A stretch of DNA of 64,000 nucleotides, taken from positions 186,001-250,000 of the forward strand of contig NIVC01001395.1 in the NCBI GenBank assembly GCA_002269645.1. The letters are read 5' to 3'. Below the pieces are notes generated by a model. The model ran no database searches and had not been told where the DNA came from. It was given only the letters and a program-made list of their open reading frames with translations. Below are positions 1-64,000 of this stretch, in pieces. Each line of letters begins with the position of its first letter. Within the stretch, counting starts at the first letter, position 1. The position numbers and the translations under genes are program-made. This stretch comes from Macrostomum lignano. Lineage: Eukaryota.

Positions 1-60
1 TTTAGGCTTTTTTTGTACCTGTATGCAACAAATTAATTGTTCATTCATGAGAAAAGCATA

Positions 61-6278
<6,218 letters not shown>

Positions 6279-6319
6279 TTCTGATTGCAAGCAGAAGTTT
6301 TCGTTTTTTATTTCTTAAT

Positions 6320-6700
6320 CCTTAGCGATGCTCTTTTGAGAGTCCTAGCAACAGATGCTCTTTCGAGAGTCCTTAGCAACCGATGCTCTTTTGAGAGTCC
6401 TTAGCAACAGATGCTCTTTCGAGAGTCCTTAGCAACCGATGCTCTTTTGAGAGTCCTTAGCAACCGATGCTCTTTCGAGAATCCTAGCAACCGATTTTTT
6501 TTGAGTATCCTTAGCAACCAGTGCTCTTTCGAGAGTCCTTAGCAACCAGTGCTCTTTTAAGAGTTCCTAGCAACCAACTGCTCTTACGAGAGACCCTAAC
6601 AACCAATGCTCTTTCGAGAGTCCCTTGCAAACTCCTAATAATGATGGCGTCTTTAGTGATTAGAACACCTAGCGTACCTAGAAACCAGATGTTCCTAGCA
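6320..6700. repeat. 28-bp minisatellite (GAGAGTCCTTAGCAACCGATGCTCTTTT) just 3' of the first gene's stop
   Basis: Unit starts at 6365 and 6393 (period 28); decays after ~6620. Confidence 0.93.
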
Positions 6701-7204
6701 ACCACTAAGTTATTTTCCCTCTAAGTAACATATACATTCTCTGTTTCTAGATTAGGCGTCCTTAGCAACCAAGATTTTGATTAATATTTTCTGGTAACTG
6801 CCGAACGAATTAACAAACGAGTTAAGTCTGTCTTCTAAAAAATTAGCTCCTTTCGGCGACCGTATCTTAAATTAACTGAATTCGGTCTCGCAAAAATTAC
6901 TTGCTCTTGTTTACTAAATTGCTTTAGTTTGGCATTACAGGATTGGCAACGCCGATTTTGCCTATCGATTCTTCTGCTACATTGCAAACCAAACTTTTGT
7001 GGTCGAACTGCTTTGTTTTTGTATTTTGATCTATTTACAACAAACGATAATTAGTCTATAATATTTTATCCGTGAGTTTTAATTGATTTCTTGCTAATAT
7101 TTTGTAATTTTTCTAATTTTTGATTAATCAACAACATGGTGCAATATTTTATCTTGCTATAGCTACAACCTTGTTTTTGCGGTTACTGTTTACGATTCCT
7201 TCCT

Positions 7205-7518
7205 ACCCCAGGAGCCCACCACCCTATTCCCTCTTGCCCCAGAGCCCACCACCCCATTCCCTCTTGCCCCAGAGCCCACCACCCCATTCCCTCTTGCCCC
7301 AGAGCCCACCACCCCATTCCCTTCTGCACCAGAGCCCACCACCCATTCCCTTCTGCACCAGAGCCCACCACCCCATTCCCTCCTGCCCAGAGCCCACCAC
7401 CCTATTCCCTCCTGACCAGAGCCCACCACCCAATTCCCTCCTGCCCCAGAGCACACCACCCCATTCCCTCCTGCCCCAGAGCCCACCACCCCATTCCCTT
7501 CTGCCCCAGAGCCCAACT
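7205..7518. repeat. 30-bp C-rich minisatellite (CCCAGAGCCCACCACCCCATTCCCTCTTGC)
   Basis: About 10 units; explains the spurious PQSPPPHSLL ORFs. Confidence 0.95.
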
Positions 7519-8285
7519 TAGCTCAACTGAAGCCAATTGAAAGTAGATAAACCCACAATCAATCGCTTATCTTACATACTGAGTAGGCTGTGTGCAATTA
7601 TTTTTAAATTTCTCAAAATTTTACAATTTTGTTGAAAATTGCTTTCCAAAATTCCGTTGTTCATGCTTTCTAACCGATTTGGCCTTCAATTTTGATTTTT
7701 AATATGTTATTCATATATCAATATTCATGATAAAATTTATGTATCTTTTCGATTATTTAATTAATCCAGTGTTGCCATTACTATGTTAATATAGTTTACT
7801 TGATTCAACCCATATATTTTAAATATACGATACGTATATGCGTTTATACAAATTTGAAGTGAAGCAGAAAAAATGTAAAAACAAAAACATATCATTTGAA
7901 AAGTATATCATTTTTGCGGATAAAATTTGTGATGCTTAATTATTTTTCAAAATCAAATTTTCAATTCTAAGGTCTGCAAGTACTTTATCATTGCTGAAAT
8001 TCGCAATTAGTTAAAATTTTAGATTTAGTTTTACATTAAGCGGGGCTGATGTACGAGTAATGAAGATACAATTAATTTTGTAAAAACTGTATTTTGTTTT
8101 AGAACAGCAACATTTAATAATTTTTGATTGATTAATGATTTTCATGGATGTAGAACAAATTCATAACTAAGAAACTTTTACGAGAATATTTTGGAAAAAA
8201 AACTTTTGTGCAATTTCGTTTGTTTACGACAGCGTAAAAGTGCTTATAGCCATTGGCGTTCTCGTGTATCACTGCCCACTGCTTG

Positions 8286-9112
8286 TCACACCACCTCCGA
8301 CCTGGACTGGCCTTTTTGGTTTCCAATGCTGGCGTATTCGGGGTTGAACGATCCGGCTGGCTCCATCGGCACCATCTGGTCTGAATCGTAGCTTCCTGTC
8401 GAAAATTTGAGAACAAATTTTGCCTCAGAGTGAGCGAATTTCAAGTTTTTGATCTGGCAATTTTTTGATCCGCTAAAATGAATGCCTGCGGCGCTAAATT
8501 GACAACCTGAAGAGTCAAAATGAGCGCTGACAACACGGAATCTCAAAATAATGGACATGTAGGAATTTAGTCATGTACATGTTGAATTTCTAGAATTGTC
8601 CCCCCCCCCACCATAAAATCCATGGCGACGCCCCTGCCTAACTGAGCACATTATACATACGCCCGCCCGATGAAAACTGTACCTTGACCAACAAGCGCCC
8701 CATAGTCGTATCAAAATCGTTGCAGGCGACAATTTAACTCCAGACTACTCTAAAACGACGAAAAAGCCGTCAGAGAATCGCTTTGAAGTCAATTTAAGGC
8801 ATTTTATTGTCTTCCAGACTCTGAAACGACTCTTAGACGACTTTTCGCGAGCCTTTTACAATTTTACAACTCATGTGATCTCCGTCACATTACAGTCGTT
8901 TGAGTCGTTAAAAAGTCACAAGAATCGCTCCAGAGTCTCACTATAGTGAGTTGTTTGCAATTACTGTATCGATTCTCGTCATTGTAACGTTTTCAACTGG
9001 CCCTGATACTGTACGCAGGCATGCACACGCTATCGTGAAGTTTTGAGCTTTTAAAAACGACCCTTGGAAAATAATCTAAGTAACTCACTCCTTGGATCAT
9101 CGGCTTGATCCA

Positions 9113-9163
<51 letters not shown>

Positions 9164-12100
9164 TTGTCTCGTACTGCCGACCAGTTGAACCGTCGACCCT
9201 CCGGTTTGATTGTCCCTGATTGTCAATGCCACCGCCGGTGCTGCCCTCCGACACTATGGTGGTGCGACTTGCCCCGACGCTCTGAGGCTGACGGGACGAA
9301 TTAGGCTTGCCCTTTCCTCCGCCAGTTTGTCTGAGGATGGATTTTGTCAAGTTTAATGCAGGCGATTGTACAACCATCTCACCATTTCAGTTTATTTACA
9401 TTTAAATTGCCCGCCAACCCCTTTGCCTGCCTCCAATTTTAACTCACCACCTCATTCTACCTCACCACCCCATTTTAAACAAAACATGCACTCCTTTTAA
9501 CCAACTACCCTATTTTAACCGCCCACCCCATTTTAACCCTAACCCCATTTTAACCCAACACCCCAATTTAATCCTCAACCCATTTTAACCCACCACCCCA
9601 TTTTAACCCACCACCCCATTTTAACCCACCACCCCATTTTAACCCTTCGACCCATTGTAACCCATCACCCTATTTTAACCCATCGACCCATTTTAACCGC
9701 CACCCTATTTTAACTCTCACCCCATTTTAACCCACCACCCAAATTAACCAATCTCCCAATTTTAACTCACCACCTCATTTTCTTGACATTCACATTCTAA
9801 CTTAACGCGCTATTTTACTAAAACTTGTTGAAACCCACGACCCCAGTATCTCAAAACTCCAAATAATCCACCAAACCAATATTTTGAGTTTACACGCTTT
9901 TCAATATGTTCAAAACCTTGATGTTTTGGCTAAATAATTTTGCCTTAGATACTACTATTACTACTGTTGCAAGAATGCACTGGATTAACAAATATTAAGT
10001 CTAGTCGCGCAATCTCGTATCTTATCGCCTTCGAGTTTGAGCAAATATGGACTGCAGTATGCTAGCTAGCCATGCAGCTTTGGGTAGGCGATTTAAGAAT
10101 AAGCTTGATAAGAAAATTCTGCATGTAGATAGACAAGACAGCTTAGGTTAAAATGGTTGCTTTCTAAACTTCTAAATAAAGTCTGTGTAAGACGCGACGC
10201 GCGTTCAAATATTCAACAATATTTGCTATACAGTTCTCGGGTTACTAGCAAAATTTTTATTTTAAGTGGATCTAACGAAATGGATGTGAATAAGAATGTT
10301 CCCACGAGTAGTTTACACTGCAGTTTAAAATTACGCTCGTAATAAGAGGTCAAAACGGTATTATTCGAGTTAGAACGCTCGTTTGATGTTTGTATCCGAT
10401 AATATCGAGAATACGCCTGTAATGTGTAGTTGGATCCAACTGAAACAGCTTGAAGTTGAAAAGGTTAAATAGACCGTTTTTATACTAAACTTCTATCTTC
10501 TTAAACTTCTAACTTCTACATAAAATACAAGTTGCACTGCAATCTTACCCGGTTGATTTTCTACGCATCACAAGGAAGATGATCACAATGACTCCAATGA
10601 TAAGGAGCAGAGCCAGTGGTACGGTAATGCCAACAATGAGACCAACATTAGCCTGGTTTGCAGGCTCCGGTCCAGAGCCGACTGTAGTTATGATGAGGTA
10701 ATGGGTTTTTCGTTATAATATGTTAGGGAGGTGGCTTACATCTGCGGCTTTCTCAGATCAAGACTTTGACAAGTTTGGCTAGAACTAAGTGATCCTTTAG
10801 CACCAGGGGCGCCAGCACCTGGAGTACTAGTCTAATCAACTTCTAGCTCCATACATACTAGCAACAACTGTCGTTGCGATCCCTCTGTGCCAGCACTCAC
10901 TCTGACAGTCGAAGCCAAGCTCGCTGGGGTCGGGCTGCCAGCGCAGGGTGCCGTCGGTCTGCCTCGTGCACTCTACAGTCTCTTGAGCGCGCGTGGCGTG
11001 CAGAGTGGGTGCGCAGCTCAGCTGAACGCGGGCGCCCTCGGTCAGAGCAATATCGGCTGGGAGGGTCAGGCCGCGGACTGCCGGCTTGTCGCAGTAGCGC
11101 CCTACAACTAATTTCAAGGTAATGAGATGCGATGGTTAAAATGGGGTAGTGGGTTAAATTGGGGTAGTGGCTTAAATTGGGGTGGTGGGTTGAATTAAGG
11201 TGGTGGGTTAGAATTGGTAATGGGTTAAATTGGGGTGGTGGGTTAAATTGGGGTTGTGTGTTAAAATGGGCGTTGGGTTAAATTGCGGTGGTGGGTTAAA
11301 ATGGGGCGGTGGGTTAAAATGGGGCGGTGGGTTAAATTGAAGTGGTGGGTTAAAATTGGGCGGTGGATTAAATTAGGGTGGTGGATTAAACTGGGGTGGT
11401 GGGTTAAAACGGGGTGGTGGGTTAAAATGGGATGGTGGTTTTCAGCTGGCGTGAAGGATTGAGAGGCGAGATTAGAAATTAGGGTTTTAGTGCCCTTAGA
11501 CTTGGCTTAATATAGGTAAATTCAAACTAGATGCGGTAAGTTGTCGTGGCAGGTAAAACTTTTTAACTACTATATAAATCATTTTAAAGTCCTTGGTTGT
11601 TTCGAGTAGCCTTGAAGCACAAAGTAAACCGACCTGTCTCATTTGCCGAAGCCTGCATTGATCCAAATTCTTCGCTTTTCTCTCTCGTCTGTCTAGCAAT
11701 GTTGGTGTTCTGCATCACTCGAAGGTCGAAAATGCAGTCGGCGTTTGATTGACAAGTTGACTGCTCCTCGCCGTGAGGGTTAATATTGTCCGCAGAAAAT
11801 ACAGCTTTTCGCTCGTATGGTTCGACAAAGTCGCGATTGTATCTTAGAAAGATATTGTTTCGAGAACCTTCGTATACGAACAAGCTAGCATCAACTGTAG
11901 TCAACTGATTCTTCTTACAGAACTGATAGTGAAACTCCGTGGCATTCGGTCGGAAAGCAATCTTGTCCCCGTTGACGTCAACAAATTCATTGTCAACGTC
12001 GTCGGTCCATTGACCGAGCAGGCCTCTGGTCAGGCCCTTCAGACTGGCTGACAGGGCTACGAATGCGTTCATGTAGTCCATACCATCGGCCGCGTACAAA

Positions 12101-15100
12101 TCTATACCCATTGACTGGTCATTGCTGGACAGTTGCACCACTATGTTGTCTAAGCTGGCCAGAAGCACTGTAACACCGCCCTCGATGTAGGGCCTGCCCA
12201 CAGTCAGCGAAATCTCAGTCTGGTAGCCAGTGTCCGGCTCTCGGCGGTACAGCCGAAATCTGGGCGAACCGTTAGCGGCTGTGACTACAGAAACCTGTCC
12301 AATCACGAAGCGGAGTTTGATTATAAAGCAATTGTCATGTTCCAAACTGTACAATTTGCGTTCTATGCATGAAAATCTTCTTGATCGTTGTTAGCGCAAT
12401 TAATAATAATTGTAAAACGATTACAACTCTCTATTTAATTTATTCCTGAATTTTCAACGTTACTATAGTTCATCACAATATTAATAAATAATAATTGATT
12501 TCACCTGCCCCAATTGGGCCAGATGTGCAACCGACAGCTCAGCCGCAGCTATTGCGCGGTGCATCTGAAGGCTACGTACGACTGGGTGGGGGTTCGCCAC
12601 TCACCTTCAATTACCCCAGCTAATGCTGGCACTCATTTTACAGCTGGGTTAAGTGTTAAGTGTCTTGCTAAAGCACACAAATTGTTGCAGTGGGATTGGG
12701 AATCGAACCTCTGACCGACCTTCAAGTCGTGAGTCGGACACTCTGGATAATACAATTAGGCTACAACTAGCTCAAGAACGCTTTAGTCTCAAAGAATTAC
12801 TACATCTATACGATAGGAAGCCTCTGCAATGAACATTCACAGAACACTGAGCTCATTCGATACCCTAAAAATCCCGATCAACATTCGTGTACTTGTGTTA
12901 TCTCAGTCTCAGCTGCAGTCAAGCGCATATCTTACCTGAAAAGTGGCACCCGTTCGAACTCTGACCGCCACAGCCACCAAAACCGTAGCATTATCGTTAG
13001 GCTGCAACCGTAAAAATCGTCCCTGCACCTGGAAGTTATCGTCAGTTCGCTGCAGCCAATATTCGCCAATACCGTTGAACAGATATGGCCGGCCGTTGAA
13101 GCTGGTCAGGTGCGGATCGCCGACAATGCCACCGCCGCGACCGGCGACAAATGTGGACACCTTCGGCGTCGGTCTCTCGTTCATAAAGTAGAACGGACAG
13201 TCACCGACGTTGGACCAACGGCAGCAGTAGAAAAACTGCAAAGCGTCCCAGTACCAGTGCGACATGAAGGCTACTCGGCCAGGAAGTAGGGCATTGTTGC
13301 CACCTGGTGCGACGCCTTCCGGATGAGAGCGAATCGCCCGACTACCGTGCTGGCTCCAGTCGTTGCCGCTCTGCGCCCCGATAAAGTCCTGATAGATCAG
13401 GTGGCCCGCAGTAGCGTCGTAGCAGCAGATCGAGGCTGGCGCGCTTCTTAGATCGGCTCTGCAAGGTTTTTTTCATTTTTCATTTTGATTCATTGTTAAT
13501 TAGGCGTACAAGCTGTAATCACCACTGGCACCTTTCGGTGGCAAAGTCTCTCCAAATGTTGTCTCGAAAGTAAACCTCGAACATGAATCATCTTTAGAAA
13601 CCGACCGATTCGAATTTTCATTTTAAGCTATTCAACATAAAAACGTCGCACATCAAGTAAAAAATGCCTTGAGAAAATGTTTACATTTAGATTTTACATT
13701 TTGAGAAAATCTTACTCGGCTACCGCTCGGGACACGAAACAGGTCTGACTCGGCGTGGCTGAACTACAGCCGAGCGGCAGATCCGGACAGTAGCTGAGAC
13801 GCAGGTAGCGGCTGGATTCGGCCCTGGCCTGGAGAAGATTGCCTGGACAGGTGAGGGCCTGAAGTTTCTCCCGGGTCTGTTGAGTCACTTCGTCGGTGGC
13901 TGATAGGGCGCTGCACTTCTGACGGTACCATTCTGGTTGCTGCTTTTTGGTGTAGTACTTGTGCACGAACCAGCCAAGAGGCATGATTCGCGAGCGAAGG
14001 TATCTGGAATCGTGGTTCGTTGAGCCTGATTTCGAATAACTTGTAATCGTTGTACTATTCCAAAGACAACTTTGATTGAGAAATAAAAATTACAGTTTGT
14101 GAAAAGAACCCATCCCGTAGGTTGGGGTTTCGAGAAACTGGGGTCGTGGGTTTCAACGAATTTTGGGAAAATGGGGTAGTGGGTTAAAATGGTGTGGTTG
14201 GGTTAAAATGGGGTGGTGGGTTAAAATTGGGTGATGGGTTAAAATTGGAGGCAGGCGAAGGGGTTGGTTGGTAATTAAAGTTTACTCAAACTGGAGTGTG
14301 GAGCAAATAGTTGTAAAGTAAACGAGTCGAGAGAATATAACCGTTCAACACTGAAACTTTTTCATCAATGCAGAGCCGATGAAAAACGTAAAATTTCACA
14401 TCGATTACTGCTCTGTAATAGCTCGTATACGAGAAGTGCTTCACGGAACTGTACTGACGTCATAGCCAACCGCGAGTTCGCTAAGCTTACTTCGCTATCG
14501 AAAGATCTTTATGTTAGAGCCAATAAAAAATTCTCAAACCTTGGCGGATATCCGCCATCGACAATTTCTAGAAAGCCGATGTGATGCGTCTCGCACTCCG
14601 GAGTCTCCGACGGGCAGCTGAGCTCGCTGACGTCCATTTGGCCGTCGTTCTCTGCGGTTACTTCCAGTAGAGTTTTCATTGGAGTCTGCGGCAACAATGA
14701 GGATTAATGATATTCATTTTTGCCTACTCAAAGCATAGTTGGAGACAGTAGTTATGACAAGTAGTTGAACTAATTATTGGAAATTACATTGGTACTGTCG
14801 ATTTGGGTCAAACCGGCTTCCGAATATCCGACAACTCGAAGTGTCGGTATGCCCCGCAACGTTGAGTCGTAGGTGATCTGAATGTAGGAAACATTTATTT
14901 GAATTATACATTTAAGATGCAGCTGTGGATCTGGAAACGAACGCATAATAAGTTGATAAATTGTTTAACTTGCCTGCAAGCCCTGAGAGGACAGTTTCAT
15001 CCAGTTCTCGAATTCTCCGGCAAGTTCGATTTTTCCCGATACACTTTCGTCAGGGCTCACTGGAAGAGGTTTTTAAGGTTGTATTTAAAAAAATTAAGCA

Positions 15101-18100
15101 AGCAAAATAAAACAAAGCGGCCTCACCTAAGCTAATATTGGTGCTGAATGCGCCTGGAATAGTGTTGATAGCCAGCGAAAGCCTTGCCTGACCCTGGCGG
15201 AACGCAGGCGGGATCGGGCAGGCCAGGAAAACGCCAGCTCCGGTGCAGTTGGCCGACCCACTGCACTCGATGGTGCTACTCTCGCCCAGGGTGGCTCCGC
15301 CCATTGTTACCGTGCAGGTGCCGCTGTTGCCCGGCTCGTGGCATCGACCGGACACGATAGCAATATTCCCGCCTAGAATGGAGTCGCGAACGACAGTCGA
15401 CGAGAGCACGCTGTCGCCATCGTCGGTTAGGCAGCCGCCGCGTTTCGGTGGCCACATGTCGATCCGGTAGACATAGCGACCGAGAGTGCGGTTGCCGATG
15501 CCAGACACCTGCGGCAGTCTGGGGGCCGTGTCGCCACTGAACGGCAGCTGGACGGTGTCATAACTGTTCGCCCGGCTGAATCCACTCTGTGCGGGTGTTT
15601 TTAATGAGCATTTTTAATTTAAATATCCTGCAGCTTTAATCATACTGCACCTCCATAACTAGCATAACTGGTTGAGCTTGTTTTTGCAATTAAAATCCAA
15701 GGCGCAGAGCCTGCTGTGCATGCCTGCCACTGAGACAGATGGAGTCATTGTGCTCAACTTGCGCTTGTGTGTGCGCCCTAAACAGGCCGTGTGCTCTGGG
15801 GTCAGTGGATTGCTTTGATTTGTATGTATTTCTATTTTCCCTTAAGAAATAAGAAATAAGAAATAAGAAAGCATCGAATACTCATTTTGAAAAAAAACTT
15901 CAGTCATAAAGTGAACCAGTTTAATGTTTCAACTTGAACCCACTGACAAATACGAAACTCACCAGAAGCTTGTATCCTCTTGCTTCGATGAAATTCATTG
16001 CCAAATAATTGTACAGAACGTAGGTGCTTGATTCGTCAAACACGACTACAGCTTGAACAGTGTTTTCCTAAAATTGGAAATCAGAATCAGTTGGAAAAAG
16101 TCATTTCAATGTTATTACGAGTATTTTGTCAGAAAAGGCATCTTTTAAAAGTTTGATTACATGCAATTTAATAGTATGCATCTAGATTTGGTTTTTCATC
16201 GTTCTTTATCTAATAATAATTGATTAAGCCCGCCCCGGGTGCACGACAATTGACTGCCACAATTTGACTGCCACAATTTGACTGTCAAGCAATTTGACTG
16301 TCGACAAAATGACTGCGGACAAAATGACTGCGGCAATTTGACTGCCAGCAAAATGACTGCCGACAAAATGACTGAGGCAAAGCTTGCTATAGGCGCATTC
16401 TCGTTATGCAAAAGAGGAGAGAGAGAGATGAGAGAGAAGTTGAAAAAGAAGACAGGGGAAAGGAGAGATTGTAGAGATGAGAGAGATGAAAGGAGAGATG
16501 AGAGATGAGAGATGAAGGCGGAAAGAGCAGAGTGCAGAGAGACGAGAAAAGTGAATAAAGGGGAGAGAGTATAGAAGAGGGAAAAGAAGAGGACTAAGGA
16601 AAGAGAGGAGTCAGAAGAGGGGAAAGAGTGAAGTGACAGGTACACAGCTGAGTGAAGAGTAAAGATGAGAGGGGGATGAGAGAGCAAAGATGAGAGTCAG
16701 AGAGTGAACACGATATATGAGAGGAGAGAGGAGAGAAAAGACAAGAGAGGGAGAGAGTATAGAAGAAGGAAGAGAAGAAAAGAAAAGACAAGAAAGGAGA
16801 AAGGAAAGAGAGGAGTCAAAAGAGGGGAAAGAGAAGAGTACAGAGGAGAGAGGTGAGAGAACATACCAGTATAAGAGTAAAGATGACAGATGAGAGAGGG
16901 GAGATGAGAGAGCAGAGACGAGAGAGAAGTGAGAAAACAGAAGAGAAGATAGAAGGTTCAAAGGATGCAAGGAACATAGGGATCGAGAGGCAGAAGTAGA
17001 GGCCAGAGTTTTTCTGACATTCTGCGCCGCACCCCAGCCAACAATATCAATAGTTTGCCTCCAATCCTAATTTTACACGAATGTAATCTATGTTATGTTT
17101 AACTCTAATAATAAAAGTTTTTGCTTGAGTTTAACTTCAGATTTTAGAATATATGCAAAAGTTCCTAAGATTGTAATTCCCATTTCCCACTGTTCAAAAT
17201 CCACGGGTTTCAACAGCTGTTACAGCTTGTTGTATAAAGGTTATGTGTTCTGTTCTGCATCATTCTAGCTCGTAAATACAATATTTCACTGCATGCATAG
17301 ACTTAAAAGGGTTGACAGAGTGCTAAACTTTAGGAGCATCATTTTTCCGGCAGTCATTTCGCTGGCAGTCATATTGTCGGCAGTCAAATTGCCGCAGTCA
17401 TATTGTCGGCAGTCAAATTGCCGCAGTCATATTGTCGGCAGTCAAATTTCCGCAGTCATTTTGTCGGCAGTCATTTTGTTCGCAGTCAAATTGCTCGGCA
17501 GTCAAATTGTCCGCAGTCAAATTGTGGCAGTCAAATTGTGGCAGTCAATTGTCGTAGACCCGCCTGCCCCAATTGGGCCAGATGTGCAATCGACAGCTCA
17601 GCCGCAGCTATTAAGCGTCGCGTCTGAACGCTGCGTACGGCTGTTCAGTCCAAGGACTGGGGGGTCGCCGCACACCCTCAATTACCCCAGCTAATGCTGG
17701 CACCCATTTTACAGCTGGGTGAACTGAAGCAATGCAGAGTGAAGTGTCTTGCTCAAGGACACTAACTGTTCCAGTGGGATCGGGAATCAAACCCTCAACT
17801 TTTAAGTCGTGAGTCCGAGGCTCTAACCACTAGGCTACAACCCTCTAATTAGGTCTATATAATTGAAAACCTCAGCTTCAGCTCGCTAAATGCTCGCGCC
17901 TACCGGAAGTCGAGCACTAGAACGCTGATTCTGCCAAGTGAACGTGTTCCCGCCAATAGCAGAAAATCCAGCATTGTTCCAGAAATTCTCTCGCACTATG
18001 GCTTCCACTTCGCGTAGGTCATCGCGGGATAGTCGGCCTTGATGGGTGTTTCCAGCTTCTGGAAAGTCTTGAATGAACAGCTCGGCCAGGTGTAGCATGG

Positions 18101-18251
18101 AGTGCGGTCGGATTTCTGACGGATTAAGCGTGCTAGTGTCCGAACTGCTGCCAAAAGTGATTCGGCCGTTTCTGCGGCTCATCTGAAAATCAATCGATAC
18201 ACCCAAAATCTTGCTTTGCATAGCAATTTGCCATGTCTATGTATTTTGCGC

Positions 18252-18287
<36 letters not shown>

Positions 18288-19293
18288 GTGTAATTGATTT
18301 TTTGAGAACCGTCTGGGCGAGAAATGAAGCCGATATGTATCGAAAAATACAAAACTGCATGAATAAAGCCGATATGTATGGGCAAATCTAAAACTAAAGA
18401 AATAAAGCCGATATGTATCGACAAATCTAAAACTAGAGGAATAAAGTCGATATGTATCAAAAAATACAAAACTAGAGGAATAAAGCCGATATGTATCGAA
18501 AAATACAAAACTGCCTAAGGTGATACGCGTTATAGAAAAAATACACCGAAAAACCCATGATGAAATATTCGAGTTGTAAGAGCTACATGTAGGTTAAATA
18601 TTATGAATTTGAATGCCCCCATGGGGGGTTTAGTATGCTAGTAAAGTTTGTGTGTAAAGTGTAAAGTTTGTGTGTGGTTTGTGTGTAAACCATTGAAAAT
18701 ATTGAGGGATCGTGATATGGTATGCAAAGTCGAAACCAGTGTCAGAACTGTACTGAATGCATACGGCGAAAGCTTACAGGCTGTCTTCAGAAACGAAAAA
18801 ACTACAAATAAAGCATTCAAAGACTCACATAATGCTGGGTGTTGGCCGGATAAGCGGTGCCAAATATTGTGACTTCGCGTTCAAATGTGAACGCAACGCC
18901 GGAATCTTCATGAGGAATCGATTTTCCAAGAGGTTGCAGAAGTGTCGGCGACCCGTCTGGTGTGTTAAAAATGAATTATTAATTAAGAAATTATTTCTAA
19001 AATTGATTTTTTTAAACTTTTAAATGTTCAACATGTTTTTCGGTAGATGGAGAAATACGCTAGACAACTTTCATGTCGTATCAACAACACTGCATATTAG
19101 TGTAGTATAATCATTTGAAAATAAGTCATGCAGCATAAACTATCGAAAAATTATCGAAATTAAAGTGTCAAACATCTGAAGACTTGCAATTCGAAAGTGT
19201 CAATTTTGTAGACAATTAAAATAACTTACGACAATTGGCCACTAGTGCAAATATTAGCACTGCTGCCACCAGTCCAATGCCTGAATTCGGCAT
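8286..19293 (-). CDS. Mesh/SUSD2-like type I membrane protein (signal-NIDO-AMOP-VWD-Sushi-TM-cytoplasmic tail), ~1173 aa, 15 exons
   Basis: complement(join(19230..19293,18829..18956,17904..18182,15963..16067,15127..15586,14974..15059,14788..14877,14540..14685,13716..14003,12936..13458,11634..12294,10901..11107,10549..10681,9089..9330,8286..8395)) = 3522 nt, frame-consistent. Signal MPNSGIGLVAAVLIFALVANCHG. NIDO motifs (IFGTAY..NGRITF; ENTVQAVVVFD..YVLYNY; GRYVYRID). AMOP (CCYD..SHWYWD..YCCRW..C..Y..RP). VWD (GDPHLTSFNGRPYLFNGIGEY). Sushi Cys pattern. TM VGLIVGITVPLALLLIIGVIVIIFLVM followed by RRK. Confidence 0.9.
9114..9161 (-). repeat. (CAG)16 encoding polyQ in the cytoplasmic tail of the Mesh-like protein
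   Basis: 48 nt of ctg repeats on the + strand inside exon 9089..9330. Confidence 0.9.
9400..9862 (+). mobile_element. Dispersed element carrying an internal ~17-bp CCATTTTAACCCACCA array (copy A)
   Basis: Unique flanks (ccaacccctttgcctgcctccaattttaac; gttgaaacccacgacccccagt) recur in reverse complement at 14123..14280. Confidence 0.6.
11135..11440 (-). repeat. G-rich GGGGTGGTGGGTTAAA array; reverse complement of the 9420..9780 array
   Basis: Same unit on the opposite strand, in intron 11108..11633. Confidence 0.85.
12502..12768 (-). mobile_element. tRNA-derived SINE (CORE-like central domain), copy 1
   Basis: Homologous to 17562..17842 and 55975..56192. On the minus strand: A-box-like TAGCCTA, B-box GTTCGATTC, body GCAAGACACTTAAC...CAGCTGTAAAATG. 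Confidence 0.8.
14123..14280 (-). mobile_element. Copy B of the TTAACCC-array dispersed element (short array)
   Basis: Reverse complement of both unique flanks of 9400..9862 with fewer internal units. Confidence 0.6.
16237..17561. mobile_element. Foldback/Mutator-like non-autonomous element with tandem-repeat-built TIRs and 9-bp TSD
   Basis: Termini GGGTGCACGACAATTGACTGCC.../...GGCAGTCAATTGTCGTAGACCC. Inverted arrays of a ~15-bp unit at 16237..16378 and 17340..17561. Flanking direct repeat GCCCGCCCC (16228..16236) / GCCTGCCCC (17562..17570). Interior has an AG-rich tract at 16410..16990. Confidence 0.8.
17562..17842 (-). mobile_element. tRNA-derived SINE, copy 2 (3' tail interrupted by the foldback element)
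   Basis: Clear homology to copies 1 and 3; tail sequence taataattgatt continues at ~16210..16236 beyond the insertion. Confidence 0.82.
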
Positions 19294-20736
19294 AGTTACA
19301 CAGCGCAGTATTTCCCCTGTCGCAACAAAAACAAAATACAATGCTTCTGTCTTGCTTGAATTTTACCAAAGCAGCAACTGTCTCCCTTGGTGGTGTTTAC
19401 CAAGTTTTTCCGGCAGGCTAATATATAAACCCACCTGTGTGTTTGGTCTATAGGGAGGAGTTTCTGGGCTAAGATAAGAGACCTACGCCTCAACGCTGAG
19501 TCACTGCAATCTTGACTGCGACTTCAGCTAGCTTTTCGGCATTTGCTTCTGGAGAAGACGGCCGAGTTTGTGCGCCGTTCATGGGGGCGATTGTGCACAA
19601 AATTTTTTGCGAGATAAACCTCGGTGAAGCAGATTGTGAGGCCGCTAAAAATGAGTGCATATCGATCGAACGCATAGCCGCTTATCTACTAATTTTGCAC
19701 CCCCCATCGCAAGCAGAGGTTGGTATATTGCTTGATCTACTAGGCTGCTACAATGACAGGCTTTGCAGAAAATGTGCGCGCGCACACACAAGATTTACAT
19801 GGAATCAGAGCCAGCCGCTGAAGTAATTCAGGGGGGGGGGGAAGCGTTACTACTTCAATCGATAAGTGCTGTCTTAGACTAGATCTTAAAAGCTATTGGC
19901 ATGCAACTAAACGAAGCTTTTGTAGCAGAAACGTTGGTCGGAAATATTTTGAGACAGTAATTCGTTTAGACTTCTGCTTCACACATGCAAACACCTGTCT
20001 GATTTGACACCACTTTTTAATATTCTTTGAAGGGCAGTGATACTCATTCTTACCGATTGGTCAACAAAGATGCCTTTTACGCTACTGACAGTATGGCATG
20101 CAATAGAATGTTTTAGCTGGACCCAATTAACGGCAAATAGTATAATTACCCATGAGAGTGCAATTCGGTTTTTAACAGGGCCGCAGCGAAGTTAAATTCG
20201 GTCAACAAAGCCAAAAAAACAGTTGTACATCAAGCGAGCTGATCAAGTGGATGTCGACATCCGGAATATATTTTCATCGAATTAATGCTACGGTTGCACG
20301 CAACAGCCAGTACTCTCTATTATTTTAGGACGTTGTAAATATGCCAAAAGTTTTGTTAGAGAGGCTATGGCTGTGGTACTCGTATAAAAAGCGAGTAGAC
20401 CAATCGTATAACAGACTCATTAATATCTACACTATAAGAGCGGCTGAATTGCTAAATTAATTAGCCAACAGTTAAACTTAGTGGGGTAGGGTATAGCTGA
20501 GTGCAGATATATACAGACTCTCTTTAAACCACAACTGGGTAACCATGACTCAACTGAGCAGCCAAAGCCAGCGAATTAATCATTAAGCCCCTCCTTCAGT
20601 CCTGGGTTGGGCATCATCAATTTATGCTCAGTCAACTACAGAGATAGCTAAAAGCCAACTGTGTTTATTCAACAGTTATCCTACAGTATATGGCAATAAT
20701 ACAGTTTGCGCTATAATCACCAAGTAAAATAAAGCC

Positions 20737-23239
20737 ATGGAGGAAGACAATAGCATTGCACTAGACAAACTGCCTGAGTCAAATAACGTAGTTGAAGCCA
20801 ATCAAACGAATCAACACGAAGAGCCACCACCAGCGCATCAGCCTGAAACAGTTGACGATCCGTCAGCCGAACCGTCCGTCAGACGGCTCTGCCTCGATTG
20901 CCTTCGCAAGAGTTCCATACGGGGTTTACCGCGAATTTTATCCAGCAAAACTGCTCACTTAAAACTGCTCTGGTCGTTTGCTGTGTTTATTTTCCTCACG
21001 GGCATGCTTTACAATCTGGCCATGCTGACAATTGCTTATCGTCGCGGCGACATTGTGATCACGGAGCGACCGCAGAGACCGAGGCCGGAGTTTCCCAGCA
21101 TCACGGTGTGCGACGCCAGCTCGCTGCCGCTGACAGCCATTGAGGGTCTGTCGCTATCGCCTACCGAATATCGGGCCGGAGTTCTTCGCTCGGCCAAGCT
21201 GCTCTTTAACTCATCGACTAGCCAGGGAGACAGCGACAGAGAGAGAATGCTGCTCAGGGAGCTGCTTAATCCGACAACGTACGTTGACTTCATGTACCAG
21301 GAGCTGGTGAACTATACTATGCTAGAAGCCAACGATTCCATAGTGCTTAGCGAGAGTTGCCACGCTCACGCTGAGTTTGATGGCGAACACGTGATTAAAA
21401 AATGCGTCAGCGTACGCAAAATTATTGTACCCGGCTATCTTTCCTGTGCAACCATTCATCCGGGCCTGCCAGCGGAGAAGATCACCAAGGTGTCATTTCA
21501 TGTTCTGCTTGATACAGAAGAGAGTCTACTGGAATGCAGGCACTGCATCCCCGAGCATACTGAGACTCTGCGCACGGGAACAATAGTCTTTGTTCATGAG
21601 CACGGTATTTATCCTGTATCTGTGGACGCCGGTCTGTACGTTACGCCTGGCATGCAAGACTTCGTGCTATTGAAATCCAGGAAGACAGTTCTTGCAAGCG
21701 GCTGCTCTGAGTCGCCTCCTTCGCAGCATAGATTTAAATTCTACGATGAGGAGATCAGCTCGAAATACGATCATCAACTTTGCATGCTATTGGCTAGAAA
21801 CGACCTGATTCGCAAAATTTGTCACTGCTCTGTCACGGCCTACCCGAACTCGGTGATTAACGAATTCGAAGCCAATAATTCGTCGCACAGATCGGCAGAG
21901 CTGCCTCCGTGTTCGTCTACGGTTCTGAGCAATGCCAGTGACAGTTTTGATGGTGTGGAATGCATCATGAAGGTAAGGCATATAGAAGATAAAACATTGC
22001 CTATAAGACACTGTCGGGATTAAGTTCGAGTCGTTCCTTACCGAGGGGTCTTTCTCGAAAGACACTTACGTCGGACCATAGACGTAAAATGAAGAAGCCG
22101 GACTAATGGCTTGCTCAAAAGGCTCGCAATTGTGGACGGCACTGTATCTTGGTGGCGCCCCTGTCTCTTGGTGGCGCCCCTGTCTCTTGGTGTGCGTCCC
22201 TGTCTCTTGGTGGGCGTCCCTGTCTCTTGTTGGGCGCCCCTGTCCCTTGGTGTGTGTCCCTGTGTCTTGTTGGGCTCCCAGGTCTCTTGGTGTCTCCCGT
22301 CTCTTGGTGGACTCCACTGTCTCTTGGTGGACGCCCCCGTCTCTTGGTGGACGCCCCCGTCTCTTGGTGGACGCCCCTGTCTCTGTCTCTTGTCCCTGTC
22401 TCTTGGTGGGCTCCACTGTCTCTTGGTGGGTTCCACTGTCTCTTGGCGGGCGCCGCTGTCTCTTGGTTGGTGCCTCTACCCCATCTCTTAGGCCGGTGGA
22501 TGCCGCGCGTCGTAACAGCTGGCAAAAGTTGAGCTCCTGTCATTCGTCGAGCTTGGTTACCTCTTTATTGAGTTTTTGGAGGCGCGCAATGTTGTGGGAA
22601 CCAGAGAGCATTTATTTGATTTCGCATCTGACTTCATCAAAACTGCCACATCATCAATCTGCCCATCATTTTAAATTCCAGGTTGATAAGCTACTACGGC
22701 TGGGCGACGGAGGCCTCATATCCTCAACAGAGGAGGGCAATATCTATCAATCCGAGCTGGACAGGCGCTGCCCCAAACCATGCCGTTATCTTGAGTTCAC
22801 CACGGCTAGAAGCGCCTCACGCGGAGTGACGAAGAACACCGCCCTGGAGATCTATCAGAGCATAATAGCCAATACATCCGCTCAAGTTCGTGTTCGGCAT
22901 CATTTGGAACCGTACGAGAGAGCGTTAAAACTTAAATCTCAAAATCGCCTGACAGAAGCTCGCCAGCTGATCAAAGAAACCGACTACTTGGAAAAGAATT
23001 TTCTAACAATCATCGTCTGGTTTCCGGACAAGATGTCAAACAAGGCGGTGCATCAATACGTCATTGGATTGGCCAGCTACATTAGTCAAGTTGGCGGCCT
23101 GCTGTCACTATTTAGCGGCATAACCGTCATGTGCGTGGCCGAATTGCTCGAACTGATTGTTAACTTGGTCTGCAGTCTACGGTGCAAGAGGAATCGAAAA
23201 CGACAACAAGATCAATATAATGTCAGGGACTTTTCCTAG
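20737..23239 (+). CDS. DEG/ENaC (amiloride-sensitive sodium channel family) subunit, ~597 aa, 2 exons
   Basis: join(20737..21972,22682..23239), AAG|GTAAGG...TTCCAG|GTT, phase 0. Pre-TM1 SSIRGLPRI, TM1, FPSITVC signature, Cys-rich thumb (CH-CS, CPKPC), TM2 YISQVGGLLSLFSGITVMCVAEL. Confidence 0.88.
22146..22470. repeat. ~20-bp minisatellite (TGTCTCTTGGTGGGCGCCCC) in the ENaC intron
   Basis: Seen directly; source of several spurious ORFs. Confidence 0.93.
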
Positions 23240-23289
23240 AACTGGATGTGAATTAATAACTTTTTAATAGATGCACATTTTAACACGGG

Positions 23290-23660
23290 TCAAGAGCCAT
23301 AGGCAGGGATGAGTGTACAATTAGGAAATGGTTAAGTGCCATAGACAGGGATGAGTGTACACTTAGGGAAGGGGTTAAGAGCTATAGACATACATGTAGA
23401 TAAGTGTACACTTAGTAAGGGGTCAAGAACCATAGACAGGGATGAGTGTACACTTAGGGAAGGGGTCAAGAGCCATAGACAGGGATGAGTGTACACTTAG
23501 GGAAGGGGTCAAGAGCGATAGACAGGGATGAGTGTACACTTAGGGAAGGGGTCAAGAGCCATAGACAGGGATGAGTGTACACTTAGGGAAGGGGTTAAGA
23601 GCTATAGACATACATGTAGATAAGTGTACACTAAGGAAGGGGTCAAGAGCCATAGACATA
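23290..23660. repeat. 43-bp minisatellite 3' of ENaC (CATAGACAGGGATGAGTGTACACTTAGGGAAGGGGTCAAGAGC)
   Basis: Units at 23431 and 23474 (period 43). Confidence 0.92.
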
Positions 23661-24439
23661 GAATCTAATTATCTCTACGTAATCAAATATACGGCTCGTA
23701 CAAAAGTAAAAAAAACCGCAAAAACTGATTCACTTTCTTTTTTACGGTATTTACTTTAATAGGAAACAGAAATTTTGATTAAATTACAATGAAATTATTT
23801 AATCAGTGCAATTTATTTTCATATTTTAATTTGACTCTAGCCACAGCTCATCAAATTACATGCGAAAAATTATTTAGTCACGATTACCGAGATTTTTGTA
23901 AAAAAATGAATAATAAAACCGTACAAATTAAACCGTTAAAACTGATACATATCCATGCACGAGAAACTACATTTCACCCCAAATGAACGTAAGTGAATTT
24001 AATTTATGGCACAAGAGGAATTAAGTTTCAAGGTTTAGTTCATCCAGTTTATAGCAGTACGAAGTGCTCACTCATGTAATTAAGTTATAAATAAAACAAA
24101 AATCCAGCTGCAAAAAAATGAACACAAATATTCGGAAACCTATCCTCGATAAATGAGCAGATAAAAAAATCGACGAAAAAACTCTCTAATTAGACTACTT
24201 ACGTAAGTAGAAATATAAGAACATAGGTTCTTAAGTAGCAAATGTCAAGTTAAACAAAATCGGGCGGGAAAATACATTTCTTAGAAAAGCCGATTTTAAG
24301 CCTAATCTTCCTATTTGGAGGATCAAATGTTAAGTTTTAATTGGTAAAATAAATGTTAATTAATCTTTTTCACAAAGGCCTCACAAACATTTTCTAAGAA
24401 AGGAACCTAGCCGTCCTTCTGCTAAAAGTCGTGGTTGAA

Positions 24440-26209
24440 CTACACCCGAACAAAATATCCGCGAACAAAGGGCACGCCTGACCAGGTGGTCCTCTGATAA
24501 TCCAGATAGGCCTGATTAAAAAAATTAATCAACAGACGCTCCTCCTCGTTGATTCGCTCGCGAAAAAAACGCCAGCTGGCCAGCGTGTACCCAACAATGG
24601 ATACTGGGTTGCATAGCAACAACTGGGTGCCGATGGCCCACGCGAACCAGCCAGTGTAGGCCGGGTGTCGAACCCAGGAGTACACTCCGCTAGTGACCAG
24701 CACGTGATCTGTGCGTTTCTTGTGCTCAACAACGTGATTAAAATTTCTGCCAGCCGTGATCATTGCTAGTTTGCGAAACAGCTCGCCAGCTGTGCACATT
24801 GCAAGGCCGGTTGCTATGGGCAACGAGTAGGACTGCGGGTAGGGTAATTCAGTTTAGCTGGTGTTGATACAATAGTACTAATATTAGTATACTATATGCT
24901 GTATTATACGACACTATACTATAGCATCCGGGGTGCAGACAGTGTTTGATTGGGTTCGGGGCTTTGGGAGCTTCAGCACCAAGGGGCCTTAGCAACAAGG
25001 GGCTTTAGCACCAAGGGGCTTTAGCGCCAAGGGGCTTTAGCACCAAGGGGCTTCAGCACCAATAGACTTTAGCACTCAAGGGGCTTTAGCACCAAGGGGC
25101 TTCAGCACCAAGAGGCTTTAGCACCAAAGGGGCTTTAGCACCAAGGGGCTTCAGCACCAAGAGGCTTTAGCACCAAAGGGGCTTTAGCACCAAGGGGCTT
25201 CAGCACCAAGAGGCTTTAGCACCAAAGGGGCTTTAGCACCAAGGGGCTTTAGCACCAAGGGGCTTTAGCACCAAGGGGCTTTAGCACCAAGGGGCTTTAG
25301 CACCAAGGGGCTTTAGCACCAAGGGGCTTCAGCACCAAAGGGGCTTTTGCACCAAGGGGCTTTAGCACCAAGGGGCTTTAGCACCAAGGGGCTTTAGTAC
25401 CAAGGGGCTTTAGTACCAATGGGCTTTAGCATCAGGGGCTTTAGCACCAAGGGGCTTTAGCATCAGGGGCTTTAGCACCAAGGGGCTTTAGCACCGCTAA
25501 ACCCTACTAACCCTTCAGATGGATCTGTCAACACCCTACTAAACTTCAGATATAGTTACAACAGCCAAGTAACCTTCAGTTCAGATAGAAATACACAGCA
25601 CACTCAAATAAAGATCTTGTTAAAAACTGTTTTTTTTTCAAATGCCTAAGCAATACACAAAAATAAATCAGTTATAAAAATTCGCACCTTTAACCAGGGC
25701 ACCAGCAGGGCTTCCAACCAGAACTCTGCCCAACTAATTAGAGCAGCCAGGTGGTACTCTGGACTGTGATCCAGCATGTAGGAGCTCAGTCGCAATGTAG
25801 CAGGATTAGTAACAGCGGTCACCCAGTACTCGGACCAGTGGAAGAAGCTCAGATAGCAGATGTACACGCCGAATGTCCAATAGTCGCGAGAGTAGACAGC
25901 CAGCAAAGTGCCGCTAGAGAAGGCCCAGCCTAAGAACAAAGCTCGTTTAGCATTTTCCCAATAATTGGGATACGAACTCACTGGCAGGACTATCCAACGG
26001 CATAGAGCGGCGAATAGGCCAGCGGAGAGGCATCCACATAGCAACTGTTGCCATGGAAACGAGTTCGAATAGTTATTGGAGGTCAATATCGAACAGGCTA
26101 GCACGGTAGGCAATAGAGTCATCCCGACTCCAACAAGATAACCGTGTAGCGAAACTCGAGCATCTGTACTGCGTTTCAAATATGCTTCACCCAGTGATTG
26201 AAGTACCAT
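24440..26209 (-). CDS. ICMT: Isoprenylcysteine carboxyl methyltransferase, ~304 aa, 2 exons
   Basis: complement(join(25688..26209,24440..24832)), phase 0. Motifs FFHWSEY..TA..NP..L..YMLDHSPEY; RKLAMITAGRNFNH; LVTSGVYSWVRHPAYTGWF.WAIGTQLLLCNP; RI.EEE..L..FF..Y..Y. Confidence 0.95.
24975..25495. repeat. 16-17-bp minisatellite (AGCACCAAGGGGCTTT) in the ICMT intron
   Basis: About 30 units seen directly. Confidence 0.96.
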
Positions 26210-28964
26210 TGTTTGTTTTTTTGCTTTCAGATGGGTAATTGCGTAGTAGCAGATTACTGGAATATCAGGTAGATTTAAATTTTAAATTTGTCTTAAGATT
26301 AAAATGTCTCCAATGGAGGTCTTTTTTATTTGAAGCGATTTTGAAAGTTTCTTGTGTGCTTGTGTTACTAATGGCTTACAAAAATTCAACTTAACTGAGT
26401 GATTAACTTTGGCTACACAGCTTGCTAAAGTACATAGTGTACTCTGACCAAAAAACGGACAATAATCATTTAATATCTCGATCGGTGGCTCAAAAGGCTT
26501 CAAAAGTGCGTTGAGGTTAATTAAAAGTTTGTTGAGAAAAATCATTACACCTGAATTGGTTGTTGACATGATTCTTGTTACTATGATTTAGGAGCAAGAT
26601 TTTGAGCTAACCGCTGGGTGCCTCATCACCTATTTAACATCCCTTTATTACAGGGGTCCGCGGGCCTCATGCGGCCCATGAAGACTCTCTATCCGGCCCT
26701 CGGGTTCTTTGAAACTTCTCAATAGCAATCCAGCCTGCTTAAGGTTAGTGTCTCTTTTCAGCTTTTTTCTCAGTTCTCTCCTCTCTCCTCACCCCTCTTT
26801 TCTTCTCCACTCTTATCTCCTGTTATCTTTTCTCGCATCGCTTTCCTCTTCTCTCTCTCCTCTATTCCGCTCTCCTTGGTTTGACAAGACGAGGAAGTGC
26901 ATCGATGTAGCTGGCTGGAGTCTGGAGAGTACTTCAATAAGTGCTAACATTTGTTGCGAATAAGTTCACTCATATCAGTTTAGTTTTTTAACTAGACCAA
27001 GCTTCCTTCTTTGCCTATCTTGCCAAGCTATTTCTTGGAACCGAATTGGTCCGCATTTTGGGAGTGCCACTTCTAAATGTCTCCAGTGTTCCCTTGGCAG
27101 CTTGGCTACCGAGGGTTGACACAAGCAGAGCTACTAGATCCTATTGTCCTGAAAGAGAACAAACAGGCCAGCTGATTCTAGCTGGCTTGCAATGACTCAC
27201 GTTTTAAGAATGAACCGCCTGCCCTCCCCCCCATCGGTGAATAAATTCAGTAAGTAATATAGTTAACGAAGTTTTTTCACAATTATACCATAGCAATTGC
27301 TATGGTATAATTATTGCAATATAACACTTGCAATACATACCCTTACAATACCCCATTAAACCTAGGGAAGAAAAGACGCTTATAGCAAAACTATCTAACC
27401 ATATAGGAACGAGTTTGTTGTGAAAAAAAGTTTAGCAAGAGAGGCTCTTGCTTAGTAAATTGTTTAATGCTTTCAACACATTATGCTCTCTGCAAACTTG
27501 CCTTAATTAATAAACATATAGATCAATGCTGATCGTTTATCTTTAAGCTAGCACAACTGTATTCCACTGTGACTGTTGGTCTATGCATTCAATGGGACCC
27601 ATTTTTTTACTCAGTCCCCTTTTAATAGTCTTTGCTGCATGAACTTTTGATAGTCTTGTTGAACTTTTGACAGTTTTTAATAAATTATTAAATAGATTAT
27701 TATTGGCAAACATTTCGATCTTACAATTGTTTTCTGTTGTTTTGTCTGTGGCAAAGTCCATCTGACTCTCATAGTCTCATGCCACAAGCCCAGATATGAT
27801 TTTATGCATGGCTGCATTCATTTGAAAATTATGTACAAAAATGGCTAGGGGAAAAGGGCCAACTGCTAAGGCACAGAGAGTGTACATTCCTGATGATTAG
27901 AAAGTCAGGGCTACTATATATACCCTTGTGAATGTGTGCATGGTGTCTGAGTATAGCAATGGCAGACTTGTATGTACACAGAAGTAAGCAGAATCATAGG
28001 CAGAATTGCCTTAGCATTTACTTGTATTATAATATAAGACAATGTTGCCAAAGGCATTTCCTTTAACTTTTCTTCAAATATAAGGTTAACATTAGAGTTA
28101 GGCTATATATAGACTATCTCCTAGCATTCTGACTAGAAATATTCCAACCAATGACTCTGTTAAAAATGGCCATTAATTTTTTGTAGCAATGATTTAAAGC
28201 ACAATTTGTATCTGATTGCCACAATTTGACTTTTGAAATATTATTAACATTAACATACCTTAGTGCATTCAAAAAGTTCTTAGACACCCCTCATATCTCT
28301 GCATCTGTTTGACCGATTTTGATGAGAATTCATACAAACATGGGTCTATATTTGATTAATTCAGTGCTAGAGTTTCAGCTTGGTCGTATAGACAGAACGA
28401 AAGCAATCGATCATTTACTGACGAACCTACGAAATTAGCAATACGATTTTGAACAGCATCGAATCTGGACCTCACTCTAAACTGGGGGGGGGGGGGGTTG
28501 TGAAATCGCAGCTTGTTTTTAGAGGAATAAAAGCTTTCGGTGAGTATTGATTAATCAGTACTTTCAAGCTGCGAGGGTTTAGCCATAGACAAAAAAGATA
28601 GAACAAAGCAGTAGGCAGCATTAGACTGAGTGCCAAGGACAACTTAATAACTCAGGACCGGAAACGAGCCAATTCATGGCGAAAAAAGTATGAGGCTCGT
28701 TTAAAAGCATTGTTCTATGGCCCATCCGTATGCGCATGCTTTCAGTTGCCAATGTATACTCGTATCATATTTGGCTTTTTGATAGGCAGTCAGAAGGCGG
28801 GTGCAGGGTCGGTTTCTTAAATGTTGAATAGTTTTATTACATAAAGTAACCGTCGTGAAACTGCACAATGGGAAAGCTGTACATGCAGCACATATATAAG
28901 GAAACTCGAGAAAAATTTACGATTCTTTCTTCATCTGAACTACAAACAGAGAGGAAAGTAACAG

Positions 28965-30709
28965 TCACAGAACGGGACAAGAGCTGACCATGATAAATAG
29001 GCCTCCATGTTGATTGACGAGTTGAATGCACTTTCGAAGCTGATGGTACAAAAAGTCGGCGGAAAAAAGAAAAATCGGTATCAGCCTTAGAACAAATGGC
29101 TTACCGCCGAACAATGGCTTCAACATTATTGCGAGCACTGTTCGAGCAGTTTTGTTATGATTGTCTGACGCTTGGCCGAGCAGATGTTGGCACCGATAGC
29201 GAATCGATGGCTGGACATACATTTCATCGAAAATCAACACACAAGACTTCTGCTGCGGTTTCAGTTTGGAAAATGTGACCTTTACGATCTCGTGTGCATC
29301 ATTTTCAGTGCCAATCTCTCCTAGACCAGCCAACTGAGTGCGTAATGTGCGTTGGTGGGGCAAAGGAAGGAGCGTCTGTGCATGCGCGTATGCAGAACTG
29401 CTAATCAGGTAAAGCAAAGCAGATTGGCGCATAGTGGCAATGTCGTATCGTCGATTGTTTGGGTGCGTTGTGCCGAACTCGAGTAGCTTCAGGATGAATG
29501 TAACCGATGTGTCCGGTACAACTCCATCGAGGTTAAAGGCAATAGAAAGGTTCTTAGATAATGCCCTCACCTCACTTTCGACGTCCACTGTAGAGTTTTT
29601 ACAACGATTTATGATAGCTTCAAGTTGCGACCAATACTTTAATGTTGGTTGAAATCCAAGCAGATCTCGAACCGCAACTGGTGAGTGTAACCGAAAGCAT
29701 CGCACGGAATAGTTTGGTGAAACGAAAACCCGCAGAACCATTTCGCATTGGCGCTTAACGAGAAGATGCCGAATATTTTCTGAATATTTTACCTCCTCTT
29801 GAACAATGGTAACAATAAGCTGATGTGCTTTGATGACGTTTGAACAGTGAATGGATGCTCGGAATTCAGTCCACGATGGCAGCGTGTCACGCTCTCGAAA
29901 TTCTACTAGTTCATCTTGGAAAAGGCATCGTTCGGACAGCAGCACGCCCCTTCCCTCAGCATGTCGACTGGCACGCACTGCAATATCCAAGCACGCACCT
30001 TAGTGTTTCGTTTCGACCCTATTTGATGGAGTGCAAATATTTGAGCAGTAGAACTTCACAAACCTTGTGTTTGAACGAGGCAGGACTGCGGGACTCCGTC
30101 GAAAACTGATGGTGGATGTAGCAGCCTTTCATGTATCCCCCTTTTGCCCCGGGCGAGTGTCTATGTGACGCATGTTTTCATTTATTTCCCTAGGTGAATA
30201 AATCATTTATTTCCCGCTGCCCCGCGGGCTGATAAATTCGAGACAACAACCATAGACAACGAACGGGGGATACATATCATATTCCCCACTCATTCAGCTG
30301 TCTAGGGCCAAAAGCAAGAGGTGTCTCGATCATTGACCTCGGCTTCGCCTCGGTCAATAAACGAGACACCTCTTGCCCTTGCCCGCTAGACAACAAAATA
30401 AATGGGGAACATATACCATTCTTCCTTTTTTATCATTGGTGCATCTTGAGGCCAGTGCTTAGCACACACGCCCATGTAGTCTGTCACGGTCTAAACAACA
30501 ACAGAATTGTTAATGAATTCATGTGGCCAGGGTAAATCTGATTCACAAAGCACATTTGAAGAAAGTCTTACCGTCAGTTGATTAGGCAGAGACAGTCGCC
30601 AAGCCTCTCGTTCAGTTGCATCTTTAGGAAATGAAAATACTGCAACATTCCGATCACGGTTACTATTGTAGTTTGCACAACAGAAAATGATGCTGCATTT
30701 TCTCGGCAT
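28965..30709 (-). pseudogene. P-element/THAP9-like transposase pseudogene
   Basis: THAP start at 30709 MPRKCSIIFC..VFSFPKD..EREAW, then CAKHWP and LHPPSVFDGVPQSC fragments in shifted frames. ORF 28965..29990 has LPLPHQRTL and CVLIFDEMYVQPSIRY..ARTVLAIMLKPLFGG; it breaks off before the later catalytic residues. Confidence 0.8.
30279..30413. mobile_element. Palindromic MITE-like hairpin inside the P element
   Basis: Perfect 15-bp arms GCAAGAGGTGTCTCG (30314..30328) / CGAGACACCTCTTGC (30362..30376), inner ATTGACC/GGTCAAT, and outer imperfect arms TTCCCCA/TGGGGAA. Confidence 0.6.
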
Positions 30710-30970
30710 GATATTTAGTTTCAGCAAGAATAAAAGTTCTCTCTCTCAATTGCAAGTGCATGCGAAGAACTCAATTTTCAGCTCAGATTTCTTCGCTTTC
30801 GTAGCATACGGATGGGCCATAGAACAATGCTTTTAAACGAGCCTCATACTTTTTTCGCCATGAATTGGCTCGTTTCCGGTCCTGAGATATCAAGTTGTCC
30901 TTGCTGAGTGCGCAGAATGAACGTCAGATTGAAATGCTGAGATGCAGAACCAACCTCAGATGGTTTAAGA

Positions 30971-32043
30971 ATGGCTAGTGCATATGGCGATAAAGTTTCG
31001 CAGCGCCTGATCGTTTTTGCTTTTGCGGACGAAGGCATGTCCGTGAACACTATCCACCAGAGATTAGTCAGCCGTTTTGGAGATGATGCCTGCTGTCGAG
31101 CAACCGTCGCGAACTGGGTCCGGAAGAGAAAGGACGGCGAAATGAGCGTGCAGGACAAGCCACGCTCAGGCCGACCAGCTACTGCAGTCAACGACAGCAG
31201 TGCCATCCTGATCGAAGAGCTGGTAAGTGAAAACGGCCACATCACTATTGACGAGTTGGCCAATGCCGCCGGGATTTCGTGTGGCTCGGTCTTCCAAATT
31301 CTGCACGAGCATCTTGGTCTGTCAAAGCTGGTCTCTCGATGGGTGCCAAGACTGCTAACTGCCGAGCAGAAAAATCGCCGATACGAAGTCTGCTTGCAAC
31401 AAAGGGCGGCAATTTCAGCTCTGGGAGACGAGTTCAAAAGCAGATTTGTAACTCAAGATGAGTCCATGTTTGCCCTGTACGACCCACTCTCCCGGCGGGA
31501 GTCGAGGGCCTGGCTTCCGAGGGGCGGCGGCGGCGGTGACGTCGAAAGCGCAGGCACCTATCCCAAGAAGATCATGTTAAGTGTTTTTTGGGATGCGAGC
31601 GGGCCCCTTATGTTCACGTGGTACGGCCATGGCCAGACACAGAACAGCGAGCGGTTTTGTGACGAGCTCACGAGGCTGAGACAGGAGCTACTGCAACGGC
31701 GTCGGATCGTGCGCAAGGGCGTCCTGCTGCACTGCAACAATGCCCGGCCGCACTCGGCAGCCCTCACTCGCTCTCACATCGACAGCCTCAGATTCCAGCA
31801 GTGGCAGCATCCGCCCTACTCGCCTGATTTGGCACCGTCTGACTATGGTCTTTTTGGACACGTCAAGGCGCAGCTGAGAGGCAAGAGGTTCGCTAGCTTC
31901 CCCGAGCTGCAAACGGCTGTTGAGGGGCTCATCAGAGCGACTCCTAGAGACACGTGGTTATGATGGATCGAAGAGCTGCCGATGCGGTATGACAAGTGCA
32001 TTCAACGGAACGGTGATTACTTCGAAGATTTTCATGATTGGTG
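30971..32043 (+). pseudogene. Mariner transposase, probably inactive
   Basis: HTH region, WVPRLL, TQDE (D1), LHCNNARPH (D2 changed to N), HPPYSPDLAPSDY (D3, 34-residue spacing). In-frame TGA at 31961..31963 precedes the canonical tail ELPMRYDKCIQRNGDYFE. Confidence 0.9.
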
Positions 32044-34087
32044 ATCTGATTTTTGAAGTTTGGGAACTTGCCAACTTGAACCGTTTGCCCCTTTTGCTTG
32101 TACGTTTTGTTATGTGCTTAAAATCGTATTGCTAATTTCGTAGGTTCGTCAGTAAATGATCGATTGCTTTCGTTCTGTCTATACGACCAAGCTGAAACTC
32201 TAGCACTGAATTCATCAAAATATAGACCCATGTTTGTATAAATTATCATCAAAATCGGTCGAACAGATGCAGAGATATGAGGGGTGTCTAAGAACTTTTT
32301 GAATACACTAAGGTAATAATAAAATAATATTAACATGATCATGCTTTTAAGTTATGATAATAAAAAGAAATGCCTCTATTGATTAGATACCAATGTTGCT
32401 TTGCTTGCTTGTTTTTTATTTCATAATGAATAAAATAGCTCTAAATTCTTTGCAGAAATAAGTTAGAGATCTATACTTTTTATATATAAGTATATATTAA
32501 TGATATTCAGTTTCAAGGTTTTCAAACAAAGCATAGACTTATACTCAAAACCTTAATTAATATAATATAGTGTTAGGCACAAGACTTAATTGGTGAAAAC
32601 TGATACTCTGAAAACTGAAAAAAAAGTACTGTCAAATACCTGAAAGTCCCATATCCAAATTTGAGTATTGGCAATATTCTAATTCCAATACTTTTTTTTA
32701 AATGTTTAACTAATAGAAATGCATATATAATCTAAGCTTTTTAGACCTTGTCCAAGATTTTTAAGGCAAAGAAACTAAGCTTAGCATTGTTTTCAATGAA
32801 AGAGTTCTCAATAAAACAAATTAAATTAAATTAACAAATGAAAAACAATTAGTTGCCTTTGTAGACAATCAGTCAACTACTTACTAGCCATTGTAGTCAG
32901 TCTTCTTTGTCAGTAATTTAATTGTTTTAGTAGTATGGCAGCCTGCCAGTCTATTATTGGTGTACTTACATGCTTTCTCTCTACATGTAAACCTATAAAG
33001 TAAATTGCATTACTTCTCTTCCCTATACTCAACTTGGCCTTGATCAATATATGCACCCTATATAGTGGTTTCATTCATTTATTGCTGACTGCTTGCTTGT
33101 ATTTATATTTGCTTGTACATATTGTTCACTAAGTTGCTAATGTTACTAGAATAGTATCCATACTCATATATTTCCTATTGAAAAAATTATAGAATCAAAT
33201 TGGCAATTGAAGTGGCTGACAGTGACAATGTCAAAGAACTTGCAGCATGATAATGGCTCATTCCATATAAGATGGACATATTTGGAAAATAGAAAAAAGT
33301 CAATATTTTTGCTTGCCATTGCCTAATTAGCCTATTTTTTTACCAAATGTTTATATTGTGCAATATATACAATCTAAGAATAAAGGAATGGTAAAATGTT
33401 GGATTAGTATGTTATCAATTGGCAAAAAGTCATTTTTGTAAAAATTTGGACATTTTTCGAAGCAAAAGACATCATTAAGATTTTGTACCTTTTAAAAACA
33501 AATAGAAAGCTTTTGAAGGTTGAAACAAACTATAGATAAAAGTATAGTACTTGCATCATCAGATAAAAGCATTGGTGACCAAATAATCTATTATATTTTT
33601 AATGTATTAGTACCTCAAAGTTACTGAATTGACAGAAAAAAATATGTTACGACCATAAGGCTGCCTTTTCTTTTGTATCTTTGTTGCCTTTTGAGTTTAT
33701 ATATTCTAATAAAAGATTATGATTTCTAAAGATGTTCTACTTCTTAGTCAAATTTTAAAAATGTATTGCAAAATATCAAAAATGAAAAATGTTATAAGAC
33801 TTTTACCTTTTAGTTTCTATATGTCAAAAATCCTGTCGTTACGACCATAAGTGTCATTTAAGGTTTAATAGCATCTATACTAATGATGATATCCATATGA
33901 AACTCTATAAATATATTCTAGACAAAATAATCTTTCATTTAAAATATTGGTTTAGTATATTCTATTATTAGATTTCATTTTATAAGTAAAAATAACCTGT
34001 CATGTTACGACCATGCTTGTATGGAATGAGCCTAATTGACTAAATAGTATCATTTTTATGATACTTACTAATCACTATAAGTAACTA

Positions 34088-34393
34088 CATGCCCAATCTC
34101 AAAATTTCACCTGTCTAGTGTGGCTTAGTTTTGTTTGGTTTGCAACTTAGTTCCTCTCAATTGCAACTTAATTTTCACTTTTTATATGACTTTTTTTGCT
34201 TTTTTCTCTTATTTTCTCTTCTCTTTCCCCTTTCTTCTTTCTTTCTTCTCTTTCCTTTTCTTCTTTTCTCTTTTTCTCTTTTCTTTCTTCCTCTAATTTT
34301 TTTGTTTTTTTGCATTTTCAATTCTGCAACTTACCTTGGCTGGCGGCCATTTCACCCATCCTATTCAGATGGGTCAGATGGGTGTTGGGCATG
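34088..34393. mobile_element. Tc1/mariner-type MITE (TIR CATGCCCAA, TA flanks), copy 1
   Basis: TA|CATGCCCAA...TTGGGCATG|TA; body homologous to 37888..38746; internal TC-rich tract. Confidence 0.7.
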
Positions 34394-34726
34394 TATTAGT
34401 AACTAATTGATAAAATATACATGATGCAAGCTAGGCTATTTTAAAAAGTTTTAAAAACTTGTTTTAAGAAAGAAAATATTATTATTTCAGCTTTATTGAC
34501 CAAAAAGTGAAGTATTTATTATTACTTTCTATAAAAGTATACAACTATTTTATTCATTTAAAGAAATTTTGATTGTTTGCATGCTCAATATTTCAATAGA
34601 ATTAGACTATTGGAAAAAATTTTAAATTGTATTAGAAGTTACCAAAGTCTATTAGTACCAAAAAGTATTGGCTTCCAATACTCAGACACCCAAAAGGTAT
34701 CACTGATAGTATTGGAGTATTAGAAT

Positions 34727-35615
34727 TAGGGATGCCAATTCTGGTTAACCAGTTAATCAAAAAACTGGTTTTGGTCTGTTTTTTTCACTTTTTTATATTT
34801 TTATATTGTTATATAGCATGTCATAATCAATAAACCATTTCTACGCAAGATTTGTATATAAATTCAACCATAATTTATGAATTACTAATCAGGAATCACA
34901 ATTTGTAGATGAAATATGTATTATGAAAAGGAATAGGGCCTAATCTAATAATCATACTGATCAAATAAACAAAGCAATATGCAATAAATCTATTTTAATA
35001 GCCTATCAAATTATCAACTATATTAAGTATTGTCATTAATAAATATGATTTTGTTGTGTGCTTAGATCTTGATTGAATACTTGAATTGACTTTGAACTAT
35101 TAAGTCTGTGTTGTGTATACTACATATGTTATTGATAATTTGAAAATAAATTTTCGATTTTTTTAGCAAATACATTATTATAATGTTATTTATATAGCTT
35201 TTAAACAGTTAGTTTCTATTGATAATGAGATAATGAGATCAGTTGAGAAAGCAAAGCATGTGTATTAATGCACTGACACTGATTTACTTTTTTTGGTTAT
35301 TATTTCACTTTATTCATTTGCAAAGGAAAAAAATTGCCAACCTTAAGAAAATTTCTAGTTGAAAATGAATAATAATTTGAATGCATCCTTCATTTGATAA
35401 TAGATGAGTACATTAGAAAAACAAGATATGATTCAAAATCAATTTCAAGCATATTTTTAATTTTAGTGCGAGCATGCTAAATGACCTTTTTTGAGTGGTC
35501 TTGTAGCAAAAATTGGTAAGCTAATTTTGAAATCACTCAAATCAGTTTTGGCCAAAAAACAGATTTTAAAACCAGCTAAATGGTTCCACAAAATTGACAG
35601 TTTTTGGCATCCCTA
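34727..35615. mobile_element. Possible old hAT-like non-autonomous element
   Basis: 12-bp inverted termini TAGGGATGCCAA / TTGGCATCCCTA; no clean TSD. Confidence 0.4.
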
Positions 35616-37138
35616 GACCTAATCAGAATTGTGCCTAAGACTGATAATATTAATATATGTCTCAGTCTATCTTGGCCGTTGGCCTAAGCCCAACTTAGCA
35701 ACTATACTGACTGTATGTAGCCTAAAGGTCTACTTAGGCTTTTATCCAAAATGGTTGTCCCTGAAACAGTCTGTCGCCAAAATTGAGCAGATGAAAAGTA
35801 CTTTGTAACTTTATAAATATAAGTAAGTAGACTAACAATAACATAAAAAGAACAAATTAAAGCCAAAATGAAGCTAAGGGTTGTTGTAATGATTTGAATA
35901 TAGGCTAGGCCTACCGTCTTAAAATAGTTTTTAGGCAACAACATTCTTGTCATTTTAGAGCAGTTTTAAAAAGGGTGTGCCATTTTTATTATACAACACG
36001 GCCAACGCTGAACGGAACGCATAATACTTGCATAAAAGAACCTTCGCCATGCCTATAAATTATAAATATGAGTCAACACGACAACAGTGAAGACGCAAAT
36101 TTTTTTTCGTAAAATAAATAAAAAATATCATTAGAATGCAGGTATTGTTTTTTGTAGCCAAGATTTGTCAGTTGGCCTCGCTTCGTGTTCGTGATGAATT
36201 GTTTTGAATTATTGTTCACAAAAATCATACAATGTTCAGACGTTCAGCGATAAGATGTCTAAGAAAATATAAACTTAAATTTAGTGTCTTGTTTTAGTAG
36301 AATAACAAATAGTAACTATTTAAATATAATTAACTGACTGACCGCAACCAAAAAACTTTTCAGTACAAATAATATTTAAAAATTATTGATAAAATTAACG
36401 CATGGTACTTTAAGTTCATTAGATTTTAAGTTTTTTTGCAGGAAAAAATAACTCTAAATTTTCTAGTGACGAAATCTGATGTAATATTGTTGTAGAGAAA
36501 TCTATGATTGAATAAGCGAACTCTAGCGGCGCACCGTAAGCCCGTAGCCTCTAATAACCTAATAAGCTACTTTGGCGTTAAGTAGGTCTAACTAATTCTA
36601 TGTAAGATAAGGCATTGCCATTGTGTTAGTTTCTTAATCTTAGTTTAAAAAGTTTAAAAAAATTACAATGTCCCAATGCCAATTTTCAATGTTTTACTTA
36701 ATCTAATTTTTTTGTAATAAGTAAAAATATTTTAGGTCCGAAATCCTATAGGCCTAATTTCATTTATTTTTTAGTTCTAGGCTTATTTAAAGGGTTTTAC
36801 TATAGAAGTTGCTTAAGTTATGCAGGTAGGGACTTAAGTCTCTCTCATTGAGTGAGTGAGGGTCTTGCCTTGTGACTTGACAATGTCATGAATGATGAAT
36901 TTAATTTTAAAGAACAAATTAAGACAAAAAAGTTGCCTAGTTTTTTTGCAAAGCAGATTGCAGAATATACACATTTAGGCCTAGGGCTTAAGTTGTTATA
37001 GGCCTAAGTCTTTTTTGTAGAATTTCTTAAATAAAGATAGGCCTAAGTAAAAATCATTTTAAGAAGGTTCCTAGGCCTACTAAGACTCAAACTTTTTATT
37101 TAGAGTTCTAAGTTCTGTAACTTATACAATGTAGCTAG

Positions 37139-37643
37139 CCATACTCAGGATCATGTAGTATACGCCCGAAAATTTGGGTGTGCATTGGCCTTGCATACCA
37201 AAATTAGGCGTGCACAGTTGGCGTACATCACTCCTGAGAAAAAAGTATGCGTGCACACCTGGTGTTCACTTTATAGAATAATGCGTAAGAGTTATTGTAA
37301 AGTAGAAAAAAGATGAAAAAAGTTCATTTTTAGGCGCAAATTTCAAGCTTTCTGGTTTTTTCCAGCTCGTAAGAGAGTATTTAAACAAATCTTTGTGTGT
37401 ATAAACTTTCCGCTGTAAATAGTATCGCCCAAAAAGCCTTAAAAGCAACAAAAATTATTTAATAATAAGGGTCTATTACAAAATTTAAAAAAAGGTCTTT
37501 TATTGTCCCAATGTAAAAAAGGTCATTTATTGTTGCAACACCAACGTATTTTTGAGAATGGGTGCACACTAATTTTTTTCGGCGTGCATTTATAATTATT
37601 CAATTTTTGTTCAGGCGTGCACCCAGCATGATCTGGACTATGG
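37139..37643. mobile_element. MITE with CCATAST..GATCATG TIRs and 8-bp TSD (hAT/P-type)
   Basis: CCATACTCAGGATCATG...CATGATCTGGACTATGG; flanks GTAGCTAG / GTAGCTAA (7/8). Confidence 0.7.
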
Positions 37644-37887
37644 GTAGCTAAGTGGTTATAGCCATAGTCCTGATCATGCTAGGTATATACCCAAACAAAA
37701 ATAAAGAATGCATACCAAAAAATTGAGTGCATGCCATTCCCAATACTATATGCAACAAATGACCTTTTTATATTTTTTAAATATATGAACTTCTTTGAAT
37801 TGCATAAAAGAACCTTTTTGGTAGATAATTTAGTAGATTTTTATGCTTTTTAGCAATATTATTTATAGTGAAAAATCATAGCTCCTA

Positions 37888-38746
37888 CATGCCCAATCTC
37901 AAAATTTCACCTGTCTGATGCAACTTAGTTTTGTCAAGATTTGCGACTTAGTTTCTCCCAATTGCGACTTAATCTTCACTTTGTATATATTACTTTTCTT
38001 GCCTTTTTCTTTTCTTTTCTTTTTTTTCTCTCTTCTCTTTCTTTTCTCTCTCTTCTTCCTCCTTTCTTTTCCTTCTCTTCCTCTCCTTTTTTCTCCCAAT
38101 TTTTTGTGTTTCACATTTTTGATTTTGCAACTTACCTTGGCCAGTGCCATACTCAGAAAGGTTACTACATGTAAGCTGGAATTTTCCGGCGTACCATTAA
38201 AAAGTTTGGCTATTTTGGCATACCACTTTGAGCTCACAAAAATTTGTGGCATACCAATTTTGGTGAATAAATTCATGCTGTGTATAAAAATTGAATTAAA
38301 AATTGAAAAAAATAATAATTTAAATTAACCCTTTTTAGTTTTTATGTAAAATGAAGGAAAATTTGTATAGTCTAGAAAGTCAGTGATAAACTTTTTGCTT
38401 TTTTAAAATTAACAATGAATAAAACTTGTGTAAATTATTGCTAAGAATGTAAATTTTGCATTCATTTTTCTGAAGGTTTAATTTAAGTTTGTTTAAAATG
38501 AAAATATTTGTAATATTTGAAAGAATTTTTGTATGAAAGCCTTTCTTAGAAAACTCTACTCGTGAAAACCAAATGACCTTTTTTAGGAGGAATTTTTGCT
38601 GTACATTTTAGGGATTTTTTTGTTTTTGGTGTACACTGGCATACATTTAGCTGAGATAGGATTCTTGTTCCAGCGTACACTACTACACGATCCAAACCAT
38701 GGGGCCAGTGGCCATTTCACCTATCCAGTTTGGACGTTTGGGCATG
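37888..38746. mobile_element. CATGCCCAA MITE copy 2, containing a nested 556-bp CCAT-type insertion (38147..38702)
   Basis: TA-flanked TIRs. Nested insert begins CCATACTCAG, ends CCATGG and is flanked by perfect GGCCAGTG duplicates (38139..38146, 38703..38710). Copy 1 lacks the insert. Confidence 0.72.
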
Positions 38747-41423
38747 TATATGGAAAATTGATACTTTGCAAAGATTTATTTAAATGCCTTAATATAAGCT
38801 TGAAAAACCTGAAAACCAGGAAAGCTTTAAATTTATACTTAAAAATAAACTTTTTTATCTTTTTTCTACTTTGTCTTAACACTAACTTTTCTATGCAATT
38901 CTATAAAGTATATGCCAAGTGTGCATGCACATTATTTTCTTAGGCCTAGGAGTAATACACACCAACTGTGTATGCCTAGGCCTACTTTTGGCATGCAAGG
39001 CCAATGTACGTCCAAATTTTTGGGGTCCATAAGAATTGCCCACCAAGATTTGCCCATGGGAGATTTGCCTGTCAGGATTTGCCTGCCAAGTTTTTCCTGC
39101 CAAGATTTGCCTGCAATGCATTTTGCCCATGAGCATTTGACAGCTAGATTTTGTCTACAATGCACCCCCCAAAAATATGCATTTCATATGTAGTTACTAT
39201 CAAAATATTTGATTGGGTAAATCTCTTTATTTAGACTTACTAAGCATTGGAGAGGCAATGCAGACAAAATCTGCCATGTGGCTATTTAAATGTGCTACAG
39301 GAAAAAATCATTGCAGGCAAATCTTGGCAGGACAAGCTTAGCAGGCAAATCCCAATAGGCAAATCTCATATGGGCAATTTTTCTGTGGGCATCTCTTGTG
39401 CTCTTGAATTTTTGTGCATATAAAGTCTATAAATGTGCATTAAGCATTATACACTTTGTGTACCAAATATGGTATCAAGGAAGCAAATTGATATATAACA
39501 AGAGTAACTATGACTAAGTTGCCTTGTTAGCTAGGCCCAAATAATAAGTAGTCCTAGGTAATTTATTAAGCTAGGTAATTTGTTAAGTTTTATTAACTAA
39601 ACTATAAAAAACTTGCTTAAGCTACCTACCTTATTATCTTATAAGTTTTATTAATTTAGCTAATAAGCAATTTACTATTTTTCATTTAGTTGAAATTTGT
39701 AGAAAATGTAGAACTTTGTGTGCCTCTTTATCTTGACCTGTAGCTCTTATTAAAATATTTTCAAGCTAAAACTATGACTAATTAGTAGTTTTTTAATATT
39801 ATATAAAATTATAATAAAAGCCTTAAAAAATCTGGCTTAGCCAGAGGAAAGCACTAGTGAGCTATCCTTCACTATATTATCACTTCTCCATGCTATCTTT
39901 TAAATATGTGCTATCCTTCGGCTTCTAGTGTGCTAGCCTTTTTGGCATGCTGCTTCTCAGCCCTTCTGACATGCCACCCCTTCGCCTTTCTGATGCATCA
40001 GTGTGCCAACACTTTTCAAAGCATGCTAGATAGCTATCTATGAAAATTTCACTTTTTCTAATAGGGACTTCTATTTTTATATGCATCCTATTTTTTGCCC
40101 TGGTTCTTTACCATTGCTATGTGCTATGCTACCATCCTTTGCATTGCATGATTGCTACATACAATGCCAACTGCTGCACAAATGTGCCATTTTCAAGGTC
40201 ATTGCCTTACCTTATTTCCAATCTGCATTAAACACTATAATAATGTCTATTGGCTATAATAGGAGACAAAATTACCAAATTAATAAACAAAATGACTTTT
40301 TATTAATATTAGTAAAACAAAAAAGGCAATAAAAATATAGTAAACAACAAAATCATTATCAACCAACCTTGATCCTAGGCATATAGTTGATTAGTTGCAT
40401 TGGATCATAGGAATATATTTTCAATGTTAGTTTATTTAGTTTTTTTCTGGTATTCTTTGAATGGTAGATATAGAGCTAATATGCACTTTGAATTTGACAA
40501 TTTCTTATTTGAGGAATTTTAAACGTGTCCAAGTATATCTAAGTATGTGCATGCCAATTTATTTTATTGTCTATCTAGCATGTGTATGCAATCCCCTTTT
40601 TTTCTAATAAAACCATAAAAAGCCTTGCAAAGATGCTAAAGAATTGTGAAGAATTGCAAAGATACTAAAGCTCATAGCCATGGTTATTCATTCTAGGGAA
40701 TTTCTAAAAATTTTAGGCATATAAGTTTAGGCATTTGATAACAAGGGGACTTGGTGCAATCTTAAAGCTATTAGGGAAATTAGTAAAATGCAATGGCTCT
40801 TGGAAAGAATTACAAGGATGTCAAGGCTTATTGGGTAATTTCTAAAATGCTTTGGCTTTTAAAAGAACCTGCTAATATGTCAATGCTTATTGTGGAATTG
40901 AGGCTCATTAGGGAGTTGCTAAAATGCTAAAGCTCAAGGCTAACACTGTAATAGCAAAATGTATCATTAAGATGCTACAACCTACTCATAGTGCTATATA
41001 AAATTAGGGTTAGGATTCAACAATATAAAAAATTTCTTTGTTAACTATAAAGTGCTCATGGGATAATTACTGAGATGCCAATCAATGATTTACATAATAA
41101 TTTTTTGAAATTTCAAGGCTTATTGGGGAAATTGCACAATATTAGGGCTTACAGGAAGATAGATATCAAAGCGCATAGAAGAGTTATTAAGATGTCAAGG
41201 CTCTTAGGTGTTGCTAAATTGCTAAATTACTTATTGAATCTGTCTCTATTAGAAAGTTTTCCAATATTGCTTTTATAATAGTTCTAGGTTAGGCTAGAAT
41301 TTTTTTATATAATTCAGTTTCTAGATATAGCCTGATAAAAATAATGATAAAGTTATTCATAAATTTTGTTATAATGTATCCCTTTTAATGTTTTATGTGT
41401 CTATCATTAAATCAGAAATCAAG

Positions 41424-44400
41424 ATGGACATTGATGATCCACCAGTAATCTATGGCCTAGAGACCCAGGCCAGAGCCCTGTGCTCAGTGCCAGCCTTAGA
41501 TGACAGCCAGCAGTTTATTATTGGCACGCAAGGCCTTCGAGTTGAGCACAATCAGCTGCATTTATTGACATTTGATGCCGACACCAATAGTGTTAGCAAA
41601 AGAATATTTGATCATGGCCGAGATGAGATCTGGTCTGTGTCTGTGGCGCCGCAAAACCCCAATCTGTGTGCTACTGTTTTTAACAGGTTAGTAGGGTTTT
41701 GTTTAAACTTGGTGCTGTTTCAATCTATTTAGCACTATTTGTATCTATTTAACGCTATTTCCAACCATTTGGTCCCATTAGAGTCTATTTAGCGCCATTA
41801 GAATCTATTTGGCGCCATTCGAATCCGTTTGGTGCCATTTGAATCCATTTGGCATCATTAGAGTCTATTTGGGGCCATTCGAATCCATTTAGCGTCATTT
41901 AGATGTATTTGGCGCCATTATATTTCATTTGGCGCCATTTTCGGATCCATTTGGCGCCATTAGAATCCATTTGGCGTCATTTAGATGTATTTGGCGCCAT
42001 TATATTTCATTTGGCGCCATTTTCGGATCTATTTGACGCCATTAGAATCCATTTGGCGTCATTTAGATTTTTTTGGAGCCATTCGAATCCATTTGGCGTC
42101 ATTAGATCTATTTGGCGCCATTAGAATCCATTTAGCGTCATTTAGATTTTTTTAGCGCCATTCGAATCCATTTGGCGTCATTTAGATCTATTTGGCGCCA
42201 TTCGAATCCATATGGCGTCATTTAGATCTATTTGACGCCATTAGAATCCATTTGGCGTCATTTAGATCTATTTGGCGCCATTAAAATTCATTTGGCATCA
42301 TTTAGATGTATTTGGCGCCATTATATTTCATTTGGCGCCATTAGAATGCACTTGGCGTCATTTAGATCTATTTGGCGCCATTAGAATTCATTTGGCGTCA
42401 TTTAGATTTATTTGGCGCCATTATATTTCATTTGGCGCCATTAGAATCCATTTGGCGTCATTTAGATTTCTTTAGCGCCATTCGAATCCATTTGGCGTCA
42501 TTTAGATCTATTTGGCGCCATTCGAATCCATATGGCGTCATTTAGATCTATTTGACGCCATTAGAATCCATTTGGCGTCATTTAGATGTATTTGGCGCCA
42601 TTATATTTCATTTGGCGCCATTTTCGGATCTATATGACGCCATTAGAATCCATTTGGTGTCATTTAGATTTTATTGGCGCCATTCGAATCCATTTGGCGC
42701 CATTTAGATCTATTTGACGCCATTAGAATCCATTTGGCGTCATTTAGATGTATTTGGCGCCATTATATTTCATTTGGCGTCATTTAGATCTATTTGGCGC
42801 CATTAGAGTTAATTTGGAGTCATTTAGACCTATTTGGCGCCATTCGAATCCATTTGGCGTCATTTAGATCTATTTGGCGCCATTAGAATCCATTTGGCGT
42901 CATTAGAGTCTATTTGGCGCCATTCGAATCAATTTGGCGCCATTCGAATCCATTTGGCGCCATTTGAACTCAATTAAGTTAATAAATATGACGCAATTGA
43001 GATTTTCCTAGCGCCATTTAGACAATTTAGATCTAATTGGCATCATTGCGTAGACTTATCAGGCGTCATTAAGTTTAATTTTAGGCTCACAGAAAGGTGA
43101 CTAATAATAAATTATTCAAATTTACCACTTCATTAATTTAGGGTAACCATGGACTCGGGCACGAATCCAAGCGTTGCTAAGCGCTGGTGCCTATGGAAAC
43201 TGCCAGAAGAAGAAGACAACCAGACGCCTCGGCATCGAAATAGCTCAGAGGACGCTCTAACCTCGTCTTCATTGTCCTCAGTTGAATCTCTGCAATCGAT
43301 TGGTTCTATTGAACTCGAGCAGCAGGGTGAGCCGCGCTGTTTAGCGTTTCATCCGGAAAGAACGGAAGCCTTGCTGGTATCTGACGGCGGGCTGTATCAG
43401 CTGGGCCTCGGCAGCGGTGAGGTCCGTCTGTTGGCTCACCTGCCAGCTAAAGACGGTCGATCTCAAGTGCGCTACTGGCATGCGGCTTGGAACCCTCATC
43501 ATTCTGCTCAGCAGGTGATCGCCGCCTGCGATTCTGGCGGATTAAGAGGCTTCGATGTTCGCTGCCCGCCTAGCAACGGCCCGGTTGTTGTCATTGACAA
43601 CGCGCATAATGGACAGGTAAACAGATTGGCATTAGAAATGGCCTTTAAACCTACCCAAGAACCATCCTTGAAACTCACGATAAGTCTCCGAAACCTCTCC
43701 GAAACCTACCCTAAATCATCCCCTAGAAACCTACCCTAAGTCACCCTAGAAACCTACCCTAAATCATCCCCTAGAAACCTACCCTAAATCACCCCTAGAA
43801 ACCTACCCTAAATCACCCCCTAGAAACTTACCTTAAATAGCCACTAGGAACCTACCCTAAATCACCCTAGAAACCTACCCTAAATCACCCTTAGAAACCT
43901 ACCCTAAATCACATTTTAGAAACCTACCCTAAATCACCCCCTAGAAACCTACCCTAAATCACCCCTAGAAACCTACCCTAAATCACCCCCTAGAAACCTA
44001 CCCTAAATCACCCCCTAGAAACCTACCCTAAATCACCCCCTAGAAACCTACCCTAAATCACCCCTAGAAACCTACCCTAAATCACCCCCTAGAAACCTAC
44101 CCTAAATCACCCTAGAAACCTCCTTTAAATCACCCTAGAAACCTACCCTAAATCATATTTTAGAAACCTACCCTAAATCACCCCTAGAAACCTACACTAA
44201 ATCACCCCCTTGAAACCTACCTTAAATCGCCCCCTAGAAACCTACCTTAAATCACCCCCTAGAAACCTACCCTAAATCACCCCCTAGAAACCTACCTTAA
44301 ATCACCCCCTAGAAACCTACCTTAAATCACCCCTAGAAACCTACCCTAAATCACCCCCTAGAAACCTACCTTAAATCGCCCCCTAGAAACCTACCTTAAA

Positions 44401-45155
44401 TCACCCCCTAGAAACCTACCCTAAATCGCCCCCTAGAAACCTACCTTAAATCACCCCCTAGAAACCTACCCTAAATCACCCCCTAGAAACCTACCTTAAA
44501 TCGCCCCCTAGAAACCTAGCCTAAATCACTCCCTAAAATCTACCCTAAATCACCCCCTAGAAACCTAGCCTAAATCACTCCCTAAAATCTACCCTAAATC
44601 ACTCCCTGAAACCCAGCTAATTAAGCGCCTAAACCTACCCACCACAAGGCTCGGTGCGTGGACTACAACCCGAACAAGCAATACTACTTAGCGAGCTCCG
44701 GAGATGATGGTGCAATCAGATTCTGGGACACCCGACAACCATCCAATCCTGTGAAGATGCTTCGCCTACACAAGCACTGGGCCTGCTGTGTTCAATTCAA
44801 CCCCTACCATGATCAATTGGTACTGTCTGGCGGTACTGACGCTAAAGTTTATCTAACTAATAATCGTAGCATCTCGTCTGAGCCGGTACTGTCTCTAGAC
44901 GACGATCTAGACGACGATCTAGACGATGATCTAGACGATTATCGGGATCGTAAATCATCGTTATCATCTAGACGACAGCAGCAGCCAGAGCTAGACGAGG
45001 ATCGCACTGTGTCAGTTGTTGAAGAACACGAGGATAGCGTCTATGCCGCTGTGTGGTGCGCAACGGATCCTTGGCTATTCGCGTCCTTGAGCTACGATGG
45101 TCGCCTAGTGATTAGTCACGTGCCTAAAAGCGAGAAGTATCGCATTTTGTTGTGA
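41424..45155 (+). CDS. EIPR1: EARP/GARP-interacting WD40 protein EIPR1 (TSSC1), ~414 aa, 3 exons
   Basis: join(41424..41686,43142..43616,44649..45155) = 1245 nt. Motifs PVIYGLETQARAL, AHNGQ-ARCVDYNPNKQYYLASSGDD, FNPYHDQLVLSGGTD, EEHEDSVYAAVW...PWLFASLSYDGRLVI..VP..EKYRILL. Confidence 0.95.
41770..42965. repeat. ~20-bp composite minisatellite (ATTTGGCGCCATTAGAATCC / ATTTGGCGTCATTTAGATCT) in EIPR1 intron 1
   Basis: About 55-60 units seen directly. Confidence 0.96.
43720..44640. repeat. 23-25-bp minisatellite (CCCTAGAAACCTACCCTAAATCAC) in EIPR1 intron 2
   Basis: Runs almost to the acceptor at 44648. Confidence 0.96.
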
Positions 45156-45234
45156 TTAATTTTGCTTTTGTTTTTATTTCTCTTTGCAATTTTGGCGCTT
45201 CCCTGACACGTTTTGGTCCCATCTGACACCTTCC

Positions 45235-45660
45235 GTTTGGCGCTAAACCTGACACCAATTAGATTGGCGCTCTATCTGACACCAATTAGATTGGCGCTAA
45301 CCCTGACACCAATTAGATTGGCGCTCCATCTGACACCAATTAGATTGACGCTAACCCTGACACCAATTAGATTGGCGCACCAATTAGATTGGCGCTTCAT
45401 CTGACACCAATCCGATTGGCGCTAACCCTGATATCAATTAGATTGGCGCTAACCCTGACATCAATTAGATTGGCGCTAGCCCTGACACCAATTAGATTAG
45501 CGCTAACCCTGACACCAATTAGATTGGCGCACCAATTAGATTGGCGCTTCATCTGACACCAATCCGATTGGCGCTAACCCTGACATCAATTAGATTGGCG
45601 CTAACCCTGACACCAATTAGATTAGCGCTAACCCTGACACCAATTAGATTGGCGCGAACC
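45235..45660. repeat. 27-bp minisatellite (GCGCTAACCCTGACACCAATTAGATTG) between EIPR1 and EAF
   Basis: About 16 units; each contains the mini-palindrome CCAAT-TAG-ATTGG. Confidence 0.95.
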
Positions 45661-46249
45661 CTGACGGGCGCTTTCCATCCGCTAGACTATTGAATCCAAA
45701 CCTGTTTAAAATCTGTTTTATTGTATTTCATGTTAGATTAACTTAATAGTGAAACATATTAACTTGTTTCTTGCGTTGTTAATTTACTTTATGCTAAAGC
45801 ATACAATTAGTCGTTAAAATATTTTTATGATTTGTTAATCTTTTGTGTTGTTAGAAGGCTTCTAAATGAATATATAGTAATTGTAAAATATATAGTGCCA
45901 ATCTGGTTAAAAATGATCTTCCTTTTTGTTTTTATGTTGTCTTCTCTCTTATACGAAAATCACATTTTAAAAAGTTCGTCTAAATATTATATCATTAATT
46001 ATTATCAATAGAGATAAAACCATATAGTATATTGTCATTTTTATATTCTACTCGTAATCATAAATCTGAGAGACTCACTGACTGAATTAAAGATTGTCTA
46101 AGAAAAAACCATTGGTATAAGTTAAGTAAGTTAAGTAGAACCGGTCCCGGTTAGTACTTTACTGATTGCCTCGGTAGAGTATTCAGTAAAGTACTCAATA
46201 AAATACTTAGTAGAATAGTGAGTAGATTAATCAATGGTATACTCAGTAG

Positions 46250-46335
46250 ATTACTCAGTAGATTACTCAGTAGAGTACTCAGTAGAGTACTCAGTAGAGT
46301 ACTCAGTAGAGTACTCAGTAGAGTACTCAGTAGAA
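46250..46335. repeat. 12-bp repeat (ACTCAGTAGAGT)n upstream of EAF
   Basis: Seen directly. Confidence 0.85.
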
Positions 46336-46457
46336 TACTAATCGCTATAACTTACGTATCCTAAATAATTTGTGACCATAATTTCTATGCATGATTTTCA
46401 CAATAGAAACATTGACGTTTAAGAATCATAAATCTTAGAAGTATTGACACCGATCGG

Positions 46458-47672
46458 ATGTCTTCATCGTCTGACACTTCGCTGGCATCAGCCATGCGCG
46501 GTCGGTACACGCTGAAGATTGGCGACACGTTCGGTTCAACACCGGCCGCCAGGAATCGAGCAAGTTTCTCTACGTTTCGCTACGACTTCATGCCAGCCAG
46601 TGTGGACCAGTCTAAGCCGGGTCTGGTTGAGGTCGGCTCTACAGACGATGTCACGGTTTCGCTTGCTCACGGCTCCGCTAGCAGTCTGTCGCACACGATT
46701 TTCAAAGGTCACAAGCGTCCGTGTCACAAGGATGCCGTGTTAATTCTTGACCCGATCACTCGCGAGGCTCGTATTGAGCGAGTGAATTTGAACGTACAAT
46801 TAAAGAAGGCTAGGATTGAAGTGTGCCAATTAGATTTGGTTGAAAAGAAGCTGGGCATGAAAGCGGCTGAAGCGGCATCGGCGGCTACAACTGGGCCGAA
46901 AAAGTCTTCTTCTTCTAGTGGCACTGTTTCTGGTTCGAATAGTCACAAGCAGCCGTCTGTGCAAGCTTCCCATAGAAAGATATCGTCTAGTGAGATTGGT
47001 AAAAGCAAGCCCGAGAAAGCTGCCTCACAGCAGCAACAGCAGCAGCCACAGAAGAAAAAGAAAAAGAAACACGAGCACGGGACAGACACGGAAGCCGAAG
47101 CTGAGGCTAAACGCGAACGTGAACGCGAAAAAGAACGAGAGAAAGAGAGGGAAAGAGAACGGGAGAGAGAGCGAGAGCAGGAGAGAGAAAAGAAGAAAGC
47201 TCAAAAGAAGAAGGAACTGGAGCAGCAGCAGAAAAAGCAGCCACAACCGCCGGTTGCTAAAAAGTCGAAATCTGAAAAAGTTGTGGCCGCCGCCACTCTT
47301 TCTGATGCTTCATCGGTGTCTTCAGTTTCATCTTCTTCGTTATCCTCATCAGACGATGACGATTCAGATGCTAAGAAGCCTACTCAAGCCCCGCAGAAGC
47401 CGAAATTAAAGAAACAACAACAAAAGTCTTCTCAACCGGCTAAGCCGGCAGTTTTAAATTCTAACGATGATGACGATTCTGTCTCGTCTGATTCTTCCGC
47501 CTCTTCCGATGAACAATTCGTCGAAGTCGTCAGTCAGCCTCCACCGCAGCCTGCAACAACAGCTGCTGCTGTTACTGTTACCACCGCAACATCTGCCGCT
47601 CCAACGAAAGTGCTCAGCGATTTGGAATTGTTGCAGAATGATCTACAGCTTAGCGATAGCGATAGCGATTGA
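46458..47672 (+). CDS. EAF: ELL-associated factor (EAF1/EAF2 family), 404 aa, intronless
   Basis: FSTFRYDFMPASVD, IFKGHKRPCHKDAVLILD, ERVNLNVQLKKAR; C-terminal LQNDLQLSDSDSD; low-complexity central region. Confidence 0.92.
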   Translation: MSSSSDTSLASAMRGRYTLKIGDTFGSTPAARNRASFSTFRYDFMPASVDQSKPGLVEVGSTDDVTVSLAHGSASSLSHTIFKGHKRPCHKDAVLILDPITREARIERVNLNVQLKKARIEVCQLDLVEKKLGMKAAEAASAATTGPKKSSSSSGTVSGSNSHKQPSVQASHRKISSSEIGKSKPEKAASQQQQQQPQKKKKKKHEHGTDTEAEAEAKREREREKEREKEREREREREREQEREKKKAQKKKELEQQQKKQPQPPVAKKSKSEKVVAAATLSDASSVSSVSSSSLSSSDDDDSDAKKPTQAPQKPKLKKQQQKSSQPAKPAVLNSNDDDDSVSSDSSASSDEQFVEVVSQPPPQPATTAAAVTVTTATSAAPTKVLSDLELLQNDLQLSDSDSD

Positions 47673-47888
47673 TGATGAAGTGAACACATTCGATTTGATC
47701 GTGCTCGGGCTAGAATATGTACTATAAAAAATTTGATTTAAATCGTCAGTCTAACCACATCAGTAATAACATAACTACGCCTTGTATACACTGTGATTTG
47801 CTATAAAATGAGGCTAATGTTTATTGAAAAGTATCGATACACGATCGTACAAAAACGTCTGAATCTATCTTAAAAAATTCGACTAAAC

Positions 47889-48128
47889 CAGGGGTCGGCA
47901 CCCTTTTTACCTCAAGATAAAAAACCCAGCGCATGACTGCCGGACAGAAGAGGGGGGGAGAGCAGAGGGAATAGGGAAAAGAGATGGGATAAAGGAGAGG
48001 CGAGGAAATAACAGAAGAGAGAAGAGAGATCAGAGAACCCTTGGGCCGGTCGGTTTGCTATTGTGAGGTTTAATAGGACCCGAGGGCCGAATAGAGAGGC
48101 TTTGTGGGCCGAAGTTTTCCGCCTCCTG
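47889..48128. mobile_element. Degenerate hAT-like MITE
   Basis: CAGGGGTCGGCACCCT versus CAGGAGGCGGAAAACT (reverse complement of the right end). Subterminal cggccc motif is shared with ~26650..26720. TSD is only a 5/8 match. Confidence 0.4.
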
Positions 48129-48379
48129 AGGTAAACATTCTCTTCAAGACCTCACTCTGACTTGCGTAGTACGCCTTGGAGTGGAGTGGTACTCCTTGAA
48201 CAAGATTGGTGGTTATTGTTCTAGAGTGACGCTCCTTGTGTCCAGAGTGGCATGTTGTAGGATGATGAAAAAGATGAAGAGAAGCCCGTTGCATTTAATT
48301 TAAAACAGAACAGACAAATAAAAATTTAATTTAATTTTCAATCGAAATTTTGGGGTTCAAAGAAAAGCAAATTAAGAAA

Positions 48380-48566
48380 GAGCCTGTCAACTTAAGCTCA
48401 TGAAGTGGAGCCCAAGTAACCTATTTGCACGAATGATACGTCATTCTGCTCACAGTGACACTTGGAAGCTAAGTTTGGTAAAAAAGCAACAAAATAGGAC
48501 TTCGGATACAGAACAAGCAAGGGGATGATAAGAGACACCACTTTATGAACTTAAGTTGACAGGCCC
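48380..48566. mobile_element. Small MITE with ~30-bp imperfect TIRs
   Basis: GAGCCTGTCAACTTAAGCTCATGAAGTGG versus the reverse complement of CCACTTTATGAACTTAAGTTGACAGGCCC; TTAA near both ends. Confidence 0.6.
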
Positions 48567-48828
48567 TTTAAATTTTCTTATGATTTATAATGCCTTGAAC
48601 TCCGTTAGCCTGCAGAAGAACGTGAGAGGGGATTACACTTTTCATAATTATTGACCCCTTGTCTGAATTTGTTTTAATAAAATCTAACATAAGTTTTTGT
48701 CTGCTTTCCTAGTTAAATGTGACATGTTCCATTGCATACTCTAAAATTGATTGCATTCAATAAATTATATAATCACGGTGATTGTTATCATTTTAATGTG
48801 CAGTTCGGCCTTTCATAATTGTTAACAT

Positions 48829-51800
48829 ATGTTAAAATTGTTAAAAAAAATAAAAAAAGTATTTATTTAAATTTAGATATTATCTTAGCAAGTGACATAA
48901 CAAGTTAAGCAGTCCCAGGTCTCAGGAAGTAGGCATGGGAGTACAGGAAGTAGACACGGGAGTACAGGAAGTGGACATGGGAGTACAGGAAGTAGACATG
49001 GGGGCACAGGAAGTAGACAAGGGACCACAGGAAGTAGACATGGGGGCACAGGAAGTAGACATGGGAGTAAAGGAAGTAGACATGAGAGTACAGGAAGTAG
49101 ACATGGGAGTACAGGAAGTAGACATGAGAGTACAGGAAGTAGACATGGGAGTACAGGAAGTAGACATGGGAGTACAGGAAGTAGACATGAGAGTACAGGA
49201 AGTAGACATGGGAGTACAGGAAGTAGACATGGGAGTACAGGAAGTAGACATGGGAGTACAGGAAGTAGACATGGGAGTACAGGAAGTAGACATGAGAGTA
49301 CAGGAAGTAGACATGGGAGTACAGGAAGTAGACATGGGAGTACAGGAAGTAGACATGGGAGTACAGGAAGTTGACATGGGAGTACAGGAAGTAGACATAG
49401 GGGTACAGGAAGTAGACATAGGAGTACAGGAAGTAGACATGGGAGTACAGGAAGTAGACATGGGAGTACAGGAAGTAGACATGGGAGTACAGGAAGTAGA
49501 CATGGGGGTACAGGGAGTAGACATGGGGGTACAGGAAGTAGACATAGGGGTACAGGAAGTAGACATAGGAGTACAGGAAGTAGACATGGGAGTACAGGAA
49601 GTAGACATGGGAGTACAGGAAGTAGACATGGGAGTACAGGAAGTAGACATGGGAGTACAGGAAGTAGACATGGGAGTACAGGAAGTAGACATGGGGGTAC
49701 AGGGAGTAGACATGGGGGTACAGGAAGTAGACATGGGGGTACAGGAAGTAGACATGGGGGTACAGGAAGTAGACATGGGAGTACAGAAAGTAGACATGGG
49801 GGTACAGGAAGTAGACATGGGGTACAGGAAGTAGACATGGGGGTACAGGAAGTAGGCATGGGGTACAGGAAGTAGACATGGGGGTACAGGAAGTAGACAT
49901 GGGGGTACAGGAAGTAGACATGGGGCTACAGGAAGTAGACACAGGAGTACAGGAAGCAGACATAGGAGTACAGGAAGCAGACATAGGAGTACAGGAAGCA
50001 GACATAGGGGTACAGGAAAGTACAAGTTTGCGCGCTCGCAACTGTTAAATTTCTTCTTCTAGCAGTCCAGCTTTCATTGTCAACGAGCGGTGCTGCTCCT
50101 ACAGCCACTTCGCTGCTTGAGAAATCCGCATTACCCTTTGCTAGAAGCAGCAAGCCAACATGCTTTCAAATACACGACAGTGCAACGCGGCTACTCCAAC
50201 TCTTACAAAGGTCGCGATAGCGACGCTCCTCGTAACAAATGGTTTCTAGCATTTCCAGCAATCTGCTTCTGTTTAGGCACCTGGCAGGTTTATCGACGGC
50301 AATGGAAATTGGATTTGATTGAATCGTTGAATAGGAGAACTACTCAACCGCCTCTGATTGTTGATGGCGGCTCGGTGAGGGAGCTGATGGCTAAGTCTTT
50401 AGACGACATGGAGTTCAGACCTGTTAGAATTATAGGCGAATTCGATCACAATGGCGAGGTTCTGATTGGACCGCGGCATCTTATCGATCCGAAATCAAGT
50501 GCTGGTGCTGACGGTCAGTTTTGATAATAATATATTTCATACTAATTAGTAGCTAGTGAGAGATATAAAGCCAGTATTTTATAGAGTTCTAATTGATTTT
50601 TAAAAAGTTGTACTGTTTTAGCTAATAGATAAAACGCTTATGGGTAAGATAAAACACTAATAAGGACAAGATTGGTGGTTATTGTTCTAGAGTGACGCTC
50701 CTTGTGTCCAGAGTTTTAACAAAGTAGGTAAGACACTATCTGATACGGTAAAAAGGTAATATACTAACTAGGATAATTGGTAATACGCTAATTAGAGAAT
50801 TATGTGCAATGTACTAATAAGGGTAATAGGTATAATGCACTAATAAGGGTAATAGGTATAATGCACTAATAAGGGTAATAGGTAATACACTAATTAGGGT
50901 AATAGATAATTAGGGTAATTAGATAATTAAATAATTAGGTAATTAGGGTGATAGTTAATACACTAATTAGGGTAGTAGGTAATACACTAATTAGGGTAAT
51001 AGGTAATACACTAATTAGGATAATTAGTAATACACTAATTAGGGTAATAGGTAATACAACTAATTAGGGTAATAGGAAATATACTATCTGATACGGTAAT
51101 AGGTAATACACTAATTAGGATAGTTAGTAATACACTAATTAGGGTAATAGGTAATGCACTAATTAGGATAATTAGTAATACACTAATTAGGGTAATAGGT
51201 AATACAACTAATTAGGGTAATAGGAAATATACTATCTGATACGGTAATACGAGCTAGGTAATACACTATCTGATACGGTAATAGGTAATACACTAATTAG
51301 GGTAATAGATAATACACTAATTAGGGCCATAGGTAATACACTAATACGGTAATAGATATTTAAAAACACTAATAAAACTCTATCATAACACAAACACCTG
51401 TGCAGGCGGCAACAGTCTATTCTCTAGCGGAGCCGGGGTTGGCTATCACGTGATCACTCCGTTCCGATTGGCTGATAGCGGCGAGCGTGTCCTGGTGAAT
51501 CGCGGCTGGGTACCGGCTAAGCTGGCCGATCCAGCTACCAGGCCGCAATGGCAGCAGAGAGGCCGAGTGGAATTGATCGGTTTGGTGAGGCTGACTGAAC
51601 CGGCTGGATTGGTTGGAGGCTATCTTGTCGGTGAGGAGCTGTTGATGCTGCTGGTCCATGCTTGAATAAATTTAAGATACATGTTGGGTGAGGAAGGTGA
51701 AGGGAGCATGGAGACAAGGGTCAGAGATGAAGGCAGCATGCTGGGAAGGGTCAGAGATGAAGGCAGCATGTTGGGAAGGGTCAGAGATGAAGGCAGCATG

Positions 51801-52890
51801 TTGGGAAGGGTCAGAGATGAAGGCAGCATGTTGGGAAGGGTCAGAGATGAAGGCAGCATGTTGGGAAGGGTCAGCGATGAAGGCAGCATGTTGGTAAGGG
51901 CTAGAGATGAAGGCAGCATGCTGGGAAGGGTCAGAGATGAAGGCAGCATGTTGGGAAGGGTCAGAGATGAAGGCAGCATGCTGGGAAGGGTCAGAGATGA
52001 AGGCAGCATGTTGGGAAGGGTCAGAGATGAAGGCAGCATGTTGGGAAGGGTCAGCGATGAAGGCAGCATGTTGGGAAGGGTCAGCGATGAAGGCAGCATG
52101 TTGGGAAGGGTCAGCGATGAAGGCAGCATGTTGGGAAGGGTCAGAGATGAAGGCAGCATGCTGGGAAGGGTCAGCGATGAAGGCAGCATGTTGGGAAGGG
52201 TCAGCGATGAAGGCAGCATGTTGGGAAGGGTCAGCGATGAAGGCAGCATGTTGGGAAGGGTCAGAGATGAAGGCAGCATGTTGGGAAGGGTCAGCGATGA
52301 AGGCAGCATGTTGGTAAGGGCTAGAGATGAAGGCAGCATGCTGGGAAGGGTCAGAGATGAAGGCAGCATGTTGGGAAGGGTCAGAGATGAAGGCAGCATG
52401 CTGGGAAGGGTCAGAGATGAAGGCAGCATGTTGGGAAGGGTCAGAGATGAAGGCAGCATGCTGGGAAGGGTCAGAGATGAAGGCAGCATGTTGGGAAGGG
52501 TCAGAGATGAAGGCAGCATGCTTGGAAGGGTCAGAGATGAAGGCAGCATGTTGGGAAGGGTCAGAGATGAAGCCAGCATGCCTTGAATCGCCCGCAGACG
52601 CCCGCAGCCCGGCCAACAGCGGCGCTGTCGGGCCTCAGTCTCGGAGTGCTCGCCGCGGCGTCACCTGCCGCATACGCCGCGATGTCGAGGCTCTGAGCGG
52701 CGAGCTCAACACCCTGCCATTCTTTGTTGACGCATGCGCTTCTGGCGTGGATTCTAGCGAATCAGCTGGCACTTTTCCTATTGGCGGGCAGACCAGACTG
52801 AGCTTGCGTAACGAGCACCTGTCCTATATTGTTACCTGGTATTCTCTGGGCGCGCTGCTGCTGGTGTTCTGGGCTATGCGAATTCGATGA
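48829..52890 (+). CDS. SURF1: Surfeit locus protein 1 (cytochrome c oxidase assembly), ~332 aa
   Basis: join(48829..48858 [tentative first exon],50063..50513,51406..51630,52598..52890). Motifs LGTWQVYRRQWKLDLI, EFRPV...GEFDH..EVLIGPR, GYHVITPF, LVNRGWVP, PIGGQTRLSLRNEHLSYIVTWYSL. Confidence 0.9.
48920..50010. repeat. 21-bp minisatellite (GGGAGTACAGGAAGTAGACAT)n
   Basis: About 52 units; source of the VQEVDMG/STSCTPM spurious ORFs. Confidence 0.98.
50810..51345. repeat. ~24-bp minisatellite (TAATTAGGGTAATAGGTAATACAC) in a SURF1 intron
   Basis: Seen directly in intron 50514..51405. Confidence 0.9.
51715..52582. repeat. 30-bp minisatellite (GGTCAGAGATGAAGGCAGCATGTTGGGAAG)n in a SURF1 intron
   Basis: About 29 near-identical units in intron 51631..52597. 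Confidence 0.98.
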
Positions 52891-53046
52891 TGGAAGATAC
52901 ATCATAATCTGTGTACTATACATATGCTCTCAGAATTATTTTAGTACTTTATTGGCCTATTAAATTATTGTGCTTTTTTAAATAGGCTTCTTACCTGGTT
53001 TTTCGTTCTTGACTATTTATTTTTCTTTGTTTTAGACATCATTGAG

Positions 53047-53330
53047 TTGCTGGGCCAGCCTCCCAGATCCCCAGTTGCTGAGCCAGCAGCTTCCCATAGT
53101 GTCATTAGCTGGGCCAGCCTCCCAGATCCCCAGTTGCTGGGCCAGCCTCCCAGATCCCCAGTTGCTGGGCCAGCCTCCCAGATCCTCAGTTGCTGGGCCA
53201 GCCTCCCAGATCCCCAGTTGCTGAGCCAGCCTCCCAGATCCCCAGTTTCTGGGCCAGCCTCCCAGATCCCCAGTTGCTGGGCCAGCCTCCCAGATCCTCA
53301 GTTGCTGGGCCAGCCTCCCAGATCCCCAGT
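53047..53330. repeat. 28-bp minisatellite (GCTGGGCCAGCCTCCCAGATCCCCAGTT) between SURF1 and GTF2H2
   Basis: About 10 units ending ~75 nt before the GTF2H2 ATG. Confidence 0.94.
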
Positions 53331-53405
53331 GAATCATATTGCCAGTCAGTCAAGCAGGCACAGCCCCCATGCTTATTCCAGCCAAGAGTTTGAACAGCAA
53401 ACAGC

Positions 53406-55433
53406 ATGGCAAACTACGGATTCGCAAAGCCGTCTGCGCGACCCACAGCGGGCACCAGCGGCTACCGGCTTCAGGACGAGGATGCGGCCGCGCTCTCTGG
53501 CGGCGGCTTTCGCTGGGAGTCGCAGTTCGAGCGCTCCTGGGAGGCCCTGGCTGAGGATGAGGAGGGTCGCCTGGCTGGGGCTGTTGGGCGTCTGGAGCAG
53601 GTGGGTGAATTGTTATTGGGCTCATTGGACTTATTTAGTTAGCTAGTCAGTCAGTCAGTCAGCCAGCCAGCCAGTCAGTCAGTCAGTCAGTCAGTCAGTC
53701 AGTCAGTCAGTCAGTCAGCCAGTCAGTCAGTCAGCATCAAACCCCAAACGCCGCAGGCCCGCAAGCGCCGGCACCGTCTCGCAGCGGCAGCCCTGCTACC
53801 CGGCGGCGGTGGCCGGGCCAGCAAGCTGGGCATGATGCGGCATCTGCTGCTGTGCCTGGACTGCTCAGAGACCATGGGCTTGGCCGATCTCAAACCCTGC
53901 CGTTTAGCCGCCTGCCTATCCGCAATGCGCAACTTCGTGTCCGGATTCTTCGATCAGAATCCCATCGGACAGCTGGGCGTGCTGCTGACCAGACGGAAGC
54001 TGGCGGAGAGAGTGACCGAGCTCACTGGCAATCCCAGGCGACATTTGGACGCGCTAAAAGATTTGGCTCAAGCCGGCTCGGGCAAAACCGCCCGTCCCGA
54101 AGGGGAGGCGTCATTTCAGAATCTGCTGGAGATGGCCTACGACACGCTGGGCCCCCTGCCAGGCCACGCCTGCAAAGAGGTGCTCGTGCTGGTGTCAGCC
54201 TTGAGCACCTGCGATCCGGGAGATATCGGTGCGACCATTAGCAAACTGGCCAAGGCTAGGATCAGGTGTTCGGTGAGTGAATCATTTCTGTCTGCCTTTT
54301 TTTCTTTTATTGTTACTGTTTTTCAAGTCCTCTAGATCTGTACCCTTCCTACCCTCCTTTCCCTCTACCCGCTTTCCTCTAATTACCCTCCTTCCCCTCT
54401 ACCCGCTTTCCCCTCTATACCCTCTTTCCCCTCTCTATCCGCTTTCCCCTCTCTACCCACCTTCCCCTCTGCCCGCTTTCCCCTGTCTACCCACCTTCCC
54501 CTCTCTACCCGCCTTCCCCTGTCTACCCACCTTCCCCTCTCTACCCGCTTTCCGCTCTACCTGATTTCCGCTCTCTCTCGCGTCCCCGCTTCCCTTTCTC
54601 TCATTTTACCCTCTCCCCCTTAGATCTCTCCCCTCTATCCTCACTCTCGTCTATCCTTTCTCTACCCTCTTTACCCTCTTTCTACTTTCTCCCAACGCTT
54701 TCCTTCCTAGCCTCTCTCCATCTCTCTGTCTCTTTTCCGCCATGATGCGTCAAGGGCAAAGTACAAGCTCTAGGGAGTGGTTTTACCTTCTAAACCCTGC
54801 CAATTGGCGTCCCTTTCCCATAAATTGCCCAATTAACAGGTAATATCTCTGTCAGCGGATATTCGCGTATTGCGCAAACTCGCCCAGGCCACTGGCGGCA
54901 CCTACTCTGTGCCGCTAGACGCTGTCCATCTGTCCGACATCATGTCCAGCTTCCTGCCGCCACCGGCCAGCGCTCCCGATCCCGCTCTGATCAAAATGGG
55001 CTTCCCTTACTCGGCTGGGCAGGATGGCCAGGAGCAGCCGGGATCCCAGCAGGATGTCATCCGCATTTGCGCCTGTCACGGCACCGTACTATCCGCCGGG
55101 GCCACCGCTCACGCCTGCCCCCAGTGCGCCTGTCTTTACTGCGAGCTGCCGGTTGATTGTCGGATTTGCGGATTAAGCTTGGCCAGCGCCGCTCACCTGG
55201 CCAGATCCTATCAGCACCTGTTCCCGTTGAAGGCATTCGCCGAGGTCACCTTGGCGGCCAGTACGGGCTGTTGCGGATGTGGCGACAGACTAGGCGCTAG
55301 CACGGAAGCCTACCAGTGCAGCGACTGTCGGTCTCATTATTGTATCGATTGCGATCGGCTGTTGCACGACTCTTTGCACTCTTGCCCAGTTTGTTTGCAG
55401 ACTTTGTCGGTTAAAACTACTATCGCTACTTAG
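53406..55433 (+). CDS. GTF2H2: TFIIH subunit p44 (Ssl1), ~434 aa, 3 exons
   Basis: join(53406..53600,53757..54272,54840..55433) = 1305 nt. Motifs FRWESQFERSWE, LGMMRHL...DLKP.R, FFDQNPIGQLG, LSTCDPGDI, LIKMGFP, CPQC..LYCELPVDCRICGLSL..A.HLARSYQHLFPL, C-terminal C4C4 (YCIDCD...HDSLHSCPVC). Confidence 0.96.
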
Positions 55434-55974
55434 TAGTATATAAAAGAATAATATTTGTGCGCTAACAAAACTTTTGTACCTGAGCCAGTAAGTAACTTGC
55501 TTGATAAAGATTCAGAACACCGGGAGTAAAGTAGATAAGTAGTCTTTATCTTTATTCAACACATTGGTTCACAGTGAGAGGTCCAGTGGTACATGCATAA
55601 GTCATACGTCAAGCATTTAAAACTATGTTTGCTCTAATAATACACAATACAATAACTGCCTAATCGATGCAAAAGTATTTCATACGTTGTGACAGGTGTT
55701 TTTTTACTTTATTAACTCTCTTCTGTGCCTTACATTTGTTTATTTTCATAAGTAGCATTCATAGGAATACTTTAGTTAAACTAATTTAGGCTTTCTATAT
55801 TGTCTAATACAATTAGGTCTACCGCTGTAGTCTCAGTTATTCTGTTAAAACGCTTAATATTTAGTATATAGGACTAGCAGCTTAGCCCCCATCGGGGGTA
55901 ACTTACGCTGACAACATTAGAACTGAAATTTGTCATTTTTGTCATCTAAAATCATTAAGATCAACCGCTACGGC

Positions 55975-56192
55975 GGTTGCAGCCTAGTGGTTATTAGAGC
56001 GTCGGATTCACGACTAAAAGGTCCCGGGGTTCGATTCTCGACCCACTCACAACAATTTGTGTCCTTGTGCAAGACACATTAACTCTGCATTGCTGCAGTT
56101 CACCCAGCTGTAGAATGGGTGCCCCCCAGTCCTTGGAGTGGAGCAATAACTACGGCTGAGCTGTCGGTTGTACATCTGGCTATTGGGTCAGG
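55975..56192 (+). mobile_element. tRNA-derived SINE, copy 3
   Basis: Head GGTTGCAGCCTAGTGG...GGTTCGATTC; body GTGTCCTTGTGCAAGACACATTAAC...CACCCAGCTGTAGAATGGGT; tail matches copies 1 and 2. Confidence 0.82.
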
Positions 56193-56264
56193 TGTAATTA
56201 ATTATCATGTGTTTCTAATATATTTTAACTCCATCTATTTGCATGTGTCAACTCTACAACCGCA

Positions 56265-57164
56265 ATGGCAGCCACTTTAGACATTCGTTTGAAGCGTATT
56301 AACAAAACGTACACCGATGGTGACACAATCTCCGGCTATGCCGTGATTCGATGCAAACAAGACTGCGGTCACAATGGTCTCACATTGAATCTGACTGGCA
56401 CAGTTAGCATGCAGCTTAGCTCAAAAAATGTCGGAGTATTCGAAGCATTCTATAACAGTATCAAGCCGATTCAATTGACCGGAGCCACACTAGAACTAGC
56501 TAAGCCCGGCAAATTCACCACCGGATTAACAGAAATCCCATTTGAAATACCGTTCAAATCCAAGGGTAACAAAACACTGTATGAGACATACCACGGAGTG
56601 TTCATTAACATTCAGTACGTGCTTCAGTTGGACTTGAAACGCTCTCTATTGAACAAAGATCTCAGCAAAACTTGCGAGTTCTTAGTCGAATACAATCCAA
56701 AGAATGCTGGCCAACCGAGCTCGCAGACGCCAATAACTTTCGCTATCAGCCCGGACAGTGTAGTCAATGTTCAGAACAAGGCCAGTCTACCGAAGTTTCG
56801 CGTCACCGGCCAACTCACATCGAGTCACATTAGTATTTCTGAGCCACTGAGTGGCGAGCTAGTCATTGAGCAGTGCGCTACTCGGATTAAAAGTGTAGAA
56901 CTGCAGCTGGTACGCGTAGAGACCTGCGGCTGTCTGGAAGGCTACGCTAAAGAGACTACTGAGATACAGAATATCCAAGTGGCTGATGGAGACGCTCCCA
57001 GAGGGATTAAAATCCCTCTGCACATGGTGCTGCCGCGTCTGTTCACCTGTCCGAGCGTTTCGGCTACCAATTTCCGAATCGAATTCGAAGTCAACATTGT
57101 TGTTGTGTTTCAAGACGACTATCTGGTGTCTGAAAATATCCCTATTCGCGTTAGCAGATTCTGA
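56265..57164 (+). CDS. VPS26C: Retriever subunit VPS26C (DSCR3), 299 aa, intronless
   Basis: LDIRLKRINKTY, LSSKNVGVFEAFYNSIKPIQL, LYETYHGVFINIQY, IKSVELQLVRVETCGC.EGYAKETTEIQNIQVADGD, LPRLFTCP. Confidence 0.97.
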   Translation: MAATLDIRLKRINKTYTDGDTISGYAVIRCKQDCGHNGLTLNLTGTVSMQLSSKNVGVFEAFYNSIKPIQLTGATLELAKPGKFTTGLTEIPFEIPFKSKGNKTLYETYHGVFINIQYVLQLDLKRSLLNKDLSKTCEFLVEYNPKNAGQPSSQTPITFAISPDSVVNVQNKASLPKFRVTGQLTSSHISISEPLSGELVIEQCATRIKSVELQLVRVETCGCLEGYAKETTEIQNIQVADGDAPRGIKIPLHMVLPRLFTCPSVSATNFRIEFEVNIVVVFQDDYLVSENIPIRVSRF

Positions 57165-57294
57165 TCTATTGAAGTTGATTTAAAACAATTCCTAATTTAG
57201 AAGCGATGGTTCTGTAAACGTCTATGTAAAAAGGCTGGCTATTGAATCAGATAACCAAGTAGACAGTGTCGGTTGAATGCCATTTTTGTCTAAT

Positions 57295-57765
57295 TAACAA
57301 ACAGACACTTAGACAGGCAGACAGAAAGGCGGACAGACAGACAGTTAGACAGACAAACATTCTGACAGACAGGCAGGCAGGAAGACAGACAGACAGGCAG
57401 ACTGAAAGGCGGGCAGACAGACTATCAGACTGACAAACATACTGACAGGCAGATAGACAGACAGGCAGACAGGCAGCCGGCAGACAGAAAGGCGGGCAGA
57501 CAGACAGAAAGGCAGACAGAAAGGCAGACAGACAGACAGGCAGACAGACAGGCAGGCAGGCAGACAGGCAGACAGACAGGCAGGCGGACAGATAGGCAGG
57601 CAGACAGATAGGCAGGCAGACAGACAGGCAGGCAGACAGACAGGCAGACAGACACAGACAGGCTGACAGAAAGGCAGGTAGACAGGCAGACAGACCGACA
57701 GATAGACGGACTGACTGACTGACTGACACTCAGATAGACGGATACACAGACAGACAGACAGACTG
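57295..57765. repeat. Degenerate (GACA/GGCA)n microsatellite
   Basis: Seen directly. Confidence 0.9.
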
Positions 57766-58494
57766 CCTCTACCATTCAACATTCACAGGACAATTTCCTT
57801 CGTGTTAACTACAATCAAAGCACCTTCCTAAAATGCTTCCTAATTATCATAGAACTTGGAAACAAAAACACATAGAAAACGTTATTTTGCCATTAGCCGT
57901 TATTTTGCGACAACACGTTAAGATTTGTTGGTTTCTGCCATAGATAGTAGCGCTCAACAAAACAAATGTGATTAAAGTATATATGCTAATTTATAGGAAA
58001 GCTCGTTAAGTCCTATCTTAAGCAAATTTAATCCTGATTAATTCAATCATACTACTGTGAGAAAAAACTATCAAGTTTGGTTGTTTAATAGCACCCGGGT
58101 ATTAAAAATTGCTTAGCTGTTGTCACACATATCTACAGATTGAGGGACACTAAAAAATTGCAAATAGCAAATTGCTGCTTCATTTTGTTCAGTTCGCATC
58201 ATCCTGTATACTTATAGTAGTCAGGCTCTAATTTGCATAATTTTACAGTCTACAGGCTGTGCTAGGAATACTCGTAATCCTGAGTTCTGATTCAATAAAT
58301 CATTATGCAATAGTGCTCATCGTCTGTAGCAGTACATGTATCTCTGATTATTGATTTTTTACATTTATACACTCGTAAATGTTGGATTTTTTATTTTTAC
58401 ATTTACTTTTGTGCTAGGATTTAGATTGATTGTCATCAAGTGATATAATATATTAGAGATGTTGTTAAGTTCATGTATTTGCAACTGTTTTATG

Positions 58495-58750
58495 GCAGAC
58501 AGACAGGCTGACAGACAGACAGACAGACAGACATACACTAGGACAGGCAGACAGACAGACAGACAGACCGACATACACTAGGACAGGCAGACAGACAGAG
58601 ACTAAGACAGACAGGCACTAAGACAGACAGGCAGACAGACAGGCACTAAGACAGACAGACAGACAGACAGGCACTAAGACTGACAGACAGACAGACAGGC
58701 ACTAAGACTGACAGACAGACAGACAGGCACTAAGACTGACAGACAGTCAG
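58495..58750. repeat. Degenerate GACA-based repeat with GGCACTAA interruptions
   Basis: Seen directly. Confidence 0.88.
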
Positions 58751-58803
58751 AAAGCGTGAACAATTAAATCACATACTACTAATATACATCCATAATTCCT
58801 CCC

Positions 58804-59084
58804 ATGCCGTCAGCAGAGATGAATCGCCAGTAGCCCCAGCTACACCGCTGCGCCCCGTAAGGCCAGACAGTCAAGAAACGCAACGAAAACCCAACACAGA
58901 CGCCAACATGGCTACCTTTACCTGCCAGTCAACTCAGTGCTCAAAGTACAATAAGACTACTGCTACTAATACTACTACTACTACCAAGCATAATCACTTC
59001 TGCAAGCATGACTGCCAACATGACTTCAATGGTGACTCCGCCAATGGCGGATGCCAGTGGTGGAGATTTCTCTTCATATCTTAG
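58804..59084 (+). promoter_or_regulatory. Putative translational-control leader: short uORF1 (58804..58833) plus overlapping out-of-frame uORF2 (58908..59084)
   Basis: uORF1 MPSAEMNRQ* has an internal ATG at 58819 (MNRQ*). uORF2 starts in strong context (caacATGG), encodes 58 aa, and overlaps the main ORF by 77 nt out of frame. Transcript 5' end is unknown. Confidence 0.7.
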
Positions 59085-60175
59085 TCTCTGTCAGGATGCT
59101 CGTCACGCTGAGCAAGACGTTGAGCTGCTCCTGTCATCCGCATCAGTTTGGCTAACTGATTCGCTGTTGCCAAAGTCCGGCCCAGCCTCCCATCGTACGG
59201 ACGATGATGATGATGAAGTGTCATCGGTGCTGCTTGACGGCTTCCCTAGCAACAGTGCCGTTGCTAATGACGCTGAGATGGATAGTATTTTCCCATTTCA
59301 CGACTGTCTTCTCGACTTGGACGGTGTCGACTTTGATGTCGATGAGTTGATGCCGCCGGATCGACCGGTTTTCGACGATGGTGATGATGACGACGCAGAT
59401 GAAGATTCGGTGATGTCATCGTCATTGACGTCGTCTGTCGATGAGACGCCACCGCCTCGGATGCTGCCTCGCAGAGGCAGAGGCAGAGGCGGCGGTGTCG
59501 GCAGGAAGTCGAAATCTTCTAATATGAGGACTAAAGGCGAGGCTAATCGAGAGGCTGCCTATCGGTTAGTTGCTAACTGATGCCCACTCTGTGTATTGCT
59601 GACTCCCCCTCTCGGACCCCCTCTCTGACCTCTCGGGCCTCCCCCTCCCTGATCGCTCCCTCCCGGACCTCCCCCTCTCTGACGCCCCCCTCTCTCTAAT
59701 CGGCTCTCTGACCTCCCCCTCTGACCTCCCCATCTCTGATCACCCCTTCTCCGACCTCCCCCTCACTGACGTTCCCCTCTCTGACTCCCCCTCTTTAGCC
59801 TCCCCCTGATCTCTTCCTCTGTGAACTCCCCTCTCTGTTCTATTCTTTCTCAAATCCACATGCCCTAACGGTCGCACACACAACGCCAAGCCTCGCCCCC
59901 CCCCCGCCCTCAGATACAGAGCAAAGCAGCGCCAATCCAACTCGCTGGCCAAGTCCCAACACTCGCAACTGGTTGCCGACAATCAACGTCTGGAAGCTGA
60001 AGTGGCATCGGCCGAGAGCCAGCTGCAGTTCCTGCTCCACTTGTGCCGCAGGAGGCCAGCGCCATCTAAGAGGCGACTGCAGCTAAGAGTTTTAGAGGCC
60101 GATGAAGACTGCGATCCACCGCAGCTGGGTTCGAAACCCAAAGTTATCACCATGGTTTTTAAACACCGGGCTTGA
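59008..60175 (+). CDS. ATF4: bZIP transcription factor, ATF4/ATF5-like, ~272 aa, 2 exons
   Basis: join(59008..59564,59914..60175), CG|GTTAGT...CTCAG|A. The spliced basic region KGEANREAAYRYRAKQR (N-x7-R) and zipper ...LVADNQRLEAEVASAESQLQFLLHL resemble ATF4 (NKTAATRYRQKKR...IQYLKDL). Acidic N-terminus. Orthology not tested. Confidence 0.72.
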
Positions 60176-60489
60176 ACTGGTGCAAAATCGGTGGTCTAAT
60201 TTTTGTGCTTCTGTTCGTCCTTTAATGTTCCCTCGCCGACAAACATTGATCAAGAGATTCTGTTTCTTTTTTTAAATGATAAACTAACCTATCATTGTAG
60301 TTTTATTAATTTCCTGTCTGATAACTTTTGTCGATCTATTCGTATATATGCTTCTAAATCTTTGTTGTGTAAGCTATTAATAGAATAGTGTACTTTCCTT
60401 TCTATCCACTTTATTTAATCGTTTTTTAATAGTTCTTAGAATCGCCCCTAAATCAATCCTGAGAAAGCAATTAAATCGTTATGAGAATC

Positions 60490-60920
60490 GCACAAATCTA
60501 CATGAGAACCGCTCATTTGTCTACCCTGAGAATCGCCCCAATCTACCCTGAGAATTGCCCCAATCTACCCTGAGAAACGCCCCAATCTACCCTGAGAATT
60601 GCCCCAATCTACCCTGAGAATCGCCCCAATCTACCATGAGAATCGCCCCAATCTACCCTGAGAAACGCCCCAATCTACCATGAGAATCGCCCCAATCTAC
60701 CCTGAGAATCATTCCAATCTACCCAGAGAATCGCTCATTTGTCTACCTGAGAATCGCCCCTAATCTACCCTGAGAATCGCCCCAATCTACCCTGAGAAAC
60801 GCCCCAATCTACCCTGAGAATCGCCCCAATCTACCCTGAGAATCGCCCCAATCTACCCTGAGAAACGCCCCAATCTACCATGAGAATCGCCCCAATCTAC
60901 CCTGAGAAACGCCCCATTTG
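60490..60920. repeat. 22-bp minisatellite (ATCTACCCTGAGAATCGCCCCA)n
   Basis: Period 22 seen directly. Confidence 0.94.
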
Positions 60921-61264
60921 TCAGGTTAGATTAGATATTTTGTTATAACTGCATCTGATGTACGTCACGGTCTATTTGCACATTTTTCTTTGCAACGTAT
61001 GCTTTTTTATTTGATTAAAAAGGTTTTTAAGGTAATACGCACATTTCGGTTATTATCAACATCTACTTGATTAGACAATATAATATATATATATATTTCC
61101 CTCTTCACACAAAATCGGTAACGAGTATTGTTTATAAGTGTTGCAATTGATTTACCAATAGCTCTGGGCTCCACCTGACCCGGACTAAATGTATATGACA
61201 TGTTGGTTATCCACTGGTAGTGCTGCTTTTTCAGTTACTATTCATTGTGACCGTGTCAGTCGGG

Positions 61265-61585
61265 GTGTCAAATGAGGTGTCAAACGGGTGCCAAATGGGG
61301 TGTCAACCGGGTGTCAAACGGGGTGCCAAATGGAGTGCCAAATGAAGTGTCAAATGGAGTGCCAAATGGAGTGCCAAATGGAGTGCCAAATGAAGTGTCA
61401 AATGGAGTGTCAAACGGAGTGTCAAATGAAGTGTCAAATGGAGTGTCAAATGGAGTGCCAAATGGAGTGCCAAATGGGGTGCCAAATGGAGTGCCAAATG
61501 AAGTGCCAAATGGAGTGTCAAATGGAGTGCCAAATGGAGTGCAAAATGGAGTGCCAAATGGGGTGTTAAATGGAGTGTCAAACAG
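61265..61585. repeat. 12-bp minisatellite (CCAAATGGAGTG)n
   Basis: Seen directly; explains the NGVP/CQME spurious ORFs. Confidence 0.94.
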
Positions 61586-62174
61586 TATGCGCGCTGCTGT
61601 CATTTGATGCCAATTGACACCATGCATATCAAGGTGGGCATGTAGGCTGTACCTGAGAAGCTAAAAGCATACTTCTGCCAACTCTATCAATTCCCACCTA
61701 TGCTTCTAGGCACATTCTCAAGACAAAGATTGTCAGTCAGCAGCCGAATCGTGTTCTTAAAAAAGTCGTCAGTTTGTCAGAAAATGAATCGCTTCTAAAG
61801 CGAAATAATCAATATTTATGATCTGAGTTGCTTTAGAAATGCTTAAGCCAGTCTGTCAAAGCCACCTGCAAGTTTTCCTAGCAGACTTCAAGGCGCTGTC
61901 AACTGCATCATGGACATTCCCAGCATCCTTGGAACGGGGAATTTAAGCATAGAGCCATGCCAGTCAAACATTCTGAAAACCTTTTTGCAGACGGGGTAAG
62001 GCCTGAAGCGTAAAGCCTCTCAGTCCTTCTTGCTGTATTTTAACCAATCGGAGGTAAGACGCAACTGTAAACCTTTATAATGTATAAAATGGATTGCTGT
62101 GGTCTCAAACTTGCTAACTTCAATCCTTGACCTGCAACACCTATAGAAAGCTGAAGAAAGTTTGTCAATATATC

Positions 62175-62972
62175 ATGTCGACATTTAAACTGATGTTGCT
62201 TCTTCAAAGCGTTATTAACTGCCTGTTGCTGCCAGCCCTGGCCCAGCTGTGTCCCTCGCCGTTCAGTCTTGAGGCCGGAAAGTGCATCTTCGTGAACAAG
62301 GTGAGGAGCTTCAGCTGGTGCGAGGCCAACCGGCAGTGCGCCATGATCGGAGGCGAGCTGCTCAACTCGTACAGCTCTCTGCAGCCGCTCAGCAACATGC
62401 CGAGTTTCGCCTGCAGTTCCTGTTTCGTTTGGCTCGGAGTGACCGACTTGGCTGACGAGAGATTCTCCAGCAGATCGGGATTGCAGTTGGTCAATGGTAA
62501 CGGCATCTTGCCGCTGAATGACTCGCTGTGGCATTTTTCAACTGAGCCAAACAGGAACGTGTTTGAGAACTGCATCTTCCATGCATCCCATGGCAAAATC
62601 CACAACAATCCATGCGCAGCTGAGCGCGGGTTCGCTTGCGAGTGGGCTCCGAGTGCCGCTCAGCCGCTGCCAACTGCTGCCTCGTGGAAGCTGACTCCGT
62701 TCAAGCGGACCAGCTACCATGCCAGCACTGAGTACTGCTACTCTGACCTGACCAATGTTCACTCCGAGCTGGCTTGTGTCATGTCAGCTTTCAGCTCTGG
62801 CAACTGCAGACACGTGCTGTACAACAGCAAGCTGAGAGCCTGCCGCCTGCTGCTGTTCACCGACGCTCAGCTAGGTGGAGGCCGAGATCGAGACGAGCGC
62901 CGACTGGGTCAAGTTCAGCGTGTACTGAGCAATATTGTTTGCATTGTTTGTAGTAATGATTGTTCTGCATAA
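62175..62972 (+). CDS. Secreted C-type lectin domain protein with a C-terminal PAN/apple-like module; probable 1-nt frameshift near the end
   Basis: Signal peptide, CPSPF..GKC, SWCEANRQCAMIGGEL, VWLGVTD, EPN...ENC...NNPC...FACE, then Cys module LACVMS..C..VLYN...CRLL. An alternative-frame end at 62928 fits the codon bias better. Confidence 0.82.
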   Translation: MSTFKLMLLLQSVINCLLLPALAQLCPSPFSLEAGKCIFVNKVRSFSWCEANRQCAMIGGELLNSYSSLQPLSNMPSFACSSCFVWLGVTDLADERFSSRSGLQLVNGNGILPLNDSLWHFSTEPNRNVFENCIFHASHGKIHNNPCAAERGFACEWAPSAAQPLPTAASWKLTPFKRTSYHASTEYCYSDLTNVHSELACVMSAFSSGNCRHVLYNSKLRACRLLLFTDAQLGGGRDRDERRLGQVQRVLSNIVCIVCSNDCSA

Positions 62973-64000
62973 AATATGCGAATAATGATCGTCAAATTGC
63001 TAAACAATGATTTTTATCCAGAGGCGTCGCCACCGGGGGGCAAGGGGGGACATGTGACCCTCTTCAATAGAGTGCCTGCGGCGCCAAGATGAGTGCTTGC
63101 GGAGCCAAAATGATTCCAAAAATAATATGGGAACTTTTTCTTTACTATTCCTGGTTTTGTTCCCACACAATAAGAACCATATCATGGCGGCACTTCATGT
63201 TTTTGCAAGACGATTTTTTCTCTTAAAGTCAGTTTCCTGTCCAATCATCCTGTCTGACTTTATGTCGCAAAGTCGCAAAGAATTTTAACGGAAAATTCAG
63301 CAATTTCTAACCATCTTTATATTAAAAGAACCTTTTGTTATGATTATTTTTTAGTTTGAAATCTATTGTCTAAGCTGTCTGCACAAGGCCTTTGAAATCT
63401 CGGCTTGGCTCTGCTCGTGCAATTAGCGCCTAGGTTGAAGGCCAAACCCCAGGGGACAAGGAAGTGTACATGCTAGAAAAATAAAATTGATGGAATGGGT
63501 GGTTTTTCAAGCATAAAAGTTAAATGGGATTACCTAATTATGCGATATTGAATTTACTAGAAAGAAGAAACCTGCCGCCTTAAATTGACCCAAAAGTTGC
63601 GCGTCCGTTTTCGCTCTGGGATTGAAAGTGTCTGAACTTCCCGGACACATGAAACTACGTATCGTGCAGAAACTGCTGGGTTTTGGAGGTGAGGTGGGTG
63701 TCAGAGCCAATGCAAATTCAACGCCTATCTAAATACATTAGACCTCTTCTAATTGGTCCAGACCCTGTAAGTCATTATGTGAGACATTTATGCATGTAAC
63801 TCTCATGTAAATCTAATTATACATGTAATCACTGTATCGTGCAGAAGCGACGAGTACAATATAGTACGCATAATTAGCGCTTCACCGTAGCAGTTGTTGT
63901 ACGTAGAAATGCGCGCGCCCAGCCCCACACAATGCAGCATTGGTGTACGCAGAATTAACTGTACATATTAACTGTCCATATACCAAAATTGGCAGAATTA

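Follow-up and report, generated by a model that had tools for sequence, protein, structure and literature searches.

An ATF4-like bZIP gene of the flatworm Macrostomum lignano with an ATF4-type pair of upstream reading frames

The locus and its bZIP product

The window, that is, the whole 64,000-nucleotide stretch of DNA that was analysed, holds a gene of Macrostomum lignano, a flatworm, that its sequence identifies as encoding an ATF4-like bZIP transcription factor and that belongs to a set of three close copies. Re-reading the sequence reproduced all coordinates and numbers of an earlier, sequence-only reading of this gene, and its features are collected in Table 1. The intron (349 nt; donor ctatcg/GTTAGT at 59565, acceptor ...CCCTCAG/ATACAG at 59914) is mostly a CT-rich tandem repeat according to Tandem Repeats Finder and cuts the basic region in two (NREAAYR/YRAKQR). 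Splicing yields a product of 272 aa and agrees with the annotated M. lignano protein P0001, which contains AAYRYRAKQR; another annotated protein, P0002, uses an alternative acceptor 6 nt downstream, at 59920. As had been proposed, the bZIP domain becomes visible after splicing only: the spliced protein reaches the cut-off of Pfam bZIP_2, the C/EBP-ATF4 type of domain (24.5 bits vs a cut-off of 22.3), with only 12.3 bits for bZIP_1, and the relatives score 21-23.5 bits for bZIP_2.

Table 1. Coordinates of the gene, its leader and its upstream neighbourhood in the window
Feature	Position	Strand	Description
Vps26, upstream neighbour	56265..57164	+	Pfam; same strand; preceded by the Ssl1/TFIIH p44 gene
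(CAGA)n / 40-nt minisatellite	58496..58751	.	Tandem Repeats Finder; adjoins the leader upstream; present in 3/3 close copies
TATA-like element	58780..58787	+	TAATATAC, about 30 nt upstream of uORF1; read from sequence
Upstream in-frame ATG	58804..58806	+	CTG in copy L001; ATG in the window and in L007
uORF1, long form	58804-58833	+	ATGCCGTCAGCAGAGATGAATCGCCAGTAG, 9 codons; internal in-frame ATG at 58819
Candidate spliced-leader acceptor(s)	58807..58818	+	...ttcctcccatgccgtcAG/cAG/AG; first exon base 58814, 58817 or 58819
uORF1, short form	58819..58833	+	ATG AAT CGC CAG TAG, MNRQ and stop, 4 codons; identical in 3/3 close copies
Spacer	58834..58907	+	74 nt from uORF1 stop to uORF2 start; ATG-free in every frame
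uORF2	58908..59084	+	58 codons; context GCCAACATGG (A at -3, G at +4)
Coding exon 1	59008..59564	+	Acidic N-terminal region and start of basic region; matches P0001
bZIP domain	59533..60046 (exonic 59533-59564 and 59914-60046)	+	Residues about 176-230; Pfam bZIP_2
Intron	59565..59913	+	GTTAGT...CTCAG; phase 2, codon 186, in the basic region
Coding exon 2	59914..60175	+	Remainder of basic region, leucine zipper, C-terminal tail, TGA stop

The gene order with Ssl1/TFIIH p44 and Vps26 is identical at two paralogous loci, and a polycistronic transcription unit with these two genes is possible. Only about 50-65 nt of unique sequence separate the minisatellite from uORF1. A search of the 64-kb window with Rfam found no family, and a promoter and terminator scan used bacterial models, which are uninformative for this flatworm locus.

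Family affinity was assessed with a profile built from the bZIP domains of the window gene and its relatives and run against the PDB. Its best match was human ATF4 (1ci6_A; E 1.7e-5 / 28.2 bits and 2.1e-5 / 27.9 bits), followed by GCN4, NFIL3, ATF2 and C/EBP at 14-19 bits, so that ATF4 stands 9-10 bits above the rest in a ranking that covers the bZIP families with solved structures. The alignment to the ATF4 chain spans 55 residues, is gap-free and keeps the zipper register. When the window sequence was used singly, the result was ambiguous, with E values of 0.09-0.35 for both C/EBP-beta and ATF4; the domain is very divergent, and the preference for ATF4 emerges with the family profile only. 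A search at database scale with a bZIP-only profile found nothing. In the alignment, the basic region NREAAYRYRAKQR falls on ATF4 NKTAATRYRQKKR with the shared pattern N-x2-AA-x-R-Y-R-x-K-x-R. At the Tyr position of ATF4, GCN4 (RRSR), NFIL3 (KRSR) and C/EBP-beta (RKSR) carry a Ser, and among the aligned families the RYR signature is common to the window gene and ATF4 alone. Most bZIPs carry Cys or Ser here, and the Tyr is generally regarded as diagnostic among bZIP families as a whole. Residues N180-R192, L205, L212 and L226 of the domain are invariant. Altogether, these comparisons place the window bZIP closer to ATF4 than to the other families with solved structures, in agreement with the ATF4-like identity first assigned to it; among those families, nothing pointed to a place outside ATF4/5.

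Upstream reading frames in close copies and distant relatives

Upstream of the coding region, the leader carries a short uORF1, an ATG-free spacer and a uORF2 in strong context. uORF2 lies out of frame with the main ORF and overlaps it by 77 nt, covering all four of the early in-frame ATGs of the main ORF (59008, 59020, 59029 and 59044). This two-uORF geometry had been described beforehand and came out the same when recomputed. uORF1, however, had been given as 9 codons, or 4 from the internal ATG, and these forms fared differently: the ATG at 58804 is a CTG in copy L001, which leaves the 4-codon uORF1 as the sole form common to the three close copies. The most variable stretch of the leader among these copies is 58800-58804. 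The 9-codon uORF1 is therefore probably not the functional form, and the ATG at 58804 probably lies outside the mature mRNA.

The three close copies are otherwise alike in uORF1, spacer, uORF2 and overlap, the only difference being a spacer of 74 or 75 nt. Outside the overlap, uORF2 differs by just two substitutions among them, and in L001 its stop is retained despite a TAG to TAA change.

A second ATF4-like gene of M. lignano (P0008) is only about 30% identical in protein to the window gene and nevertheless keeps the layout, as do its counterparts in two other species (spA and spB), which are 42-51% identical to each other. In the P0008 gene and its counterparts, a 2-codon uORF1 in a GCCATGG context stands at the position equivalent to uORF1 of the window; spacers measure 111-119 nt, and uORF2, in the context GCCAAGATGG, runs for 60-69 codons and overlaps the main ORF by 77-86 nt. 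Across the window gene and its relatives the ranges are thus 2-4 codons for uORF1, 74-119 nt for the spacer, 58-69 codons for uORF2 and 77-86 nt for the overlap. The frame of uORF2 relative to the main ORF is constant in all copies and relatives, and the extra uAUGs present in the P0008 gene and its counterparts fall in the uORF2 frame only. The window leader can be aligned with the leaders of the relatives. They share the region of the uORF2 start, and its start context and first codons (MATFT, MASFT or MAFT) are common to the window gene, the divergent paralog and spA, the uORF2 of spB beginning MASPD; beyond these first few codons the uORF2 peptides of the window gene and its relatives diverge. 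The window-type gene is the more divergent of the two paralog families, and the searches made found no counterpart of it outside M. lignano. Two anciently diverged paralog families both retain the layout.

For L008, the second, intronless ATF4-like gene, we also considered a retrocopy origin, in which a genomic ATG directly before CCATGG would be a remnant of the spliced leader. This idea was largely dropped: the Kozak context of uORF1 accounts for the GCC that is shared, in the sister copy the A is replaced, giving CTG, and no poly(A) remnant is present beyond the L008 3' UTR.

The 5' end of the mRNA

RNA evidence comes from the counterparts of the divergent P0008 paralog, and not from the window gene. 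Four RNA contigs, from four runs and two species, carry 16-24 nt of the Macrostomum spliced leader at their 5' end, and in all four the junction lies 2 nt upstream of uORF1. The species behind the RNA runs (SRR28338163-5 and SRR30276811-2) were taken as Macrostomum because of this 16-24 nt identity and because leaders are highly conserved within the genus. With the junction upstream of uORF1, both uORFs are part of the mature mRNA of those two species; a trans-splice site downstream of 58908, which would have removed the uORF2 start, is thus not what the relatives with RNA use. In the published trans-splicing study the Macrostomum spliced leader ends in ATG, and in the mRNAs of the relatives this AUG opens an additional uORF of 21-28 codons. 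In these relatives, the final G of the spliced leader completes the optimal GCCAUGG context of uORF1.

In the window gene, the best pyrimidine-rich CAG sites of the leader include those just before uORF1. The block 58770-58799, identical in 3/3 close copies, contains the TATA-like element TAATATAC, which would be a candidate core promoter in the absence of trans-splicing. The mature 5' end of the window mRNA would most likely fall just upstream of the ATG at 58819. It would be produced either by joining of the spliced leader at one of the CAG sites 58812-58816, with 58814 or 58817 as first exon base, or by transcription starting about 30 nt beyond the TATA-like element. If the mRNA is trans-spliced, the AUG of the leader, in weak context, would add a uORF of 2-3 codons overlapping the start of uORF1.

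A proposed reinitiation switch and its known counterparts

We consider it likely, and hold this with good confidence, that the leader of this ATF4-like gene acts as a delayed-reinitiation switch of the ATF4 type, its translation of the uORFs and its stress-dependent control being predicted from the layout. Ribosomes would translate uORF1, remain on the mRNA and scan again. When the eIF2 ternary complex is plentiful, they would be recharged within the spacer and begin translating at the AUG of uORF2 in its strong context; since uORF2 terminates 77 nt beyond the main start, the bZIP protein would not be made. When eIF2alpha is phosphorylated, recharging would be slower, and some ribosomes would miss the uORF2 AUG while scanning and initiate at 59008 or at one of the next three in-frame AUGs.

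More tentatively, spliced-leader trans-splicing may be built into the ATF4 switch of macrostomids, the choice and efficiency of the trans-splice site setting the uORFs and the stress threshold, an idea that we regard as possible but rather doubtful. If true, the choice of site and its efficiency would determine the number and type of uORFs, and these in turn the threshold, through a leader-borne uORF whose length would depend on the site, short in the window gene if it is spliced at 58814 or 58817 and longer in the relatives; on this view, the two diverged paralog families have each kept such a leader.

The switch would fail if the uORFs were genomic only, spliced-leader addition or transcription start downstream of uORF1 or of the uORF2 ATG having left them out of the mature mRNA. 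According to the published study, trans-splicing affects about 30% of M. lignano genes and uses a loose acceptor motif; CAG sites with 70% pyrimidine tracts occur within uORF2, at 58929 and 58938; the same-strand Vps26 gene lies about 1.65 kb upstream (a distance unadjusted for repeats, of which the gap largely consists), the same study defining operons by a 1 kb repeat-adjusted distance between trans-spliced genes; and exact-protein look-ups of uORF2, the unspliced 190-aa ORF and P0002 returned no match to a window-gene transcript. We nevertheless judge such a loss quite improbable. Acceptor sites at 58814 and 58817 are equally good and directly precede uORF1, which is where related mRNAs receive their leader, and a leader joined at 58929 or 58938 would bring its AUG into the uORF2 frame and thereby still create an overlapping inhibitory uORF. 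Moreover, the start context and first codons of uORF2 are kept between families only about 30% identical in protein, a conservation hard to explain if this start were spliced away. Even less credible, to the point of being barely tenable, is a chance arrangement of ATGs and stops with no regulatory role. A leader of 190-220 nt is expected by chance to hold 1.5-2 ATGs. When the leader was shuffled 20,000 times with its dinucleotides preserved, an ATF4-like layout arose in 0.33-0.44% of cases under strict and 1.3-1.5% under loose definitions; such a layout was required to have exactly two uORFs, of which the first has at most 10 codons and stops 40 nt or more ahead of the second, and the second overlaps the main ATG out of frame. 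Against chance, four lineages with 30-51% protein identity share the layout, the frame relation and the strong context of uORF2, the peptide of uORF2 is not conserved beyond its first few codons, stray out-of-frame uAUGs are absent, and the uORF2 stop survived its change from TAG to TAA. Rare in shuffles and recurrent in divergent relatives, the geometry is unlikely to be due to chance.

The gene could also be a lineage-specific bZIP that is no functional equivalent of ATF4, with uORFs that are constitutive dampers or follow a different logic, as in C/EBP, CHOP or Drosophila Xrp1. That the single-sequence PDB search left ATF4 and C/EBP-beta unseparated fits such a reading, as does the position of the window gene in the more divergent paralog family with its counterparts detected in M. 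lignano only; regulatory uORFs are also known from further bZIP genes, among them Xrp1. The family profile, however, ranks ATF4 first by 9-10 bits, RYR is shared with ATF4 only among the aligned families, and a short uORF followed by a spacer and a long, out-of-frame overlapping uORF is the ATF4 arrangement and not a single uORF, all of which makes a lineage-specific factor improbable. The ATF4-type switch thus stays our preferred reading.

The gene is a genuine, though expected, instance of a known mechanism. It extends the ATF4 two-uORF layout to Platyhelminthes, for which the literature searched gave no description, and the layout outlives an old gene duplication and coexists with spliced-leader trans-splicing. 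The general picture is unchanged, ATF4 uORF control having already been described as conserved across phyla and tested in Drosophila; nor is conservation of ATF4 control in an invertebrate a new conclusion. As transgenesis is possible in M. lignano (PMC5730564), the leader could be used to read out the integrated stress response in vivo in a flatworm that regenerates, and it could also probe the effect of a leader-borne AUG on reinitiation.

Flatworm leader AUGs start ORFs in recipient mRNAs, as PMC9851317 states, citing Cheng et al. 2006, and in the related ATF4-like mRNAs the leader AUG likewise opens a uORF. Published cases mostly concern the initiator of the main protein, whereas here the AUG gives an extra uORF in a proposed reinitiation cascade, a role for which no description was found in the literature searched. 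Yeast GCN4 carries four short, non-overlapping uORFs and lacks a long overlapping last uORF, which the flatworm leader has; reinitiation timed by eIF2 ternary-complex levels is common to the two (for the flatworm, as proposed), and among structural-database matches to the bZIP profile GCN4 ranks second or third. Drosophila ATF4 (cryptocephal, crc) is an invertebrate ATF4 with a uORF1 and an out-of-frame overlapping uORF2, where AUA mutants revealed opposing roles of uORF1 and uORF2 and induction by ER stress (PMC4433282), so that such a switch in an invertebrate was already established. The fly overlap measures 125 nt vs 77-86 nt in the Macrostomum genes, the fly mRNA is made without trans-splicing, and in the flatworm the layout occurs in both of the two paralog families that diverged long ago.

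Compared with mammalian ATF4, the window protein shows no more than about 30% identity in the bZIP domain and cannot be aligned outside it, a reading of its sequence revealed no DSG-type degron motif, its gene has an intron within the basic region, and related flatworm mRNAs carry a trans-spliced leader whose AUG opens the 21-28 codon uORF. The layout itself is alike: mammalian ATF4 and ATF5 have a tiny 5'-proximal uORF and an ATG-free spacer of tens of nt, and the last uORF of mammalian ATF4 is about 59 codons long, has a good context and overlaps the main start out of frame. Near-identical geometry had been claimed for the two; the numbers are 58 codons and a 77-nt overlap in the window gene against a last uORF of 180 nt and an overlap of 83 nt in mammalian ATF4 (PMC5666893, PMC13587735).

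The two-uORF leader and its close copies

Direct reading of the window-gene region, with ORFs, start contexts and distances recomputed, recovered at the same positions every feature that the sequence-only reading had described: a short uORF1 with an internal in-frame ATG, an ATG-free spacer, and a uORF2 that overlaps the main ORF out of frame and covers all four early in-frame ATGs. To gauge chance, the leader was shuffled 20,000 times with dinucleotides preserved, and each shuffle was placed before the real coding sequence; an ATF4-like layout arose in 0.33-0.44% of them when uORF2 had to be 40-80 codons long (strict criteria) and in 1.3-1.5% when uORF2 length was left free.

Features of the window and of related loci (window coordinates unless a locus is named)
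Feature	Coordinates	Details
DUF7043-containing ORF	3102-4472	
Amiloride-sensitive sodium channel (ASC/DEG-ENaC) gene	20737-23239	two exons
Transposon-derived ORFs	28965-31963	TNP-like RNase H on minus strand; Tc1/mariner-type DDE transposase 30971-31963
AT-rich block adjoining the transposon ORFs	32000-42000	10 kb; GC 0.29-0.34 vs ~0.45 elsewhere
EAF (RNA polymerase II elongation factor) gene	46458-47672	
C-terminal exon of Ssl1/TFIIH p44 gene, intronless Vps26 gene	54870-57164	same strand, upstream of bZIP gene
Dense tandem repeats flanking bZIP gene	57311-57763, 58496-58751, 60520-60916, 61265-61582	(AGAC)n; (CAGA)n with 40-nt unit; 22-nt unit x18; 12-nt unit x27
TATA-like element	58780-58787	TAATATAC
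uORF1	ATG 58804, stop 58831-58833 (TAG)	9 codons; 4 from in-frame ATG 58819 (MNRQ*)
Spacer	58834-58907	74 nt
uORF2	58908-59084	context GCCAACATGG; 58 codons; 77-nt overlap
Main ORF starts	59008	further in-frame ATGs 59020, 59029, 59044
Coding intron	59565-59913	GT donor 59565 (ctatcg/GTTAGT); acceptor 59913/59914 (CCCTCAG/ATACAG); phase 2, codon 186
CT-rich 15/30-nt tandem repeat, most of the intron	59599-59807	
Tandem acceptors	59908-59921	6 nt apart (CTCAG/ATACAG/)
Mlig020208 layout	L008 3745-4086 (NIVC01000138); L009 3754-4086 (NIVC01003015)	
Spacer hairpin	L008 3786-3797; L003 ~66-77; L005 ~67-78	GCAC-YYCG-GTGC

A protein search pointed to M. lignano as the source, with matches to P0001 (BOX15_Mlig009232g2, 88% by BLASTP), P0002 (99% over its length) and P0006 (Mlig009092g1). 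At the paralogous loci L001 and L007, the gene order (Ssl1/TFIIH p44, Vps26, bZIP, on one strand) is that of the window, and the leaders show 94% mean column identity to the window leader. A 4-codon uORF1, a spacer of 74-75 nt, a 58-codon uORF2 and an overlap of 77 nt are common to all three close copies. L001 has CTG in place of ATG 58804, and its uORF2 stop survived a change from TAG to TAA. Variation along the leader is greatest at five bases, 58800-58804. Between Vps26 and the bZIP leader lies mostly microsatellite sequence, which makes the locus a possible operon by the criteria applied to M. lignano. The 22-nt repeat lies just past the likely 3' UTR.

Divergent relatives and mRNA 5' ends

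In assemblies of public sequencing runs, an exhaustive HMMER search with P0001 yielded two distant relatives, P0003 and P0005. A look-up of their clusters brought in P0007, which comes from the P0005 gene and is longer, and a profile search brought in P0008, the product of a second M. lignano gene (Mlig020208g2). Global identity was 28-35% between the window family and P0008, P0003 and P0007, 51% between P0008 and P0003, 48% between P0008 and P0007, and 42% between P0003 and P0007. These identities indicate that M. lignano has two old ATF4-like gene families, the second with counterparts in two other species, spA (P0003) and spB (P0005/P0007).

uORF layouts in the two families
Gene	uORF1 (codons)	Spacer (nt)	uORF2 (codons)	Overlap (nt)
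Window gene	4	74	58	77
Mlig020208 (genomic, L008/L009)	2	118 / 114	69	86
spA mRNA	2 (context GCCATGG)	119	64 (context GCCAAGATGG)	86
spB mRNA	2	111	60	77

The frame of uORF2 relative to the main ORF was identical in all cases compared, and any further uAUGs from uORF1 up to the main start were confined to the uORF2 frame. The leaders are homologous by nucleotide alignment, best conserved around the uORF2 start, and the uORF2 peptides are alike only in their first residues (MATFTCQS, MASFTIYQS, MAFTMYYQS, MASPDTYQA). The uORF arrangement has thus been conserved through the gene duplication and between species with 30-51% protein identity. A small spacer hairpin is present in Mlig020208 and both foreign mRNAs and absent from the window gene; with a predicted energy of -5 to -6.6 kcal/mol, it keeps its stem and varies in its tetraloop (UCCG, CUCG, UUCG). 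The Mlig020208 CDS is intronless, and at L008 a 36-nt minisatellite ends ~75 nt upstream of the leader.

Five contigs of ~1.1 kb each encode P0003 and P0005/P0007. Four of them, each from a different run, open with the 3'-terminal 16-24 nt of the spliced leader of M. lignano, which in full is CGGTCTCTTACTGCGAAGACTCAATTTATTGCATG (PMC8629364). Spliced-leader sequences vary very little within the genus Macrostomum (PMC10468722), so the spA and spB contigs are mature trans-spliced mRNAs of Macrostomum-like worms, and in both species the two-uORF layout lies demonstrably within the mRNA. Directly after the leader come CC ATG GAT TAA in spA and CC ATG GAG TAG in spB. The leader itself ends in ATG, which in these mRNAs is weakly placed, with T at -3 and C at +4, and opens an extra uORF of 21 or 28 codons. 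This extra uORF overlaps the 2-codon uORF1; the uORF1 AUG follows the leader AUG by 5 nt and has an optimal context, in which the leader's final base supplies the -3 G.

In M. lignano, at the corresponding junction directly before CCATGG, neither Mlig020208 copy has an AG (ATTGATG/CC in L008, ATTGCTG/CC in L009), so in this gene the trans-splice site must differ or be absent. When every AG in the window-gene leader was scored as an acceptor, the best pyrimidine tracts fitting the position in the relatives (...ttcctcccatgccgtcAG/cAG/) placed the first exon base at 58814 or 58817. With the leader added at either base, the mRNA would lose ATG 58804 and retain both uORF1 and uORF2, and the leader AUG would open a uORF of 2-3 codons whose TGA stop overlaps the uORF1 start. 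Sites inside uORF2, 58929 and 58938, are equally pyrimidine-rich; a leader joined at either would place its AUG in the uORF2 frame, still giving an overlapping uORF. Alternatively, transcription may start in the ordinary way near 58810, a reading that the TATA-like element ~30 nt upstream of uORF1 would permit. Exact-protein look-ups of uORF2, the unspliced 190-aa ORF and P0002 recovered no window-gene transcript.

Splicing and affinity of the bZIP domain

The claim that the bZIP domain emerges only upon splicing held, the spliced product alone passing the Pfam bZIP_2 threshold (24.5 vs 22.3 bits). Removal of 349 nt, the only coding intron, yields a 272-aa protein and joins a divided basic region (NREAAYR/YRAKQR); the 59914 acceptor is confirmed because P0001 reads AAYRYRAKQR. 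P0002 uses the distal AG (59920), 6 bases on, and its basic region thereby lacks two residues, Tyr-Arg; it is therefore probably either a mis-prediction or mis-annotation or else a minor isoform defective in DNA binding. The second family is uninterrupted at this position, so the intron was either gained in one family or lost in the other.

Single-sequence matches in the PDB were weak and ambiguous (C/EBP-beta, E 0.089; ATF4, E 0.35). With domain profiles that drew on the two gene families together with spA and spB, the ATF4 chain 1ci6_A came out clearly on top (E 1.7e-5 / 28.2 bits and 2.1e-5 / 27.9 bits), followed by GCN4, NFIL3, ATF2 and C/EBP-alpha/beta at 14-19 bits. The alignment to ATF4 spans 55 residues free of gaps and brings the heptads of the two zippers into register (L, L, L, A, L vs L, L, L, L, L in ATF4); the basic-region motif NREAAYRYRAKQR aligns to NKTAATRYRQKKR of ATF4, and its Tyr position is Ser in GCN4, NFIL3 and C/EBP.

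Proposed delayed reinitiation and known systems

Delayed reinitiation of the ATF4/GCN4 type is, with good confidence, the best explanation of the window-gene leader, the remaining doubt lying mostly with the 5' end and stress dependence; for the flatworm gene we infer it from anatomy and conservation. Translation of the very short uORF1 would leave a 40S subunit still able to scan on. With abundant eIF2 ternary complex, this subunit would reinitiate at the strong uORF2 AUG and be carried beyond the main starts; with eIF2alpha phosphorylated, late recharging would let it skip the uORF2 AUG, and the main ORF would be translated.

This mechanism is established for mammalian ATF4 (PMC5666893, PMC13587735) and was tested with uAUG mutations for Drosophila ATF4 (PMC4433282); a literature search found no reports of flatworm ATF4 uORFs. 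Altogether, the flatworm gene is a well-supported further case of a known mechanism, with two modest extras: the layout is kept in two old paralog families, and it occurs together with a spliced leader that carries an AUG. Current descriptions of human ATF4 give it three uORFs, of 6, 12 and 180 nt; in the flatworm mRNAs, the uORF opened by the leader AUG, the tiny uORF1 and the long uORF2 form a similar series.
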